Source: Candidatus Micrarchaeota archaeon
GTDB taxonomy: Archaea; Micrarchaeota; Micrarchaeia; Anstonellales; Anstonellaceae
Length of the DNA stretch: 64,000 nt
Assembly: GCA_026413965.1 (NCBI GenBank)
Contig: JAOAJY010000001.1
Location: 57,642-121,641 of the forward strand
Direction: 5' to 3'
The position numbers and the translations under genes are program-made. Every line of letters starts with the position of its first letter. The stretch's first letter is position 1. Of this stretch, positions 1-64,000 are shown piece after piece. The notes under the pieces are model-generated. The model ran no database searches. It was not told where the DNA came from and saw nothing but the letters and a program-made list of their open reading frames with translations.

Positions 1-1032
1 TTCTTTTGAGGCAAGCTTGATTTCCCTTGCGATTCTTCTGCCCATGCTCATGGGCTCTCCGTAAATGTAAGCGGTGTATGGCGAGCCTTGCGGGTATATG
101 TTTGTGCCTGCCACAATTCTTGCTGAGACTTCAAATGCGAAAAATTGCAGGTTCTCATCCACCACCGTCTCAAGGCAGAAAGGCCCAGGGATTCCCCCAA
201 AAAGCCGGTCCGCAGCCTCGACAATGCTCTTTCCCATCTCAAACACATCCTCCAAAAGAGACTCGCGGATGACCAGAAGCTCGTTTCCGACTACGGTGAA
301 TGAGGGGGAGAAGGTCAGCCCTGCCTTCTCAGTCCGGTAAGCCTCGTCTATGTTGGACTCGAATCTGCGGTCTATCCCTATAAGCTCAATTTTGCCCTCT
401 GATGCGCGGTAGCCGTCTTTTGAGAGGGGGGAGTAGAAGTAGTGGGGATAAACCCGGACGCCGATGAGATATTCTTGTATGGTCACGTTCATGCCTTCAA
501 AATGCTCATAGAACTCCTCGGGGGAATGGACCACTTTGTATCCTCTTCCGCCTTTTGCTCCAGCAAGCTTCACCACGCAAGGCCGGTCTATCTTGTCAGG
601 AGAAAGGGTTGCCGGCACTTGCAGCCCTGCGGCTTTCATCCACTCAAACATCTTTGCCCGGTCCTTTTCCCAAGCCAGGCTGTTGCGGTTGCCGAGCATG
701 GGCACCTCAAGCTCATAAATCCTGTCGCCTGAATACTCCACCAAAGAGCCATGGGGAACAAGAATGGCGTTCTTCTCCGCAAGCTCATCTGCAGGTATGT
801 CGCGCAAGTCATCCACCATCAGAAACTCGTCCGGCTTGCCGAGCGGAAACGCCTCGTATATCTTCCTTCTTTTTTCAGTGCAGATGCCTATGGTCTTTAT
901 ACCCTCAAGCCGCGCTCCGTGGAAAATCTGCAGGGCAGTGTGCGAGCATATGGTTGCTATGCGCAGATTCTTCTTGTCATAGCCTGCAAGAACCTCTTGT
1001 ATTTTCTCTTTTGTCACTTTCATATCGACCAT
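1..1032 (-). CDS. purP: FAICAR synthetase PurP paralog (ATP-grasp); C-terminal end cut by the window edge
   Basis: My own minus-strand translation from the ATG at 1030-1032 reads MVDMKVTKEKIQEVLAGYDKKNLRIATICSHTALQIFHGAR...IAREIKLASKE. It is open to position 1 and alignable to the adjacent 377-aa ORF. It is missing from the ORF track because no stop lies in the window. Confidence 0.8.
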   Translation of the reverse strand, partial: MVDMKVTKEKIQEVLAGYDKKNLRIATICSHTALQIFHGARLEGIKTIGICTEKRRKIYEAFPLGKPDEFLMVDDLRDIPADELAEKNAILVPHGSLVEYSGDRIYELEVPMLGNRNSLAWEKDRAKMFEWMKAAGLQVPATLSPDKIDRPCVVKLAGAKGGRGYKVVHSPEEFYEHFEGMNVTIQEYLIGVRVYPHYFYSPLSKDGYRASEGKIELIGIDRRFESNIDEAYRTEKAGLTFSPSFTVVGNELLVIRESLLEDVFEMGKSIVEAADRLFGGIPGPFCLETVVDENLQFFAFEVSARIVAGTNIYPQGSPYTAYIYGEPMSMGRRIAREIKLASKE

Positions 1033-1033
1033 C

Positions 1034-2167
1034 TCAGGTGACTGCTTTCTCCAAGCAGTTCTCCTTTTGCGCAGTCTTCACTTCCAGGGCAATCCGCTCT
1101 CCGACGCTCATGCCCCTTCCGCGAAGATACTCTGTGTATGGGGTGTAGCGGACTCCGGGCGAGCCTGGCACCCTGAAAGAAACATCAAATATCACTGGCT
1201 TCTCCCCTTCATCAGAGGAAATTATCGCCCCCTGCAGCGCGAACGGACCAATTATGCCAGGCGGGTACTCTTTCCTGCAAGTCTCAGCGAACTTCTCCCC
1301 AATCTCAAATATGTCCTCAAGAAGGGACTCGCGGACTGTGCAGGCGACATGCCCGACTTCAATATTCTTCATGCGCGCCACTTTCAGCACCTCTGCCTGC
1401 TCAGGAGCGGTGAGGCGGAGCAGCCCGTCCAGATTGGTCTGCCTTCTGAAATCAGTCCCCAAAAGCTCAAGCTCCCCGCTTATTGGAGAAACAAAGTAGT
1501 TGAAATTGAACTGCGCCCCCACCACAAACTCTTCTATGAGGGCGCTTTCCAGCCCTTCCTTTGTGATAAGCCCGCGCGAAATCATTTCCTTGCTTTTGCG
1601 CTCATACTCATAGAAAGAGTGCGCTACAAAAAAGGCGCGCTCATATTTTCTTTTCGCCTCAGGGGACTTGATGATTGCCAGCCTGTCAATCTTGTCAGGA
1701 GAATCGAAAGTGATAGGCACGCGCAAGCCTGCTTTTTTGAGAAGCCAGTGCTGATTTTTTGGGGAATTCCTCTCCTCAGCGCGCAGAAGATAGCGGTTGC
1801 CAAAGATAGGGACATGGAAGGCTTTCTCAATCAAATCATAGCCCACATAAACCGAAAAGGAGCGGTGTGGGACGAATATTGCCTGCTTTTGGACCAGCTG
1901 GCTGACTGTTTTGCTTTCTGCTATGTCTTTGAACTTGTCAAGCAGGATTATTTCATCTATGCAGCCCACGCTCCCAAAAACCGTTTTCCTTTTGAGGTAT
2001 TTTTGGTAGGTCTTCTCCCTGCCTTTCTGGCACACCACCAATGACTTTATGCCAAAAGCTCTGGCTCCTGCGGATATGTCAAGCGCGGAATGCGAGCCTA
2101 GCACTGCCAAGCAGGGCTTTTTGTATGAAGAAACCGTCTTTTTGGGATCAAATGGGGCCATATCCAA
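1034..2167 (-). CDS. purP: 5-formaminoimidazole-4-carboxamide ribonucleotide (FAICAR) synthetase PurP
   Basis: The 377-aa ORF has archaeal PurP-like blocks (LAVLGSHSALDI, IFVPHRSF, FGNRYLLRAEER, GPFALQ). Confidence 0.85.
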   Translation of the reverse strand: MDMAPFDPKKTVSSYKKPCLAVLGSHSALDISAGARAFGIKSLVVCQKGREKTYQKYLKRKTVFGSVGCIDEIILLDKFKDIAESKTVSQLVQKQAIFVPHRSFSVYVGYDLIEKAFHVPIFGNRYLLRAEERNSPKNQHWLLKKAGLRVPITFDSPDKIDRLAIIKSPEAKRKYERAFFVAHSFYEYERKSKEMISRGLITKEGLESALIEEFVVGAQFNFNYFVSPISGELELLGTDFRRQTNLDGLLRLTAPEQAEVLKVARMKNIEVGHVACTVRESLLEDIFEIGEKFAETCRKEYPPGIIGPFALQGAIISSDEGEKPVIFDVSFRVPGSPGVRYTPYTEYLRGRGMSVGERIALEVKTAQKENCLEKAVT

Positions 2168-2262
2168 CTAATGGAAAATGGATTAAAAAAACTATCTAAA
2201 ATGAAATTTGGAGGCAGATTTAAATATACGTTGTTTGATAAAATACCACTAAAGGTGATAGG

Positions 2263-2907
2263 ATGCTTGGCAAAGCAAATGGAAATGGAAGCAAAAATCA
2301 GGCTAACCAGCAGGACGGCAAATGGCTTTTTGAGAAACAAATGCGGACTTTAGAAAAGCTGGAGCTGATGAGAGAGGTTGGCATCACAAGAAAGGAAACG
2401 CCTTATTTCACATGGGATGTTCCCCTCAGCGGCTATGCCTTCCCGCTGCACACCAATTTTGAGAAATTCGTCAGCATGCAAGCGGAATCCAAAGCTTCCC
2501 GAGGAATTCCGCTTTTTGTGTTTGACGCCGGCATTGGGAGCGGAAAGCAGTGGCTCCCGCTGATGAAAGGCATGGAAGGCAAGATTGAGCTTTATGGAAG
2601 CAACGTATTGGAGCAGCAGGTGGTGCCTGAGCTTGCTGGGCGTGTTGTTGTGTGCCAAGGCTCGTCAGTCCACCAGAAATTTCCGCAAAAATTTGACATT
2701 GCCGTATCAAGGCACCAGGCAGCATTTGAGGAGCTTGAAGCTATGCTGTCTTTGTCCAGAATATTGGTTCCTGGAGGCTACCTTTTCATGGTGGGGGATG
2801 CAAGAACCATGCCTGAGAGGGAGACAATAATGAAGCAGACCTCTGTGGCTTTGATGGCAGAAGACAGCTTTGAGGGCATCAAGGCATACTGGCTTTTGAA
2901 AAGATAG
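2263..2907 (+). CDS. Putative class I SAM-dependent methyltransferase
   Basis: The 214-aa ORF carries a motif I-like VFDAGIGSG and a post-motif LVPGGYLF. A TATA-like tttaaatata lies about 40 nt upstream. Confidence 0.5.
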   Translation: MLGKANGNGSKNQANQQDGKWLFEKQMRTLEKLELMREVGITRKETPYFTWDVPLSGYAFPLHTNFEKFVSMQAESKASRGIPLFVFDAGIGSGKQWLPLMKGMEGKIELYGSNVLEQQVVPELAGRVVVCQGSSVHQKFPQKFDIAVSRHQAAFEELEAMLSLSRILVPGGYLFMVGDARTMPERETIMKQTSVALMAEDSFEGIKAYWLLKR

Positions 2908-3036
2908 ATGGCAAGGATGCTTTCCAAAAAACACTGGCACCAAGGTCTGCCATCCTTTTTAAATCCGCTTGGGGATGAATTTCTGCTAAATTTCACCTAA
3001 AGGGCAAAGCCCTGATGGATTTAGTGGAGTGAGAGG

Positions 3037-3255
3037 ATGGATGTGCCTGGCGGCGGTGAAATGCCAGATGGAGAGGCTTCCAAAGCCCAAAAGCCTGACT
3101 TTAGGGTGGTGCAGGCTGAATATGACGCCAAAACAGGAAAAACTGTTTATCGGGACATTGGAGCCATGTGGCGCAACACCAGCAAAGCAGGAAACGAATT
3201 TTACACCATGAAAATAGGAAAGCTCAAGCTGCTGGTTTTCAGGAACGAGAAGTGA
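3037..3255 (+). CDS. Small hypothetical protein, DUF736-like by recollection
   Basis: The 72-aa ORF ends 5 nt before radA. The pattern KPDFRV...[21 protein letters not shown] recalls the DUF736 signature (PDFRI...IGAAWKKTS..G..YLS). A GAGG sits upstream of the ATG. Confidence 0.4.
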
Positions 3256-3259
3256 GGCG

Positions 3260-4240
3260 GTGAGCAATATGGCAAAAAAAGAGGACGCTGAGGAGAGGAA
3301 AAAAACTGCCATAAGGGACCTTGAGGACCTGCCTGGCATAGGAGAGGTTTCTGCCGAGAAGCTTCGCAAAGCAGGATATGACATTGAAAAGATAGCTGCC
3401 AGCAGCCCGCATGAGATAGATGAGATAGCCGAGATTGGCGTGGAGGCTGCAAAAAAAGCCATCGCTGCTGCCAGGGATTCGCTTGAGATGGGGTATGAAA
3501 CCGCAGACAAGATACTGGAAAGGCGCAAGGCGATAGGAAGGATAACCACAGGCTCAAAGGAATTGGATGCCCTTTTGGGAGGAGGGGTGGAGACCATGGC
3601 GATAACAGAATGCTATGGGAAATTCTCCTCAGGAAAATCGCAGGTTGGATTCCAGCTTTCTGTGAATGTCCAAAAGCCTGTGGAGCAAGGAGGCCTTGGA
3701 GGCAGCGTTCTTTTCATAGACACCGAATCTACATTCAGGCCCGAGAGGATAAAGCAGCTTGCGGAAAACGCACAGATGGACCCAGAAACTGTCCTGAAAA
3801 ACATCTATGTCTCCAGGGCAATCAACTCTGACCACCAGATGGTCCTGGTGGACAAAGCAGAGGAGCTGGTGAGGGAGAAGAACATACGCTTGATTGTTGT
3901 GGATTCCATGACTGCGCACTTCAGGGCGGATTATATAGGAAGGGGAGCTCTGGGGGACCGGCAGCAGAAGCTCAACAAGCACGTGCACACCCTCCAAAGG
4001 CTGGCAGACAAGTTCAACCTCGCTGTATATATCACCAACCAGGTGATGGACAACCCAGGCATACTTTTTGGGGACCCGACCACTCCAATAGGAGGGCATG
4101 TGCTTGCCCATGCGGCAACATACAGGATATACCTGAGGAAGGGCAAGGATGAGAAAAGGATAGCCCGTCTTGTAGACTCGCCAAATATGCCGGAAGGAGA
4201 ATGTGTCTTCAGGGTAACATCCAAGGGCATAACCGACTGA
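3260..4240 (+). CDS. radA: DNA repair and recombination protein RadA
   Basis: The 326-aa ORF has an N-terminal HhH ([20 protein letters not shown]), a Walker A GKFSSGKS, Walker B LIVVDS, and ITNQV...GGHVLAH. Confidence 0.95.
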
Positions 4241-5182
4241 TTAAGCCAAGCCTTTTTTCATGGAGGCAAGCTCCTCCTCTGCCTCCTTTTTCATTTTGAG
4301 AAGCACAGCCCTGCCTTTCTCATCAATCTTCAGGTTCGCAAGCTCATCCTCCACATACCCCAAGAATTCCTCCAGATGGGCTTTGGGGTTTTTGCACCTA
4401 GTTCCCCAGTCAAACACTGCGCAGCGCATGTTCTTTGAAAGATAGTTGCCATACCTTTGGACCGCCTCCCGCCGGCTTTCCTCAGGCATGATGGAGTCAG
4501 GCATCAGGAAGCGAAGGTCAGTGCCGTCAGGCATAAGGTGGAAAAGCATCTCGCAGGCATAAAATGAGACTGCGCAGGATGGATGCTGAGGGCAAATGTG
4601 GCTTTTTGCAAGCTTAGCAAGCCTTCTTGCTCCTTCTGATGAGCCTGCAAGAGACATGACTGAAATGCTCTTTATGCTTTTGCCTGCCTGCTCAGCAGCA
4701 TCCAAAAGAAGCTGTATGCCTTTCACCAAAGTGGCCCCTGTGGCGACAGTGTCTCCTATCACAACATTTGCCCCATCTGGCAAAGACTCAAAATTCTCAT
4801 ACCCTGCGATTGCTCGGAACTGCCCTTTTTTGCCCTCCACTCTCTGCCGCTGTATCCCTATGAAGCACTGCTGCAAGGCAAACCCGAAGTTTTCCTTGAA
4901 CCCTTGGTTGAGGGCGTAATAAAGGCCTCCTGAAAGGAAAACCAGCTCGCATATGGTTTCCCGCCTGGCTTCTGAAAGCTCCCTTTTTGAAAGCAGCATT
5001 GAGAAAATTTTGGCATTCTCTTCCATCGCATCTTGCAGCCTCTTCCCCACAATGTTTGGCGAGTAGAGCACAAAGCGGGCAGGCTGGCTGCAGATTATAT
5101 AGGTCCTCTCAAGCATGCCGCTCTCCTTGACTTGGTAAAGGGAATAGCTTTCGGACTTCTCCACCAAATCAACTTGCGCCAT
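4241..5182 (-). CDS. Phosphoribosyltransferase (uracil PRTase-like) with a C-terminal extension
   Basis: It has the PRPP-binding motif VVIGDTVATGATL. The start was moved to the internal ATG at 5180-5182 (MAQVDLV), because the longer ORF overlaps the divergent decarboxylase gene. Confidence 0.6.
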   Translation of the reverse strand: MAQVDLVEKSESYSLYQVKESGMLERTYIICSQPARFVLYSPNIVGKRLQDAMEENAKIFSMLLSKRELSEARRETICELVFLSGGLYYALNQGFKENFGFALQQCFIGIQRQRVEGKKGQFRAIAGYENFESLPDGANVVIGDTVATGATLVKGIQLLLDAAEQAGKSIKSISVMSLAGSSEGARRLAKLAKSHICPQHPSCAVSFYACEMLFHLMPDGTDLRFLMPDSIMPEESRREAVQRYGNYLSKNMRCAVFDWGTRCKNPKAHLEEFLGYVEDELANLKIDEKGRAVLLKMKKEAEEELASMKKGLA

Positions 5183-5234
5183 GTTTCCACCAAAGCCTAC
5201 TTGCGGAGCAACCCTAATAAAGCTGATATCCGAA

Positions 5235-6254
5235 ATGGGCGGCATGGAGCCTTCAACCTGGGTTGTTGCGCCCAATATCGCAGTTATAAAGTACTGGGGA
5301 AAAAGAGACAGCCGCCTGAATCTGCCTTACAACGGAAGCGTCTCTTTGACCATGGATGAAACCTTGTCCACGAAAACCTCTGTGAAATTTGACCAGACGT
5401 ACAAATTCGACCGGCTGATCCTCAACGGAAATGACGCAAGCGAAAAGGAAACAGCGCGCGCATCCAGAGTGCTTGATGCCATAAGGAAAAAGGCAGGGAT
5501 TGGGCACAAAGCGCTTGTGGTATCTGAAAACAATTTCCCGACTGCGGCCGGAATTGCTTCCTCTTCTTCAGGCTTCGCCGCCATCGCTCTTGCTGCCTCA
5601 GAGGCAGCGGGGCTGAATTTGGGCATCAAGGAAATTTCTGCGATTGCAAGATTGGGCTCAGGCTCAGCTTGCCGCTCGGTGATTGGGGGGTTTGTGGAGT
5701 GGAAGATGGGGAAGAAAAAAGATGGAAGCGACTCTTATGCTGTCCAGATAGCGCCGCCTTCCCACTGGCCATCCATCAGGAATGTGATTGCCATAACAGA
5801 TGAAAAAAGGAAGAAAACCGGCTCAAATGAAGGGATGGAGCTGACTGTGAAAACCAGCATTCTTTATCCTGAAAGGGTGAGGACAAGGCCCAGGATGATT
5901 TCTTTGATGAAAAAGGCAATACTTGAGAGAAACTTGCAGGCTTTCCTTGAGCTCACCATGAAAGAATCCTCCAACCTCCATGCTGTGATGCTTGACTCCT
6001 ATCCGCCAATAATTTACCTTAATGACACTTCAAGGGAGATAATGGAGGCTGTGCATGAGTACAACCGAAAGAAAGGCACAGTCTGCGCAGGCTACACCTT
6101 TGACGCAGGCCCAAACGCCCATGTCTTCACCGATGAGAAATATGCCGCAGAGGTGAAGCAGATGCTTGAGGGCATAAAAGGCGTGCAAAGGACAATTGTG
6201 TGCAAAGTTGGAGAAGGGCCAAGAAGGCTTTCTGCGATAGAATCATTGATCTGA
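5235..6254 (+). CDS. Diphosphomevalonate decarboxylase family protein (MVD or phosphomevalonate decarboxylase, GHMP fold)
   Basis: Family motifs are present: APNIAVIKYWGKRD, NFPTAAGIASSSSGFAA, LGSGSACRS, FDAGPNAHVF. The start was set at an internal ATG (MGGMEPS). Substrate specificity cannot be told from the sequence. Confidence 0.85.
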   Translation: MGGMEPSTWVVAPNIAVIKYWGKRDSRLNLPYNGSVSLTMDETLSTKTSVKFDQTYKFDRLILNGNDASEKETARASRVLDAIRKKAGIGHKALVVSENNFPTAAGIASSSSGFAAIALAASEAAGLNLGIKEISAIARLGSGSACRSVIGGFVEWKMGKKKDGSDSYAVQIAPPSHWPSIRNVIAITDEKRKKTGSNEGMELTVKTSILYPERVRTRPRMISLMKKAILERNLQAFLELTMKESSNLHAVMLDSYPPIIYLNDTSREIMEAVHEYNRKKGTVCAGYTFDAGPNAHVFTDEKYAAEVKQMLEGIKGVQRTIVCKVGEGPRRLSAIESLI

Positions 6255-6536
6255 AGCTTGCTTGCGCTTCTTGACATCCCAAATGTATTTGCCCATTTTG
6301 ACCGGAGTCACGGTTATCTCAAACCCGAGCCTATGCTCTTTGAGGAATTGCGCAAGCTTTTGGTTTATGTCCTCTGCAACAGGGTCGTTGTTCATCCAGG
6401 TGGTGGATTTGCCCACATTTATGCAGTCTGCCACAAGCCCGGCATCCAAATCAGAAACTCCATATGAGACAAGCCTGTCATATACCTGCTTTGGCGTGAG
6501 CCTTGCAGGCTCAGCCTGCTCAGATGCACTCTCCAT
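6243..6536 (-). CDS. Hypothetical small protein
   Basis: The 97-aa ORF has no recognised motif. Its end overlaps the convergent decarboxylase gene by 12 nt. Confidence 0.35.
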   Translation of the reverse strand: MESASEQAEPARLTPKQVYDRLVSYGVSDLDAGLVADCINVGKSTTWMNNDPVAEDINQKLAQFLKEHRLGFEITVTPVKMGKYIWDVKKRKQASDQ

Positions 6537-6578
6537 GTGAACTCCTCCAGGTTGGGCAGAAAGCCCTCGGTCGCCTGA

Positions 6579-7061
6579 TTGAGATTGGCGAAAAAGATTT
6601 TAGAAGCTTTGCTGGGCAGAAATTTCATGCAGAAAGAAAAGGCAGCGAAGGAAAAGTCCTGCGGCGCGGTTGTTTTCAGAGAGGAGAAAGGCAGAAGGCT
6701 GTATCTGATTTTGCACTATGAAGAGGGGCATTGGGACTTCCCTAAGGGGCATGTGGAGAAAGGCGAAAGCGAGGAAGAGACTGCGAAACGGGAGATATTT
6801 GAGGAAACCGGGATTTCGCAACTTGAATTTTTGCCCAATTACAGGGATTCCATTGCCTATTCTTTCGCAAGGGACGGAAAGCGCATCTCAAAAGAAGTGG
6901 TTTTTTTTGCAGCAAAGACACCGCAAACCCAAGTGGCCCTCTCAAGCGAGCATCTGGGATTTGCTTGGCTGGAATATGAGGAAGCAAAAAGGAGGCTGAC
7001 TTACAAAAACGCAAAGCAAGTCCTTGAAAAGGCAGAAGCGCTTTTAGCCTCGCTTTCTTGA
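6579..7061 (+). CDS. Nudix hydrolase (Ap4A hydrolase-like)
   Basis: It has the Nudix box GHWDFPKGHVEKGESEEETAKREIFEETGI. The true start may be the ATG at 6627. Confidence 0.85.
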   Translation: MRLAKKILEALLGRNFMQKEKAAKEKSCGAVVFREEKGRRLYLILHYEEGHWDFPKGHVEKGESEEETAKREIFEETGISQLEFLPNYRDSIAYSFARDGKRISKEVVFFAAKTPQTQVALSSEHLGFAWLEYEEAKRRLTYKNAKQVLEKAEALLASLS

Positions 7062-8687
7062 TGGCTGCCTCTTGCCCGCCACAATCAGCCTTGAGATTGC
7101 CTTTTTGAGAAGAGAGGAGCGGAAATTTTTTACCACCAAGGCGGCTTTGCCTTGTATTTCTTTCCTGGGAAGTGTGGTCGCAAGCGCTATGCACGGCATT
7201 CCAGCGGAGGCTGCAGCCTGGAATCCTGCCAAAGAATCCTCAAACACTATGCACTCTGAGGGCGAGACGCCAAGCTTCTCTGCGGCAAGAAGAAAGGCTT
7301 CAGGCGAGGGCTTGCGGTTTTTGACATCCTCAAGCCCGACGAATGGGATTTTTGGCAGCCCCAAAGACATCATGGAGGCTAAAATGTGCGGCTTGTGCCC
7401 GCCTGATGCTATTGCGGCAGAAATCCCGTTCTTCTGGAGGTAGCGGAAAAATTGCATGAAGCCAGGGACTTCTTTGAGGCCTTTTTTCTCTATATAATCA
7501 TGGTAAATCTCGGCGCGCTTTTTGAGGACATCTGAGATGTCTTCGCTTATGCCGTGCCTCCTGAAGACGTCTTTGAGTATGGCAACCGAGCCTACCCCGG
7601 TGTAGTTGCGCCTCCAGAAATCCTTGGATATCTTGACGCCGAATTTCAAAAGCGCCTTGTTGAATGTGCGAAGATGGGCTTGCTCGCTATCCACCACTAC
7701 CCCATCCAAGTCAAATATGGCGGCTTTGAGCTTGGAGATTGAGTTGAGAGGGACGGGCTTGAGCTGATTGCCTTGGACAAGCTGGTGCTGGGCTTGCCTT
7801 TTTCTTGAGCCTTTCCCGTTTTGGTCTGCCTTATGCTTGGCTGAGGCTGGCTTTTGGCTTTTCCATGAGGCAAAGGCAGGCTCAGGCAAAGGCTCGCTGA
7901 TATCAAAATAAGGCAAACGATGAGGCAGAGCAGGCTCCTGTGCCCCAAAATCCTGGCCAGCCAAATCCGAAAAAGGCTGCTCTTCGTAAAGCAGCCCGCT
8001 TCGGCTTCCTTGCGGAAAGCTTCCTATGGCTGCGCTTTTGATTTCGTATTCTGCGCTTATGCCTGCCCCTGCTTTCCCCAAAGAATCCTGCCGCCTTTTG
8101 CCTATCAGGAAAAATTCGTGGAAGATTGGCAGAGGCGAAGGCTCGGGCGGAAGCTTTGCTGGAATCCTATCCTCCTCATCTTGGACATAAAGGCAGGAGC
8201 CTTTGCCATCAAGGCTGTAAAGCTTAACCGCCTTATAAACCCGGGTTATTTCGCCTTTGAAGGAATTCTCCAGGTCCAAAGCCACATCATTTACCCAAAC
8301 TCTTATTTTCGCCCCATCCAGCATTTTTGAAAGGGCGGTGTTGCGCATGTCCAAAAAGAGCCTTTCTTTCCCAAAAAAGCTTTCCTTATAGGGAATGCCT
8401 TTTGAGCCGTCGGCAAGCTCGATGGAGAACTCGTATTGGTAAATCCTTCCAAGCTCATCTGCAAGCCGCCATCCTTGCCTTGTTTTGACTATTTGGTAGC
8501 TTGAATTGGACACAAACGCCTCAAGCAGAGTGCCTTTGTATCTTCTCTCCATTCCTCCAGGCAGCGCCCCTTCCTCAAGAAGCCTGGCTCTCCCAAAGGG
8601 GCTCAATTTGAACCTGACCGTCCTTTCCCTCAGCTTGCCATCCATTGTTTTTTCTTGGATTTCCAGCTTGAAGACATTTTGCGCCAT
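7044..8687 (-). CDS. Fusion protein: unknown N-terminal domain of about 300 aa plus a C-terminal HAD-superfamily phosphatase (beta-phosphoglucomutase-like)
   Basis: The C-terminus has HAD motifs: AAIFDLDGVVVDSE (motif I), ASGG, KPSPEAFL, FEDSLAGFQAA. The N-terminal half matches no family I recognise. Confidence 0.7.
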   Translation of the reverse strand: MAQNVFKLEIQEKTMDGKLRERTVRFKLSPFGRARLLEEGALPGGMERRYKGTLLEAFVSNSSYQIVKTRQGWRLADELGRIYQYEFSIELADGSKGIPYKESFFGKERLFLDMRNTALSKMLDGAKIRVWVNDVALDLENSFKGEITRVYKAVKLYSLDGKGSCLYVQDEEDRIPAKLPPEPSPLPIFHEFFLIGKRRQDSLGKAGAGISAEYEIKSAAIGSFPQGSRSGLLYEEQPFSDLAGQDFGAQEPALPHRLPYFDISEPLPEPAFASWKSQKPASAKHKADQNGKGSRKRQAQHQLVQGNQLKPVPLNSISKLKAAIFDLDGVVVDSEQAHLRTFNKALLKFGVKISKDFWRRNYTGVGSVAILKDVFRRHGISEDISDVLKKRAEIYHDYIEKKGLKEVPGFMQFFRYLQKNGISAAIASGGHKPHILASMMSLGLPKIPFVGLEDVKNRKPSPEAFLLAAEKLGVSPSECIVFEDSLAGFQAAASAGMPCIALATTLPRKEIQGKAALVVKNFRSSLLKKAISRLIVAGKRQPSRKRG

Positions 8688-8754
8688 CGCACCCCCACAA
8701 AGGCTTAAGATGAATTAAGAAGGTTTAAATTTGAAGCGGAATGCCAAATGAAAA

Positions 8755-9330
8755 TCAGTAATCTATCCCTGCGCGCGAAATCACGCCTTTGTCAAAAGGA
8801 TGCTTGCCTTTGTTCACATAAGTCAAGTAGTCGGATGCTTCCTCAATTGCTTTGGTGGCGCCGCGCCCAGTCAGCACGATTTCGCATGAGGGAGATTTGC
8901 TTTTGAGCAGATTGAGGACTTCTTCCTCTGAAACCAGCTTCTCCTTCATAGCCCAAAAAATCTCATCCAGCACAACAAGGTGGTATTGCCCTGACCAGCA
9001 AAGCTCTTGCGCCTTCCTGAAAGCTTCCCTTGCCAGCCTCCTGTCTTCATCATTGACCACAAAGCAGTCCTTGCAAAAAAACACGTAGCCATTTTTTGCC
9101 ATAAAATCCGCATGCTCAGGATTCTTCGGGCAATGCTTTGTCCCTGAGATGACCTCAATCCCAAGCTTCCGCATGGCAGAAACTTCGCCTGAAAGCCCGC
9201 CTTTGAGGAACTGCACGAAGGCCACCTTAAGCCCGTGCCCGCATGCGCGGACAGCCACGCCTACCGCAGATGTGGTCTTGCCATTTCCGTCTCCGGTGAG
9301 GACATGCACCAGCCCTTGCTTTCTTGGCAT
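8755..9330 (-). CDS. cobA: ATP:cob(I)alamin adenosyltransferase, CobA/CobO/BtuR family
   Basis: It has a P-loop TGDGNGKTTSA, VQFLKG, LVVLDEI, VLTGRG, and a C-terminal KHPFDKGVISRAGIDY that resembles the Salmonella CobA end. The start was set at the internal ATG (MPRKQG). Confidence 0.8.
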   Translation of the reverse strand: MPRKQGLVHVLTGDGNGKTTSAVGVAVRACGHGLKVAFVQFLKGGLSGEVSAMRKLGIEVISGTKHCPKNPEHADFMAKNGYVFFCKDCFVVNDEDRRLAREAFRKAQELCWSGQYHLVVLDEIFWAMKEKLVSEEEVLNLLKSKSPSCEIVLTGRGATKAIEEASDYLTYVNKGKHPFDKGVISRAGIDY

Positions 9331-9381
9331 GGCAATGATTTGGAGCAAGCATTATTTACTACTTTCTACTAAACCGTTCGC

Positions 9382-10386
9382 ATGCGAGAGGCAGAGCTTT
9401 ACAGGAGGATGCCTGGGGACGCTGTCTCCTGCTTTTTGTGCCAGAGAAGATGCTACATAAAGGATGGGGAAATAGGGCTTTGCAGGGTGAGGAAAAATGT
9501 TGGCGGAAAGCTTTACTCGCTTAATTGGGGCAAGTGCGTTTCGTATGCAGTAGACCCTATTGAAAAAAAGCCCTTTTACCATTTTTTCCCAGGCTCCCAG
9601 GTTTTCTCGTTTGCCGCCCCAGGCTGCAACTTCAAATGCGAGCACTGCCAGAATTGGGAGATTTCCCAGCCTGTGGAGATTTTCGGGCAGGATTTGCCTC
9701 CTGAGAAGCTGGCGCAGATGTCCCTCCGCGCCAAAGCAGAGGGCATCGCCTACACCTACACTGAGCCGACCATATTTTTTGAGTATGCGAAAGACACCGC
9801 CAAGCTGGCACGGAAAAAAGGGCTTTACAATGTGTTTGTCAGCAACGGATACATGACTCCGGAGGCTATTGGGGAGATGGATTTCCTTGACGCAGCAAGG
9901 CTGGACTTGAAAGCCTTCACAGACAAGTTCTACAAAGAAGTTTGCGGAGGGGCATATCTTGAGCCTGTCTTGAAGTCAATAAGGCTGCTCCACAAGAAGA
10001 TGCATATTGAGATAATAACGCTTCTTATCCCCACCCTAAATGATTCTGAGGAGGAAATCCGCGCCCTTTCAAGGTGGGTAAGGGACCTTGACAGGGCAAT
10101 ACCTTTGCACTTCACAGGATATTACCCTGCCAACCGAATGACTTTGCCGCCCACACCGGTAAAAACTTTGGACAGGGCAAGGGAAATAGCCATGGAGGAG
10201 GGCCTGCTTTATGTATACACCGGCAATCGTCCAGGAGACCCCGGGGAGAACACCTACTGCCCAAAGTGCGGCTTCAAGTTGATTTTGAGGATGGGCATGC
10301 GGATGCTGGAGAACCGGCTGGTTGATGGCAACAAGTGCCCAAATTGCAGCCAGAGGATTCCAGGAGTATTTAGAAAAGGCCGATAG
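9382..10386 (+). CDS. AmmeMemoRadiSam-system-type radical SAM enzyme (PFL-activase-like)
   Basis: It has the CNFKCEHCQNWEIS CX3CX2C cluster, an N-terminal Cys motif CFLCQRRCYIKDGEIGLCRVR, and a C-terminal CPKCG...CPNC. Confidence 0.8.
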   Translation: MREAELYRRMPGDAVSCFLCQRRCYIKDGEIGLCRVRKNVGGKLYSLNWGKCVSYAVDPIEKKPFYHFFPGSQVFSFAAPGCNFKCEHCQNWEISQPVEIFGQDLPPEKLAQMSLRAKAEGIAYTYTEPTIFFEYAKDTAKLARKKGLYNVFVSNGYMTPEAIGEMDFLDAARLDLKAFTDKFYKEVCGGAYLEPVLKSIRLLHKKMHIEIITLLIPTLNDSEEEIRALSRWVRDLDRAIPLHFTGYYPANRMTLPPTPVKTLDRAREIAMEEGLLYVYTGNRPGDPGENTYCPKCGFKLILRMGMRMLENRLVDGNKCPNCSQRIPGVFRKGR

Positions 10387-10387
10387 G

Positions 10388-11737
10388 CTAAACCCCAAGC
10401 TGGCGGAGATGCGCAATCCTCTTTTGCACAAGTGCGGGCGTGCCGATGTCTTTCCTGTGCCAGACTTTGCCTGATATCGCCAAGCAGGCTTCCTCTGCCA
10501 TCCTTTCGGCTTGGCTTATGCTGTCCGCAACCCCCACCAAGGCAATTGAGCGGCTGGATTGGGTATAAACCACCCCTTCTTTCTCATGAACCGAGGCGAA
10601 GAAAACTTTCGCCCCTGATTTCTTCAGCCTAGCATGGTCAAAGGAGAGGGGCTGGTTTGCTGTTGGCTTGCCGGGATAGCCTTCAGGCACCAGGTATTTG
10701 CAGACGGTTGCCTTGCTTTCAAATTCCGGGGCATTCCGGATTTTGCCGTCGGCCATCTGCTGAAAGATTGATAGAAGGTCGCTTTGCAAGACCGACAGGA
10801 CGTTCATGGCTTCTGGGTCTCCAAATCTGGAATTGAACTCAATCAGCCTCACTCCCTTGGCAGTTATCATGAACCCTCCGTAAAGAACGCCGACATAGCG
10901 CTCCCCTGTCTTTTTGCGGAAAGCCTCGATGGTCTTCTGCATGATTTCAATCGCCTGCTCATAGTGGGCTTTTTTGGCGAAAGGCAATAGCGCGCCTGCG
11001 TCGGAATAAGAGCCCATTCCGCCGGTGTTGGGTCCGACGTCCCCCTCATAAGCCCTCTTGTGGTCCTGCACCATAGGCATTCCATAAACCCTGCTTCCAT
11101 CCGAGAAAGCCTGAAGGGAGAATTCCTCGCCATCAAGCTTTTCCTCTACCACAATTGAGGAAAGCCCTGATGGCTTTGAGCGTAGAAGCTCTGAGGCGTA
11201 TTCTTTCGCCTCATTTGAATCTTTGAGCTGAAAGCCTGTGACTTTCACCCCTTTGCCTCCTGTAAGCCCAGCTGGCTTGACTGCCACCTGCCCTCCAAGA
11301 GAGTCTATGAATGAATGCGCTTCTTTCTCATCCTCAAAAATCCCGAATTTTGGCGAGCCTGGGATTTTGTAATCTTTCAGAAGCTGGCGGCAGTATGCCT
11401 TGTCCCATTCAAGCCTGGCTGCCTCTTTGGTTGGAGCTGCGCACTTTATCCCCTCTTCAAGCAAGGCGTCAGACACCCCTGCTGCAAGGACGGCATCTGG
11501 GGAGGGAAAAGCCAGCTCCACAGAGTGCTTTTTCGCAAAGGAAGCCACTTCTGATGGGGAGTGTATGTCGCCCATCTGCGCTTGTCCGCCTGATTTCTCC
11601 GCAAGCCCGACAATCCCAGGGTTGTTGGCTGATACAAAGGCAAACAGCTTGGCATTTGGGTTTTTGCACACCGCCTCTGCTATGGCATGCTCCCTTGCGC
11701 CATTGCCTACCAAAAGAAACCTTGCCATATCGACCAC
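10388..11737 (-). CDS. purD: Phosphoribosylamine-glycine ligase PurD
   Basis: The 449-aa ORF has FLLVGNGAREHAIAEA, an ATP-grasp core, and EFNSRFGDPE. Confidence 0.9.
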   Translation of the reverse strand: MVDMARFLLVGNGAREHAIAEAVCKNPNAKLFAFVSANNPGIVGLAEKSGGQAQMGDIHSPSEVASFAKKHSVELAFPSPDAVLAAGVSDALLEEGIKCAAPTKEAARLEWDKAYCRQLLKDYKIPGSPKFGIFEDEKEAHSFIDSLGGQVAVKPAGLTGGKGVKVTGFQLKDSNEAKEYASELLRSKPSGLSSIVVEEKLDGEEFSLQAFSDGSRVYGMPMVQDHKRAYEGDVGPNTGGMGSYSDAGALLPFAKKAHYEQAIEIMQKTIEAFRKKTGERYVGVLYGGFMITAKGVRLIEFNSRFGDPEAMNVLSVLQSDLLSIFQQMADGKIRNAPEFESKATVCKYLVPEGYPGKPTANQPLSFDHARLKKSGAKVFFASVHEKEGVVYTQSSRSIALVGVADSISQAERMAEEACLAISGKVWHRKDIGTPALVQKRIAHLRQLGV

Positions 11738-11797
11738 AGACGAAGATTTGCTGGGAGCCTTTATAACAGTTTTATTGGCAAAAAAAACGGTGGTAGG

Positions 11798-12760
11798 ATG
11801 CCGAAGATTCTTGTCATTGGCGCTGTTGGGCAGATAGGCACAGAGCTGACCATGGAGCTGCGCAAAAAATACGGAGGGGACAACGTGGTGGCAACCACCA
11901 GGAAATCGGATTTTCCCCCTTACATGCTGGAAAGCGGCCCATGCGAAAAGTGGGATGTGCGCAACAAGGACGACATACGCAAATCGGTGAAGGCAAACGG
12001 AATAGACTGCATATACCAGCTGGCATCTCTTCTTTCCGCAAGCGGAGAGAAAGACCCGAACGCGGCTTTCGAAATCAACCTTATTGGGCTGAAAAACACC
12101 ATAGATGTGGCTTTGGAGATGGGCGTGAAAAAGATGTTTTGGCCCAGCTCAATTGCCGCATTTGGCCCAACCACGCCGCGCGACAACACACCGCAAAGAA
12201 CAGTGCTTGAGCCGACCACAATGTATGGAGCCACGAAAGTGTCAGGAGAAACCCTCCTGAACTATTACAACACAAACTATGAGCGCTTTGGAATAGACAT
12301 AAGAAGCGTGCGCTACCCAGGAATAATATCATGGAAAGCCGAGCCTGGAGGCGGAACCACGGATTATGCAGTCGCCATATTTTATGAGGCTCTCAAAAAC
12401 GGAAAATACGAGTGCTATCTCAAGCCAGACACCGCGCTTCCGATGATGTACATGCCTGACGCTTTGCGAGGCACGATAGAGCTTATGGAGGCTCCACGAG
12501 AAAGGCTGACGGTGAAAAACAGCTACAATTTTGCGGCAATAAGCTTCACCCCAAAGGAGCTTGCCGAAGAGGTGGCAAGACTTTTGCCGGGATTCGCCTG
12601 CACCTACAAGCCGGATTTCAGGCAGAAAATAGCTGATTCCTGGCCACGCTCTATTGACGACAGCCAGGCAAGGCGCGACTGGGGATGGAAGCACCATTAC
12701 GACCTTCGCAAAATGTCAAAAGACATGGTGCAAAACCTCAAGAAGAAGCTTAGTCTTTGA
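11798..12760 (+). CDS. NAD-dependent epimerase/dehydratase family protein, L-threonine 3-dehydrogenase-like
   Basis: It has the Rossmann motif KILVIGAVGQIGTEL, YGATK (YxxxK), and GGGTTDYAV. The start was moved to the ATG at 11798, because the upstream extension overlaps purD. Confidence 0.75.
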   Translation: MPKILVIGAVGQIGTELTMELRKKYGGDNVVATTRKSDFPPYMLESGPCEKWDVRNKDDIRKSVKANGIDCIYQLASLLSASGEKDPNAAFEINLIGLKNTIDVALEMGVKKMFWPSSIAAFGPTTPRDNTPQRTVLEPTTMYGATKVSGETLLNYYNTNYERFGIDIRSVRYPGIISWKAEPGGGTTDYAVAIFYEALKNGKYECYLKPDTALPMMYMPDALRGTIELMEAPRERLTVKNSYNFAAISFTPKELAEEVARLLPGFACTYKPDFRQKIADSWPRSIDDSQARRDWGWKHHYDLRKMSKDMVQNLKKKLSL

Positions 12761-12787
12761 AAAAGAAAAAAAATGAAAAGCAGGGCA

Positions 12788-13351
12788 TCATGCCCAGCCT
12801 AAAGCAGCTGCCACTTTTTCTGGAGACAGCGCCGCAGCCATGCCGGCAACTGCTCCGCTTATCACATAGGAGACTGCAATAAGGACAGCAGCCATCAGCA
12901 CTGCAACTGCCACATTGCCTTTCTTAAGCTCCTTGAACTCATCCAAGCCGACAGTTATCTTGTCAAGCACGCGGACTGCGATATAGATTGAGATTACTGA
13001 GAGTATTATGCCGATTATGAGGTTTGCGGCTCCGACAATGATTGCAGCCACCATTTGCACCAGCGACATGTTGGACTCTATGCTTTTTGTGAGCCCGACC
13101 ACGCCAGCCTGCACCACGTTGGCGATTGAGAAGACAATAGCGCCAAGCAGGATTGCGACTGCCACATTTCCTTTCCTAAGCTCAGCAAGCTCATCTATCC
13201 CTTCAGTCATCCTGTCAAACATCTTCAGCCCAAGATACACCGAGCCCATCGCCAAAGCCAGCCCAACCACAAGCTGCAGGAAAGCCATGGCTAAGCCTAA
13301 TACTACTGTCTCTATTCCCATAGAAACACCTCGGAAAAGCATCGCACTCAA
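12788..13351 (-). CDS. Membrane protein with two DUF350-like repeats
   Basis: There is an internal duplication: MFDRMTEGIDELAELRKGNVAVAILLGA and VLDKITVGLDEFKELKKGNVAVAVLMAA. The protein has multiple TM helices. Confidence 0.7.
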   Translation of the reverse strand: MSAMLFRGVSMGIETVVLGLAMAFLQLVVGLALAMGSVYLGLKMFDRMTEGIDELAELRKGNVAVAILLGAIVFSIANVVQAGVVGLTKSIESNMSLVQMVAAIIVGAANLIIGIILSVISIYIAVRVLDKITVGLDEFKELKKGNVAVAVLMAAVLIAVSYVISGAVAGMAAALSPEKVAAALGWA

Positions 13352-13408
13352 CCTTTAAATATTTTGCTTGGCAGCCTGGCTTAAAAACCAAGTGCGCAAA
13401 ATGATTGC

Positions 13409-14404
13409 ATGGCGAAGGCAAGGACCTATGCCTCTGCAGGGGTGGACATAAGAAAAGTCAAAAGCATGCATGAATCCCTGGCAGCTTCGTTTTTCTCCGA
13501 AATCCCGGATTTTGTCCTGCCAATCAAAGGCCACTATGCAGGGCTCTTCAAATCAGGCAGCCAGACTCTTGCCATACACTGCGACGGAGTAGGGAGCAAG
13601 ATATTGGTAGCAGACTGGCTGGGAAAATACGACACTGTGGGGATTGACTGTGTCGCAATGAACGTGAATGACATAATCTGCATTGGGGCAAAGCCCCTTG
13701 TCTTGGTGGATTACATTGCGCTTGCCAAAGAGGATGCGCTGCTTGTCCGGCAAATCATGAAAGGCTTGCAAGAGGGAGCAAGGCAGGCAAGATGCGCTAT
13801 AATAGGCGGGGAGACTGCCATATTGCCCGACATGATAAAAGGGGGCAAGCGCCCATTTGACCTTGCCGCCACCTGCGTGGGCGTGGTTGAAAAGAAGCCC
13901 TTGACTGGAGAGGAGATGAAGCCTCAGGACGCTGTTGTTGGGCTGGAAAGCAGCGGGCTGCACTCAAATGGCTACAGCCTCGCAAGAAGGCTGCTTGGAA
14001 AAAAGTGGTGGGGGGAGATGCTTGCCCCGACCAGGATATATGTGAAGCCAGTCTTGGAGATGCTTGAAGCCTGCCAAATACATGGGCTTGCGCACATAAC
14101 AGGAGGGGCGTTCTCCAAGCTCATGCGGATAGGCAATTTCGCAAATGTAGGCTTCAGGCTTGACCGCATGCCCAAGACTTGGGGCATAATGCGGGAGCTT
14201 GAGGAAAAGGTGAGGGATGACTATGAATTTCACCGCACATTCAACGCAGGAATCGGGATGTGCGTGGTTTGCCCCATGAAGCAGGCAGGCAGAGTCATCA
14301 GGATTGCTGGAAAGCACGGCATCAAAGCTTGGCTGATAGGCAAGGCGACAGATGAGCAGGATGTGGTTTTGGAGAAGGGAGGCAAGAAGATTTCCCTGCT
14401 TTGA
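13409..14404 (+). CDS. purM: Phosphoribosylformylglycinamidine cyclo-ligase PurM
   Basis: Family blocks are present: YASAGVDI, DGVGSK, GIDCVAMNVNDI, GGETA, and a LAHITGGAF-type block. Confidence 0.9.
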   Translation: MAKARTYASAGVDIRKVKSMHESLAASFFSEIPDFVLPIKGHYAGLFKSGSQTLAIHCDGVGSKILVADWLGKYDTVGIDCVAMNVNDIICIGAKPLVLVDYIALAKEDALLVRQIMKGLQEGARQARCAIIGGETAILPDMIKGGKRPFDLAATCVGVVEKKPLTGEEMKPQDAVVGLESSGLHSNGYSLARRLLGKKWWGEMLAPTRIYVKPVLEMLEACQIHGLAHITGGAFSKLMRIGNFANVGFRLDRMPKTWGIMRELEEKVRDDYEFHRTFNAGIGMCVVCPMKQAGRVIRIAGKHGIKAWLIGKATDEQDVVLEKGGKKISLL

Positions 14405-14407
14405 GGA

Positions 14408-14989
14408 TTAGATTCCTGCTGCTTTCGCAATCAGGAGAGCCCTGGCGCCATTAGCCATCATTTCTATTGCTATGGCAGTCAAAAACAGGCCCATTATCTT
14501 GGAGAGTATCTCCACGATTTTTTCATTCACTTTGGGAAGAAGGCAGGAGAAGATATAGAAAATGGCTCCAACTATGGCAAAGGCTGCTGAGACATCTGCC
14601 ACAATAGCCATCGGGCCGATGTCAAAAGCCTTGATGGTAAGGAATGAAATCACAGCAGGGCCTGTAAGAAGAGGAGTGGCTATGATTGCCACAAGGGAAT
14701 CCACCTCATTCACATCTTCCCGCGCAGGCTTTGGCCGGACTGTGTCCAGCCCCAAAAGGAAAAGCACCACCCCTCCTGCCAGGCGGAACGCGTCTACGCT
14801 CACCCCGTAAAGCTGGAAAAACTGAGGCCCGAAAAAAAGCACGAAAAGGGCAATGCCGTAAGCCACCACGGAAGCCTTTATGGCTATTGACCTCACATCC
14901 ATCTTTTTCTTGTAGGCTGCCATGAGGACAGGGAAAGAGGATAGCGGATTGAGCAGGGCGAACATCTGCATAATCAATGCTATATCCAC
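14408..14989 (-). CDS. MarC family (UPF0056) integral membrane protein
   Basis: The 193-aa polytopic protein has the N-terminal FALLNPLSSFPVLMA signature. Confidence 0.8.
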   Translation of the reverse strand: MDIALIMQMFALLNPLSSFPVLMAAYKKKMDVRSIAIKASVVAYGIALFVLFFGPQFFQLYGVSVDAFRLAGGVVLFLLGLDTVRPKPAREDVNEVDSLVAIIATPLLTGPAVISFLTIKAFDIGPMAIVADVSAAFAIVGAIFYIFSCLLPKVNEKIVEILSKIMGLFLTAIAIEMMANGARALLIAKAAGI

Positions 14990-15054
14990 AAAAGCACCTT
15001 TTTGAGGCTAAGCCTTTTCCTGCTGCACATTCGAATCTCAAAGTTAATAAAGGT

Positions 15055-16038
15055 TTAGAAGACCTGGTCTATTCTCCAATAGCCGTTTGGGGAAAGGCTG
15101 CCTGGCTTTTGCCTCTTGCCTCTTTTCCACTCCTGCAAGGCAGTGTAGGCAATCATTGCGCCATTGTCCGCATTCAGATCAGCTGGAGCGGCACCAAACC
15201 TTGCTCCATGCTCTTGGCATACCTCAGACAGCATGCTTCGGAAAAGATGGCTTTGGGCAACCCCGCCGCAGACCAGAACCTCCTTTTTTTTGGACAAGCA
15301 CAGCGCCCTCTCTGAAGCTTCGCATATTTCAGCAAACGCAGTCTCCATAAGCGAGCGGCATATGTCTTCGGTTTTTCTTTTCCCAATCTGCCGAAGCGCT
15401 GAGGTAAGCAGCCCTGCGAATGCGAAATTCATTCCCTTGACTGTGTAAGGAAGAGGGAAATATTCCCCTTTTTCCGCAAGCTTGGCAACCTCAGAGCCAT
15501 GCGGAGACTCAAGGCCTGCTTCCCTGGCGAACACATCAAACAAGTTCCCCAAGCCCATGTCCAAAGTCTCCCCAAGAACCACAAACCTTTGCCTGCCTTT
15601 TTTCCCTTCCACTATAAGCTGGGTGTTGGCTCCGCTCACATAAACATAAAGTGGGTCTTTCATCCCCAGCACCCCTTTGGAGACTTCAAGGTGGGCATGG
15701 CAGTGGTTGATGCCCAAGATTGGCTTTTTGTGCAAGGCGGACAGGTATTTGGCGGCTGCGCAGGAGACACGGAGACACTGCCCAATTCCTGGGCCTTGGG
15801 AAAAAGCAAACAGCCCCACTTGGCTAAGCTTTTTGCCTGATGAAACAAGCGCCTCTGACAAGACCTTCTTGAAATTCTCGGCATGATGGTCCGCGGCTTC
15901 CCGTGGGACGATGCCTTTGCCTTTTTGCGGGCGATAAGCCCGCTTGGCGTTGGCAAGAATCCGGATTTCTCCTGGCAAGCCCTCGCAAATCCCTACGCCT
16001 ATCGTGTGGGCAGTGCTTTCTATTCCAAGGCAGATCAT
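15055..16038 (-). CDS. kae1: tRNA N6-adenosine threonylcarbamoyltransferase Kae1
   Basis: It has MICLGIESTAHTIGVGI, INHCHAHLE (His pair), and VCGGVAQS. There is no fused Bud32 domain. Confidence 0.9.
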   Translation of the reverse strand: MICLGIESTAHTIGVGICEGLPGEIRILANAKRAYRPQKGKGIVPREAADHHAENFKKVLSEALVSSGKKLSQVGLFAFSQGPGIGQCLRVSCAAAKYLSALHKKPILGINHCHAHLEVSKGVLGMKDPLYVYVSGANTQLIVEGKKGRQRFVVLGETLDMGLGNLFDVFAREAGLESPHGSEVAKLAEKGEYFPLPYTVKGMNFAFAGLLTSALRQIGKRKTEDICRSLMETAFAEICEASERALCLSKKKEVLVCGGVAQSHLFRSMLSEVCQEHGARFGAAPADLNADNGAMIAYTALQEWKRGKRQKPGSLSPNGYWRIDQVF

Positions 16039-16649
16039 GCGAGCACCGAAATGGATATTGAAAGCAGATTAAAAGATGCATGGGAGATTATGGGCGGGAT
16101 GATGGAGCCTGACTTGGCAGAAAGCCAGCATAAGGCAAGCCCAAAGGCGAATGCGAAGGCCAGCTGGGCAAAGGAGCCATAGGAAATGTGCATGATGGAA
16201 AATACGGCAGAGGAGGCAGCCGCGCCAAGAAAATGCCTTGCCTCCGCGCTCTTGCGGATTGGCAAAGACTCAGACATTTTCCTGAAAAGATACCCTCTGA
16301 AAAACATCTCCTCGCCGATTGGGGAGAGAGAGACTGCGAAAATGATGGAGAGGATGGAGAGGGATTGGATTTTTTCCCTCACCTCAAAAGTATCAAGAAT
16401 GCCGAAGGCGTAAAGCAGGACTGAGCCAAGAAAGGAAATTGCGCAGAGAATGGCGAAGCCAGCAAGCCCTTGAAGCAAAAAGGGAAGAAGCTTACCGGAG
16501 TCAAGCTCAAGCCGCAGGTATGCGGCGCCTTGGCTGAGGCTTTTTCCCAAGGAGGAAAGCAGAAGGGAAAGGGAGAAAAAAAGCGCTCCGCTTGATATTA
16601 TTCTGGCTTCAGAGAAAGGCTGGGAAAAAAGCGCCACTGCTGCGGACAA
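16035..16649 (-). CDS. CPBP family intramembrane glutamic endopeptidase (CAAX protease-like)
   Basis: It has EEMFFRGYLF, FSIMHISY, and the HASFNL motifs. It shares an ATGA overlap with kae1. The track ORF runs to 16793 and would overlap the S27ae gene, so the start was provisionally set at the in-frame TTG at 16649. Confidence 0.65.
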   Translation of the reverse strand: MSAAVALFSQPFSEARIISSGALFFSLSLLLSSLGKSLSQGAAYLRLELDSGKLLPFLLQGLAGFAILCAISFLGSVLLYAFGILDTFEVREKIQSLSILSIIFAVSLSPIGEEMFFRGYLFRKMSESLPIRKSAEARHFLGAAASSAVFSIMHISYGSFAQLAFAFAFGLALCWLSAKSGSIIPPIISHASFNLLSISISVLA

Positions 16650-16689
16650 AACGCAGGCTAAAAGCAGGGCTTCTTTTGCGCCATATGGC

Positions 16690-16833
16690 TCATTTTTTCT
16701 CAAAGTAGCCGCACTTGCCACAGGCTCGCCTATCCTTGTGCTCTGCCAGACGCACCCCAGAGCCGCACTTCGGGCAGGGCTTGCGAGGAGCATAAGGTTT
16801 GATTTTCTTAGCTGGCTTTTTTTGCTCTGCCAT
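16690..16833 (-). CDS. rps27ae: 30S ribosomal protein S27ae (eS31)
   Basis: My own translation gives [47 protein letters not shown] (47 aa). It has a C4 zinc ribbon and sits directly downstream of S24e, as in the conserved archaeal pair. It falls below the ORF-track size cutoff. Confidence 0.85.
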
Positions 16834-16845
16834 TTCCCATCCCCC

Positions 16846-17163
16846 TCACTTTTGCGCCGGAGCCTTCTTGCCGGACTTCTTCTCCTTTTCCATCAGCCCG
16901 TCGCGAACCAAGAGGTGCTTCCGCTCAACTTCCATTGATTTTTTGTCCTTGTAAGCATGCGCAACCACTTTGCCCCTCTTGCTTCCGAATTGGCTTTTGG
17001 CAGAAACGACCACCAAAAGCTCTGGGGAAACTCCTGCCGCTGCGCATATTGCCTCCCTCAGCTGCTTTCTGGAGGGCATGCTTTTTTCAAAAGACACCTC
17101 GCACAAAATCTCATGGCGTCCAAGCGCCTTGTTCTCCTTCTTCCCAATCAAAGAAAGCTCCAT
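16846..17163 (-). CDS. rps24e: 30S ribosomal protein S24e
   Basis: The 105-aa ORF reads ENKALGRHEILCEVSFEKSMPSRKQLREAI...KVVAHAYKDK. Confidence 0.9.
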   Translation of the reverse strand: MELSLIGKKENKALGRHEILCEVSFEKSMPSRKQLREAICAAAGVSPELLVVVSAKSQFGSKRGKVVAHAYKDKKSMEVERKHLLVRDGLMEKEKKSGKKAPAQK

Positions 17164-17173
17164 GCCATCAACC

Positions 17174-17572
17174 TTAATGTATCCTTATTATCACTTTCTT
17201 GTCCATTGCGCACATAAGTTCAGCCTCTTTTCCTGCCGCCGCATCCTTCAAAAGCTCTGGCGGAATGGTAAGCTCAAACACCTCGTAGGTGTTGGTGTCC
17301 ATAAGCTGGGCAGTGTTGCCATTGACTGCGACCACCTGCGCAGTCTGCCTGTCAATGATTGGCACCTCCACATCGGCATCAGAAGGCACCAGAAGCTGCT
17401 TCTTTTGCCCGTCGAATATGCCTATGCCAGTAACCCTCATTTTAGCCGCCCCATGCTTTCCTGGCTTGGAGACATCTATGCTGACTATCCTGCACGGGAC
17501 GTCCTCAATTATGACGTATTTTCCCTCTTTCAAGTCCTTTGCTGATGAGAATATCTTGCTCATTAAAACCAC
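17174..17572 (-). CDS. eif5a: Translation initiation factor 5A (aIF5A)
   Basis: It has LKEGKYVIIEDVPCRIVSIDVSKPGKHGAAKMR (the hypusine loop) and GGTG upstream of the start. Confidence 0.95.
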   Translation of the reverse strand: MVLMSKIFSSAKDLKEGKYVIIEDVPCRIVSIDVSKPGKHGAAKMRVTGIGIFDGQKKQLLVPSDADVEVPIIDRQTAQVVAVNGNTAQLMDTNTYEVFELTIPPELLKDAAAGKEAELMCAMDKKVIIRIH

Positions 17573-17661
17573 CTTTGAGAATGTGCCAGCTTAATTTGGT
17601 CAAATCATTTAAAAAGCCGACGCCGTGGCGGCAAGGCGCAATATTCCTTGTTTTTTATCTA

Positions 17662-17704
17662 ATTACCACTATATTTTTAAACTGTTTGCGATAAAAGTGG
17701 TAAT
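17662..17704. promoter_or_regulatory. 9-bp perfect inverted repeat (ATTACCACT / AGTGGTAAT) bracketing a TATA-like box
   Basis: attaccact at 17662-17670 and agtggtaat at 17696-17704 are separated by 25 nt that contain atatttttaaa. The right arm abuts the ATG at 17705. Confidence 0.45.
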
Positions 17705-17881
17705 ATGGATAAAGAAATGGGTGAAAAGAGCTTGGCATTTGAGATGAAAGGCAACCGCCTCAAGATTCTGATAGAGGATGCTCCGCCCTATGCCATTGTT
17801 GCAGGAAGGACTTATTTTGCCTTTGAGCTTCCCTCAGTTGTTGTTGGGGGAAAGAAGTATTTTGTTGAGGGCATATTCTAG
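17705..17881 (+). CDS. Hypothetical small protein (58 aa)
   Basis: My own translation gives MDKEMGEKSLAFEMKGNRLKILIEDAPPYAIVAGRTYFAFELPSVVVGGKKYFVEGIF. It fills the gap between aIF5A and pheT, and no family was recognised. Confidence 0.35.
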   Translation: MDKEMGEKSLAFEMKGNRLKILIEDAPPYAIVAGRTYFAFELPSVVVGGKKYFVEGIF

Positions 17882-17920
17882 CACTGCAAAGCTTTTAACA
17901 TTCTTATCCATATAAGCCTC

Positions 17921-19480
17921 ATGGCACAGCTTCAGATTGAGCTTGCAGATTTGCAGGAATTTGTGAAAATAGGCAAAAGAGAGGCAATTGAGACGCTTAC
18001 CCAGATGGGCTTTCCAGCAGAAGAAACTGCTGACGGCAAGCTTAATATTGAGGTCACCCCCAACCGCCCAGATGCCCTTTGCGTGGAAGGGCTCGCGCGC
18101 GCACTTAGGTGCTATCTTGGGGAAAAGCCCAAAGCCTACAAAGCAGGAAAGCCGAAGATAACAGTGGAGGTGGACAAAAGCGTCTTGCCTGTGCGACCTG
18201 CTTTTGGAGGCGCGGTGGTGCGCAAGCTGAAGATGACCGGCTCCCTTGTCCGCTCAATCATGCAGGTTCAGGAGAAATTGCATGAGACGCTTGGGAGAAA
18301 GAGGCGCAAGGTCGCAATCGGGATGCATGATTTGGGGGCAGTCCGACCGCCATTCAGATACTTTGCGTGCGGAAGGGGCGAAATCTCATTTGTTCCTCTG
18401 GATATGCAGGAGGAAATGACTCCTGGACAGATATTGTCTTTGCACCCCAAGGGAATCGCCTACTCCCACCTTGTGCAGGAAAAATGCCCCATGATAACTG
18501 ACCGGGACGGGAATGTCCTTTCTTTTCCGCCCATAATAAATGGGGAAAGGACCAAGCTTTCGGAAAAAACCGCTGACATTTTCATAGACACGACAGGGAC
18601 TTCTGGCGAGGCGGTGAGGCAAGCGGTGAATATAATCTGCGCCATGCTTGCAGACAGGGGAGGAGAGGTGGAGCAGATAAAAGTCAACGGAAAGGCCTAC
18701 CCAATCCTGCAGGAGGAAAAATGGGCTTTGCCCACGCGCCAAGCCGAAAGGCTGCTTGGAATAAAGCTGGGCGGCAGCAAAGCAGGCAGGCTTTTGGAGA
18801 GGATGGGGCATAGGGTGGAAGGAAAAAGCGTCTTTGTGCAAGGCTACCGCACAGACATCATCAGCAGCGTTGATTTGATAGAGGATATTGCCATTGCTTA
18901 TGGGTTCAACAGCTTCGAGCCCACCCTGCCTTCATTTTCCTCCATAGGCAGCCAGGCAGGCGAGCCGGAATACCACTCCATCCTTATCGGCTTGGGCTTT
19001 GAGGAGGCCGTGAGCTGGACCCTGTCCAACCGAAAGCTTGCAGCCAGGGCAAACCTGCGGTTGCAGCCATCAATTGAGATGGAAAACCCCTTGACAGAGG
19101 AATTCACCATTTTCAGGCAGGCGCTGCTTCCGAATTTGATGCAGATTCTTTCGGATGGGAAAAACGAGAAGCTTCCGATAAAGATTTATGAGATAGGGCC
19201 TGTGGCATCCGATAGGCTGGAGAAAAGAATGGCGTTTGCAATCATGCATCCCAAAGCCTCGTTCTCTGAAATCAAAGGAGCAGTCTGCGCTCTCTTTGGG
19301 ACGGCTGGAAAAGCCTTTGGAATCAAAGCTGAAAGCTACGGCCCATTCATAGCCGGAAGATGCGCTGCTGTTTATTTTGGGGAGAGGAAGATAGGGCATT
19401 TTGGGGAGATTTCCCCAGAGGTGCTGGCTGAATTTGGGCTGGAGCAGCCTGTTTGCGCAGCGGAATTTGAGCTTGCCTAA
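17921..19480 (+). CDS. pheT: Phenylalanine-tRNA ligase beta subunit (archaeal type)
   Basis: The 519-aa ORF has NIEVTPNRPDALCVEGLARAL, a B3_4-like core, and a GYRTDI block. Confidence 0.9.
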   Translation: MAQLQIELADLQEFVKIGKREAIETLTQMGFPAEETADGKLNIEVTPNRPDALCVEGLARALRCYLGEKPKAYKAGKPKITVEVDKSVLPVRPAFGGAVVRKLKMTGSLVRSIMQVQEKLHETLGRKRRKVAIGMHDLGAVRPPFRYFACGRGEISFVPLDMQEEMTPGQILSLHPKGIAYSHLVQEKCPMITDRDGNVLSFPPIINGERTKLSEKTADIFIDTTGTSGEAVRQAVNIICAMLADRGGEVEQIKVNGKAYPILQEEKWALPTRQAERLLGIKLGGSKAGRLLERMGHRVEGKSVFVQGYRTDIISSVDLIEDIAIAYGFNSFEPTLPSFSSIGSQAGEPEYHSILIGLGFEEAVSWTLSNRKLAARANLRLQPSIEMENPLTEEFTIFRQALLPNLMQILSDGKNEKLPIKIYEIGPVASDRLEKRMAFAIMHPKASFSEIKGAVCALFGTAGKAFGIKAESYGPFIAGRCAAVYFGERKIGHFGEISPEVLAEFGLEQPVCAAEFELA

Positions 19481-20850
19481 TTCATTATCTCGTTGGCTAT
19501 CTTTCTTGCGTCAAAGGGGACAAGGTCAGAATATCCCTGGCCAACGCCCAAAAACAAGACAGGGATGCCTGTTGCTTTTGCGATTGAGAGCGCAGTGCCG
19601 CCCTTGGCATCGCAATCTGCTTTGGTCAATATTGCCCCATCCATCCCTATGGCAGCGTCAAATGCCTTTATCTGGTCAATCACAGCGTTTCCGCCAATGC
19701 TTTCTCCAACATAAATCTTCAAGTCAGGCTTCGCCACCCGGTTTATCTTTGAAAGCTCAGAAAGAAGATTGGTGTTGGTGTCCTGCCTTCCTGCGGAGTC
19801 TATCAGGACCACATCCACCTTGGAGGCTCTTGCGTAATTTATGGCGTCAAATGCCACTGAAGCCGGATCCGCCCCATACCTGCTTTTTATTGCCTTTATC
19901 CCCAGCCTGGAAGCGTGCTCCTCGGTCTGCTCAATCGCGGCTGCCCTGAATGTGTCTGCTGCCGCAAAAGCCACTGAAAGCCCGGCATCAAGAAGCATCT
20001 TGGCTATTTTTGCCATCGTGGTGGTTTTGCCTGCGCCATTTGGCCCCACAAAGAGTATTTTGACTGGCTTATTCATGCTCTTCACCTTTGCCAAGAAATC
20101 GAATTTCCTGTCGCTTTCCATGACTGAGGCAAGCACATCTGCCACAGCCTCCCTTGTCCTCTGGGCAATCTGCCCTTTCGGGACTTTCATGCCCACAAGC
20201 TTGGAGCGAAGCTGCGAAACCACCTGCTCTGAGACCTCGTATGCCACATCGGCCTCAAGAAGAGAAAGCTCCAGCTCATCAAGAAGGTCGGAAATCTCGG
20301 CTTCGCTTATTGTTATCTCGCTTGAGAAGAAAGACTTGATTGCAGTGCCAATCCCAATTTTTGGCGAGAGGCTGCGCGTCTCTGCCTGCGCCTTCTTCTC
20401 CAGCCTGGAGAAGTCTTTTTCCTCATCGCCCACCGCCCCTATAGCGGCTTTCTTGCCGTCCTTTTTGGCATCTTTGCTTGGCTTTTGCTCAGAAGCAGGC
20501 AGGCTTTCTTGCGCAAGCTTTTGCTTGGCATGGATTTGGCTTTGCGCAGGCGCGCCTTTTTCTTTCTGGATTGCAGCAGGAAAGGGCTTGGAGGCAGATG
20601 GCTGCTGAGGAGATTCTTGGGCTTGGGGAGAGGGCTGATTGGCTGGAGAGGCGCCAGCATTTCCTGCGCTTGAAGGAGGCATGAGAGGCGCAAGAGGCTG
20701 CTGGGGGATTTGCCCTTCGGCTTCGGAGAGCTTTTGTGCCTCTGCCTTTCCCCCGCTTTTGCCATCCTCCTGCTTGCTTGAATCAGGCTCTTTTTTTCCG
20801 GAAAGCCTGCTTATGAAGCTTGAAATCTTATTCTTCAGAAGGCCGAACAT
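19477..20850 (-). CDS. ftsY: Signal recognition particle receptor FtsY
   Basis: The C-terminal NG domain has FVGPNGAGKTTT, DTFRAAA, DSAGR, and TKADCDAKGG. The N-terminal 150 aa or so is a P/Q/A/K-rich low-complexity stretch. Confidence 0.9.
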   Translation of the reverse strand: MFGLLKNKISSFISRLSGKKEPDSSKQEDGKSGGKAEAQKLSEAEGQIPQQPLAPLMPPSSAGNAGASPANQPSPQAQESPQQPSASKPFPAAIQKEKGAPAQSQIHAKQKLAQESLPASEQKPSKDAKKDGKKAAIGAVGDEEKDFSRLEKKAQAETRSLSPKIGIGTAIKSFFSSEITISEAEISDLLDELELSLLEADVAYEVSEQVVSQLRSKLVGMKVPKGQIAQRTREAVADVLASVMESDRKFDFLAKVKSMNKPVKILFVGPNGAGKTTTMAKIAKMLLDAGLSVAFAAADTFRAAAIEQTEEHASRLGIKAIKSRYGADPASVAFDAINYARASKVDVVLIDSAGRQDTNTNLLSELSKINRVAKPDLKIYVGESIGGNAVIDQIKAFDAAIGMDGAILTKADCDAKGGTALSIAKATGIPVLFLGVGQGYSDLVPFDARKIANEIMN

Positions 20851-21262
20851 TTTTCTCCTCTGGCTGAGAAACGGCGTTTGCGCGCCCTGTGAGGTCCTCT
20901 ATTGCGCGAACCACCTGCTGAAGGTCTTTTTGGGCCTCCTGCATGGCTTCGGTCAGCTTTTTTTGCCTCTCCTCAAGGATTTTCAAGGCTTCCTCTGGCT
21001 TTTTTGGAGCCAAAAGGTTGGCGCCTATGTTGACAAGAACCCTATCATAATCAGGCTTTGAGCAGAATATGTATGTCCCTGCGCCTATTGGCACCAAAGT
21101 CTCGCCTTTGGCTTTTTTAAGGTTGGCTAGAGCCTCAATGGCGGCGCCCACCTCAAGGATTGTCTGCTGCATCTGGAGCATCTGCTGCCTTATAGCCTCC
21201 CCCCTTGCCTGGTAAAGCCGAAGCTCGTTGGCTATTTCGTTTAATTCCTCTTCGTCTGCCAT
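20828..21262 (-). CDS. pfdA: Prefoldin alpha subunit
   Basis: It is a coiled-coil / beta-hairpin / coiled-coil protein (ETLVPIGAGTYIF...VLVNIGANLL). The start was set at MADEEE. Confidence 0.85.
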   Translation of the reverse strand: MADEEELNEIANELRLYQARGEAIRQQMLQMQQTILEVGAAIEALANLKKAKGETLVPIGAGTYIFCSKPDYDRVLVNIGANLLAPKKPEEALKILEERQKKLTEAMQEAQKDLQQVVRAIEDLTGRANAVSQPEEKNVRPSEE

Positions 21263-21276
21263 AAGGCATCCCCCCA

Positions 21277-21453
21277 TCAAATTTTCTCAATAGATTCAAT
21301 CTTTATTGCGGCCCTTTTAATGCCTGCGTTGGAGCCGAAAAGCGCCATGGCTTTCTCCAGCGCAAGCTTCTGGCTTTCTGCCTCCACCACTTTCTCAAAA
21401 GGGCGGGCGCTTGCCCCTTTGCCTATTTTGCCAACCACAATGAACTTCGCCAT
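21277..21453 (-). CDS. rplX: 50S ribosomal protein LX (eL20-related)
   Basis: My own translation gives MAKFIVVGKIGKGASARPFEKVVEAESQKLALEKAMALFGSNAGIKRAAIKIESIEKI (58 aa). It sits between aIF6 and pfdA, as in the conserved archaeal cluster. It falls below the ORF-track cutoff. Confidence 0.8.
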   Translation of the reverse strand: MAKFIVVGKIGKGASARPFEKVVEAESQKLALEKAMALFGSNAGIKRAAIKIESIEKI

Positions 21454-21463
21454 GAAACCACCA

Positions 21464-22126
21464 TCACAACAGCCTCAAAGCCTCAGCCGCCCTTCCCAGC
21501 TCAAACCCTGTGCTTGATTCCCCTGCCACCGCCCCTTTTGAGTTGGCGGCAAGGCATATGGAAACAAATGGGACGCCGGTGTTCAGCGTGCAGTTGCTTC
21601 CTGGCACGCCAAATATGCCCTCCAGCTCTTTTAATTCTTGCTCAGATGCCCTGTTGTGGGCAAGAAAGCCGGAGTTGGTTGCCGCAATGCAGCTTCCAAC
21701 CGTAGGGTAGCCAGCTATCCTTATAGGCACCACCTCAACCCCAAGGCAGTCTGAAATCTTTTCAAGCTCCATGCGCGGGATTTCAGGGTTGGCGGCTGCG
21801 CCTTTGTCGTTTGCAGCCAGGTTGTTGCCGACTGCGGAGAACTGCCCAGACAGGACTTCCACATTCAGCCCATGCGACTTGAAAAGGGATATCTCTTCTT
21901 GGCTGCAAAATGAGGGCAATACCGCTCCGTTGGAGTTCATGCACACAAAAAGCCCGGAAAGGCCTGCTCCGCCTATGCTTGCCTTCAAGACCGGAGCCCC
22001 AAGCGACTCAAGCGCAGAGATGAGCTTGGGCGAGGCAGTGATGTCTGCGCACACCAGCCTTTCTGAAGCTTTCGAGAAAAGCCCCACATAAGGATTGCCG
22101 AAATTGCTGGCTTTGACAACAGGCAT
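21464..22126 (-). CDS. eif6: Translation initiation factor 6 (aIF6)
   Basis: It has pentein-repeat sequence (FGNPYVGLF, SIGGAGLSGLF, AVGNNLAAND, GYPTVGSCIAATN). The start was set at MPVVKA. Confidence 0.9.
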   Translation of the reverse strand: MPVVKASNFGNPYVGLFSKASERLVCADITASPKLISALESLGAPVLKASIGGAGLSGLFVCMNSNGAVLPSFCSQEEISLFKSHGLNVEVLSGQFSAVGNNLAANDKGAAANPEIPRMELEKISDCLGVEVVPIRIAGYPTVGSCIAATNSGFLAHNRASEQELKELEGIFGVPGSNCTLNTGVPFVSICLAANSKGAVAGESSTGFELGRAAEALRLL

Positions 22127-22143
22127 AGACACACGCCAAAAAT

Positions 22144-22572
22144 TCACGGCTTTTTCTCAGCAGCTTGGCTAGCCGCAGGATTCTTTGCCGCTTGCGGCTC
22201 TGCGGACGGCTTTGCCGAGGGCTCTTCCCTTTTTTCTTTTTTCTTCTCCTCTGCCTTCTTTTCCGCAGCCTGCTTTTTCTCCTCCTCTTTTTTGGCTGCC
22301 TCGCGCAGCTTTTCTTCCTCGCCGACAAGCCAAACCTTGGCTATCTGGTCCTCGCCTTTGACAATCCGGACTTTTATCCTCCTTGGGGGCTTTTGCATTC
22401 CGTCCCTGAAAATCCTGCTGTTGACTCCCTCAGAGATTTTTGCTTCCTTGGCTTTCATGTGCCTTAGCGCAAATTCCCTTACGAGCTTGACTGCCCTTTT
22501 GGCGCGTTTGGTTCGGACATGCCCATAGGCGTCAGAAAGCGGTATTGTGTATATCCTCTCAAGAGTAGCCAT
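22144..22572 (-). CDS. rpl31e: 50S ribosomal protein L31e with a K/E-rich C-terminal tail
   Basis: The core reads RIYTIPLSDAYGHVRTKRAKRAVKLVREF...PPRRIKVRI. The last 55 aa or so are a lysine/glutamate/alanine-rich extension. Confidence 0.9.
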   Translation of the reverse strand: MATLERIYTIPLSDAYGHVRTKRAKRAVKLVREFALRHMKAKEAKISEGVNSRIFRDGMQKPPRRIKVRIVKGEDQIAKVWLVGEEEKLREAAKKEEEKKQAAEKKAEEKKKEKREEPSAKPSAEPQAAKNPAASQAAEKKP

Positions 22573-22580
22573 TTGCTCAC

Positions 22581-22778
22581 CTAATTTTGCCTATTGCGCT
22601 TCTGGGAGCGCATTTTGAGTTTCTGCGTTCGCCAGTTCCTTCTCTCCTTGTTTTGCACCACCCTCCTGTTTGTCTTGGCAACCACAAACAAAGGGATTCG
22701 CCTGTTCCTTTTCATCATCTTGCCCAATGTAGCCTTTGTCCTGCTGCTTTTCACCCTGCCCATAACTTTCACCTTCAT
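22581..22778 (-). CDS. rpl39e: 50S ribosomal protein L39e
   Basis: It has KRNRRIPLFVVAKTNRRVVQNKERRNWRTQKLK. Confidence 0.85.
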   Translation of the reverse strand: MKVKVMGRVKSSRTKATLGKMMKRNRRIPLFVVAKTNRRVVQNKERRNWRTQKLKMRSQKRNRQN

Positions 22779-23111
22779 TCATCCAATATAGCTTTGCTGG
22801 CTTTCCCGGCTCTCGTGCCTCTTTCTTTTCTCATGCATTTCCCTGTATTCGTGCCACATGCGCTCAGCCTGCTTTCCCCTCAATATTTTCACCACCACAT
22901 TGCGAGGCACTGGAACCGAAAGGCCTTTCTCTGGCCTGTAATCGCAAAGCACGATGTCGCCTTCGCGTATCTTGGAGGCTATTTTGGCATCCACCGCCAT
23001 TGTCAGGACATTCTCGTCCCACATCCTAAGAGTAGCCTGCACTGATTTGTCAGAAGAAATGCTGTCTTTTGGGGTCAGGACTGCAACCACTTTTCCTGGA
23101 TGATACATCAA
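22779..23111 (-). CDS. Hypothetical protein inserted in the ribosomal-protein cluster
   Basis: The 110-aa ORF is tightly packed between the PDCD5-like gene and L39e. No family was recognised. It has a basic C-terminal tail. Confidence 0.5.
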   Translation of the reverse strand: MMYHPGKVVAVLTPKDSISSDKSVQATLRMWDENVLTMAVDAKIASKIREGDIVLCDYRPEKGLSVPVPRNVVVKILRGKQAERMWHEYREMHEKRKRHESRESQQSYIG

Positions 23112-23117
23112 ACCAAC

Positions 23118-23417
23118 TCACTTTTTCCTGAATTCTATCTTGGTCTCTCTTCTCTCAGACATCTTGGAAAGCAGCCGGTAAAGCTGCTCATCAGATATTT
23201 CGCCCATGCTGTTTCCGGACTGAGCAAGATACGCAAGGGAAGAGACCACCTTGTCGTAAAGCTCTGGGTTGGAGAGCCGAACGTTCATCATCCTCTCATA
23301 AGCTTTTGGAGAAAGCATCTTTTTCAGAATCTCTTTCTTCTGCTGCTCAAGCTGAGCCTGGCGAAGCTTTTGCTGGTAGATTTTCTGGTATTCTTCCTCC
23401 TCTTCCAAATTTCCCAC
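23118..23417 (-). CDS. PDCD5/TFAR19-like dsDNA-binding protein
   Basis: It reads QQKLRQAQLEQQKKEILKKMLSPKAYERMMNVRLSNPELY...SDEQLYRLL and sits in the conserved position next to S19e. Confidence 0.8.
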   Translation of the reverse strand: MGNLEEEEEYQKIYQQKLRQAQLEQQKKEILKKMLSPKAYERMMNVRLSNPELYDKVVSSLAYLAQSGNSMGEISDEQLYRLLSKMSERRETKIEFRKK

Positions 23418-23420
23418 CCT

Positions 23421-23834
23421 TCAGGACGAGGAGACCTCCTTGGCGGCAGAGTCCAAAAGCTTCTTTCCTGCGGCAGTTATTTCTCTCCCCACTTTTTTCT
23501 TTGCCAAAAGGCCTGCTGCCTCAAGAGCCTGCATCCCTTTCCTTATGATGGAGCCGCCGGCTTTCCTTTTCTTCTCAGGCTTCACCCCGCGAATCTTTCT
23601 TCCGCCATAATGGAGCCTGAGCTTCCCAACCCCTATATTGCCATTCACATACGCATTCCTTAGCATGGACGCCAAGCGGACATACCAGAAGTCTTTCTGC
23701 TGCGGCATGCGCTCCCTGTGGGCCCCAGACTTCACCGTGCCTATGTAGGAAGGCTGGGGGATGCCCATTCCCTTGAGCTTTTCTGCGACTGCCTTTATGA
23801 GCTTGTGCGGATTCACATCATAAACCGTAACCAT
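23421..23834 (-). CDS. rps19e: 30S ribosomal protein S19e
   Basis: It reads MVTVYDVNPHKLIKAVAEKLK...DFWYVRLASMLR...GGSIIRKGMQALEAAGL. The start was set at the internal ATG, which is preceded by GGGGTG. Confidence 0.9.
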   Translation of the reverse strand: MVTVYDVNPHKLIKAVAEKLKGMGIPQPSYIGTVKSGAHRERMPQQKDFWYVRLASMLRNAYVNGNIGVGKLRLHYGGRKIRGVKPEKKRKAGGSIIRKGMQALEAAGLLAKKKVGREITAAGKKLLDSAAKEVSSS

Positions 23835-23945
23835 TCCAACACCCCTTGCGAATGTTGATTCCAAAAGGCGAAGATCCGTCTTTTTGACTGAAATTCGCTC
23901 CTCTATAAAGCAGACAAGGATATTTAAACCTGCCTGTGGCATAGC

Positions 23946-24614
23946 TTAGGCAAAAAAGTCCTTCGGCTTTTCTTCTGGTTTTGTAATGCCAAGTGCTTTT
24001 TCCTTTTCGCGTATGAGCAATTCTTTTATCTGCTTTTCATAAAGCATACGGGCAAGTGTATTTTGGGTGATGTGGTATTTTGCTGCATCTGGATATTTTT
24101 TAACCAAAGATTCGTAAATCTTGCCTAAAACAAAATCTAAAATATCGGCAGACAGCTTGGAAACTCTGTCGAATGCCTCATCGCTCTTCATCGCCTGATT
24201 GAAAAGAATTTTCAACTCAACTATATAATTTGAGCTTGCTATCTTTACTATCACGTCGTTGCTCGCCCCTGAAATCTTAGCAAAATAAGCGCAAATGTTA
24301 ATCAGAGTGCAAAGCGCAGGAGGTTGCGTGCTATTTTGGTTTGCAAATAGCAGGGAATCGAACACTAAATTTGCGACATAATTTGCTGCTTGCTCAATCG
24401 TCATGTTTTGTTGTTTGCCATTCTCATTCTGATTCTTTATGGCTTGATTGTATAAATCTATAAAGTTCTGATTAGACCGAAAATAATTTTCTAAATCGGA
24501 AACAGCTCGTGAGCGATCTTGCACGGAAATGCTTTTGAGTGTTTCGGAAAGATAATTAATAAGGATAGAAATCTGCTCGTTATTTGGCGTTGGCTTCTTT
24601 GCAGGCGCAGGCAT
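23946..24614 (-). CDS. Hypothetical protein, N/Q/K-rich, compositionally atypical (low GC)
   Basis: The 222-aa ORF has no recognised motif. A hand count of 24421-24480 gives 18/60 G+C, against roughly 50-65 percent in neighbouring genes. Confidence 0.55.
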   Translation of the reverse strand: MPAPAKKPTPNNEQISILINYLSETLKSISVQDRSRAVSDLENYFRSNQNFIDLYNQAIKNQNENGKQQNMTIEQAANYVANLVFDSLLFANQNSTQPPALCTLINICAYFAKISGASNDVIVKIASSNYIVELKILFNQAMKSDEAFDRVSKLSADILDFVLGKIYESLVKKYPDAAKYHITQNTLARMLYEKQIKELLIREKEKALGITKPEEKPKDFFA

Positions 24615-24629
24615 GTTTGCCGCCTCTTA

Positions 24630-24959
24630 TCACTTTGCCTTGCAATATTTAAATTGCTTTTTGCCTCCGCATGAGCAAAGGTGCTCTGCTGCCTTCTGCC
24701 TTTTGCGCAGGCGGACTTTGGTGTTCAGCCCAGGGACAGAGGGCATTCCGCATGATTTGCAAAACAGGGCGCGCTGGCTTTTTTGCATGCGGCAGTTGTA
24801 TCGCATGGAGAGCCTTCTTGCAAGATAAACATAGCGCTTGGCGTAATTCGGCTCTCCTGCCCTCAAAGCTGAAGCTGCCTGCCGCAGGAGTATGTCTATC
24901 CTCTCGTAGATTATCTGTCGAAGGCTGCTTTTCTGGGATTCCACGCAAAAATTCGGCAT
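24630..24959 (-). CDS. rnp4: RNase P protein component 4 (Rpr2/Rpp21)
   Basis: It reads IIYERIDILLRQA...AKRYVYLARRLSMRYNCRM...FCKSCGMPSVPG...CSCGG (zinc ribbon). The start was set at the ATG at 24959, because the upstream part of the track ORF overlaps the tRNA gene. Confidence 0.8.
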   Translation of the reverse strand: MPNFCVESQKSSLRQIIYERIDILLRQAASALRAGEPNYAKRYVYLARRLSMRYNCRMQKSQRALFCKSCGMPSVPGLNTKVRLRKRQKAAEHLCSCGGKKQFKYCKAK

Positions 24960-25017
24960 TTGCGCAATAAAAAGATTGGCATGGGCCCGACGAGATTCGA
25001 ACTCGTGACCTACAGCT

Positions 25018-25045
25018 GTCCAAGACACTTTGCGAGAGCGTGCCA
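25018..25045 (-). other. tRNA-Ile intron 2 (28 nt, canonical position 37/38)
   Basis: BHB motif: the anticodon stem is followed by a central helix CTTA/TTGG (C-G, U-G, U/U mismatch, A-U). The 3-nt bulges are TAT and ACA. The inner helix is GGCAC/GTGTC with an 11-nt loop. Confidence 0.65.
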
Positions 25046-25053
25046 TATAAGAC

Positions 25054-25083
25054 ATGCGAGCAGGCAACTTGGAGTTGCCAGCA
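25054..25083 (-). other. tRNA-Ile intron 1 (30 nt, non-canonical position 29/30)
   Basis: BHB motif: the central helix is GCGG/TCGC, with 3-nt bulges CAT and ATG. The outer helix is AGA/TCT. The inner hairpin is GC-(T/T)-GGCAACT, loop CCA, then AGTTGCC-(T)-GC. Confidence 0.65.
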
Positions 25084-25135
25084 TGCCGCTCTAACCAGCT
25101 GAGCTACGGGCCCAGGAGAAATAGGTGGAAAAAGG

Positions 25136-25144
25136 AATTTAAAG
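25136..25144 (-). promoter_or_regulatory. TATA-like box for the tRNA-Ile gene
   Basis: The minus strand reads CTTTAAATT about 25 nt upstream of the tRNA 5' end. Confidence 0.5.
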
Positions 25145-25150
25145 CAAAGT

Positions 25151-25909
25151 CTAGGCTTCCTGCTTGTAAAGCGCAAGCAGAGCAATCTGGGTTATTGGGA
25201 CATACGCCAAGACAAGATACAAAACTCCGGCAATGGGGATGGCAGAAGGAATCCAAAGCAGAGAGGAAATCACCACAAAAATTGCGACTTTGCCGAAGTT
25301 TTTGACCACAAATGCCGCTGACCTTCGGATTGCCTCCAATGCCCCTTTCTCATCCACCACCAGGGAAGGGACTGTGAAAATGAAAAATAGGCTCATCAGC
25401 AAGGAAACCAAGACTGCTGAGGTCATTATGGCTATGCCTGCAATGCCCCAGCCTACCGCAAACGACAATATCAAGCCTGCTGCTATAGGGGAAAGGAGTA
25501 TGGCTCCGCTCAAAAGCCCAAGCGCCAGCATGCTTGCGGCATACCTTGGTATCCTGTAAAACAGGCCGAAAAGCGTCTGCTTCCTCCCAGAGTGCAAAAT
25601 GTATAGGCTCTCCACAAAGGAGGCAGAAAGCCCGCCTTGCACCAGGAGGAAGATAACAAACCCTGCCGCAACCACCAAGGATGTGAGAAGCATTCCGGCT
25701 ATCTCCAAGGAGAAGCCCTTGCCTGAAACCAAGGCATTGAGCACTCCGCCTATTGAGAATGCCCCAAGAACCAATCCGGCGGCAAGCAAAATTGCCCCAA
25801 GCAAAGTCCCAAAGAGAAATGTGGCAAAGGAGAACAGGGCGCATGGAAGGATGTTTCTTTTGTAGGTGGAGAATGCTTCGTAATAGGCTGAAATTGCAGG
25901 GATTGGCAT
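25151..25909 (-). CDS. Polytopic membrane protein, function unknown
   Basis: The 252-aa ORF has about 6 hydrophobic helices. Confidence 0.5.
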   Translation of the reverse strand: MPIPAISAYYEAFSTYKRNILPCALFSFATFLFGTLLGAILLAAGLVLGAFSIGGVLNALVSGKGFSLEIAGMLLTSLVVAAGFVIFLLVQGGLSASFVESLYILHSGRKQTLFGLFYRIPRYAASMLALGLLSGAILLSPIAAGLILSFAVGWGIAGIAIMTSAVLVSLLMSLFFIFTVPSLVVDEKGALEAIRRSAAFVVKNFGKVAIFVVISSLLWIPSAIPIAGVLYLVLAYVPITQIALLALYKQEA

Positions 25910-25920
25910 AGGACCACCAG

Positions 25921-26847
25921 ATGAAAAAAGCAGCCAAGCAATTTAATCTTTTGTCCAAAAAAACAGCTGTGGAAGAATTTCTTGAAGAGTATTTCATAAA
26001 CCCGATTTTTGACAGGGTTGGGTATAATCCTGTGAATACTTTTGCCTATGCTGTAATTGCACTGGCATCTGTTTATGCTATTTGGAGGATTATGCGCAAC
26101 AGGTATGATTTCGCAAGCAAGGAATTCCTGCTTGGAGCCGCGGCTTTTGTCCTTCTTGGGACCACCTCGCGTGTGCTGACTGATTTGTCGGATGCTGGAG
26201 CTATAAGGCAGGCTTCCCTTTCCGGAGGGATTTTGGGGGCAGTTTATGGCGCAATTGAAAGCAGAGGGGTTTTCCAATACGGATATTTGACCGTGACTCC
26301 TGGGATATATGTGGTGATTGCCCTGCTGTTCCTTGCCTCAATCGCAGTCGGGGAAGCCATGAGGATGCGGATTTTTCCCGCGGTGGCTGGATTTGCCCTA
26401 TGGATTCCCTGCTTTCTTTTGCTTGCGCCATTCATGAAAAATTTCGCCTATGGATTGCTTGCCTTGCTTTTGGCTTTGGTTGGCTCAGCAGCGGCTTTCC
26501 AAGCGCTTGCAAGGCTTGGGGCAAGCATGAAAATGCACCACAAGCTGGCGGTTGCAGGGCAGGCTCTTGATGGAGCTGCAACTTTTGTGGTGATTGACGT
26601 GTTTGGGCCGCTTTCAGGAAAGCCTTATTTTGAGCAGCACGTTCTTTCCTCTGCCATAGGGCATGCCACTCCCCTTGGCTTTGGGCTGTTTTTCGCATTC
26701 AAGATTGCCATAGCCTCGTTGATAGCCTACATGATTTCAAAAGAAAAGCTTGAGGCAAAAGATGCCGCCCTTTTGCTTGTGGTGATAGCCATAATGGGAT
26801 TTGCCCCTGGAATAAGGAACCTTCTGAGGATGCTTTGCGGCACTTAA
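25921..26847 (+). CDS. Polytopic membrane protein (possibly the DUF63 family)
   Basis: The 308-aa ORF has the N-terminal block FLEEYFINPIFDRVGYNPVNTFAYAV. The DUF63 assignment is from memory only. Confidence 0.5.
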   Translation: MKKAAKQFNLLSKKTAVEEFLEEYFINPIFDRVGYNPVNTFAYAVIALASVYAIWRIMRNRYDFASKEFLLGAAAFVLLGTTSRVLTDLSDAGAIRQASLSGGILGAVYGAIESRGVFQYGYLTVTPGIYVVIALLFLASIAVGEAMRMRIFPAVAGFALWIPCFLLLAPFMKNFAYGLLALLLALVGSAAAFQALARLGASMKMHHKLAVAGQALDGAATFVVIDVFGPLSGKPYFEQHVLSSAIGHATPLGFGLFFAFKIAIASLIAYMISKEKLEAKDAALLLVVIAIMGFAPGIRNLLRMLCGT

Positions 26848-27416
26848 AGCCCGAACCCTTTCCTTATGTATTCCACTGCGAATGCGGCAAGCAGCACCCC
26901 CATGACCCGCGAGAGTATCTCAAGCCCGCTTTTCCCAATCAGCCTGTAAATCTGCGAAGATGCCAAAAGGATTGCGTAGCTTGCCAAGCAAGCGGCAATG
27001 CCTGCCAAAGCCACATTGATTTCCCCGAAGCTGCTGCGCAAAAGCATGGAGGTGAGCATGGTTCCAGGCCCTGATAGGAGAGGAACTCCTATTATCACTG
27101 CCTCCACTGGAGCATGCTGGCTTTTTCCGAATTCAATGCCCAAAGCAAAGGAAACCGCAATAAGCAGCATAAGCAGCCCGCCTGCAATCTGGAAGGACTC
27201 GAACCTTATCCCAAGAAACGACAGGGCAAGAGGGCCTAAAAAAAGAAACCCGAGAAACACGCCTGCAGCAACTGCGGTAGCCACTGTTGCTGCCCTAAGC
27301 TTGTCTTTCTGCGAATATTTCCTGGTGAGGGCAAGAAAGACCGGCACTGAGGAGAAAGGGTCCATTACTATGAAAAGCGCGATGAACGCTGCCGCCACTG
27401 AGCTTATGTCAATCAT
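26844..27416 (-). CDS. MarC family (UPF0056) integral membrane protein, second copy
   Basis: The 190-aa ORF has FIVMDPFSSVPVFLALT and is a paralog of 14408-14989. Confidence 0.8.
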   Translation of the reverse strand: MIDISSVAAAFIALFIVMDPFSSVPVFLALTRKYSQKDKLRAATVATAVAAGVFLGFLFLGPLALSFLGIRFESFQIAGGLLMLLIAVSFALGIEFGKSQHAPVEAVIIGVPLLSGPGTMLTSMLLRSSFGEINVALAGIAACLASYAILLASSQIYRLIGKSGLEILSRVMGVLLAAFAVEYIRKGFGL

Positions 27417-27444
27417 TTGAACCGGTTAGCAAACACGGCGATGG

Positions 27445-27453
27445 TTTTTAAAT
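27445..27453 (+). promoter_or_regulatory. TATA-like box for the tRNA-Glu gene
   Basis: tttttaaat lies about 25-30 nt upstream of the tRNA 5' end. Confidence 0.5.
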
Positions 27454-27516
27454 CGCTTGGTGCTTTAACCAATCTGCGCTCCCATAGTCTAGCCCGGTAA
27501 GGACGCGGGCCTTTCA

Positions 27517-27535
27517 GCCATGGAAAAAGGAAGAA
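27517..27535 (+). other. tRNA-Glu intron 1 (19 nt, canonical 37/38)
   Basis: The central helix is CTTT/GAAG and the 3-nt bulges are CAG and AAA. The inner helix is weak. Confidence 0.7.
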
Positions 27536-27556
27536 AGCCTGTAACACGGGTTCAAA

Positions 27557-27591
27557 TGCGCAAAGCTGATTTTATCGAAAGCCGCGGAGAC
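27557..27591 (+). other. tRNA-Glu intron 2 (35 nt, T-loop position 59/60)
   Basis: The T stem serves as the outer helix. The central helix is TTCA/GGAG (one A/G mismatch), the 3-nt bulges are AAT and ACT, and the inner helix is GCG/CGC. Identical T residues at both junctions leave a 1-nt ambiguity. Confidence 0.6.
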
Positions 27592-27733
27592 TCCCGTTGG
27601 GAGCGCTTTTCTTCAGCTTGGGCTTGCCGCCTTTTTTGGGAAGGCAGCCTGAAAGCGAAACAATCAGCAATTCGGCCGCTTTGGCAGCCCATTCGCTAAG
27701 GACAAGCATAGGATCTCCTTTGAAAAGAAAAAA

Positions 27734-27943
27734 TCACTCTGGCGGCGGTGGAGGGGGCGCCTCGCCATCCCCAAAATCCTCAGGCATGAGAGGCGTGGCT
27801 TCTTTTTCCTGCTGTGCGCTTTTGACCATTTTTCCTTCTGGGGGAGCTGGGGGGCGGCTGTCATCTGCCGAGTCGCTGGGCTTGCTTTGAGCGCAGCCTG
27901 CCAAAAGCAGAAAGGCAGCCAAGAAAACCAATAGCCCTTTCAT
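27734..27943 (-). CDS. Small putative lipoprotein, proline/acidic-rich
   Basis: It starts MKGLLVFLAAFLLLAGC (lipobox-like LAGC) and ends PPPPPPE. It overlaps the upstream PKD gene by 4 nt. Confidence 0.5.
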   Translation of the reverse strand: MKGLLVFLAAFLLLAGCAQSKPSDSADDSRPPAPPEGKMVKSAQQEKEATPLMPEDFGDGEAPPPPPPE

Positions 27944-30201
27944 TGAACCGCCGCCTTTTTGCTTGTTTGCTGTGCCTGTGGCACGCACACGAATACCTGG
28001 CAGCCGTTTTTGTCAATATGAGAAAAAACAGGAACAAGCCCAGGCAGGCAGGTGGCGGTTGTTTGGCATGATGCTGGATAGACCTGCACCGTCAAAGCCG
28101 CCTGCGCGCTTGCGCCCTGCTCATCATAGACCGTCATATATACAGTGTAGGCGCCAGGCGCGCTGTATGAGTGGGTGGCTGATGCAGTCTGAACCACTGC
28201 CATAGGCTTGGGCATTCTTGGATTTTCATCTCCCCATATGAAAGAATAAGTCAGCTGCCTGCCCTCTGGGTCGTATGCTGAGATTGTCCAGGTTCCTTGC
28301 TGCCCAACAGCAAGCTGTGATGGCCCTGAGACGCTGGTGATGACTGGCGGGAGATTTTGCTGGATTTGGCGCTTGACGGTTATCACACCGCTTTCAGAAA
28401 ATGGCTCTCTGGAATGCATGTGTATGCCTACTCGGATTTTGTACTGCCCTTCTGGGAAATTTGATGGTATATTCCATGCTGCCTGCCCTGCCGAAAGCGG
28501 GTTGTTTCCGCAATCTATGTTTGTGGCTGCTCCGGTATTGACATTTATTGCCTGCACGCAGGAGAGCCTGCCATTCAAATCAGAGGAAACTGACCAGGCA
28601 ATCATGTAGGTTTGGCCTGCTACGAATTCCTCGCCTCCAATCGGAGAAGACACCTTTATGCTGTAGCTTGGAGCATTCCGGTAAACCTGAACCCTGTAGG
28701 TTGAGCTGGCAGATGCCCCTTGCTCATCCACAACTGTGAATGTTATGGTGTAAGTTCCTGCTGAATTGTAGGTGTGAGAGATGGTTGAGGACTGCTCTGC
28801 TGCAGCGCTTCTTCTTGCAAGCTCAGCAGGCTCATCTCCCCAAGTGACATAATAAGTCAGCTGCCTGCCCTCTGGGTCGTATGCTGAGATTGTCCAGGTT
28901 CCTTGCTGCCCAACAGTAAGCTGTGATGGCCCTGAGACGCTGGTGATGACTGGCGGGGGATTTGGCCTGGAAGGTTGCAGATATATTAGGGCGTCATTGT
29001 ATCCGCCATCAAATTTTATGCCGTCATCTGCTTCTATCGTGAATTTGTTTCCCTTCTGCGTTATGCTGAAATAATGCGGGTTTGTGGAAAAGGCTTTTTC
29101 GTACCATCTGCCATTCCATTGGGTTTGTATGGAAAGGACAACTTCCTCTCCCTCTTTCAGATAGCCGATAGGCGTGACTCTATTGACCCAATTATTGGCG
29201 CCTGTGAATGTCCCGAGATTTTTGAAATTCGGCTTTTCTACCGCAATGACCGAACTTCCCGAGGTGTCATACCATGCAACATTTATCTCGTATTCTCCAG
29301 ACTGCGGGATTATTATTCTCTGCTGCGGGGGCTCTGGAACAGGGGCAAGAAATACAGTGACGCTTATGCTTGCAGTCTCGCTTTCGCCTGCATCATCCAC
29401 AACTTTGACGACTATCTTATAGGTTCCTGCCGAATTGTATGTGTGGGTGAATGAAGCGGTCTGTGAGGCTGGCGTGCTGGCAGAGGATCCCTGCTTATTG
29501 AACTCGTCGCCCCAAGTGACATAATAAGTCAGCTGCCTGCCCTCTGGGTCGTATGCTGAGATTGTCCAGGTCCCTTGCTGCCCAACAGCAAGCTGTGATG
29601 GCCCTGAGATTTTGGTTATCACAGGAGGGAGATTGGGCTGAGGCGGGGATGGCGGCTCGTCCTTCCCAAATCCGAGCCTGCATGATGAGGCTGCCTTTAT
29701 CCAGTAAGCTTTGCCCGGCTCAAGCGTGCTTGAGTACCTGTATGGGCTTTGGGCAGGACCGCTTGCGTAATAATGCCAGGGGCCAGAGATTATCTTGCAG
29801 TCGCCTGCATAGTCTGTGATTTCTGCCTTGTGGGGCGGCGCCCCAACAAGATTCCATCCTGAAAAAAGCTCTTTGTTCGCAAAGATCGGCGAAGCTGAAT
29901 AAGCGTACCTGCACTCCCTTGTCCCCTTTATCCAATATCCCTCTCCTGGCTTAAGAACGGCTTCTTTGATGTATCCTGACTGCGAAAGCCTCCAAGCATA
30001 TTGGGAGGCACCGCAGATAAAAGCCAGCTCTTTGACAGGCAAATCTGCTGAAACTGAAATCATGTTCCATCCGGGATAGATTTGCACCTCATAGTTTTGC
30101 GGAGCAGGGAGGGTAAGCGCTGCAGCTGCGGGAAAAATAAGCAACATCGCAACAAGAATTGCCCCAAATCTGTTGCTTTCAAGATTCGCTTTTATTGCCA
30201 T
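27940..30201 (-). CDS. Secreted multidomain surface protein: double GWN...YWIK module, three PKD-like repeats, C-terminal 4-Cys module
   Basis: The signal peptide is MAIKANLESNRFGAILVAMLLIFPAAAA. The repeat PPVIT.(I/V)SGPSQL.VGQQGTWTISAYDPEGRQLTY..(T/I)WGDE occurs three times. The C-terminal end reads CQTTATCLPGLVPVFSHIDKNGCQVFVCVP. Confidence 0.8.
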   Translation of the reverse strand: MAIKANLESNRFGAILVAMLLIFPAAAALTLPAPQNYEVQIYPGWNMISVSADLPVKELAFICGASQYAWRLSQSGYIKEAVLKPGEGYWIKGTRECRYAYSASPIFANKELFSGWNLVGAPPHKAEITDYAGDCKIISGPWHYYASGPAQSPYRYSSTLEPGKAYWIKAASSCRLGFGKDEPPSPPQPNLPPVITKISGPSQLAVGQQGTWTISAYDPEGRQLTYYVTWGDEFNKQGSSASTPASQTASFTHTYNSAGTYKIVVKVVDDAGESETASISVTVFLAPVPEPPQQRIIIPQSGEYEINVAWYDTSGSSVIAVEKPNFKNLGTFTGANNWVNRVTPIGYLKEGEEVVLSIQTQWNGRWYEKAFSTNPHYFSITQKGNKFTIEADDGIKFDGGYNDALIYLQPSRPNPPPVITSVSGPSQLTVGQQGTWTISAYDPEGRQLTYYVTWGDEPAELARRSAAAEQSSTISHTYNSAGTYTITFTVVDEQGASASSTYRVQVYRNAPSYSIKVSSPIGGEEFVAGQTYMIAWSVSSDLNGRLSCVQAINVNTGAATNIDCGNNPLSAGQAAWNIPSNFPEGQYKIRVGIHMHSREPFSESGVITVKRQIQQNLPPVITSVSGPSQLAVGQQGTWTISAYDPEGRQLTYSFIWGDENPRMPKPMAVVQTASATHSYSAPGAYTVYMTVYDEQGASAQAALTVQVYPASCQTTATCLPGLVPVFSHIDKNGCQVFVCVPQAQQTSKKAAVQ
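28245..28350. repeat. Intragenic near-identical DNA repeat, copy A (PKD-like repeat core)
   Basis: The 106 bp differ from copy B by 1 nt (aataagtcagctgcctgccctctgggtcgtatgctgagattgtccagg...). Confidence 0.9.
28839..28956. repeat. Intragenic near-identical DNA repeat, copy B
   Basis: This copy shares the same core. It also shares the upstream ccccaagtgacat extension with copy C. Confidence 0.9.
29511..29609. repeat. Intragenic near-identical DNA repeat, copy C
   Basis: This copy shares the same core with 1 mismatch and diverges after gccctgaga. Confidence 0.9.
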
Positions 30202-30211
30202 TCAAATCACC

Positions 30212-31441
30212 TCAATTTGGAGGCATTGGAGGCGCCTCTTCTAAATTGCCATAAAGCCTGCATGAAGAACCCACTTTTATCCAGTAAGCTTTGCCTGGCT
30301 CAAGGGTCTGAGAGTATGCATAAGGGCTTGCGCCTGCGCTGGTGTCATAATGCCAGGGGCCAGAGATTATCTTGCAGTCGCCTGAGTATTCGGATATTTT
30401 GACCGTGCTGGACGGAGCCCCAACCAAGTTCCAGCCAGGAAATAATGGTTTGAGGGAAAGAGAATAGGCAGGCGCAGAAACCTCAAACTCGCAGCTTCTT
30501 CTGCCTTTTATCCAATATCCTGCTCCTGGCTCAAGGTACTCTTCTTTTGAGTATCCAGAGGGCAGAAGCAACCATGCCTGGGCAGATGTGCCGCACTTGC
30601 CAGAAAGCTCTTTCATTGAGAGCTTGGAATTGACTGGAAGGGAAACCATGTTCCACCCGTTTTTTATGTTCAAGACGAACTTTGCCTCATCTTGCGGGGG
30701 AAGCGGAGGCTCGCTTTGCTCAGCTCTGACTTTCACTTTCGCCCTTGCCTGCCCAACAAGGTGCTCCTGCTCAGAGCAGGCTCCGGCGCTATTGCAGCTT
30801 GAAAACAGGTAGTAGACTGAGATGGTCGCGAATTTCACGCCTGGCGAGATTGCTGTGAAATAGGCAGAAATGCTTGCGCTTTCGCCGCTGGAGAGCGTCA
30901 TGTAGTCTATCCTTTCTTGGAAGCTTTGGCGCTTTCCGCTGGATGATGCATGCGCTGGAAACGCCTTGCCAACGCTGTCAACAACCCTCAAGGATTGCTG
31001 CTCCTCTTTGCCCATGCCTTCTTGGATGCTTTTGCTTGCGAAAAAAGAGGGCTTGCCTGAAGAAAGTTCTGCAGCATCAGACAACTGCGTGATGATTTTC
31101 AGCCTGTAGATGGAGTCCGTGCGCCCGTCGCTGACCAAACTGACTTTTCCGCCCACAAAAATTTGCTGATTCTGTTGCGCTTCGGATGGCTCGGCATGTA
31201 TTGAAACCGATACTGTTGGCATATTGGCTGGCCTGCAGCCATAAATTTCGCACCCAAACTCATCAAGATGGGAAAAATATGGCTCATAGCCTAAGGCGCA
31301 TTTTGCCATTGAAATGCATCGCTCATCCGATTTTGCCTGAGCCTGTGGCACAAGCAGCAGGACTGCGATAAGCGCAACCAAACCGGCACTTCTCATCAAC
31401 AGATGAATCACCAGCCAAGCTTTTGCTCTGGGTTTCTCCAT
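30212..31441 (-). CDS. Secreted protein: N-terminal 4-Cys module, unknown middle region, C-terminal double GWN...YWIK module
   Basis: It has a signal-like MRSAGLVALIAVLLLVPQAQA, and the start may be that internal Met. It has CISMAKCALGYEPYFSHLDEFGCEIYGCRP. The C-terminal 165 aa or so are alignable to the N-terminus of the 753-aa neighbour, with 38-nt identical DNA patches. Confidence 0.7.
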   Translation of the reverse strand: MEKPRAKAWLVIHLLMRSAGLVALIAVLLLVPQAQAKSDERCISMAKCALGYEPYFSHLDEFGCEIYGCRPANMPTVSVSIHAEPSEAQQNQQIFVGGKVSLVSDGRTDSIYRLKIITQLSDAAELSSGKPSFFASKSIQEGMGKEEQQSLRVVDSVGKAFPAHASSSGKRQSFQERIDYMTLSSGESASISAYFTAISPGVKFATISVYYLFSSCNSAGACSEQEHLVGQARAKVKVRAEQSEPPLPPQDEAKFVLNIKNGWNMVSLPVNSKLSMKELSGKCGTSAQAWLLLPSGYSKEEYLEPGAGYWIKGRRSCEFEVSAPAYSLSLKPLFPGWNLVGAPSSTVKISEYSGDCKIISGPWHYDTSAGASPYAYSQTLEPGKAYWIKVGSSCRLYGNLEEAPPMPPN

Positions 31442-31465
31442 CGGCTCTTATTTAAAAAGAAAACT

Positions 31466-31507
31466 CGGTCCGGCTGCGGAACCCATATATAAGCTTTTCG
31501 CGGTCCG
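31466..31507. promoter_or_regulatory. Two copies of the palindromic heptamer CGGTCCG flanking a TATA-like element
   Basis: cggtccg occurs at 31466-31472 and 31501-31507. catatataag at 31483-31492 lies between them, in the 82-nt gap between the wHTH gene and the secreted-protein genes. Confidence 0.35.
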
Positions 31508-31523
31508 ACGCGTTGCGCAAAAT

Positions 31524-32615
31524 TCACCTGAAAATTTGCCCGTTTATTTCCGCAAGAAGATTCCTCCCGAATGGATGCAGCTTGACTATGTTTTTCCGCT
31601 CAAGCGAGCGCAGGTTGCGAAGCAGGCTTGTTTTTGGAATCAGCAGCTTGTGCTGAATTTGCGAGCGCTTCGCCCTCCCGCCTGACCGCATAAGGAACAG
31701 CACTATCTCCCTCTCCCGCTCGGAAAGCGTGGATAGGACCGCAGTTGCCTTTGGGCTGGATGCATCATAAATGCCTGCATCAGTAAGCTGCTTGGGCGCG
31801 CGATTGCCAGGCTTTTTGGCTGCTTTGCCCTTGGCTGGAGCTTTGTTTTCTTTTTTCTCTTGCTGTTTGGAGGCTTTCATTGAGCCCATGCCCCTAAGGA
31901 AAAGCCACAAGCCAAAAGCAGCAGCCAGGCCCACTATAGCCATAAGCAAAAGGTCATCTTCTGAGGACTTGTTTCCCATCTCAATTGAAACCATGGTGGT
32001 TTCTCCTGCAACTATGCTAGCCTCCTGCGAGCCTGCCTTCCCCTTGTGGTAGGCAGAAACCAGGCAAGAGCCTGCCGGCAGGGCTTTGAACAGGAACTCG
32101 CCTGCCTCTCCTGCCAAAACTTTGCTCCCTCCATTTATCCTTGAATAGTTGAAGGCAGAGGAAGGGCAGGAGACCGAGATTGTGGCTTGCGGGACAGGAG
32201 AATCTTTGCTGGCTGCCCTGCCTGCCAGGCTTCCTGCTGGATAAAAAATCACTGTTAGGTTGCTTTTGCCTGGGGCTGCGAAATCCTCGGTTGCCGCAAA
32301 ATCTATGCCGCTTGTGGATGGAAAATCAATCAAGGCATCCAGCTGGTGGCTCCCCCTATCAACAAACAAGACAAAGCCGCCAGAGTAATCAGTGATTGCG
32401 CGGTAGATGGTGTCGGACTTTTCAGAGCGCAGGAGAAGCACCACTGGAACCTGCGAAGCTGGTGTTCCGTTTGAGAATACTGCATAAACCCAGACCGTAT
32501 TTGGGAGGCTGGGGACAGAAGGAGGGCCTTGCTGGGCTTCTTGATGGAAAGGGTCGTCTTGGGCAAAAAGGATAGAAAAGGCGAAAAAAGCTAGCAATAC
32601 AGGCCTCATGAGCAT
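31524..32615 (-). CDS. Membrane-tethered winged-helix protein: signal peptide, two CarboxypepD_reg-like beta-sandwich domains, a TM helix, and a cytoplasmic wHTH
   Basis: The signal peptide is MLMRPVLLAFFAFSILFAQDD. The TM helix is LLLMAIVGLAAAFGLWLFL, followed by a K-rich linker. The C-terminal LSEREREIVLFLMRSGGRAKRSQIQHKLLIPKTSLLRNLRSLERKNIV is a MarR/ArsR-like HTH. Confidence 0.65.
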   Translation of the reverse strand: MLMRPVLLAFFAFSILFAQDDPFHQEAQQGPPSVPSLPNTVWVYAVFSNGTPASQVPVVLLLRSEKSDTIYRAITDYSGGFVLFVDRGSHQLDALIDFPSTSGIDFAATEDFAAPGKSNLTVIFYPAGSLAGRAASKDSPVPQATISVSCPSSAFNYSRINGGSKVLAGEAGEFLFKALPAGSCLVSAYHKGKAGSQEASIVAGETTMVSIEMGNKSSEDDLLLMAIVGLAAAFGLWLFLRGMGSMKASKQQEKKENKAPAKGKAAKKPGNRAPKQLTDAGIYDASSPKATAVLSTLSEREREIVLFLMRSGGRAKRSQIQHKLLIPKTSLLRNLRSLERKNIVKLHPFGRNLLAEINGQIFR

Positions 32616-32649
32616 GCATAGTTTATGCTGCTTGTGTTTTAAAATCGCT

Positions 32650-32952
32650 CTATTTCGCCTCTTCTTTCACCAGATACTTGACTGCCAAAAATATGACAAA
32701 TGCGATTATCAGGAAATCCACCAGCGCCCCAAGGAAACTGCCAACCATGAGCTTCGCAGGGCCTGCTTCAAGGACAAACGCTCTCCAGTCCCCTCCAGTG
32801 GCGGAAAGCAGAACTCCTATGACAGGCATTATTATGTCGCTCACAAGCGCGCTGACCAGCTTGGATGCGGCTGTGCCTATTATGAACGCCACCGCAAGCC
32901 CGACAACCTTGTGCTTGTTCAAAAAAGCCAAAAACTCTTCCGCAAAACCCAA
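32650..32952 (-). CDS. mscL: Large-conductance mechanosensitive channel MscL
   Basis: It has GLAVAFIIGTAASKLVSALVSDIIMPVIG and a second TM helix FLGALVDFLIIAFVIFL. The track ORF overlaps the helicase gene, so the start was provisionally set at the TTG at 32952, which is preceded by AAGGGTGG. Confidence 0.8.
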   Translation of the reverse strand: MGFAEEFLAFLNKHKVVGLAVAFIIGTAASKLVSALVSDIIMPVIGVLLSATGGDWRAFVLEAGPAKLMVGSFLGALVDFLIIAFVIFLAVKYLVKEEAK

Positions 32953-32992
32953 AGAACCACCCTTACTGATCGGTAGCCGAAAGGATAAAATC

Positions 32993-34279
32993 CTACCTCC
33001 CTCTGCCGAAATAGTGGTGCCCGCGCGAAGGAACTTCCTTTTGGGAATGCTGCCTTGCATGCATCTGCTTTTGCGGCGCTTTGTGGCGCGCGCTTTTCCT
33101 GAAATCAGCCCCAGCCTTTGCCGATGCAGAAAAGCTTTTCCTTCTTGGAATAAGCTCCTGCTTTATTTCCACCCTCAAAGGCTCTATTTTGCAGCCAGCC
33201 AAATTCTCCACCATTTTGACCAGATGAGTTTGGTCAAAGAAAACCAGGCTTATCGCCTCTCCGTTTTTCCCCATCCTTCCGGTCCTGCCAATCCGATGAA
33301 GATAGACATAAGGGTCGTCGGTCATGTCATAATTGAAAACGTGAGTCACCCCCGTTATGTCCAGCCCCCTGCTTGCAAGGTCGGTCGCCACCAGGATATT
33401 CACGTGGCTTTTGCGGAAAGCCTCCATGGACCGGTCGCGCTTGTTTTGGCTCATGTCTCCATGAAGCGCCATGGAGCTGAAACCCCTGTCCTGCAGTATT
33501 TGGTTGAGCCGCTCTGCTCCTCTTTTTGTCCGCACGAAAACAAGCGCCAATTTCGGCTTTTTTTGGGAAAGCAGCACAAGAAATGCGTTTAGCTTGTCGA
33601 ATTTGGAGACCTCAACGTAGTGCTGCTTTATGGACTTGACTGAAAGAGAGTCCTCGCTGACCAAAACCTCCTGCGGGGAATTCATGTATTTTTTTCCAAG
33701 AGCAAGGATTTCTGCTGGCATGGTTGCCGAAAAAAGAAGAGTCTGCCGGCTTTTGGGGGTCTTTTGCAGAATTTTCTCTATGTCGTCTATGAACCCCATG
33801 TCCAGCATCCTGTCTGCCTCATCCAAGACAACTATCCTGATTTCCGAAAGGGAAAGCGTCCCCCTCTCCATATGGTCCAATATCCTTCCTGGCGTCCCCA
33901 CCACTATGTCCACGCCTTCATCAAGAAGCCTTATCTGCTTGTCTATCTCCTGCCCGCCATAAATTGCGGCTGTGCGGAAAGGAAGATGCGCCCCTATCTT
34001 CGAAATCTCATCGCTGATTTGGACCGCAAGCTCGCGGGTTGGCGCCAGGACAAGCGCGCGGGTTTTGCGCCCTCCGCTGCCTTCAGCAGCAAGCTTCTCC
34101 AAGATGGCAATCCCGAAAGTTGCGGTCTTCCCTGTCCCTGTCTGCGCCTGCCCTATCAAATCCTCCCCTTGCAAAAGCAAAGGCAGGGCTTTCTCCTGGA
34201 TGGGCGTTGGCTGGGAAAAGCCCATTTCCCCTATAGCCTTGATTATCTGTGGGCAGAGCCCAAAACGGCTGAAACTCAT
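32993..34279 (-). CDS. DEAD-box ATP-dependent RNA helicase
   Basis: It has the Q motif FSQPTPIQ, AQTGTGKT, PTRELA, VLDEADRML, SAT, ARGLD, and HRIGRTGR. The start was set at MSFSRFG. Confidence 0.9.
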   Translation of the reverse strand: MSFSRFGLCPQIIKAIGEMGFSQPTPIQEKALPLLLQGEDLIGQAQTGTGKTATFGIAILEKLAAEGSGGRKTRALVLAPTRELAVQISDEISKIGAHLPFRTAAIYGGQEIDKQIRLLDEGVDIVVGTPGRILDHMERGTLSLSEIRIVVLDEADRMLDMGFIDDIEKILQKTPKSRQTLLFSATMPAEILALGKKYMNSPQEVLVSEDSLSVKSIKQHYVEVSKFDKLNAFLVLLSQKKPKLALVFVRTKRGAERLNQILQDRGFSSMALHGDMSQNKRDRSMEAFRKSHVNILVATDLASRGLDITGVTHVFNYDMTDDPYVYLHRIGRTGRMGKNGEAISLVFFDQTHLVKMVENLAGCKIEPLRVEIKQELIPRRKSFSASAKAGADFRKSARHKAPQKQMHARQHSQKEVPSRGHHYFGRGR

Positions 34280-34417
34280 TCTTCCACTCCTTTTCCACTT
34301 TGGCTGTGCCAGAACGCAGCCCAAAGTTCCCCAGGGCTGCCCTCACAAAAATAGCCAAGCAGTGCGAAAAAATAATAGAGCAATATAATAAGGCTTTGCA
34401 AAAACAGGTATAAAAAC

Positions 34418-36049
34418 TTGATTGCAGTAGTGCATTCCCGTATGCGCCTCAAAGCAAGAAAATACATTGTGGTTTTAGGCTCGCTCATGTCTGGCTTGGG
34501 CAAAGGCATCCTGGCTGCCTCTGTCGCGAAGCTTCTCCAGTCAAGAGGGCTGAAAATCTCGCCTATAAAATTTGACGGCTATTTGAATGTGGATTGCGGA
34601 ACCATGAATCCTTTCAGGCATGGCGAGGTTTTTGTGCTTGATGACGGAACAGAGTGCGACATGGATTTCGGGACTTACGAGAGATTTTTGAATGTGGACC
34701 TTTCCTCAAAAAACAGCATAACCGGAGGGAAGCTTTTCCGCAACATAATAGACAAGGAGAGGAAAGGCGGGTTTCTTGGAAGAGACGTCCAGATTGTCCC
34801 GCACTTGACTGATGAGATAAAGAACTGGATACGCAAGACTGGCGAGGAGCAGGATGCTGATGTTGTTATTGTGGAGGTCGGCGGGACCGTCGGCGACCTT
34901 GAGAATGGCTATTTCCTTGAGGCAGTCAGGCAGCTTGCCTCGGAGGAGAAGGTGGTCTTCATACAGCTGACTTTTGTCCCGTCGCTTTCAGAAGGCGAGC
35001 TTAAAACCAAGCCCACCCAGCACGCCAATCGCCTCATACAATCCATGGGGATACACCCTGATTTCATAGTTTGCCGCGGCAATGAGCCTCTCAGCAGGGA
35101 AGCGCGGGACAAGATTTCAATGTTCTGCAACGTGCCTCCGCAGAATGTCCTTGACGACCCTGCGCTTGAGTCCATATATGAGCTTCCGCAGGTTCTTGAG
35201 AAGCAGGGGATGACTGGGCTTCTTCTTTCTGCCCTTGGGGCAGAGGCAGGAGAGGAGGATTTGAAGGATTGGAAAGCCCTTGTGGAGAGGATAAAGAACC
35301 CGAAAAAAGAGATTGCGGTTGCGATAACCGGCAAATACACCGCTGTCAAGGACGCCTATGTCAGCGTGAAGGAGGCTTTGGTGCATGCTGGCGCGCAGCA
35401 TTCGGCAAAGGTCAATGTGCGGTGGGTTGAGACCTCTGGAATTGAGGACGGGCAGGCAAGCGCAAAGGAGCTTCTTTCAGGCTGCGACGGGATAATTGTC
35501 CCAGGAGGATTTGGAAGCCGAGGAACTGAGGGCAAGATTGCCTGCATAAAATACGCCCGAGAAAGCAAGATGCCCTATCTTGGGCTTTGCTACGGAATGC
35601 AGATGGCGGTGGTGGAGTGGGCAAGAAACGTGTGCGGAATGGATGGAGCCAACTCCACTGAGATAAACCCTGACACCAAATACCCTGTGATTGATTTTCT
35701 GCCCGAGCAAAGAGGCATAAAGGAGAAGGGAGCCACCATGAGGCTTGGGGCATGGGAGTGCAGGCTGAAAAAAGGGACTAAAGCCTACGAAGCTTATGGG
35801 ACTGAAAAGATTTCGGAGAGGCACCGCCACCGATACGAGCTCAACAACGCTTACAGGCAGAAGCTTGAGGAAAGCGGGCTGGTTATATCCGGAACCTCTC
35901 CTGATGGGGAGATTGTTGAGATAATTGAATGGCCAGACGGCTTTGGCATAGGGACGCAAGCCCATCCTGAGCTCAAAAGCAGGCTGGAGAGGCCGGCGCC
36001 TCTTTTTGCGGCATTTGTGAAAGCCTGCCTTGAGAAGAAAAAGGGCTAG
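34418..36049 (+). CDS. pyrG: CTP synthase PyrG
   Basis: It has SGLGKGI, GTVGDLE, and a glutaminase domain with GLCYGMQ and HRHRYE. The track start is TTG; an ATG at 34442 is an alternative. Confidence 0.95.
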   Translation: MIAVVHSRMRLKARKYIVVLGSLMSGLGKGILAASVAKLLQSRGLKISPIKFDGYLNVDCGTMNPFRHGEVFVLDDGTECDMDFGTYERFLNVDLSSKNSITGGKLFRNIIDKERKGGFLGRDVQIVPHLTDEIKNWIRKTGEEQDADVVIVEVGGTVGDLENGYFLEAVRQLASEEKVVFIQLTFVPSLSEGELKTKPTQHANRLIQSMGIHPDFIVCRGNEPLSREARDKISMFCNVPPQNVLDDPALESIYELPQVLEKQGMTGLLLSALGAEAGEEDLKDWKALVERIKNPKKEIAVAITGKYTAVKDAYVSVKEALVHAGAQHSAKVNVRWVETSGIEDGQASAKELLSGCDGIIVPGGFGSRGTEGKIACIKYARESKMPYLGLCYGMQMAVVEWARNVCGMDGANSTEINPDTKYPVIDFLPEQRGIKEKGATMRLGAWECRLKKGTKAYEAYGTEKISERHRHRYELNNAYRQKLEESGLVISGTSPDGEIVEIIEWPDGFGIGTQAHPELKSRLERPAPLFAAFVKACLEKKKG

Positions 36050-36942
36050 CTGGACTTCAGCTCAAACGGAGCCGACACCAGCCTTGCAGATATGTTGCCT
36101 GCTGAAAGATAAAGCAAAACCCTCTTTTGCTTGTCAACAAATATTTTGGCATAGCTTCCTTCGGACTGGTGCTCCACCTCAAACGCCTCCCGCCCATAAA
36201 GGAGGCTGCTGCCTTTTGAAGCAAAGCTTTGCCTGAAGCTGTACTCCGCCGGATTTTTCATCCTTGTCTCAACCGACCAGCTGAAGCCTTCAGAGGCTGC
36301 AAGCATCCATGGGGAGAAAAGCAGCATCCCTGCCCCTGCGCTAAGGTTTGAGAAATTGGAGGCTGCAGACGTGCCATCCCAAAGAAGGCAGGCTTCCTGC
36401 AAAAGGTTTTGCCCCATCCACTCTGAAACTGCCGCTCCATCGCAATCGGCAGAGCGGCTGATTTTGTAGGAGATGGAGGCTGGCTCCTGCCCGAAAGACA
36501 CAAGGTACTCGTATCTTTCCCCTGGAAAAAGAGAAAGCTGGGCGTTTTTTTGGAGAGGCTCCTCTGCGACCTCAACCTCAATTGAGCTGTAGATTGGCGG
36601 GGAGAAGAAAAAAACCCATGCCATGAACGCTAAGTACGCAGCCAAGACAGCATAGGCGATAGCAGAGGTTTGCCTGTCAAGGAAGGGCAGGAGGGGAAGA
36701 TTGCCGTAGGCTATCCGCAAGGTTTTGGCGGCAGCCTGCGCAAAACTCTCCTTTGCATGCTCTTTTTCTTTTTTGCGCCAATCCTTTTTCTCCTCCTTAG
36801 CAAGCGCCTGCCATTCTGGCTTGCTTGCCTCCTTCCACATAAGATAAACAAGGAACGCAAGCAAAGCGCAGGCTGCGGCAGAAAGAAGCACAATGTCCAT
36901 GAGGGGAATGCTACTTGAAATATTAAATATGATTCGCCCCAA
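36046..36942 (-). CDS. Hypothetical membrane protein (two N-terminal TM helices plus an extracytoplasmic domain)
   Basis: The 298-aa ORF has no recognised family. Confidence 0.5.
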   Translation of the reverse strand: MGRIIFNISSSIPLMDIVLLSAAACALLAFLVYLMWKEASKPEWQALAKEEKKDWRKKEKEHAKESFAQAAAKTLRIAYGNLPLLPFLDRQTSAIAYAVLAAYLAFMAWVFFFSPPIYSSIEVEVAEEPLQKNAQLSLFPGERYEYLVSFGQEPASISYKISRSADCDGAAVSEWMGQNLLQEACLLWDGTSAASNFSNLSAGAGMLLFSPWMLAASEGFSWSVETRMKNPAEYSFRQSFASKGSSLLYGREAFEVEHQSEGSYAKIFVDKQKRVLLYLSAGNISARLVSAPFELKSS

Positions 36943-36950
36943 GCTTATGC

Positions 36951-37949
36951 ATGAAGTTTTCCTGCTCTGCCCCTTGCAAAGCCATACTATTTGGGGAGCA
37001 TTATGTTGTTTATGGAGCCCCTGCGCTCTCCATCCCGATAGAGCCCAGGAACAAGGTGCATTTTTTCCGCGGCGAAGGCAGCGGGCTTTTGCTGGAATCC
37101 TCGCTTGGCGCAGCCCGCATGTCAGGCAGAAGGTTTGCTGGGGAGCCTGCCCTCAAGATATACCAAAAAGCCGCGCTTGCGATTGTCGGGAAAGGAAGCC
37201 TTCCTGATGCGAGGGCAAGGTTCCAGCCTGCATGGTCTGCCAAAGGAGTGGGAATCAGCGCCTCCCTTTGCGCAGCATTCGCGGCAGGCATCCTCAAGCT
37301 GAAAGGCAGGAAGGCTTCTCCAAACAGGATTTTCATGGCTGCCCAGCAAGGGGATTTGCTTGCCCATGGAGGCAGGGCATCTGGCATAGACGCAAAAACG
37401 GTTTCTTTCGGAAAGCCGCTGATTTTCCAAAGAAGCTTCCAGCCTCCAAAGTTTTCAGCAAAGCCCATGCGGCTTCTTCTGCCAAGAAGCAGCAGGCTTC
37501 TGCTGGTGGACACATGGAGAGGAAAAAGAAGCAGGACCGAAGAGATGCTCTTGGCTTTCGCAAGGCAATTTGGCGCATCTGGATTGCCTGAGGAGGTTGG
37601 GGAGGAAAAAAGGCAGGAGATTGTGGAGGAGTATTTGCCTGTTTGGAAAAAGGCGCGCGCCGGCTTGCAGAAAGCAGATGCCAGAGAGATTGGAAGGCTG
37701 ATGAGCGAAAACCAAGACCTGCTCAGAAAAAGGAAAGTCTCAAGCAGAGGCATAGACAAAGCGGTGGAGTCTGCCCTTTCGCTTGGGGCTTATGGAGCAA
37801 AGCTGACCGGCGGAGGAGGGGAAGGAGGGGCGGTGCTGGTCCTATGCAAGCGAAAAGATGAGAAGATGGTTGCCAGGGGCATTTTCCAGCAGACAGGCTT
37901 CCCTTGCCGCCCAATTGAGGTTGCTGAAAGAGGCGCAGGGTTGGACTAG
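36951..37949 (+). CDS. mvk: Mevalonate kinase
   Basis: It has CKAILFGEHYVVYGAPALS, the GHMP motif KGVGISASLCAAF, and KLTGGGGEGGAV. Confidence 0.85.
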   Translation: MKFSCSAPCKAILFGEHYVVYGAPALSIPIEPRNKVHFFRGEGSGLLLESSLGAARMSGRRFAGEPALKIYQKAALAIVGKGSLPDARARFQPAWSAKGVGISASLCAAFAAGILKLKGRKASPNRIFMAAQQGDLLAHGGRASGIDAKTVSFGKPLIFQRSFQPPKFSAKPMRLLLPRSSRLLLVDTWRGKRSRTEEMLLAFARQFGASGLPEEVGEEKRQEIVEEYLPVWKKARAGLQKADAREIGRLMSENQDLLRKRKVSSRGIDKAVESALSLGAYGAKLTGGGGEGGAVLVLCKRKDEKMVARGIFQQTGFPCRPIEVAERGAGLD

Positions 37950-38746
37950 CCTTTGCCAAGCTGGCTGAGGAATTCTTCTTCCATGAAGTGCAGCCCGGCT
38001 GGCACGATTATTGCCGCTGGGGGGTCCTTGCCAGATGGAGGCAGGCTGAGCATTTGGCTCAAGGGCAGCCAAGAGACTTTCTGGCAGCTCCAGCCAAGCC
38101 CTTGCAGAAGAACCACCTTGGTCTGCCCTGAGAAAATGCCTTTTTTTCCTGCGGATTCCATATCAAGCATGGTCTTCGCGGCCGTCTGCGGCCTCATGGG
38201 CCCAAGCTGCTCATCAATGTCCAAAAGCAGAAGGCTGTGCAGCCTGCGGGCAAGGTTTTCCGCCACTGCCTCATATGCTGCCATGGGCTTGTAGTTCTCC
38301 CTCCAATAAGCAAGAGTGGAGGTCTTGCCGAATTTGTAAGTCTGCAAGCCGGACTCGCCAATCGCAGCAGAAAGGATTGACGAGGAATGCACCACCCTTG
38401 CGCGCACGCCCCGCTTTCTTGCCGAAACCACAAGCGAAACATGGGTGGTTGCGATAAGCGGGTCTCCTGGCACCAGCAAGGCGGCAGAGCCTTTTTCAGC
38501 CGCATCAAGCAGGGTTTTTTCGCCCTCCACATCCATGCGGGAAAGGAGAGCTATCTTCTTGCCGCAAAGCCTTTCCAGCTCTTCCAAAAACCCATCCGGG
38601 ACAAGATTGGTGTATTGCTCGGCAAAAAGGAAAGAGCAGGATTTTGCCGCCTCCAGCCCCTCCAAAGTCATTCCCTTTGCGCCGCATATTCCTGTGCCAA
38701 TAAGCAAAAGCTCCCCCACAAAAACACCTAATCTATAGCGCAGCAA
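37946..38746 (-). CDS. dphB: Diphthine synthase
   Basis: It has LLLIGTGI, LVPGDPLIATTH, and GLQTYKFGKT. The exact start is uncertain. Confidence 0.85.
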   Translation of the reverse strand: MLRYRLGVFVGELLLIGTGICGAKGMTLEGLEAAKSCSFLFAEQYTNLVPDGFLEELERLCGKKIALLSRMDVEGEKTLLDAAEKGSAALLVPGDPLIATTHVSLVVSARKRGVRARVVHSSSILSAAIGESGLQTYKFGKTSTLAYWRENYKPMAAYEAVAENLARRLHSLLLLDIDEQLGPMRPQTAAKTMLDMESAGKKGIFSGQTKVVLLQGLGWSCQKVSWLPLSQMLSLPPSGKDPPAAIIVPAGLHFMEEEFLSQLGKG

Positions 38747-38777
38747 CTTCTTTTAAATTGGCAAGAGAAGGAATTGC

Positions 38778-39941
38778 ATGAAGCTTTGCCAGGAGTGCAG
38801 GAAAGCTGGGAGAGTGTGGTGCCCCCATAGCGCAGCTTATGAGATGAAGGCCCGCCTTTCAGCAAGCTTGAAGCAGGAAATGTTCGGCCCAACTCCGCCC
38901 GGCTTTTTTGTTGGGCACAGCTTTTACCCGAAGGTTTTTTTCGGGCCCATGATTTCCGCCACAGGCGAGCCGGTCGCAGACGACCCCAAGCAGCTTTATG
39001 GAATGAGCATCCCTCAGATAATGCAAAGCCGCCTTGCGCTTGTGCGCGGCATGGCAAGAGGAGAGGTTGGCGCAAGGGGGAGGCTGCTTTCGGAATCCCA
39101 GCTGGCAGTGATGAGCATAAAGCCTGTGGATGCTGAGGCCAAATTCTCAAGGCAGCCTTTCTTCAAGCTGGAATTTGACGAAATCGCCCAGCCGGTTGGC
39201 GTGTCTGCCCCTATTGAGAAATTCCTGCTTGCTGAAAACCCGCCAGTCCCGAAAAAAGTGGATTCTGCGGTTTCAGAGGGCATGGAGGCTGAGGAGGCAA
39301 TAGGGGAGCTTCTGGCTTCAGGCTTTGATGTGCATTACCTGTCAAGGCTTCTTGCTGCTGGGCTTTTGGGCAAGCCTGAGCAGCGGAAAATGGTGCCGAC
39401 CAAATGGGCAATAACTGCCACAGACGACATTGCCGCAAAGAGGCTGATTGGGCATATCAAGGATTTCCGGCAAATAGAAGCCCCTCTGCTTTACTCCAAC
39501 ATCTACCTTGACAACCGCTTTGAGATACTGCTTCTTCCAGGAAGCTGGGAGTATGAGCAGTTTGAGGCATATCTCAAATCGCCTGGCAAAATATCAGAGG
39601 AGCATGAGCCTTTTGGCGGAAGGAAGAAATACGCTGAAAGCCAGGGGGGAGGATACTATGCCGCAAGATTTGCTGTCGCAGAGGGCTTGTGGAAGATGGG
39701 CAGGCAGGCAAAAGCAGTGGTTTTCAGGGAAATAGGGGAAAAATACGATGTGCCTGTGGGCGTGTGGGAAGTCAGAGAAAATGTGAGGCATGCTTTTTCG
39801 CAACCGCCTGAGAAATTCAGCTCCCTCAAAGAAGCGCTGGCAAGGCTTTCTGCAAAGCTCGCCTTGCCCATCAGCAATTACCTGAAAAAAAGCAGGGTGC
39901 TTTTGCAAAGAAGGCTGGATGAAAGCTGGGACAGATTTTAA
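38778..39941 (+). CDS. Nre-family protein (DUF650/DUF651, archaeal DNA repair associated)
   Basis: It has an N-terminal Cys/His cluster CQECRKAGRVWCPH followed by FGPTPPGFFVGHSFYPKVFFGP. The family assignment is from recollection. Confidence 0.65.
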   Translation: MKLCQECRKAGRVWCPHSAAYEMKARLSASLKQEMFGPTPPGFFVGHSFYPKVFFGPMISATGEPVADDPKQLYGMSIPQIMQSRLALVRGMARGEVGARGRLLSESQLAVMSIKPVDAEAKFSRQPFFKLEFDEIAQPVGVSAPIEKFLLAENPPVPKKVDSAVSEGMEAEEAIGELLASGFDVHYLSRLLAAGLLGKPEQRKMVPTKWAITATDDIAAKRLIGHIKDFRQIEAPLLYSNIYLDNRFEILLLPGSWEYEQFEAYLKSPGKISEEHEPFGGRKKYAESQGGGYYAARFAVAEGLWKMGRQAKAVVFREIGEKYDVPVGVWEVRENVRHAFSQPPEKFSSLKEALARLSAKLALPISNYLKKSRVLLQRRLDESWDRF

Positions 39942-39963
39942 ACTTTGCCAGCTAAGTGGAATC

Positions 39964-40191
39964 ATGGGGGCCGCTGGGGATTCGCTGGTGGATGAGATTG
40001 AGGCAGTGATAAAGGAAGCTGCAGGAAAGCAGGAAGTGGTGATGATAAGGCTGGCGGTTGGAGAGAAGATAAGCATCCCAAAAAGCGCGCTTGCGGCAGA
40101 GCTTCACCGGAGGTTCCCGAAAGCAAGCATAGAGATGGTGGATGGCAAAGAGGAAGGCTCAGTGGTTGTGAAAGACATTGAGGTAGAGTGA
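39964..40191 (+). CDS. Small hypothetical protein with a HypA-like N-terminal pattern and no zinc ribbon
   Basis: The 75-aa ORF reads DEIEAVIKEAAGKQEVVMIRLAVGEKISIPKSALAAELHRRF...VVVKDIEVE and has no cysteines. Confidence 0.35.
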   Translation: MGAAGDSLVDEIEAVIKEAAGKQEVVMIRLAVGEKISIPKSALAAELHRRFPKASIEMVDGKEEGSVVVKDIEVE

Positions 40192-40195
40192 AAGG

Positions 40196-40837
40196 ATGAT
40201 AATAGGGATTGATGAGGCAGGAAGAGGCTGCATAATAGGCCCCATGGTCGTCTGCGCTGCGGCAATCAACCCGCTGGACGAGTACCGGCTAAAGGAGCTG
40301 GGGGTGCGCGACTCCAAGAAGCTCACCCCGCGGCAGCGCGAGCGGATTTACGGCAAGATTTGCCGGCTTTGCAGGTACACCGCTGTCAAGGTTCATGCGG
40401 AGGAGATAAACGCCTTGATGGAAAAATGCAGCCTGAACGAGATAGAGGCGATGAAGGTTGCGCAAGCCATAGACAAGCTGGGGATTGGGGGAGCAACCGC
40501 TTATGTGGATTCTCCGGACAATGTGCCCTCAAAATTTGCGCAGAGGATAAGGAAATACCTGAAAACTCCGGTGGAGATAGTCTCCGCAAACAAGGCAGAC
40601 GACAAATACGTGATTGTGGGGGCTGCTTCAATAATAGCCAAAGTCACCCGAGACCGGGAAGTGGAGAAGATAAAGGAGATTGTGGGCTTTGACTTCAATT
40701 CTGGCTATACTTCAGATCCAATAACCCAAAGCTATATTAGCAAAAGGAGCCAGTACCCTCAGCTTGAGCCTTATCTTCGCAAAAAATGGTCAACCCTCAA
40801 AGCTGAAAAGCAGAAGAAATTGGTGGAATTTGAATAG
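40196..40837 (+). CDS. rnhB: Ribonuclease HII
   Basis: It has IIGIDEAGRGCIIGPMVV, DSKKLTP, and ASIIAKV. Confidence 0.95.
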   Translation: MIIGIDEAGRGCIIGPMVVCAAAINPLDEYRLKELGVRDSKKLTPRQRERIYGKICRLCRYTAVKVHAEEINALMEKCSLNEIEAMKVAQAIDKLGIGGATAYVDSPDNVPSKFAQRIRKYLKTPVEIVSANKADDKYVIVGAASIIAKVTRDREVEKIKEIVGFDFNSGYTSDPITQSYISKRSQYPQLEPYLRKKWSTLKAEKQKKLVEFE

Positions 40838-40845
40838 GCGATGGT

Positions 40846-41553
40846 ATGCAGGCATCATGCAGAGGACAGGGAGCAACGGAGTATTTGGTACTTCTTGCGA
40901 TTGTCTTGATAATAGCCATGGTTGCAGTTGCCCTCCTTGGATTTTTCCCAGGCATGGCAGGAGACGCCAAGCTTGCGCAAAGCAAGGCTTATTGGCAGTC
41001 TGCAAGCCCTATTGCGATAGTGGATGGCGCTGCTTCTAGATTCTATGGAGCGCACAGTCAGATACTTCTAACTTTGCAAAACAATGGCGCCACGCCGGTT
41101 GAGCTGGTGGCTGTTGGGCCTATAAGAAGCCCTTGGACATACACCATAACGCATAATGAGTATGGGCAGATAACTAAACAAGGAAAGTATGCGTTTTTCA
41201 GCCCTGGATGGTTCAGCACCGGCTATGGACCAGATTTGGAAGGCACGTGGAGAGGATATGTTGCGCCACCAGAAGGAAATGGTTGGGATTACTATCAAGA
41301 AAAGCTGGTCATTTCTCCCGGAGAGAAAATCACAATTGGATTTTATGCATCTGCGCACGACCCTTCGCTATCAGACTCCTATCCATACACCAATCCTTGC
41401 AGTTTTGGAGAAGAAGCGGTTTCAAAATACTACGAGTTCAAGCAATTCAACATATACTATGTCTCCTACGCTGAAAATGGAGAAAAGCTTTTGAAAAGGC
41501 AGGCTGGCTCAAAACCCCTCGTCTTATCATGCACTGAGGGCGAATTTTGGTAA
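40846..41553 (+). CDS. Archaeal type IV pilin-like protein (class III signal peptide)
   Basis: The N-terminus RGQGATEYLVLLAIVLIIAMVAVALLGF fits the prepilin QGA-(T/I)EYL pattern. Confidence 0.6.
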   Translation: MQASCRGQGATEYLVLLAIVLIIAMVAVALLGFFPGMAGDAKLAQSKAYWQSASPIAIVDGAASRFYGAHSQILLTLQNNGATPVELVAVGPIRSPWTYTITHNEYGQITKQGKYAFFSPGWFSTGYGPDLEGTWRGYVAPPEGNGWDYYQEKLVISPGEKITIGFYASAHDPSLSDSYPYTNPCSFGEEAVSKYYEFKQFNIYYVSYAENGEKLLKRQAGSKPLVLSCTEGEFW

Positions 41554-41554
41554 A

Positions 41555-41722
41555 TTAGCGAAGCACAACCAGGGGGATTATTCCTGCCTCAAGCTCGCGC
41601 TTTGCGACATCAATTGCGGACTCCCCAGGCTTGACCTCCAAAAGCGGGGGAGCGCCGTAAGACAGCTGCAGGGCGCGGGCGCCAATTATCCGCGCAATCT
41701 CAAATTTGCTCAAGGAAGCCAT
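41555..41722 (-). CDS. rpoK: DNA-directed RNA polymerase subunit K (Rpo6)
   Basis: My own translation gives MASLSKFEIARIIGARALQLSYGAPPLLEVKPGESAIDVAKRELEAGIIPLVVLR (55 aa). It falls below the ORF-track cutoff. Confidence 0.85.
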   Translation of the reverse strand: MASLSKFEIARIIGARALQLSYGAPPLLEVKPGESAIDVAKRELEAGIIPLVVLR

Positions 41723-41727
41723 ATGAC

Positions 41728-42354
41728 TCACCGCTTTTTCTTGAATTCTTGGTATTCCTCAAAAGCGCTTTTCTTTCTGATGTGGGGATTATTCTTAGAA
41801 AAACCCAGTTTGTCCATTTTGGAGGAAAGCGTTTTTAACTCTTGCAGGATGGCTTGCAGAAGCTCTGCCTCGCTTTTGCTTGGCTCAGAGGGCGCTTCGC
41901 CTTTTGCAAGCTGGACTTTTTGCATGATTTCAGCAATCAATGCGTCTTTGTTGGCAATTCCTGGGATGAATGTCTCGGAAGCTATGCGGGAGGAGCCTGC
42001 GGTCTCTATCTCAATTGTGGCAAGCCCCAAAAGCCGCTCCACCACCGTCCTTTCGCTGTTGATGTCCTGTATTGTAACATAGGGGATGACGGTTGTTTTC
42101 CTGGTCAGCACGCCTTCGCGTATGATTATGTCCGACTGGCGAAGCTCGTAGGTGAAATTGCGGTAAACAAGCTCCACCCAGAGATAAAGCGGAATGGCTG
42201 CAATGGCAGCAAGCAAAATTATCGCCAACGGCAAGTCGTTTTTGTGAAGCCCGGCTACTGAGAACTCTGCCGGCAGCGTCAATGACAAGGAGAGCCCGAG
42301 CAGAGCCAGAAAAAGCACGGCTATTGCGGTTGGCAGGAACCAAATCAGCTTCAC
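41728..42354 (-). CDS. Membrane protein with a bacterial PH domain (bPH_2/YdbT-like)
   Basis: It has two N-terminal TM helices, then YELRQSDIIIREGVLTRKTTVIPYVTIQDINSERTVVERLLGLATIEIETAG. Confidence 0.7.
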   Translation of the reverse strand: MKLIWFLPTAIAVLFLALLGLSLSLTLPAEFSVAGLHKNDLPLAIILLAAIAAIPLYLWVELVYRNFTYELRQSDIIIREGVLTRKTTVIPYVTIQDINSERTVVERLLGLATIEIETAGSSRIASETFIPGIANKDALIAEIMQKVQLAKGEAPSEPSKSEAELLQAILQELKTLSSKMDKLGFSKNNPHIRKKSAFEEYQEFKKKR

Positions 42355-42393
42355 CTTCGGGTCAAGATGCCTTGCTCCCTCCAGAAAATCACC

Positions 42394-43029
42394 TCAAAAA
42401 ACCTGTCCGCTCTCCTGGAAATCCTCATAAGCCAAGTCGTTGAACGCGTATATTATCTTGCCTTTCAGCGAGTCCATGGCTTGCTGCCCTGAGGCAAACT
42501 CCTGGATTGCCTCTTTTGAGTGGTCTGCCACAAAGCTTTTCCCTCGGAATTGGAAAAGGACGTAGGAATTCCGTGTGTCGGTGACGAAAACCTTGGCGTT
42601 TTCAGAGCCCAAAGCCCGCAGGATAGAGCAGAGGAAGATGGATTTGTCAATCTCGTCGCCTGCCATAAGCTCCTTAATCTCTGAGAAAGAAAGCCAGAAA
42701 GAAACAGGGGCAGAGACGGTCTTGAAGGCTGAAACGTGCTTGAAAGCCATCTTGGCGCAATCCAGGAAATGCTCAGAATAAACGTATGGATGGAAGCTTT
42801 CTGTTATGGCTTCTTTCAGCTCAACAACACAAGCGTCCTTGGGATTCACCATGCTTTTCAAATCGGAGACCGATTTGGTCTCGGACTCCTCTATTTTTTC
42901 CCGGTATCGCTCAATTATGAGCCGGCAAAGCCTAAGCTTGAGCTCATCGTCAGAGGGCGGAGAGGAAGCTGGAGGGCTGGATGGCGGGCTTTTTGGCTTT
43001 TTTGCCAAAAGCCTAAGCAAATCTTCCAT
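42394..43029 (-). CDS. Hypothetical protein, weakly transglutaminase-like
   Basis: GDEIDKSIFLCSILRALGSENAKVFV resembles the Cys-containing core of transglutaminase-like proteins. This similarity is unverified. Confidence 0.4.
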   Translation of the reverse strand: MEDLLRLLAKKPKSPPSSPPASSPPSDDELKLRLCRLIIERYREKIEESETKSVSDLKSMVNPKDACVVELKEAITESFHPYVYSEHFLDCAKMAFKHVSAFKTVSAPVSFWLSFSEIKELMAGDEIDKSIFLCSILRALGSENAKVFVTDTRNSYVLFQFRGKSFVADHSKEAIQEFASGQQAMDSLKGKIIYAFNDLAYEDFQESGQVF

Positions 43030-43089
43030 GCATGCCGATTTTTCTTCTCAGGCTTATAACTTTTGTGGTAAGGAGCGGTTTTTGGGCTG

Positions 43090-45294
43090 TCAGACATAGT
43101 CTGAGCATACCGGCGCGAATGGATTTCCGCAGTAAAACACAGCCGCAGCCTGATTGTTTGTGTAGTCAATTTCCTGTATGCTGGGGTTCCTTGGCAGGTT
43201 GGCTTCTGCAACCACCCTTTTCAGCCCTGCTGACGAGCATATGCAGGTGAATGACAATGGGGAGGAAGTTTGCCCGGCGTTGAGCGGAGGGGTTTGCCGC
43301 ACCTGGTCCTCGCCGTTTGCGGTGCAGTTTGCCCCAAACAAGGTGGTGCTGGACGGTACCGACACGTTCTGGTTCCCCTTGTTTGCGACACTGAGGCTTA
43401 TGCTGAGGCTTCCGCCAATCGGAGTTATGATGCGCGATGGAGACATGCCTGATATTACGTAGTCAGGGCCTATTCCTTGGACCACCAAGACGGGATTGGC
43501 GCAGGAAAGTGATGGGAAGCGGGCATCCTCGCTTGATGCGTTGATTCTTCCTGATTGGGGAACTGGCGCGTTTTGTGTAGAGAAATTGGTGGTGGGGCGA
43601 ATCATGCTAGGAGTCCGCTCAGGATTGAGCCTTCCGCCAATTATGTTGGTTGACCAAATCAGCCGCGGGCAGCCCACAAGCCCAGGAACCCCGGTTTTGG
43701 TGCAGTTTGCCTCAACCAAAGCCCAGTCATTTGGAAGAAACAGGTTGGAATGGTTCACCAGCCCGCACACCATTCGGTCAGGACGGGGGGAGAACAGAAG
43801 CAGGACCTCGCATGATGCTGAGCACTCCTCCGCATTCGCGCAGGATATTGCTATTTTTCCTGGCTGCACTGATGGCGGCTCGGCGGAAGGAGAGGTGAAA
43901 AGCGAAAAGACTGGCGAGGGAGCAGCAGGCGTGGAGCTGGGATTGAGAGATGCGCCTGTCAGGTTGGTTGTCCAGTTGAGAGCAGGGCACAAGTCAAGAT
44001 CGCCATTTTTGATGCATGAGGCTTTCACTTGCGCAGTCTCATTTGGGAAGAAAACAGGCCCGTGATTGACAAGCTCGCATGAAAGAGCGTATGCGCTTGC
44101 CTCAGACACCCTGACCTTCACTGCAAGCGCCGTGCTGTTGTTGCAGTCCTTCAAGCCAGTGTTTGTGCAGTCAGGAGAAGTGGTTTTTGACCGGATGTCC
44201 AGAACCAAGTCATACGTTCCAGGAGGAGTGCCCTGCGGCACAAAAACCGTGCCGTTGATTTGCCTGCTTGAGCCTGCAGGAACCACAAAAGGCAGGCTGG
44301 GCGAGGATATTTGAAGGTTGGAGAAAGTGCTCCCTGCAAGCGAGATTGAGCTTACTGAAAGGTTCCTGTTCGCCCCGTTGTTTAGGGTGAAGCTGAATGA
44401 GACTGCTTTGCCTGGGGTTGTGGATACGGTGGGCGCAGGCGAGGACGGATAAAGCGAGCAGGAGAATGGATTTTCCACTCTGAGGTAGGCTGTTTCGCTG
44501 GAGAATTCCGGGCTGAAACTGTCATTTATTACTGCATAGACTGTAGAGATGCGATTGAGGCTCGGATTGACTATATTCCTGATGGGGGCTACGCACCTGT
44601 TTATGTCTATCACGCCTCTTACTGCGTGCTGGCCAAGAGGCAACACCAAATCATTTTTGGAAAATGAGCCTGTGAAAGGCCGGGAGTATTCGGTGTTGCC
44701 CACAATGATTTTGCCGGTTGCGTCGCAAATCATGCCTATGAAAGCCTGGTATTTTTGCCCGTTGTTGTAAAATCCATAGGGATTGCCGCCATTTCCCATG
44801 TGCTGGCGGTATTTTATGCCGACCTCTTTTTCATAAGAAGAATAATCCGTTATGCCTATGGAGGCAAGGTAGTTTTGCCATGTTTGATTCGGGCTCCATT
44901 CCCATTTTCTTGGAACTCCTGAATCGGCAAATTGTCTCAAGCTTTGCACTTGCTGGGTGGTGGACCAGCGGATGGGGTAAATGCCTCCAGGCTGGTTGTA
45001 GGCGGAAATCGGATCGTTTTGGGAAAGGGCTCCGCTTGCTGTCCCTCCTTCAAAGATGCTCGGGTTTATCCGCCAGCCTCCAGAGGAAGTTAGATTTATT
45101 TGGGTTGGGCTTCCTGCGCAGACGCTTTCAGGAACCGAGATGGTTGGAAGGGCATCCATATCGCTTTTCAGATAAGTATTGTTCTCCGGGCTTTGTGTTT
45201 TCCAATGCATAGCGAATTGCGCAGAAGCGGAGAAGACTGCTTGTGAAAGCAAAGCGCAGGCAAGGCAAAGAAAAAAAATTCTGCTCTCCCTCAT
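43090..45294 (-). CDS. Large secreted surface/adhesin-like protein (internal Cys-containing repeats, CARDB-like C-terminal region)
   Basis: The signal peptide is MRESRIFFLCLACALLSQAVFSASA. The module C.LVNH..(F/L)F.PN..A.V.A.C.K.G...CP.L.W(T/S)TN..G..LNP is duplicated. The tail reads EIDYTNNQAAAVFYC. The start was set at the ATG at 45294. Confidence 0.65.
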   Translation of the reverse strand: MRESRIFFLCLACALLSQAVFSASAQFAMHWKTQSPENNTYLKSDMDALPTISVPESVCAGSPTQINLTSSGGWRINPSIFEGGTASGALSQNDPISAYNQPGGIYPIRWSTTQQVQSLRQFADSGVPRKWEWSPNQTWQNYLASIGITDYSSYEKEVGIKYRQHMGNGGNPYGFYNNGQKYQAFIGMICDATGKIIVGNTEYSRPFTGSFSKNDLVLPLGQHAVRGVIDINRCVAPIRNIVNPSLNRISTVYAVINDSFSPEFSSETAYLRVENPFSCSLYPSSPAPTVSTTPGKAVSFSFTLNNGANRNLSVSSISLAGSTFSNLQISSPSLPFVVPAGSSRQINGTVFVPQGTPPGTYDLVLDIRSKTTSPDCTNTGLKDCNNSTALAVKVRVSEASAYALSCELVNHGPVFFPNETAQVKASCIKNGDLDLCPALNWTTNLTGASLNPSSTPAAPSPVFSLFTSPSAEPPSVQPGKIAISCANAEECSASCEVLLLFSPRPDRMVCGLVNHSNLFLPNDWALVEANCTKTGVPGLVGCPRLIWSTNIIGGRLNPERTPSMIRPTTNFSTQNAPVPQSGRINASSEDARFPSLSCANPVLVVQGIGPDYVISGMSPSRIITPIGGSLSISLSVANKGNQNVSVPSSTTLFGANCTANGEDQVRQTPPLNAGQTSSPLSFTCICSSAGLKRVVAEANLPRNPSIQEIDYTNNQAAAVFYCGNPFAPVCSDYV

Positions 45295-45302
45295 GAAACC
45301 CA

Positions 45303-48300
45303 CTAGCGCTGCGGGTAAGACCGTGTGTAACTCGCCCCGCCTCCAAGAACTAAAGGAATTGGAATTCCTACTGTGACATAGTATTGGGTAGAATTCCCTT
45401 TCCCAAAACTTACACTAGGAGTAATTTTGAACTCCCATACATTTATGTCTGCTCCTACTCCGGCCTGCAAATGGAAATCATTCAAATTAGATCCCCCAAA
45501 CTGCGCGCTGGTAGTAACATATGGGTTAACCGGGCCTTGTTTATGCTGAATAGTTCCTAGTAGCGTGGCAGTTGGGGGAAGGGGCATATTGAGAGCTTGG
45601 TTCAATCCTGCTTGGACTATCACATCTAGCTTGTCATAAATCTCAAATCTTTTTGTGGCATTAAGATTCAAAGACACTGTGGATGATTGGTAGCTGTATG
45701 ATTCATTTGTGGCGGGCGAAGTGGAAGAATAACTTGTACGATCAACACTTAACCCAACACCAACTAGAAGGTTTTGCGGAACGTTGAACCACATCAGAGC
45801 CGCCTTTCTAGCATACCGTTCAAAATTGGTTTCCTGCCCTAAAAAGACCACCTTGCCGGTATTTACATCTATGCCGACATTAAGGAGGATGTTGTTGTTT
45901 GTATCAACTTGGTAGATTCCTCCGGTGAACTCAACGTGGTGGCTGCGGACTGAAAATTTTATGTAATTGGAAAGTTCTTTAAAGTTATTTAGCTGTATGG
46001 TCTGCTGACCAAACTGCGAATTTTTGAAAAGCTCTGAATCTTCCCTGATACGCTTCCGCGCTTCTTGGAACTTGCCTTGCTCCAAGAGCGAAAAGTATTG
46101 TGTTAGCTTGTCAATGCTACCATCAAATGCGTTAAGCCAGGCCTCATCGTTTTTCACACGAATAAAAACATCATGTATCATGTTCTTAAATTTATCATCT
46201 GGCAGTTTGTTCTTATTCATTAATTCATAGTAATAATTTATCGCTTTGTTGAGGTCGGTTATATTTTCAAATCCAAAAGTGTCTAACAGGCTTGAAGAAT
46301 AACCCACAATGCCGTTGAACTTTTGAAAATTGATAGACAGTTGGTAATCAAACTGTGGTTGGATGCGTGGAATCTCAAGGGGGACAACATTCTGGATATC
46401 ATCTTTTGGAAATTCAATTGTTGGAACTGTTTTCAACGTAAGCTGCTTTTTCGTGCTCCAGACCGGCTTTGTTGCCAAGCCTTCACTGGTTTCTGCATAA
46501 GCAATGAATCTGCCATCCAAGATAGGCGTATTGGCAAACAGCTCTGATTTCACAGACCACTTCTCAGGTTCTTTTCCATTTTTATTGACGAGCAAAAGGT
46601 GCCCAGGATCAACTCGGAAAACTTGCTTTTCGCCATCATTGCGCACAAATTTGACATATTCTGAAGGGACCTCATAAAGCTTGTCCTCCTCGCCGGAATG
46701 CAGCTTGCCGTAAAAGAAAACCTTAAGCTTGTCTTTTTCATGGTTGAATTGGAGCGGAATGCCGTTTAAGCTGTATTGCACTGAAAGCTCCACAGTGTTT
46801 CTCTCAGGCTGAGATATCTCTATATCCAAAGCATATTTACCTTCAATGGAAGAGCTGATTGACCTGCCGCCTCGGGCAGTGAGGGCAACGACAAAAGCGT
46901 TTTGGTTTTTCTCATCGCGCATGCCTTCCTTGGAGGCGTCTTTTCTCATGAAGTAATTTGACAGTTTTGAGATGCTATTTTCATCTGCTTTCATTGAATA
47001 CCTGCCTGTTTGCTGGTTGTATAAGACCACGTCATTGAGCTTGCTATAGCACGATACCGCGTCTAGATAGCCCTCCTTTTTCAAATTTTCCAAATCGTGC
47101 ATAAAGTTGTTGAAGTTGTCGGCTGCCTCCTGCTTGTTGAATCCGTAGCGCTTTGATAGGAGATCTTCAAAAGACTTGAATCCGGATATTTTGTTTGCCT
47201 TCAAAAACTTATCAAAAGCTGCCCTTTGGCTGCTGCTGAGGGAGCTTGAATTTGGAAGGTTCTCTTGGAAAAATTGGACTTTTGCCCTGGTTTCATATTT
47301 TATGAAATCTTTGCCCATTTCTATTAATTTTCCATTCACCTCTTGCAGATAACTTTCGCATTTGCTTGCCCTTTTGAGAGCCAGCTGGTAGTTTTTCTCA
47401 GCCTGGTCCAAAAATTCGCTTAGATTCTTGCCATTATAAATCAGCTCCATTGTTGCACTGCCAGTGAACGTGAAAACTATGTTACTTTGGTTGCATTTTT
47501 TCACAAAATCCTGCCCTTCTTCACTTGCAAAAAAAATGGCAAGCTCGTCCTGGTTTGAGTTTCTGTTTCTACCTACAATATCCTGGTTTGAGTTTATGTT
47601 TCTCTTTACAATATTGTCGTAATCGTATCCCATGGACAAAGCAATCTTCTTGACTTGCCCCCTTACTGCGAACTTGGGGCTATATTCCGCATCAATTTCT
47701 TCTGAGGTGAACTTCCTGCTGTACTTCAATTGGTGTAACATTTGCGACTTTGACTTGCCTTCTGTTGTTTCTTTTTGGTGGTAAGGTAATAGGTTGTTGA
47801 TGGCGTCCTGGATCAACATTCTGCCGGCGGCGTCTTGGTTGGTTTGCAACTCTGCAGAAATTTTGTAGGGAATTGATGATGTTGTGCCATATTCAGATGT
47901 TGTAGAAGTGGGATGTTTGGTCGGAACATGCACCTTTTCATCTATTTCAGCACGTCTTGGGCGAAAGTAGAGAGATATTGCATGCTTGCTGTTTCCAAGA
48001 TTGACATATTGGTTCTGTGAGTTGTCTATTATTGTCTCAACCATCTTGCCAAACTCCTTGTAGGCTGAAAAAGAGTATTCCCCACCCTCTCCGAAAGTGC
48101 CATTTGGATTGATCAGGTATTGCGCAAGAACCTGGTATTTGTTTTGCTTGACATAATCCAGAATTTCTTTTTTCCCTTTCAGTTCTTTCAGCTTTTCTTC
48201 GTATGCGATTATGGAAAAACTATAATTAGGGTCTGAAAGAAGAGAACGTATGAAATAGCCGAGATTTTCCTTTTTATTCATGCCAACTGAAACCATTTCG

Positions 48301-48707
48301 CCTTCCGTGAGCCTTCTGTTTTCTGCTAATTTGTTTTGCGCTTCAGCCAGCTTTTTTACTGACTCATGCCCGAGCTTGTACAATTCTACGCATTTTATGT
48401 AGTTTTTGGCTTTTTGAAGCTCAACTTCATCAGGCTCACCAAGCTGCGCCTGCAAGCTGATGCCTTTGCCGCCAAGCCAATCCTGCCAAGCCTTGCAGAA
48501 AGCAAGAGCGCGCCCGTAATCCTTGTCTGCCTTTTTTGAGCCCAAGCCTGAGATGAAGCTTTGAAGAGAAACGGAAAAATTTTTGAGGCTGGCGGCATCG
48601 TTTTGTTTTCCTTGCCTATGCAAATTGTAGAACTCGTCCTGCAAAGATGACAGCTGCGCTGCAATAGAGGTGCTTTGATCCTGCTGCGCCCTGAACGCTT
48701 GACCCAT
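45303..48707 (-). CDS. Giant orphan protein (1134 aa), low GC, no N-terminal signal peptide, beta-strand-rich C-terminal region
   Basis: It is the longest uninterrupted ORF in the window. A hand count of 46201-46260 gives 19/60 G+C, while the 5' end (48400-48707) is GC-normal. The C-terminal 200 aa or so show alternating hydrophobic/polar strands (WEFKITPSVSF, QYYVTVGIPI). Confidence 0.7.
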   Translation of the reverse strand: MGQAFRAQQDQSTSIAAQLSSLQDEFYNLHRQGKQNDAASLKNFSVSLQSFISGLGSKKADKDYGRALAFCKAWQDWLGGKGISLQAQLGEPDEVELQKAKNYIKCVELYKLGHESVKKLAEAQNKLAENRRLTEGEMVSVGMNKKENLGYFIRSLLSDPNYSFSIIAYEEKLKELKGKKEILDYVKQNKYQVLAQYLINPNGTFGEGGEYSFSAYKEFGKMVETIIDNSQNQYVNLGNSKHAISLYFRPRRAEIDEKVHVPTKHPTSTTSEYGTTSSIPYKISAELQTNQDAAGRMLIQDAINNLLPYHQKETTEGKSKSQMLHQLKYSRKFTSEEIDAEYSPKFAVRGQVKKIALSMGYDYDNIVKRNINSNQDIVGRNRNSNQDELAIFFASEEGQDFVKKCNQSNIVFTFTGSATMELIYNGKNLSEFLDQAEKNYQLALKRASKCESYLQEVNGKLIEMGKDFIKYETRAKVQFFQENLPNSSSLSSSQRAAFDKFLKANKISGFKSFEDLLSKRYGFNKQEAADNFNNFMHDLENLKKEGYLDAVSCYSKLNDVVLYNQQTGRYSMKADENSISKLSNYFMRKDASKEGMRDEKNQNAFVVALTARGGRSISSSIEGKYALDIEISQPERNTVELSVQYSLNGIPLQFNHEKDKLKVFFYGKLHSGEEDKLYEVPSEYVKFVRNDGEKQVFRVDPGHLLLVNKNGKEPEKWSVKSELFANTPILDGRFIAYAETSEGLATKPVWSTKKQLTLKTVPTIEFPKDDIQNVVPLEIPRIQPQFDYQLSINFQKFNGIVGYSSSLLDTFGFENITDLNKAINYYYELMNKNKLPDDKFKNMIHDVFIRVKNDEAWLNAFDGSIDKLTQYFSLLEQGKFQEARKRIREDSELFKNSQFGQQTIQLNNFKELSNYIKFSVRSHHVEFTGGIYQVDTNNNILLNVGIDVNTGKVVFLGQETNFERYARKAALMWFNVPQNLLVGVGLSVDRTSYSSTSPATNESYSYQSSTVSLNLNATKRFEIYDKLDVIVQAGLNQALNMPLPPTATLLGTIQHKQGPVNPYVTTSAQFGGSNLNDFHLQAGVGADINVWEFKITPSVSFGKGNSTQYYVTVGIPIPLVLGGGASYTRSYPQR
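47548..47613. repeat. 33-bp tandem duplication inside the giant ORF
   Basis: tcctggtttgagtttctgtttctacctacaata is followed by tcctggtttgagtttatgtttctctttacaata (4 mismatches). The copies encode KRNINSNQDIV and GRNRNSNQDEL. Confidence 0.85.
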
Positions 48708-48744
48708 CGGCTCACCTATTTTTTTGCATTTTTTCTATTTATAA

Positions 48745-49953
48745 CTATTTGCTTGCTTCCAATATCTTGACCCCTGGCAGCTCCTCGCCTGAGAGGTATT
48801 CTATCAGGGCTTTGCCTGCCAAGGAGACGTATCCGAGCCTCTTGCGGCTTATCTTGAACTTGTCCAAAGCTGAAAGAGTGTGCCCCCCGCCTACGACCGA
48901 GAAGGCTTTGCTTGACTGGACTGCTTGAAGTATCTTTTTTGTCCCGTATTCTGACTCTGGCTTCTCATAGACTCCTGCTGGGCCATTCACAAGCACGGTT
49001 TTTGCCGAAAGGATTTTCCTTGCGTAAAGCTGCGCAGTCTTTCTCCCTATATCCACTATAAGCCCGTCTGAAGGAAGCTTTGAGATGGCAAGCTCTTTCC
49101 TTTTTCCTGATATTGACACAGCGACATCCTGAGGAAAGAGTATCTTCCTTTTGTGTTTGGCAAGAAGCTCCCGCGCGGCAGGCAGATATTCTGTCGCCTT
49201 GGACTCTTTGAGAAAATCAAGCGTTTTGCCAAGCTCCTTTCCAGAGGCAAGGATGAAAAGCTCGCCCAAAACACCGCAGGTGAGGGCGAAGTCCAATTTG
49301 CCTTCTGAAAGCCATTTTTGCATTATGCCTATGGAATCATCCGGCTTTGCCCCGCCAAATACGAAGACTGCCGGCTTTTTCGGGCTTTTGAGCTTGGAGA
49401 GGGCTTCAAGCTCCTTTTGCATCACCCTGCCTGCCACAACAGGCTTTCTGCGGAAGCCGACTATGGATGCCTGCGCCCGATGGGCGGCCGAGAAGGCATC
49501 CAGCACAAACACGTCGCACAATGGGGAAAGCTCTTTGACTATTGTCGCCTGCTCGTTTTCCTCGATTGTTTTGTGCTTTGTTTCATCATCCAAGAACCGC
49601 ACATTCTCAAGGAGCAGGATTTCGCCTGGCTTGAGCCCCATTATCGCCTCCTTTGCTTTGCTGCCGCACACATCACCCACGAATTTCACCGGCTTTCCTG
49701 CCTCCTCTTGAAGAAGGGAGGCGTGCTGCGACAGCGATATGCAGTCATAATCGCCTTTCCTTCCCTGGTGCGCAAGGACCACCACCTTTGCGCCCTTCTC
49801 AGAAAGCTCCTTTATGGTCTGGGCGTGCCCAGCTATCCTGTCGGATTTCTCTACCCTCAGCGTTTTTTCATCCACCGGGCAATTCAGGTCTGCCCTGACA
49901 AAAGCGGTCTTTCCTGAAAAGTCAAAGGTGTCCAAAGTCTGCATAAGCCTCAC
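48745..49953 (-). CDS. pgk: Phosphoglycerate kinase (archaeal type)
   Basis: The 402-aa ORF has VRADLNCPV, VLAHQGR, FVFGGAKPDD, and VVGGGHT. Confidence 0.95.
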   Translation of the reverse strand: MRLMQTLDTFDFSGKTAFVRADLNCPVDEKTLRVEKSDRIAGHAQTIKELSEKGAKVVVLAHQGRKGDYDCISLSQHASLLQEEAGKPVKFVGDVCGSKAKEAIMGLKPGEILLLENVRFLDDETKHKTIEENEQATIVKELSPLCDVFVLDAFSAAHRAQASIVGFRRKPVVAGRVMQKELEALSKLKSPKKPAVFVFGGAKPDDSIGIMQKWLSEGKLDFALTCGVLGELFILASGKELGKTLDFLKESKATEYLPAARELLAKHKRKILFPQDVAVSISGKRKELAISKLPSDGLIVDIGRKTAQLYARKILSAKTVLVNGPAGVYEKPESEYGTKKILQAVQSSKAFSVVGGGHTLSALDKFKISRKRLGYVSLAGKALIEYLSGEELPGVKILEASK

Positions 49954-50032
49954 CCATTAAAACTGGCAGCCAAGCATTTAAACCATTGGCAAAAGGAAAA
50001 AGCCCTTTATTGCTTGCGCGCAAAAACCAGAT

Positions 50033-50824
50033 GTGGAAGGGGAAAACAGGCTATACACCTCTCTTTCGATTGCAGGCGGGTTCTTTTGCCTTGCGGCAGC
50101 CTTGTTCTTCGGCTCAGCGCCAGCCGCAGCTGCAGCCGCGCTCTTCTTTTTCCTCTCGCTTGCCCTATGGAGATACGGGAATGTGCTGGTGCCTGTCTTG
50201 GCGTCTTGGTCAAGGATTGTGGAGGTTGGGAAGGGCTATGAGATACCGCCCTCCCAGGATGTCGTGGTTGGCAGCGTTGGGGGCAGGTTCTTGGCGACTG
50301 CCTTCCTCTCCGCAAGAATCTACGACTCGCCAAGCCAAAAGGACGACAAGGCGAAAACCGCGTCCCTTCTGATGTTTGAGAAAGCGATTTCCTCTGCTGG
50401 ATTCCCTTTCAAAGCCTGCATGCAGGTGTGCAGGCTGGATTTGGCGTCCGAGCTTGAGGAGGTGAAGACAAGGCGGAGCGTGGCTGAGGCAAAGAGGGCG
50501 CAGCTTGACAGCAGCCCCAAGCACGACCCTGAAAGGACAAGGTATGAGCGGGAAATTGCCATGTGGAGCAGGCTTGCTGAAAGGATGGGCGAGGGAGAGA
50601 TGCCTTTGGAGGTGGTGTTCTACTTCTCCACCACAGCGGAAGGAAGGACAAAAGAGGAGGCGATTGCCCGCGCCCGCTCGCAGGCAGACGAGCTTTCTGT
50701 CATGCTCTCAAGCGCGCTGTCATGCGAGGTTTCCAGGCTGAAAGGAGAGGAGATGAAAAGATGCTTTGCGTGGGACTTTTTTGGGCCCACAAGCGCGGAA
50801 GAGATGCGGGACGCAATGTTTTAG
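50033..50824 (+). CDS. Hypothetical membrane protein (two N-terminal TM helices plus a cytoplasmic domain)
   Basis: The 263-aa ORF has a GTG start in the track and no confident family. Confidence 0.45.
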   Translation: MEGENRLYTSLSIAGGFFCLAAALFFGSAPAAAAAALFFFLSLALWRYGNVLVPVLASWSRIVEVGKGYEIPPSQDVVVGSVGGRFLATAFLSARIYDSPSQKDDKAKTASLLMFEKAISSAGFPFKACMQVCRLDLASELEEVKTRRSVAEAKRAQLDSSPKHDPERTRYEREIAMWSRLAERMGEGEMPLEVVFYFSTTAEGRTKEEAIARARSQADELSVMLSSALSCEVSRLKGEEMKRCFAWDFFGPTSAEEMRDAMF

Positions 50825-50852
50825 GCTGCTTTGCGCAAAATATGAAGCTGGG

Positions 50853-51443
50853 CTACTGGGATGGGTTTTCGCCCTTTGCGTACGCCCTGCAGATGCTCCG
50901 GGCGCTTTCTTCTGCAAGCGTCTTGCAGCTTTCCAGGTCTTTTGTGACCATCGCAACCTTGGCAACGCATGATGCTTTGATGGATGAGCTGGCAATCTTT
51001 TCGCAAACAAGAATGTCCTTTGAAGCCAAAGCCAAATCCCTTATGCAGCTGTCTTTCTCCTCGCCAAATTTGGCTGCGCAGCCCTCCTGCTCTTTTTGTG
51101 GCGGCTGTTGCTGCGGTGCAGGCTCGGCAGCCGGGGGCTGCTCGGGCTCATCTGGCAGCGATTCCTCAGCCGGAACATTCTGCAATTGCCTCTTGGCTGA
51201 AGCGTCTGTGGCATGCTTGAGGCAGGCTGCCCTTTTCGCAATATCATCCATCAGATAGCAAAAAGATGGATTCTGCTCCAAAACCGCTTTCCTGTAAATG
51301 CACTCTGCCTGCTTGCTTTGAGGCAGGCTTCTGCATTCCTCCGGAAGAGAAAGCTGGACGCAGCCAAAAACAAGCAGAAAAATGCCACATGCGGCAAAAA
51401 TTGCGGCTTTGGAGGCAGGCATGAGCCAATTTCTCTGCAACAT
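50853..51443 (-). CDS. Secreted or lipoprotein-like Cys-rich helical-repeat protein
   Basis: It has the N-terminal hydrophobic segment AAIFAACGIFLLVFGC, recurring C-x(10-12)-C spacing on both sides, and a P/Q/E-rich linker. Confidence 0.45.
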   Translation of the reverse strand: MLQRNWLMPASKAAIFAACGIFLLVFGCVQLSLPEECRSLPQSKQAECIYRKAVLEQNPSFCYLMDDIAKRAACLKHATDASAKRQLQNVPAEESLPDEPEQPPAAEPAPQQQPPQKEQEGCAAKFGEEKDSCIRDLALASKDILVCEKIASSSIKASCVAKVAMVTKDLESCKTLAEESARSICRAYAKGENPSQ

Positions 51444-51473
51444 TTTAAATTTGTTTAGAGGGAATGTGGAAGC

Positions 51474-51965
51474 ATGCTGCAGAATCTTCTTTACCCGCGC
51501 CAGGTGGTTTTGGTCACGGCTTCCACAAGCGAAAAAAGCAACGTGACTGCGGTGGAGTGGATTATGCCTGTTGCGGAAAAGCCGCCATTGGTGGCGCTCT
51601 CCCTTGCGAACAACTCGCTAACCCTTGACCTGATTTGCACCTCTATGGAATTTGTGGTCTCCATACCTTCTGAGAGGCTGAAGGAAGCCGCAATCCTTTG
51701 CGGAAGCACGTCCGGCAAATACATAGACAAGTTTGAGGAAGCCCGCTTGACCCAGGTGAGGGCGAAAAAGGTCTCTGCGCCCCTTGTCCTTGAGGCTATA
51801 GCCAACTTGGAGTGCAAGGTCCTGTCTTACAACACTTCGGGCGACCACACTGTTGTTGTGGGAGAGGTTGTGGAGGTCCATTTGCCCAAGCAGAATGGCG
51901 AGCAGGAGCCTTTGCTGTTCAACCATGGCGGAAAAAGGCTTTTTGGCTTCAAAAAAGAGGGCTAA
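51474..51965 (+). CDS. Flavin reductase-like FMN-binding domain protein
   Basis: It reads PRQVVLVTAS...NVTAVEWIMPVAEKPPLVALSL...GDHTVVVGEVVEVH. Confidence 0.75.
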   Translation: MLQNLLYPRQVVLVTASTSEKSNVTAVEWIMPVAEKPPLVALSLANNSLTLDLICTSMEFVVSIPSERLKEAAILCGSTSGKYIDKFEEARLTQVRAKKVSAPLVLEAIANLECKVLSYNTSGDHTVVVGEVVEVHLPKQNGEQEPLLFNHGGKRLFGFKKEG

Positions 51966-53233
51966 TTTGCCAGCCTTTCTCCATAGCCGCACTCAAACCA
52001 ATCATAGCCTATGCTCCATTCCTTGTATGGGCCGTTGATGCAGCAGGGTATGAACTGGCACTGGCTTTTGATTACTGACAGGTTCACAAACCCCTCTTTG
52101 TTGGGGTTTGGGTTGGCGCAGTCTCCTCCGTAGTAATACTGCATGTGCGCCCTCACAAAAGTCCCGCCGTCTTGATATTGGTTGCAGTAGGCATCAGGGT
52201 AGAAAGGCGCGCTTGAGCGGAAGACTGCTACCCTGCGGAAAACCGGGAACGTCTGCTGGCTTGAGGAATTTGTGGAGTTTGTTGCGTTGGTTGTGGAGCT
52301 TGTTGCTCCGGCTGAAAGGTTTGCGGTGCCATTTGCAGGAGAGGTTGGGGGCAGTGGCTGGCTTTTGTTTGATGGGCTTTTGGCTGGCGGGGATGAGTTG
52401 TTGGCTGGCTGGAATGGAGGCGGCTGAGCAGATGGGGAAGAGGGGCTTTGGTTGGCTTGGCTCTGATTGGCTTCTGATTTTGGCGCCTCTTTTTGAGCAG
52501 GAGGCATGGGCTGGCTTTCTTTCTCAGAGGATTTGTTGGTCTGGTTGGCTCTTCTTGCTGTGGAATTGGCAGGGGGCTTGGGCTTTATTTCAGGGGAATT
52601 GTTTGTCTTGTTCAAGGATGATGGAGAGGCATTTTTCTGGCCAGGCTCCTGGATAGGCGCGCTTATGCCTTCTTTCGGGCTTTGTTGCATGCTGCCTTGC
52701 TCTTGCTCGCTTTGGCCCTGCGGAGAAAGGAAGGCAAAATAGGCTGCAGCTGCCATCAGCAGGAAGACTGCCAGGGCCATTGCCGCAGCTGGGATTGGAA
52801 AAGGAGGCTTTGCGGCTTTTTGCGGAGGGCTTGCCTGGCTTTGGGCAGCAGGAGCCAGCGGCTGTGGCTGAGGAGGATTGGGCTGGGGGGAAAGCGGCGC
52901 TTGAGGTGAAGGCTGGGGGGTTGGAGAAGCTGGCTGCTGGGGAGAGGAGCCCAAAGCAGAGCTGCCCAAAATGCTTGCCGGAGGAATTGGCGATGGAGAA
53001 GAAGGCGCAGCGGATGGCTGGGATTGCGCTGGCTGGGCAGGCGGCTGCTGAGGCTCAGGAGGCTCTTGGGAAGACAAAAGCTGGCTTTGGATTTCTGAGG
53101 CTCTCTTGAAAGCCCAATCCACTTTCTCTTTTTTCCAGCCTACCGAAAGAAGAGCGTTCCTTATCTGCTCGTCGTTGCGGTTTTTTTGCCTTGACTTGAT
53201 TATGAAATTCACAAGCTCCTCTTCGCCGCCCAT
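51962..53233 (-). CDS. Hypothetical single-pass membrane protein with a long P/Q/S/A-rich region and a Cys-containing C-terminal domain
   Basis: It has a small N-terminal folded domain, a TM helix FPIPAAAMALAVFLLMAAAAYFAF, and a C-terminal domain with 6 Cys. Confidence 0.5.
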   Translation of the reverse strand: MGGEEELVNFIIKSRQKNRNDEQIRNALLSVGWKKEKVDWAFKRASEIQSQLLSSQEPPEPQQPPAQPAQSQPSAAPSSPSPIPPASILGSSALGSSPQQPASPTPQPSPQAPLSPQPNPPQPQPLAPAAQSQASPPQKAAKPPFPIPAAAMALAVFLLMAAAAYFAFLSPQGQSEQEQGSMQQSPKEGISAPIQEPGQKNASPSSLNKTNNSPEIKPKPPANSTARRANQTNKSSEKESQPMPPAQKEAPKSEANQSQANQSPSSPSAQPPPFQPANNSSPPAKSPSNKSQPLPPTSPANGTANLSAGATSSTTNATNSTNSSSQQTFPVFRRVAVFRSSAPFYPDAYCNQYQDGGTFVRAHMQYYYGGDCANPNPNKEGFVNLSVIKSQCQFIPCCINGPYKEWSIGYDWFECGYGERLAN

Positions 53234-53291
53234 AGACACACAATCCAAAATCTCATGTGCTGCTTATAAAAGTAATTGGAGAAGGCAGGCA

Positions 53292-53975
53292 TCAGAATTT
53301 GAGCATCCTGAAATGCCTGGAGGAAAAAGCGTCAAGCAAAAGGATGTCTGGAAACAGGATAGCTGGCTTCCCCAAAACCAAGTTCATGGCTTGCTGGGCA
53401 GCAAGGCAGCCGATTGCGTTGGCGACTGGCCCCAAGGCATGGTCGCACGGCAGGCCCCTTCTTGCAGGAAAAGCCGCTGCCACCTCCTTCCTGAAATCTT
53501 TGCCTAAAAACACAGTCAGCATGCCGCGGCTGCCTCTTGCCGACGCGAAAATGTAGGGGACTTTCTGCTTTTCGCAGCCTGAGAATACTGCCAGGCGGGA
53601 AGCCAGCGAATCGGTCGCATCCACAATTGCGTCGCAGCCTCTTGCGAATTCTCCAGCATTCTTTTTTGTGATTTTGCCGAATGCCTCAATCTTGCAGCCA
53701 GGGTTGGTGCCTCTTGCGAACTCCATTGCTGCCTCCACCTTGCTTCTGCCGTCATTTTTGATGGACCAGAGGGCTTGGCGGTTTGCGTTTGACTGCTCAA
53801 AAAATCCGCAGTCGGATATCTTCATCTTCCCGGCTCCTGCCCTGAGGAGAAGCTGGAAGGCTATCCCTCCGACTCCGCCAAGCCCTGCCACCCCTATGCA
53901 AGAGCGCAGAAGGGCTTCTTGCCCCTCTTTGCCTATGCTGGAAAGGTTGGCTTTGGTGATGGAGGAAAGGCGCAT
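53292..53975 (-). CDS. ThiF/MoeB/HesA-family E1-like adenylyltransferase
   Basis: It has GVAGLGGVGGIAFQLLLRAGAGKMKISD and NANRQ. Confidence 0.85.
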   Translation of the reverse strand: MRLSSITKANLSSIGKEGQEALLRSCIGVAGLGGVGGIAFQLLLRAGAGKMKISDCGFFEQSNANRQALWSIKNDGRSKVEAAMEFARGTNPGCKIEAFGKITKKNAGEFARGCDAIVDATDSLASRLAVFSGCEKQKVPYIFASARGSRGMLTVFLGKDFRKEVAAAFPARRGLPCDHALGPVANAIGCLAAQQAMNLVLGKPAILFPDILLLDAFSSRHFRMLKF

Positions 53976-54021
53976 GAGGGTTTTTGGAAAGGAAATTTAA
54001 TTTTTCTTCCCAAAGCCTGCC

Positions 54022-54807
54022 ATGAAGCCCTTGGTTGTGGTGTCAAAGGAAAACCCTGCCAGCCAGAACATCAAAAGCGCGCTTTTTGGGCTTGAAAGCC
54101 TTCGGCAAGAGGAGAGCGGGCTTTGGTCCTCCTCCGACTTCAAGCTTGCTGAATACAGCGGAAGCATTGTTGAGATTGCGCCGAAGCATGATGCGGAGTA
54201 TTACATATTCGCAAGCACGCACAAAAGCGCAAGCGGAACCCCGTCTTTGACTGTGCACACGCCCGGAAATTGGGGCTCTGCTGATTTGGGCGGCAAGCCA
54301 CGCACACTCAATATCGCATATGCCTCAAAAGTCAAGGAGATTGCGCAGGCGCTTGCCAAGCTTGCAGGCAAGCTGGATGGATGGCAAGCGTCAGTTGAGG
54401 TGGACCACCACGGGCCTTGCCTCTCCCGGCCTGTCCTTTTCGCGGAGATAGGGAGCTCGGAAAAGGAATGGGGCAACCCTGAGGCTGGATGCGCGGTTGC
54501 GCAGGCAATATTGTCTGCCATAAGAAGCGACAGGCACTACCCTGCATACGCCGCATTCGGCGGAACCCATTATGCCCCAAAATTCGCCCCAAAGATAATT
54601 GGCTCAGATGTTGCCGTAGGGCATATCATTTCAGGCTATGCTTTGGAGAAGGAAGGCTGCGGGCAGGAAATGGTGAGGCAGGCGCTTGAGAAAAACGTGG
54701 AAGAGCTTGAAGGCGCGCTTATTGACTGGAAAGGGGTGCGCAAAGAGGCAAAAGAAAGCCTGGTTGCTGCTCTTGAGAGGCTTGGCGCGGCTTGGAAGAA
54801 AGCATAA
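54022..54807 (+). CDS. dtdA: D-aminoacyl-tRNA deacylase, archaeal DTD2 type
   Basis: It has IFASTHKSASGTPSLTVHTPGNWG, EVDHHGP, FAEIGSSEKEW, GGTHYAPK, and IDWKG, which align well with the Pyrococcus Dtd2 sequence as I remember it. Confidence 0.85.
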   Translation: MKPLVVVSKENPASQNIKSALFGLESLRQEESGLWSSSDFKLAEYSGSIVEIAPKHDAEYYIFASTHKSASGTPSLTVHTPGNWGSADLGGKPRTLNIAYASKVKEIAQALAKLAGKLDGWQASVEVDHHGPCLSRPVLFAEIGSSEKEWGNPEAGCAVAQAILSAIRSDRHYPAYAAFGGTHYAPKFAPKIIGSDVAVGHIISGYALEKEGCGQEMVRQALEKNVEELEGALIDWKGVRKEAKESLVAALERLGAAWKKA

Positions 54808-55361
54808 GCCAAAAAACATTAAAAGGAAGGCTGCGAAAAGGAGCTGGTGGTCTTGTGGGCAAAAAGGCAGATCCTATTCCTGAAGATTATGTCAAAGAGT
54901 ATGAGAAAGCCATCCATGAAGTGGTGAAAGCCTGCGGAAGCCAAGAGTCCGCAAGCAAGATGCTGGATGAATTGCACAGGCAGTATGAGAAAGTTGGGGC
55001 GGAGCTCAAGAAGCTTGAGAAGGAGCACAAGGCAGGAAGCGCAAGCTATGAGAGGGAGAGAAGAAGGATTCTTGAAAGGGGAAAATACGAGGTGCATAAG
55101 ATAATAGAGAAGCATGTGCCGCATGTAAGCTGGCATTTGGAGGAGCTCATAATAGGCACCTCGCTTGCGGTCACTGCTGCTGTGCTTCCTGCAGCCAGGG
55201 CTGCGCATGCGCTGATAGCAGCCACCAGCATAATTGCAATAGGAAGCTCCTATTACATAGGCTTCAAGCTTTTGCGCAACTGGAAAGCGATTGCAGGCAA
55301 GCACAAGATAGCCGACCTTTCCCACATCGTAGGCCCAAAGCACATCGCAAAGAAAAAATAG
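54792..55361 (+). CDS. Hypothetical coiled-coil protein with C-terminal TM helices
   Basis: The 189-aa ORF has no recognised family, and its start is uncertain. Confidence 0.4.
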   Translation: MEESISQKTLKGRLRKGAGGLVGKKADPIPEDYVKEYEKAIHEVVKACGSQESASKMLDELHRQYEKVGAELKKLEKEHKAGSASYERERRRILERGKYEVHKIIEKHVPHVSWHLEELIIGTSLAVTAAVLPAARAAHALIAATSIIAIGSSYYIGFKLLRNWKAIAGKHKIADLSHIVGPKHIAKKK

Positions 55362-55362
55362 C

Positions 55363-56241
55363 TCACATTGAGCGCAGGCGCCTTATTCTCTCATCAATTG
55401 GCGGATGGGTGGAGAAAAGCTGCCCTACAGATATGGGATTGGCGAAGTATATCGGAGCAGAGGCATCCGAGGCATTCTTTACTGCCGAGCCTACTTTTTT
55501 TATCTTCTCCAAGGCAGACGCCAAGCCCTCTGGGTATCTTGTCAGCTGGGCAGCGGTCGCATCCGCAAGGTATTCGCGCCTGCGGGACAAAGCCAGCCTC
55601 ACAATTTGCGCTATGAAAGGCGCCAAAATCAAAACAACCAGCCCCAGAAGAATGAAGGCTCCTCCGCCTTTTCCGCTGCGGAGATTCCTTGAGCGGAACA
55701 TCATTCTCAATCCAACATCAGACAGGATGGCAATCAAGCCCACCATGACCACCATGAGGGTGGCAAGCCGAGAGTCATAATTTTTGATGTGCGATATCTC
55801 ATGCGCAGCCACGCCTTCAAGCTCTGCCCGGTTGAGATTGGAAAGCAGCCCTGTGGTGAATGCCACTGAGGCTTTCTGCGGAGAAAGCCCGGTGGCGAAA
55901 GCATTCATGGCGGGATCATCTATGACATATATTTTCGGGGTTGGAATGCCTGCCGCTATGGACAAGCCCTCCACCACATTCACAAGATAAGGGAACTCCT
56001 CCTTTTTAGCCTCCCTTGCGCCTGAAAATCCCAGCAGTATCTTGTCTGCATTGGAATATGTGAAGTAAATGTATGCTGATGATGCCACAAAGGTGAAAAG
56101 AAGCCCAAAAAGGCTTTCGCCAAACAAGACAAGCGAAAAAACATAGGCTGCCGCAAAAGCAAAAACGAACACAAGAAAGACTAAGATATAGGAGTTGCGC
56201 TTGTTGGCGGATATCTCATCATAAAAACTGAGGCGCTGCAT
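55363..56241 (-). CDS. htpX: Zinc metalloprotease HtpX (M48)
   Basis: It has HEISHIKNYD (HExxH), four TM helices, and EYLADATAA. Confidence 0.9.
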   Translation of the reverse strand: MQRLSFYDEISANKRNSYILVFLVFVFAFAAAYVFSLVLFGESLFGLLFTFVASSAYIYFTYSNADKILLGFSGAREAKKEEFPYLVNVVEGLSIAAGIPTPKIYVIDDPAMNAFATGLSPQKASVAFTTGLLSNLNRAELEGVAAHEISHIKNYDSRLATLMVVMVGLIAILSDVGLRMMFRSRNLRSGKGGGAFILLGLVVLILAPFIAQIVRLALSRRREYLADATAAQLTRYPEGLASALEKIKKVGSAVKNASDASAPIYFANPISVGQLFSTHPPIDERIRRLRSM

Positions 56242-56263
56242 CTTTTTGAGTCACCTGTCTTGG

Positions 56264-56827
56264 CTAAAACTGAACCTTCACGCTTTGCTTTTCGCTTTCT
56301 TCTGCCCTGAAAAACTCCTTGGGGGTGAAGCCGAACATGGCTGCCACCACATTTGTCGGGACAGAATGGATAGCTGTGTTGTAGGACAGGACGCTGTCGT
56401 TGTAGAACTGCCTGGCGTATGCTATCTTGTTCTCTATCCCTGCCAGCTCCTCTTGGAGCATCTTGAAATTCTCATTCGCCTTCAAATCAGGGTAATTTTC
56501 AGCAACTGCGAAAAGAGATTTGAGGGTGGATGAAAGCATGTTCTCCGCCTGGGCCTTGTCCGAAACTCCGGTTGCTCCCAAAGCTGCCGCCCTTGCCTTT
56601 GTGACATTCTCGAAAAGGGCCTTCTCATGCTTGACATAGCCTTTCACAGTCTCAACAAGGTTTGGGACCAGATCATAGCGCCGCTTTAGCTGCACGTCTA
56701 TTTGCGACCAGGCGTTTTCTATCTGAATCTTTTTTTGGACAAGAGAGTTGTACATGAGTATGAAGGCTAGCCCGAAAAAAAGGAAGGCGGCGCCGAAAGC
56801 CAAAAGAAGGATGTCCATTCCCCTCAC
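56264..56827 (-). CDS. lemA: LemA family protein
   Basis: It has an N-terminal TM helix and [18 protein letters not shown]...[10 protein letters not shown]...ARQFYN. Confidence 0.9.
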
Positions 56828-56845
56828 TTGAGCTTGGCTTTTCCC

Positions 56846-57100
56846 TTAGCCGATGGTTTTTTTGTCCACAATTATGTGGTCGGATGCCGCAAGCACTGAT
56901 GCGTATGGAATGACCACCAGCCCGTCTTCTTTGTTCAGGCGCCTGGCAGTCGGATTGTCAAGATTGGGCTCAAGAAGGATGTTCTCTATCTTGCCTGAGG
57001 ACTCAACAATCTCCAAATCAACTAGCCTGCCCAAGTCTTCGCCATCGTTTGTTATTATCTTTTTGCCCGCCAGCTGTTTCGCAAGAACTATTTTAGCCAT
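56846..57100 (-). CDS. PRC-barrel domain protein
   Basis: The 84-aa ORF reads LAGKKIITNDGEDLGRLVDLEIVESSGKIENILLEP. Confidence 0.75.
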   Translation of the reverse strand: MAKIVLAKQLAGKKIITNDGEDLGRLVDLEIVESSGKIENILLEPNLDNPTARRLNKEDGLVVIPYASVLAASDHIIVDKKTIG

Positions 57101-57207
57101 CTGCTCACCTTTTGGTAATTGAGTGCTTTAACTAACCTGTTCAGATTTAAAAAGCTTTGTCCGACGGAGGAATAGAGGTTTTAAAGCTTGGCAAAATATT
57201 TGCTTGG

Positions 57208-57981
57208 ATGGGTGGGAAAATGAAAAGCAAAAGCTCTCATTTGGGAAAATTGGTCAGGAACGGGAAGGTGCTGATACTTGCGATGGACCAGGGGATGGAG
57301 CATGGCCCCAAGGATTTTGACGAGAGGAACATCAACCCTGAGTATGTCATAGACATCGCATGCAAAGGCGGATTCACCGGCTTTGCGATACAGAAAGGGA
57401 TTGCCAAGCACTACAAGGAAAACTACTCCGGAAAAGTTCCTTTGGTCCTCAAGCTTAACGGCAAGACCAATATCGCGCCGAAAGACGAGGCATATTCGCC
57501 TCCGATTGCGTCTGTCAAAGAGGCTGCGGCTTTGGGCGCGGATGCGGTGGGCTACACCATATATGTAGGCTCCCCAAGGGAAGCTGAAATGTTCAGGGAA
57601 TTCGGAAAAATACAAGAAGAGGCAGATGACTACGGGCTGCCGACGGTGGTTTGGGCTTACCCAAGAGGGAAATATGTCCCTGATGAGAAATCGGTGGAGA
57701 TGGTCTCTTATGCCGCAAGGGTGGCGCTTGAGCTTGGCGCGGACATAGTGAAGATAAACTACCCAGGAAGCGTGGATGGGATGAGGAAAGTGGTCGCCGC
57801 GGCAGGAAGGACAAAAGTCATCTCTGCTGGCGGAAGCAAGCAGCCTGACGCCGAGTTCCTGCAGAAAGTCAGGGACATAATGGCTGGAGGAGCATGCGGG
57901 CTTGCCGTTGGAAGGAACGTGTGGCAAAACGAGAATCCGATGAAAATCACTCAGGAGATAAAGAAGATAGTTTTCGGGTGA
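57208..57981 (+). CDS. Archaeal class I fructose-bisphosphate aldolase family (DhnA/FbaB; an ADH synthase alternative is not excluded)
   Basis: It has VLILAMDQGMEHGP, VLKLNG, and DIVKINYPG. The start was set at the ATG at 57208, downstream of the TATA-like gatttaaaaa. Confidence 0.8.
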   Translation: MGGKMKSKSSHLGKLVRNGKVLILAMDQGMEHGPKDFDERNINPEYVIDIACKGGFTGFAIQKGIAKHYKENYSGKVPLVLKLNGKTNIAPKDEAYSPPIASVKEAAALGADAVGYTIYVGSPREAEMFREFGKIQEEADDYGLPTVVWAYPRGKYVPDEKSVEMVSYAARVALELGADIVKINYPGSVDGMRKVVAAAGRTKVISAGGSKQPDAEFLQKVRDIMAGGACGLAVGRNVWQNENPMKITQEIKKIVFG

Positions 57982-57985
57982 AAAG

Positions 57986-58903
57986 TTGGGCGTGCAGACT
58001 CTGGCAGAGCATTTGGAGAAGCATGTGGAGGACCCGGCTTTGCGCCACCTGATAAACTCGTTCGCATATATTTCGCTTGATGCCCAGCACCATTTCCCAA
58101 AATACCTCAGGGGCACGCTTGGGGACAGGAACAAGTACGGAGAGGCAGTCGCCCAGCTGGACTCGTGGGTGAACGGATACCTTTGCGACAGCCTGGTGAA
58201 GACTGGCGTGGTCAGGAAAATCTATTCGGAGGAGCTGGATAGCCCGCTGATTGCCACTTCCCAGAGCGCCCCTTTCGTGGTCACTTTGGACCCTTTGGAT
58301 GGCTCGTCAAACATTGTGAGCAACAATGCATTCGGCTCAATTGTTGGGGTATATAGGGAGGATTTGCCCCAAAAGGGAAGGAAGCTTGCCGCTGCTTTCT
58401 ACAAGCTTTATGGCCCTGTGAACACCTTCGTATATACCGTAGGCAAAGGGACGCATGAATTTGTGAAGCATTATGATTCGGAAGGGAAGGCGCAGTTTAT
58501 GCTTTTGGCAGAAAGCCTTTCTCTGCCTGAGCCAGGGGAGGTTTTCGGGATAGGGGGGGACCCGCTTTCCTGGGAGCCAAATTTCCTCAAGTTCGCAAAA
58601 GACTTGTTCAGGGTGGAAAAGCTCAAAGTCCGCTACTCTGGGACATTTGTTGCTGATTTCTCCCAGGTTCTTCACCGCGGAGGAATATTCTCCTATCCTG
58701 CGACCAAAAAAAGCCCGAAGGGCAAGCTCAGGCTGTTTTACGAGGCTCAGCCAATGGCATTCATAATGGAGCAGGCAGGAGGGGCAAGCTGGTCTGGCAA
58801 GGAATCGCTTTTGGATGTGGAGGAAAGCGATGTTGATGCGAGGACTCCTCTTCACCTGGGCAACAGCTACCTGATTGGAAAGCTCAAGCAGGCATGCCCT
58901 TAG
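57986..58903 (+). CDS. fbp: Fructose-1,6-bisphosphatase class 1
   Basis: It has LDPLDGSSNI, RYSGTFVADF, and LFYEAQPMAFIMEQAGG. The start is TTG in the track. Confidence 0.85.
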   Translation: MGVQTLAEHLEKHVEDPALRHLINSFAYISLDAQHHFPKYLRGTLGDRNKYGEAVAQLDSWVNGYLCDSLVKTGVVRKIYSEELDSPLIATSQSAPFVVTLDPLDGSSNIVSNNAFGSIVGVYREDLPQKGRKLAAAFYKLYGPVNTFVYTVGKGTHEFVKHYDSEGKAQFMLLAESLSLPEPGEVFGIGGDPLSWEPNFLKFAKDLFRVEKLKVRYSGTFVADFSQVLHRGGIFSYPATKKSPKGKLRLFYEAQPMAFIMEQAGGASWSGKESLLDVEESDVDARTPLHLGNSYLIGKLKQACP

Positions 58904-60084
58904 GGCTGCTCCCACTCTATCTCATAATACTCGTATTTTGAGCCTGGGACCTCTATCCTCTTGACTGCGTAATATGTGACCGAGGTTTCCCTGTCGCATA
59001 TGGCAAGCAGAAGCTCAAGCCCTATGCGCTTGCACTGCTCAATCGCCCATGCAAGCTCTTCCCCTCCTATGTATTCATCCTCTGAAAGCGAAAACATGAG
59101 ATATTTTGGCTTGCCGGTCTTGGGGTTCTCAATCCCGCCGCCCAAGCGGTGGAAAAGCAGAAAGTCAAGGGTGGTGTGCAAATCCCCTTCCTTCTTTCTT
59201 TTGCGCTTTTTGGCCTCTCCTGGTATGGCTAGGACAAAGGTCTTTTTGACTGAATGCGCCACCCTTATGGCGCGCGCCCATTCAGATATGAGAAGCTTGG
59301 AGGCGCGCGGAAAGCAGTGGATCACGTGCTTTGAGTGGATCCACTCGCCGTTGCTTCGGACAGGCGAAGCTCCTGGGAAATATAGGCGGAAATGCGTGCC
59401 GAACTTGAACCCTGTTTTCAGGACAAACCCGTTCAGCCGCCAATCCTCATAGACCTCATACATATTGAGGAAGTACTTGTGCCTCTTCTTCGCAGCCTTG
59501 ACAACCTCCTCTACAGAGGAATTGATGAGCCTCAGCCCTGCGTGCTTTGCTAGAAAAAGCGTCTCAAACACATCCAGCTTTGAAAGCTTCCCTCTCTGCT
59601 CTGCTTTGTACGAGCCAAACTGCCCAAGCCAGTATCTTTCATAAAGCTCCCTGCCTGCAGCCTCATCATCAATCACAGACCAAAGGTCGTCTGGATAAAA
59701 CCTTGCCTGAAGGGAATATCGGTCCAGCTGAAGCTTTCCTGCCGGATATTTCTTCACGCTGTTCCTTCCGTATTTCTCGCAGATTTCAGTGACTTGCCGG
59801 GCTATAAGCCCGCGGTCGCGCCAGTCTTTGTACGTGAAATACCTTGCCATCTGCTTTTTGCCTTCAAAATGCTTCGCCACATCATTGAACTTGTACTCGT
59901 TCAAGGCAGAGTCAAAGCAGCGGGCATTCCGTATGTCCATAAGATAGAGAGCCTCCTCAGGAAAAAGGTGGATTTTGCCTTTTTTCATGCACCCATAATG
60001 CCCGTTTGCCAGCGAGGAGACCGATTCCGGCTGGGAAACAACAAGCGCTTTTTTGCGCGGGTCAAATTCTATTTGGATTGCCAA
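58900..60084 (-). CDS. endA: tRNA-splicing endonuclease, long three-unit-like form
   Basis: The catalytic unit reads YEDWRLNGFVLKTGFKFGTHFRLYFPG...HSKHVIH. An extra N-terminal EndA-like unit reads ALYLMDIRNA...YKDWRDRGLIARQ. A C-terminal structural unit reads YLMFSLSEDEY...ETSVTYYAVKRIEV. The start was provisionally set at the TTG at 60084, which is preceded by GGAGAGGTG. Confidence 0.8.
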   Translation of the reverse strand: MAIQIEFDPRKKALVVSQPESVSSLANGHYGCMKKGKIHLFPEEALYLMDIRNARCFDSALNEYKFNDVAKHFEGKKQMARYFTYKDWRDRGLIARQVTEICEKYGRNSVKKYPAGKLQLDRYSLQARFYPDDLWSVIDDEAAGRELYERYWLGQFGSYKAEQRGKLSKLDVFETLFLAKHAGLRLINSSVEEVVKAAKKRHKYFLNMYEVYEDWRLNGFVLKTGFKFGTHFRLYFPGASPVRSNGEWIHSKHVIHCFPRASKLLISEWARAIRVAHSVKKTFVLAIPGEAKKRKRKKEGDLHTTLDFLLFHRLGGGIENPKTGKPKYLMFSLSEDEYIGGEELAWAIEQCKRIGLELLLAICDRETSVTYYAVKRIEVPGSKYEYYEIEWEQP

Positions 60085-60160
60085 TGAAACACCTCTCCGC
60101 CTGCGTGAAAAAATGGCTTGCGGAAAGCCTTTGCGGGCGCAAGCATTTGCCCAAGAGTGT

Positions 60161-60174
60161 TTAAATAGCGAACG
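60161..60174 (+). promoter_or_regulatory. TATA-containing 14-mer TTAAATAGCGAACG upstream of taw1
   Basis: It ends 14 nt before the ATG at 60188. An identical 14-mer recurs at 63456-63469. Confidence 0.5.
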
Positions 60175-60187
60175 GAAAAGAAGCATT

Positions 60188-61267
60188 ATGGCAAGGGAGA
60201 GGTCCGCAAAAGGCAGGGGCAAGCATTACGCGAAATTGAAAAAAGCCGCCCCAGCCCTGCCAGAGGAGATGCTCAAGCTCCTAATAAGGCAGAAATACCA
60301 TCTTGCAGGGCAGCACTCGGCAGCCAAGCTTTGCCACTGGTCCCACTCTGCGCTGAAAGGGGGGGAAAGCTGCTACAAAAGCAGGTTTTACGGGATAGCC
60401 TCGCACCGCTGCCTGCAATGCACCCCTGTGCTCCTATTCTGCAACCATGCCTGTGTCTTTTGCTGGAGATTCATGCCAGAAAAGGACAAGTACGGAAGCA
60501 TTGGCAAAAAGTTCGCATGGGATGAGCCGGAGAAAATTGCCGAATGGCTGATTTCCGCGCAAAAAGAGCTGGTCTCAGGCTATGGAGGAAACAAGAAGGT
60601 GAGAAAAGAATTGTATGAGCAAGCCTGCGAGCCAAAGCATGTTGCCCTATCGCTCACAGGAGAGCCTGCCATGTACCCCTACATTGGAAGGCTTCTGAGG
60701 GAATTCCACCGGAGGGGAATGACCACCTTTTTGGTGACAAATGGCACCTTTCCAGAAAGGATGGAAAAATGGGAAGAGATGCCAACACAGCTTTATGTTT
60801 CAATGGTGGCCCCAAATGAAGATGCCTACTTGAAGTCAATCCGGCCGGCTGAAAGGAATTTGTGGAAAAAGTACCTCAAAGGCTTGGAAGTGCTTCGCAA
60901 GCTTGGGGAAAAGACCCGCACCGTTTTGCGGATGACTCTTTGCCGAGGAGTGAATGATTTTGGCTTGGAGGGCTACGCCAGGCAGATTGCCATCGCCAAG
61001 CCGCACTATGTGGAAGTGAAAAGCATGGTTTTTGTGGGAGGAGCAAGGCAGCCTGGGCGGAACCTCTCCCTTTCAAGCATGCTTTCCATGGAGGAGATTA
61101 GGCAGATTGCCTCAAAGCTATCGGATATGACAGGCTATAAGATAAGCTGCGAGCATGCGCCATCAAGAGTGGTGCTTTTGTGCAAAGACAAGCAAGCTGA
61201 AGAAAGCAGAATCATAAGGTGGGTGGATGGACAGGAAGGGCAGCAGGATTCGCGCCATAATATTTGA
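60188..61267 (+). CDS. taw1: tRNA 4-demethylwyosine synthase Taw1/TYW1 (radical SAM)
   Basis: It has CHWSHSALKGGESCYKSRFYGIASHRC and CNHACVFCWR. The start was set at the ATG at 60188. Confidence 0.9.
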   Translation: MARERSAKGRGKHYAKLKKAAPALPEEMLKLLIRQKYHLAGQHSAAKLCHWSHSALKGGESCYKSRFYGIASHRCLQCTPVLLFCNHACVFCWRFMPEKDKYGSIGKKFAWDEPEKIAEWLISAQKELVSGYGGNKKVRKELYEQACEPKHVALSLTGEPAMYPYIGRLLREFHRRGMTTFLVTNGTFPERMEKWEEMPTQLYVSMVAPNEDAYLKSIRPAERNLWKKYLKGLEVLRKLGEKTRTVLRMTLCRGVNDFGLEGYARQIAIAKPHYVEVKSMVFVGGARQPGRNLSLSSMLSMEEIRQIASKLSDMTGYKISCEHAPSRVVLLCKDKQAEESRIIRWVDGQEGQQDSRHNI

Positions 61268-61901
61268 CATAGACGGCGTCCTTGCTGATTCCAGGGAGGC
61301 TGTGGTCATAAACACCAAAACCCTGCTGGCAGAATTTGGGTTTCAAGTTGATGGCAGCAGGGTTGAGGGCATGTCCAGCGCGCATAGCGCAGAAAGCGTG
61401 CTGCTCAGCCTAGTGCCCTCTCTCTCAGGCGACAAGCTGCTTCTGAAAAAGATGCTTTCCAGGCTTTCTGAGATAACAAGGGAGAATCTGCATTTGGTAA
61501 AGCCAACAGGCATAGCTAAGGAAATCCCTAGGCTTTCAAAAAAATACCTTCTTGCTGTGGCTACCAACAGGAAAACCAGCGCAAAGATGGTCCTGGAGAG
61601 GCTTGGCTTGGAAAAGCACTTCTTGGCTGTGCTCACCAGCGCTGATGCTGAGCCAAAGCCCTCCCCGCAGATGATAAAGCTCTGCCTTCAGAGGCTGGGG
61701 GTTTTCCCTCATGAGGCTGTTTTTGTTGGGGACAATTTGGAGGACAGGCAGGCAGGAGAGTCGGCAGGAGTCAGAACCATCATGATTGATGGAGCCAAAG
61801 AGCCTGCCAGCAAGCTGCTGAAAAAAATCGCTGGGCTTGGCTTGGGAAAAAGCCGTGCTGACCTTCAAGTAAGGCATAAAAAGATGCCTACAGACAATTA
61901 A
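61227..61901 (+). CDS. HAD-superfamily hydrolase (phosphoglycolate phosphatase-like)
   Basis: It has IIFDIDGVLADS, ATNR, KPSPQ, and VGDNLEDRQAG. Confidence 0.8.
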   Translation: MDRKGSRIRAIIFDIDGVLADSREAVVINTKTLLAEFGFQVDGSRVEGMSSAHSAESVLLSLVPSLSGDKLLLKKMLSRLSEITRENLHLVKPTGIAKEIPRLSKKYLLAVATNRKTSAKMVLERLGLEKHFLAVLTSADAEPKPSPQMIKLCLQRLGVFPHEAVFVGDNLEDRQAGESAGVRTIMIDGAKEPASKLLKKIAGLGLGKSRADLQVRHKKMPTDN

Positions 61902-61903
61902 GC

Positions 61904-62692
61904 ATGCCTTCTTTATTTTGCAAAGAACACAAAAAAGCGCAAAGCGGAACGGAACAATTAGGAATATTGGCGGTCGTTTTGATAATTGGGCTGGTGGGGA
62001 TATCAGTTATTTGGCAATCCGCTAGCTCAGCTTCAGGCATCTCAGAAAGCTCATCTGAAATCTACTGGAAAGAGATGCGCCCTGTGAGGGTTCTTGAGGC
62101 AGGGCTTGCGGCTGATTCTGAAATATTTTTTGTTGTTGAAAATTCTGGGCCTGACCCGATAACTATAAACAGGATAGGCATAGGGGAAGCATCTGCGTCT
62201 TTAAGAGAGTATGGATCAGACATGCCTTTAACAAGCATTTATCTTGCCCCAGGAGAAATTAAGAGAGTGGTTGCAAGCTCCTTTGGGTCTTTTGATTGCA
62301 TGGTTGGCAAAAAAAAGGACGTGGCTCTTTCCATAGGCTACAGGACACAATACGGAGACGCCAGGGTTCTCAAAGGCGAGAAGAGCTTAGCCATACGCTG
62401 CAATATGAATAGCGGCGCTTATGCGAGCTCCAACCAAACCTCTTGCGCTTCTCAAGGGCAGGGCTGCGGCTCAGGCATAAGCTGCTGTGAAGGTTTAGCC
62501 TGCATCGACAATACGTGCGAATACTGCAGAGGAGAAGGCAAGGACTGCAAAGATAGCAGTTGGTGTTGCGAAGGTTTAGCTTGCATGGAAGGTTATTGCC
62601 AATACTGCAGAGGAGAAGGAGGAGAATGTGCGGATAATAGCTGGTGCTGCGAAGGTTTAGCTTGCATGGAAGGTTATTGCAAGTTTTATTGA
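61904..62692 (+). CDS. Type IV pilin-like protein with three C-terminal knottin-like six-cysteine repeats
   Basis: It has the class III signal-like KAQSGTEQLGILAVVLIIGLVGISVIW. The C-terminus carries three copies of C-x6-C-x5-CC-EGLAC-x4-C. Confidence 0.6.
   Translation: MPSLFCKEHKKAQSGTEQLGILAVVLIIGLVGISVIWQSASSASGISESSSEIYWKEMRPVRVLEAGLAADSEIFFVVENSGPDPITINRIGIGEASASLREYGSDMPLTSIYLAPGEIKRVVASSFGSFDCMVGKKKDVALSIGYRTQYGDARVLKGEKSLAIRCNMNSGAYASSNQTSCASQGQGCGSGISCCEGLACIDNTCEYCRGEGKDCKDSSWCCEGLACMEGYCQYCRGEGGECADNSWCCEGLACMEGYCKFY
62444..62689 (+). repeat. Three tandem units of about 81 bp encoding the six-cysteine module
   Basis: Units 2 and 3 share long identical DNA stretches (tgcgaaggtttagcttgcatggaaggttattgc; atactgcagaggagaagg). 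Confidence 0.85.
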
Positions 62693-62761
62693 TTTTGTAT
62701 GCAGGTAAGGCAGAGAGAGCAACTATTGCGCTTTCGCAGTTGGCTGTGCGGGAGGCAAAAC

Positions 62762-63145
62762 TCACCTTATTTCCAGCGCGCCGTTTTTGTTCTCAATGGT
62801 TGCTTCAGGTTTTGGGAAGCTTGCCTTGATTGATATTTGGCAGGGCAGGGAGATATTTGAGGAGAAGTTTCCTGAGGAAAAGAAAATAGTCTGGCTGTCT
62901 GCTGAGATGCTGGGCGGCAAGCCTGAGAATACGATGAGGCGCAGATTTCCATTCCCAAGCAGGCAAGCAGACTCTGCTTTTTGGGAAAGCAGGCGGAAAT
63001 CCGCAGCGGATTTCTCATAGCTTATCTTTTCTTGAGCAGCCGAGCTTATGCGCGAAGAGGCGGCAAGAGACACTCCAAGAAGCGCAAGAAAAACGACAAA
63101 AAGGAGCAGCGCTTCCATGGAAAGCTGCCCTGCAAAGCGGCCCAC
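62762..63145 (-). CDS. Type IV pilin-like protein
   Basis: The N-terminus reads GRFAGQLSMEALLLFVVFLALLGVSLA (class III signal pattern). Confidence 0.55.
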   Translation of the reverse strand: MGRFAGQLSMEALLLFVVFLALLGVSLAASSRISSAAQEKISYEKSAADFRLLSQKAESACLLGNGNLRLIVFSGLPPSISADSQTIFFSSGNFSSNISLPCQISIKASFPKPEATIENKNGALEIR

Positions 63146-63394
63146 TCAGCTGCACCTTGATGAAACGGGGTTGCAATTTCCGGATGCGCATTCTGAATCA
63201 TATGAGCAGAATTCGCCTGCCTTTTTTGCCCGGGCGTAGCTTTCCTCAGAGGCATTCAGTATGTAATCTGCCTTTTGCTCTGCTTTTTCAGCGGCTTTAT
63301 TGGCGCTTCTCAAAAGCACGCTTGCCACAAGAGCAGATATGCCAAGTATTATGACCAAAATGACAAGCATCTCGACTGAAAGCTGCCCGCGCAT
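63146..63394 (-). CDS. Small type IV pilin-like protein with a 4-Cys tail
   Basis: It starts MRGQLSVEMLVILVIILGISALVA and ends CSYDSECASGNCNPVSSRCS. Confidence 0.55.
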   Translation of the reverse strand: MRGQLSVEMLVILVIILGISALVASVLLRSANKAAEKAEQKADYILNASEESYARAKKAGEFCSYDSECASGNCNPVSSRCS

Positions 63395-63455
63395 GGCACC
63401 ACCAAGAAAGTTGCGGCGGCAAGGAGTAAAAATGTTTGCTGCCGCAACCTAAAAA

Positions 63456-63469
63456 TTAAATAGCGAACG
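63456..63469 (+). promoter_or_regulatory. TATA-containing 14-mer TTAAATAGCGAACG upstream of topA
   Basis: It ends 16 nt before the ATG at 63485 and is identical to 60161-60174. Confidence 0.5.
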
Positions 63470-63484
63470 CATGAAAAGCCGAAC

Positions 63485-64000
63485 ATGAAGCTTGTCATTT
63501 GCGAAAAGCCGAATGCCGCTGAAAAAATAGCCTCTGCAATAGCGTCAGCAGGCAAGAAGAAGGCAGAAAGGCGCGCCTTTGGCAAGGCGAGCTATTGGCA
63601 AACTGAATTTGGCGGGGAAAAGATAACTGTGGTGTCCGCAGTTGGGCACCTTTATAGCCTAAGGCAGGCTGGAGCTGGGCAATATCCTGTTTTTGATGTG
63701 GAGTGGGCGCCTGCTTACGAGGTGGATGAGGAGGCTGGTTTTCAGAAGCCCTATTTGGAGGCCATAAAAAAGCTTTCTGAGGGAGCAGAGGAATACGTCT
63801 GCGCCTGCGACTTTGACACTGAAGGGACGCTCATAGGATACAATATACTGCGCTTTGCGTGCAGGGCTGAAAAGGCCAGCCGCATGAAGTTCTCCACGCT
63901 TGTGCAGGAGGAATTGCAGTCTGCATGGCTGAACAGAGGCAAATTTGACCTTGAAAATGCGCTTGCGGGAGAAGCCCGGCACATACTTGACTGGTTTTAT
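63485..64000 (+). CDS. topA: DNA topoisomerase I (type IA), N-terminal TOPRIM part; truncated by the window edge
   Basis: My own translation gives MKLVICEKPNAAEKIASAI...VVSAVGHLYSL...ACDFDTEGTLIGYNILRF...EARHILDWFY. It is open to the window end and so is absent from the ORF track. Confidence 0.85.
   Translation, partial: MKLVICEKPNAAEKIASAIASAGKKKAERRAFGKASYWQTEFGGEKITVVSAVGHLYSLRQAGAGQYPVFDVEWAPAYEVDEEAGFQKPYLEAIKKLSEGAEEYVCACDFDTEGTLIGYNILRFACRAEKASRMKFSTLVQEELQSAWLNRGKFDLENALAGEARHILDWFY

Follow-up and report, generated by a model that had tools for sequence, protein, structure and literature searches.

The product of the gene described here is probably a modular surface protein resembling archaeal type IV pilins, and would display a disulfide-stiffened stalk or adhesin: an N-terminal pilin module is followed by a short linker and by a C-terminal non-pilin module, consisting of three tandem six-cysteine units of the inhibitor cystine knot (ICK) type (Table 1). 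The gene lies in a 64 kb window (the whole stretch of DNA analysed) from a Micrarchaeota archaeon, a tiny symbiont.

Gene model and locus

The open reading frame from which the original prediction started stands as given, with an ATG start and a translation of 262 aa. The product matches N3F07_00685 (NCBI, Candidatus Micrarchaeota archaeon) at 100%; the public gene model has 241 aa and starts from an internal TTG, so the class III signal is missing from the public annotation. That model is probably truncated at its N-terminus, with the signal peptide hidden. The ATG at 61904 is favoured because the ortholog P0002 has the same 2-nt gap between the stop codon of the HAD gene and the ATG, and because the upstream CATAAAAA, a possible promoter element, is conserved: it is kept at an equal distance from the start in the orthologous locus (L001).

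The gene stands downstream of two housekeeping genes, TYW1 and HAD, outside any pilus operon, and is syntenic with the gene of P0002. A search of the genome for a prepilin peptidase (PibD/EppA) and a pilus ATPase had been proposed as a check; neither these nor TadC/ArlJ were found among the scanned ORFs of the 64 kb window. Other pilin-like proteins are encoded there (Table 1). The 127-aa convergent neighbour has an ortholog, with the signal RG/QISAEALLL (slashes mark the predicted cut), at the equivalent position in L001, and the paralog at 40846..41553 shares 27% identity with residues 11-92 (BLASTP, E 1e-10). For the 82-aa mini-pilin, the Pfam scores of 17.7 bits for Class_IIIsignal and of 22.8 bits for Conotoxin both fell short of the cut-offs; the Conotoxin reading was dropped, this weak score being due to signal-plus-Cys mimicry.

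Table 1. Features of the pilin-like gene and of related genes in the 64 kb window.
Feature	Position	Strand	Remarks
Possible archaeal TATA-like element, CATAAAAA	61875..61882	+	22-29 nt upstream of ATG, within 3' end of HAD gene
Whole gene, modular pilin-like protein	61904..62692	+	262 aa plus stop
Class III signal leader, MPSLFCKEHKKA	61904..61939	+	Residues 1-12; homologue alignment
Hydrophobic N-terminal alpha-1 helix and extension	61940..62071	+	Residues 13-56; AlphaFold2 helix 16-56
Ig-like beta-sandwich pilin globular domain (predicted)	62072..62404	+	Residues 57-167; pLDDT 89-98
Linker, NMNSGAYASSNQT	62405..62443	+	Residues 168-180; lower-pLDDT block (66)
Cys module 1, CASQGQGCGSGISCCEGLACIDNTC	62444..62518	+	Residues 181-205; orthologous to P0002 module 1
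Cys module 2, CRGEGKDCKDSSWCCEGLACMEGYC	62525..62599	+	Residues 208-232; best Dickkopf_N stretch 203-233
Cys module 3, CRGEGGECADNSWCCEGLACMEGYC	62606..62680	+	Residues 235-259; best Toxin_12 stretch 235-261
Small pilin-like protein, 127 aa, class III signal AG/QLSMEALLL	62762..63145	-	Convergent neighbour; ORF list
Mini-pilin, 82 aa	63146..63394	-	RG/QLSVE signal, helix, single 4-Cys module
4-Cys module of mini-pilin, CSYDSECASGNCNPVSSRC	63152-63208	-	Variant lacking C1/C4
Paralogous pilin-like protein, RG/QGATEYL, without Cys modules	40846..41553	+	BLASTP

A pilin-like N-terminus

In KA/QSGTEQLGILAVVLIIGLVGISVIW, the leader closes with a [KR][GA] dipeptide, followed by Gln at +1, Glu at +5 and a hydrophobic stretch of about 20 residues, as in pilins. 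A prepilin peptidase is predicted to cut after Ala12, which would leave a mature protein beginning with Gln(+1) and carrying Glu(+5). More than 120 homologues start with [KR][GA]/QGATEYL and a hydrophobic helix, with which KAQSGTEQLGILAVVLIIGLV can be aligned in every column, and the leader KA/QSGTE aligns with homologue leaders of the forms KA/QSATEYL and [KR]G/QGATEYL. The signal departs from the family consensus (QSGTEQLGIL vs. QGATEYLVLL): Pfam PF04021 (Class_IIIsignal) gave no match to the protein at E≤1, and matched 10 of 23 aligned homologues (best E 1.8e-5). Since there is no direct PF04021 match, class III membership is assigned through homology to members.

In the AlphaFold2 model of the protein (pLDDT 87.5), a helix (residues 16-56) is followed by beta strands (residues 61-165, pLDDT about 90), the helix-then-beta-sandwich arrangement of pilins. 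In Foldseek, the PDB entries that matched best were 8fk7 (E 4e-5), 8q30, 9eq7 and 6nav, structures of type IV pili or archaellins from archaea, with alignments that took in the alpha-1 helix too; the non-filament proteins FlaF (4p94) and FlaG (5tuh) were also matched. Conserved positions in the homologue alignment of the pilin domain include YW, N80, Y146 and the cysteines Cys132/Cys166. The linker NMNSGAYASSNQT holds an N-Q-T sequon, and its segment NMNSGAY is common to this protein, P0002 and P0007. The aligned homologue leaders and the match of the fold to archaeal pilins bear out the original prediction of a pilin-like N-terminus with a class III signal-like sequence.

Cysteine modules of the C-terminal tail

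The tail carries 18 Cys in 79 residues, in three consecutive units with the spacing C-x6-C-x5-CC-x4-C-x4-C, exactly as first described, separated by linkers of 2 residues (EY and QY). With Tandem Repeats Finder, the stretch 62483-62680 was recognised as a tandem array of period 81, with 2.4 copies and a score of 240. Modules 2 and 3 are identical at 66 of 81 nt (81.5%) and 22 of 27 aa, and module 1 shares 52-58% of its nucleotides with either. When the 64 kb window was translated in all six frames, a loose ICK-type regular expression had no match outside this gene. The array had been considered young from the long identical DNA stretches of units 2 and 3, and the comparison with P0002, which carries two modules only, points the same way: the shorter array of this syntenic Micrarchaeota ortholog, together with the DNA identity of units 2 and 3, indicates that module 3 is probably a recent duplicate of module 2.

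All three units have the six-Cys ICK framework C-C-CC-C-C with loop lengths typical of ICK. A scan with knottin-type profiles had been suggested, and Pfam Toxin_12 matched the protein above its cut-off (28.2 bits vs. 21), the score being summed over three weak stretches. Dickkopf_N remained just under its cut-off (24.4 bits vs. 25) and matched only at profile positions 21-51, so that no complete 10-Cys bipartite Dickkopf_N (CRD1) domain was found at gathering score; long related Micrarchaeota proteins reached 74.8 bits for Dickkopf_N through several half-domain matches. The NCBIfam scan of the 262-aa protein gave no family match, and a word-index search for homologues of the full-length protein retrieved no sequence but the query's own.

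The tail was modelled at pLDDT 85.8 with one small beta-hairpin in each module (predicted strands 198-201/204-207, 225-228/231-234 and 252-255/258-261). Foldseek matched the tail model to the double-knot toxin (DkTx), Dkk4 CRD1 and Dkk1 CRD2, with E-values that were not significant (all ≥0.02), and AlphaFold may be biased toward known ICK folds. Single modules were matched to Pn3a, ProTx-I, SGTx1 and EETI-II at 0.8-1.1 Å over 25-30 residues (probability 0.8-0.99); across the ICK toxins the superpositions ranged over 0.8-1.4 Å, a likeness at fold level only. In sequence-profile searches of the module against PDB sequences, Dkk4 CRD1 was the closest solved structure (E 1.6e-5), followed by DkTx (3e-3).

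The C-subdomain of Dkk4 CRD1, in which the disulfides C5-C8, C6-C9 and C7-C10 have been mapped and a similarity to ICK has been described (PMC6078440), has a cysteine spacing identical to that of the module, and its mapped pairs correspond to I-IV, II-V and III-VI. Among 745 related modules, Cys1 and Cys4 were both present in 627, both absent in 98 and discordant in 20; this joint presence or loss fits a I-IV disulfide, a pairing that is thus supported by covariation. By analogy with Dkk4 CRD1, the modules probably have the full I-IV, II-V, III-VI pattern, and they may be knotted, with III-VI threading the ring that I-IV and II-V would close. The Toxin_12 score, the superposition of about 1 Å on spider knottins and the spacing of the Dkk4 CRD1 C-subdomain all agree with the ICK-type cysteine framework proposed from the sequence.

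Relatives and distribution of the module

A search of 1.84 billion representatives found 269 homologues at E≤1e-3. Most members of the family are proteins of 150-230 aa, typical pilin sizes, and the longest relatives have about 850-1300 aa; a profile search with the homologue alignment gave mostly short pilins among the matches listed. Class III signals were present in 121 of the 150 best representative relatives, and of these 121, 35 carried at least one module and 11 at least three. At the upper end, Micrarchaeota proteins of about 850 aa combine the pilin domain with about 24 modules. The original prediction knew of no such units on an archaeal pilin; the architecture is, however, not rare, and recurs with 1 to about 24 modules in dozens of class III pilin-like proteins from metagenomes. 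The number of modules appears to shift fast by tandem duplication, with two in the ortholog, three here and about 24 in paralogous families.

The module extends beyond pilin-like proteins. It fills secreted proteins of Myxococcota and stands on L053 and L074, which are anchored in the membrane at the C-terminus; arrays of 5-24 copies occur in surface proteins of unrelated structure, both in archaea and in free-living Myxococcota. A 4-Cys version, lacking C1 and C4, also exists, and mixed arrays of 4-Cys and 6-Cys modules occur in the prokaryotic relatives. Several matches of the pattern scan of GTDB were dismissed as spurious: those in Streptomyces and Bacillus, in short ORFs and in frames where Cys exceeded 60%. 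The occurrence of the same module in unrelated anchored and secreted proteins of archaea and Myxococcota suggests a generic extracellular scaffold, and the sequences point to a widespread building block of prokaryotic surface proteins, of which no description was found in the literature searched. The same search, of incomplete coverage, returned nothing relevant on knottin or ICK units on archaeal pilins or on cysteine-rich DPANN pili. An unknotted disulfide topology together with membership of a common Cys-repeat family had been named as grounds for refuting the original prediction. The second half of this applies, as the module does belong to such a prokaryotic family, which is abundant in surface proteins of Myxococcota and DPANN; the fold is not thereby refuted, because that family is itself ICK/Dickkopf-like.

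Discussion

The reading that we favour runs as follows. A prepilin peptidase of the PibD/EppA type would cut the class III signal after Ala12, leaving Gln+1 and Glu+5; the hydrophobic alpha-1 helix would initially serve as a membrane anchor and would later be packed inside a type IV filament, as part of its core, while the predicted Ig-like domain would face outward. The C-terminal 82 residues would form three adjoining 6-Cys mini-domains, of the ICK/Dickkopf-CRD1-C-subdomain type, with three disulfides (I-IV, II-V, III-VI) probably holding each of them closed, and together these might make a short stiff rod at the tip or surface of the pilus, able to withstand protease, acid and heat. On the model of the modules grafted onto bacterial “modular pilins”, the rod may act as a spacer, as a putative binding surface for attachment, whether to the host cell, to glycans or to another surface, or as both, and a changing number of modules would tune its reach and surface.

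There is a smaller, still appreciable chance that the protein is processed or anchored through its class III signal helix and never polymerises, being instead a membrane-tethered stalk or receptor whose Cys modules distance a binding surface from the cell, in the manner of the Sulfolobus bindosome substrate-binding proteins or of FlaF/FlaG. The non-filament FlaF and FlaG are among the fold matches, no pilus machinery was seen near the gene among the scanned window ORFs, the same modules occur on the C-terminally anchored L053 and L074, and relatives of about 850-1300 aa would be bulky in the body of a filament. However, the fold is matched best by subunits that do form filaments, most members of the family have 150-230 aa, a size typical of pilins, and pilus tips are known to accommodate bulky modular pilins (PMC8179133). 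The metagenome-assembled origin of the genome would allow a mis-assembled repeat copy number, but a chance ORF or assembly artefact has a negligible probability given the conserved syntenic ortholog, the 269 homologues and the confident structure prediction.

The nature of the modules has also been weighed. The original prediction suggested a “binding or toxin-like head”, and its toxin half is unlikely. That the knottin units act on a membrane channel or protease of the host, displayed on the pilus or released, is improbable: Toxin_12 scored above its cut-off, the CCEGLAC motif is common to gating-modifier spider toxins, the bivalent DkTx is the closest tandem-ICK structure and Micrarchaeota rely on host cells, but the presence of 5-24 copies in the structurally unrelated surface proteins mentioned above is the behaviour of a scaffold, the 2-residue linkers hold no processing sites and no toxin is matched in sequence as strongly as Dkk CRD1. 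Surface proteins that differ widely from one another use the module as a generic spacer or stalk, with no sign of peptide release, and a rigid adhesive stalk is more likely than a toxin. Slightly less probable again is that the cysteines are metal or redox ligands, in a metallothionein-like or Zn/Fe-binding element or an electron-transfer appendage. Such a role would suit a tail so dense in Cys, and many DPANN inhabit low-oxygen settings, where extracellular disulfides are less favoured; against it, the paired loss of Cys1 and Cys4 suits disulfide partners and not 4-Cys metal sites, the spacing is identical to that of a domain with mapped disulfides (Dkk4 CRD1), each unit forms one hairpin in the confident ICK-like model, and neither a His/Asp pattern nor a CxxC motif is present.

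The module has the ICK-type cysteine framework, a predicted fold of that type and a I-IV pair supported by covariation; its tandem arrays on archaeal pilin-like proteins and in many surface proteins of Myxococcota widen the known distribution of the fold and give a prokaryotic setting to the proposed path from the disulfide-directed hairpin through ICK to the Dickkopf/colipase domains. A speculative and rather unlikely extension is that the 6-Cys module and its 4-Cys variant, similar to the disulfide-directed hairpin, are an ancient and abundant prokaryotic extracellular repeat sharing ancestry with eukaryotic knottins and with Dickkopf/colipase domains, and that DPANN, by joining arrays of it to type IV pilins, obtained hyper-stable adhesins of tunable length for host attachment; if true, the ICK fold would not be an invention of eukaryotes. 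For DPANN biology, the family offers concrete candidates for the adhesins with which an episymbiont makes its poorly understood contact with the host; for pilus biology, the “modular pilin” idea reaches archaea. In practical terms, naturally concatenated knottin strings from extremophile-associated archaea, presumably stable to heat and acid, could serve as scaffolds.

Comparison with known systems

Archaeal class III pilins (PF04021/UPF0333; processed by EppA or PibD; filaments 8fk7, 8q30 and 6nav) have the same leader and helix of about 20 residues, several small paralogues per genome, as here, and a long alpha-1 helix with an Ig-like beta-sandwich, likewise predicted in this protein. Unlike them, it continues at the C-terminus in three 6-Cys mini-domains, an array of 82 residues, its leader is too divergent for PF04021 and its gene lies outside a pilus operon.

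Bacterial modular type IV pilins, such as PilB (with vWA) and PilC (with lectin) of Streptococcus sanguinis, include multi-repeat examples, and tip display and adhesion have been proposed as their role (PMC8179133). They share with the present protein a pilin “carrier”, a short linker and one or more extra modules, but its pilin type is archaeal, a type in which the bacterial IPR012902 N-methylation motif would not be expected. A tandem ICK/Dickkopf-like array is not among the architectures named in the passages of PMC8179133 considered here, and archaea are not mentioned in that paper. The tail also recalls the SCREPs, tandem small disulfide-rich domains in secreted proteins of bacteria and eukaryotes (PMC6262176), a broad architectural label; that paper has no pilin fusion and “archaea” only in a cited title.

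With the knottins of Toxin_12 (ProTx, hanatoxin, SGTx1), the modules have in common the framework C-x6-C-x5-CC-x4-C-x4-6-C, the CC-x-G-L-x-C motif and a predicted C-terminal beta-hairpin, superposing at about 1 Å. Whereas these knottins are secreted as free peptides, the modules form part of a prokaryotic surface protein of 262 aa. DkTx and the tail are both made of tandem ICK-type units, though the linker between the DkTx lobes is visibly longer than 2 residues in the alignments. Of the Dickkopf CRD1, only the C-subdomain half is matched (Pfam positions 21-51), and the host is prokaryotic, with no Wnt/LRP context; Dkk4 CRD1 is itself a tandem of a 4-Cys and a 6-Cys unit, resembling the mixed arrays of the prokaryotic relatives.

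The C-terminal cysteine array

The pilin-like gene (see table) opens with ATG and encodes a 262-aa product whose last 82 residues hold 18 cysteines. These form three C-x6-C-x5-CC-x4-C-x4-C units, exactly as first read, joined by two-residue linkers (EY, QY). An 81-nt period was detected at 62483-62680 (Tandem Repeats Finder, score 240) and the array is far beyond chance; a loose inhibitor cystine knot (ICK) regular expression had no second match when the window was translated in six frames. Units 2 and 3 were identical at 66 of 81 nucleotides (81.5%) and 22 of 27 residues, with an identical-base run through the CCEGLACMEGYC part, and unit 1 shared about 52-58% of its DNA with the other two. 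In the nearest relative (P0002; 52% identical, E 4e-67), encoded by a MAG of Candidatus Anstonellaceae (Micrarchaeota), module 1 (CKREGEGCNTASDCCSGLWCGDNTC) corresponds to unit 1, and one further module (CLGEGESCKEDSWCCSGICRDKKC) is the counterpart of both units 2 and 3. This single counterpart, together with the identity and the uninterrupted run, supports a recent tandem duplication in the lineage studied here, in agreement with the young array originally proposed; unit loss in the P0002 lineage was less parsimonious.

Features of the window and of the encoded cysteine tail
Feature	Position	Strand	Remarks
Pilin-like gene	61904..62692	+	
Unit 1	residues 181-205		C-x6-C-x5-CC-x4-C-x4-C
Unit 2	residues 208-232		C-x6-C-x5-CC-x4-C-x4-C
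Unit 3	residues 235-259		C-x6-C-x5-CC-x4-C-x4-C
Class III-signal protein, 127 aa	62762..63145	-	AG|QLSMEALLL; convergent with the pilin-like gene
Mini-pilin, 82 aa	63146..63394	-	RG|QLSVE class III signal and helix; 4-Cys module at 63152-63208
Paralogous pilin-like gene	40846..41553	+	RG|QGATEYLVLLAIVLIIAMV; adjoins RNase HII; no Cys modules
Run of three secreted proteins	27940-32615	-	753 aa, three PKD domains; 409 aa, no Pfam match; 363 aa, CarboxypepD_reg-like
Secreted protein (737 aa, 23 Cys) and 1134-aa protein	43090-48707	-	no significant Pfam match in either
tRNA-splicing endonuclease	58900-60222	-	
TYW1, as listed mechanically	60053-61267	+	TTG start
Bars in leaders mark the predicted prepilin-peptidase cut.

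The pilin-like region and its locus

HMMER, run exhaustively against 1.84 billion representatives, returned 269 homologues at E<=1e-3. Among the best 150 of these, usually 150-230 aa long, 121 carried a [KR][GA]|Q-G-A-T-E-Y-L leader and a hydrophobic helix. The leader KA|QSGTEQLGILAVVLIIGLV aligned with those of class III relatives in a 23-sequence alignment, bearing out the suggested prepilin-type start; Pfam Class_IIIsignal (PF04021) matched 10 of the 23 sequences and, in the Pfam scan, not the pilin-like protein itself. Conserved columns comprised a YW motif, N80, Y146 and the Cys132/Cys166 pair. From this alignment AlphaFold2 (mean pLDDT 87.5) predicted a helix (16-56) and a beta-sandwich (61-165). 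Among PDB structures, Foldseek ranked highest the pili of Pyrobaculum calidifontis (type IV; 8fk7, E 4e-5), Sulfolobus (AAP; 8q30) and S. islandicus (6nav), a Halobacterium archaellin (9eq7), FlaF and FlaG; these matches place the predicted fold in the archaeal type IV pilin/archaellin superfamily.

The public record 'MAG: hypothetical protein N3F07_00685 [Candidatus Micrarchaeota archaeon]' (241 aa, 219 kb contig) is 100% identical, and its gene model starts at an internal TTG (61967; residue 22 of the ORF), omitting the class III signal. This start is probably mis-called: 61904 was taken as the true one because the P0002 locus keeps the 2-nt gap behind the HAD hydrolase stop codon, a CATAAAAA element lying 22-29 nt before the ATG, and the K-A-Q-S-coding DNA.

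The surrounding window is archaeal housekeeping DNA (genes for tRNA-splicing endonuclease, TYW1, RadA, PGK, eIF-6, L31e and the SRP receptor). The order TYW1, HAD hydrolase, pilin-like gene is common to both loci, as is a small class III-signal gene converging from the opposite strand. Since the ortholog of the 127-aa protein (RG|QISAEALLL) holds the same position in the P0002 locus (L001, 2632-3087), the convergent pairing of a knottin-pilin gene with a small pilin gene is conserved. At its C-terminus the 82-aa mini-pilin carries one 4-Cys module, CSYDSECASGNCNPVSSRC, the variant lacking C1 and C4, and it has an A/T-rich TATA-like box (TATTTAATTTTTAG) ~55-68 nt upstream of its ATG; a Pfam 'Conotoxin' identity was rejected for it (22.8 bits, weak and below cut-off, probably mimicry). 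The paralogue, 27% identical across the first ~86 residues, completes the three other class III-signal genes of the window. The search for a prepilin peptidase and a pilus ATPase, suggested originally, yielded neither among the window ORFs scanned, nor a platform gene.

Outside the window, the same 219 kb contig encodes a second pilin-like protein (N3F07_00890, P0026), whose Cys-rich tail is of another, irregular kind (24 Cys). The secreted run at 27940-32615 looks like a surface-protein cluster, and two of its three proteins have in common a motif that includes cysteines, 'C..G.(E|V)P(Y|V)FSH(L|I)D..GC(E|Q)(I|V)(Y|F).C'. The 1134-aa protein has a C-terminal beta-rich, porin- or S-layer-like segment. 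TYW1 as listed and the tRNA-splicing endonuclease gene share 170 nt; the real TYW1 start is probably near 60191, because the L001 ortholog starts at the equivalent of residue ~47 (MARERSAKGRGKHYAKL).

Predicted fold of the tail modules

Pfam Toxin_12 (spider ion-channel toxins) scored 28.2 bits (cut-off 21) summed over three stretches, Dickkopf_N 24.4 bits (just under its cut-off of 25, profile positions 21-51 only), and Toxin_7 matched weakly. Against PDB sequences, the single sequence found the double-knot toxin DkTx (E about 0.035), and a profile of 19 three-module segments found cysteine-rich domain 1 (CRD1) of Dickkopf-4 (Dkk4; E 1.6e-5), DkTx (3e-3) and then single ICK toxins. The Dkk4 CRD1 C-subdomain (C RGLRRR C QRDAM CC PGTL C VNDV C) has a Cys spacing identical to that of the archaeal units. 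Its mapped disulfides are C5-C8, C6-C9 and C7-C10 (I-IV, II-V and III-VI within the subdomain), those of the N-subdomain are C1-C3 and C2-C4, and the C-subdomain resembles the ICK toxin Jingzhaotoxin-XI at 1.3 A (PMC6078440).

AlphaFold2 placed one beta-hairpin in each unit when the tail was modelled alone (pLDDT 85.8). Multi-unit Foldseek matches were DkTx, Dkk4 CRD1, Dkk1 CRD2 and Draxin. Single-unit matches were the ICK peptides Pn3a, ProTx-I, SGTx1, hanatoxin and EETI-II (0.8-1.4 A, 25-33 residues), with probabilities of 0.8-0.99 but E-values >= 0.02, not significant, as expected at a 27-residue domain size. The suggested knottin framework thus gained support from profiles and model, short of significance in the structural matches.

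Among 745 modules of relatives fitting a C2...C3-X-...C5...C6 anchor, a sample whose related sequences inflate the statistics, Cys1 and Cys4 occurred together in 627, were jointly missing from 98 and disagreed in just 20, part of the latter explained by a 7-residue first loop. This is the pattern that a I-IV disulfide predicts, and such pairing would make the 4-Cys form equal to the two-disulfide hairpin of the Dkk4 N-subdomain. For the tail we infer the full disulfide pattern and the knot.

Spread of the module

Pilins with such units, of which the first reading knew no archaeal example, recur: at least one CC-type module was present in 35, at least two in 22 and at least three in 11 of the 121 class III relatives (best 150 of 269). 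The GTDB species genomes, scanned with a degenerate DNA pattern describing two canonical modules in tandem, yielded 107 loci. After translation, real matches were mostly from Myxococcota (Sorangium, Polyangiaceae, Byssovorax, Myxococcaceae, 'delta proteobacterium' MAGs), with 5-15 tandem 6-Cys modules behind ordinary or lipoprotein signal peptides (e.g. L005, Sorangium cellulosum So ce26). Twelve loci were archaeal, eight of them from Micrarchaeota. Loci L003, L049 and L054 encode a ~850-aa protein with a class III leader (KG|QASPEYL), the same type of pilin domain and about 24 modules; L057, its protein cut by the locus edge, was grouped with them. In other archaea, the proteins carrying modules were large surface proteins anchored in the membrane at the C-terminus (L053, L074), or the modules followed other domains (L013, L038, L090). 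Pfam seems to have no dedicated model for these modules; they were caught instead by Dickkopf_N (74.8 bits in a long Micrarchaeota protein), by Toxin_12 and conotoxin models, and by EB and DUF7107. Its spread makes the module a building block of general use in extracellular proteins.

Myxococcota also had long arrays of the 4-Cys variant (x-G-x-x-C-x5-C-x-x-G-L-x-C-x5-C) matching DUF7107, EB and Dickkopf_N; the observations on module arrays in this phylum cover loci L002-L108 and proteins P0005, P0013, P0029 and P0056.

Proposed role and alternatives

A pilin-like carrier bearing ICK/Dickkopf-like disulfide modules is highly probable. The complete chain, from prepilin cleavage to a displayed Cys rod of adjustable copy number, is somewhat favoured. 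Prepilin peptidase would cut after Ala12; the alpha-1 helix would serve as membrane anchor and then pack into a type IV filament, with the Ig-like domain on the outer face; the three mini-domains would form a stiff, highly cross-linked rod acting as spacer and/or adhesin, and duplication would tune module number.

A surface protein that stays membrane-tethered and does not polymerise would share the anchoring helix, and membrane-anchored module proteins occur in other archaea; the best fold matches were to filament subunits, and this reading is unlikely. The toxin or inhibitor head is very improbable in spite of the Toxin_12 match: so general a building block favours a structural or adhesive role, so that the binding part of the original prediction is retained as a possible adhesive role and the toxin part is not. 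Metal or redox ligation by the 18 cysteines is slightly less probable still, Cys1 and Cys4 co-occurring as a disulfide would have them, and an artefact is hardly credible for a gene with a syntenic ortholog.

Both this sequence and its relatives are already in public databases, and its record bears an automatic PF07740 tag; we therefore regard the protein as an undescribed variant of the modular type IV pilin and not as a new type of system. A literature search of incomplete coverage found no description of archaeal pilins bearing ICK/knottin or Dickkopf-like modules, or of DPANN pilins rich in cysteine. The more interesting by-product is the abundance of ICK/disulfide-directed hairpin-type modules in prokaryotic surface proteins, which is relevant to how knottins and the Dickkopf/colipase domains arose; their building-block role is comparable to that of eukaryotic EGF-like repeats. 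The survey of modular pilins deals with bacteria only, and describes grafted modules displayed by the pilin, probably at the tip (PMC8179133), much as is proposed here for the cysteine rod.
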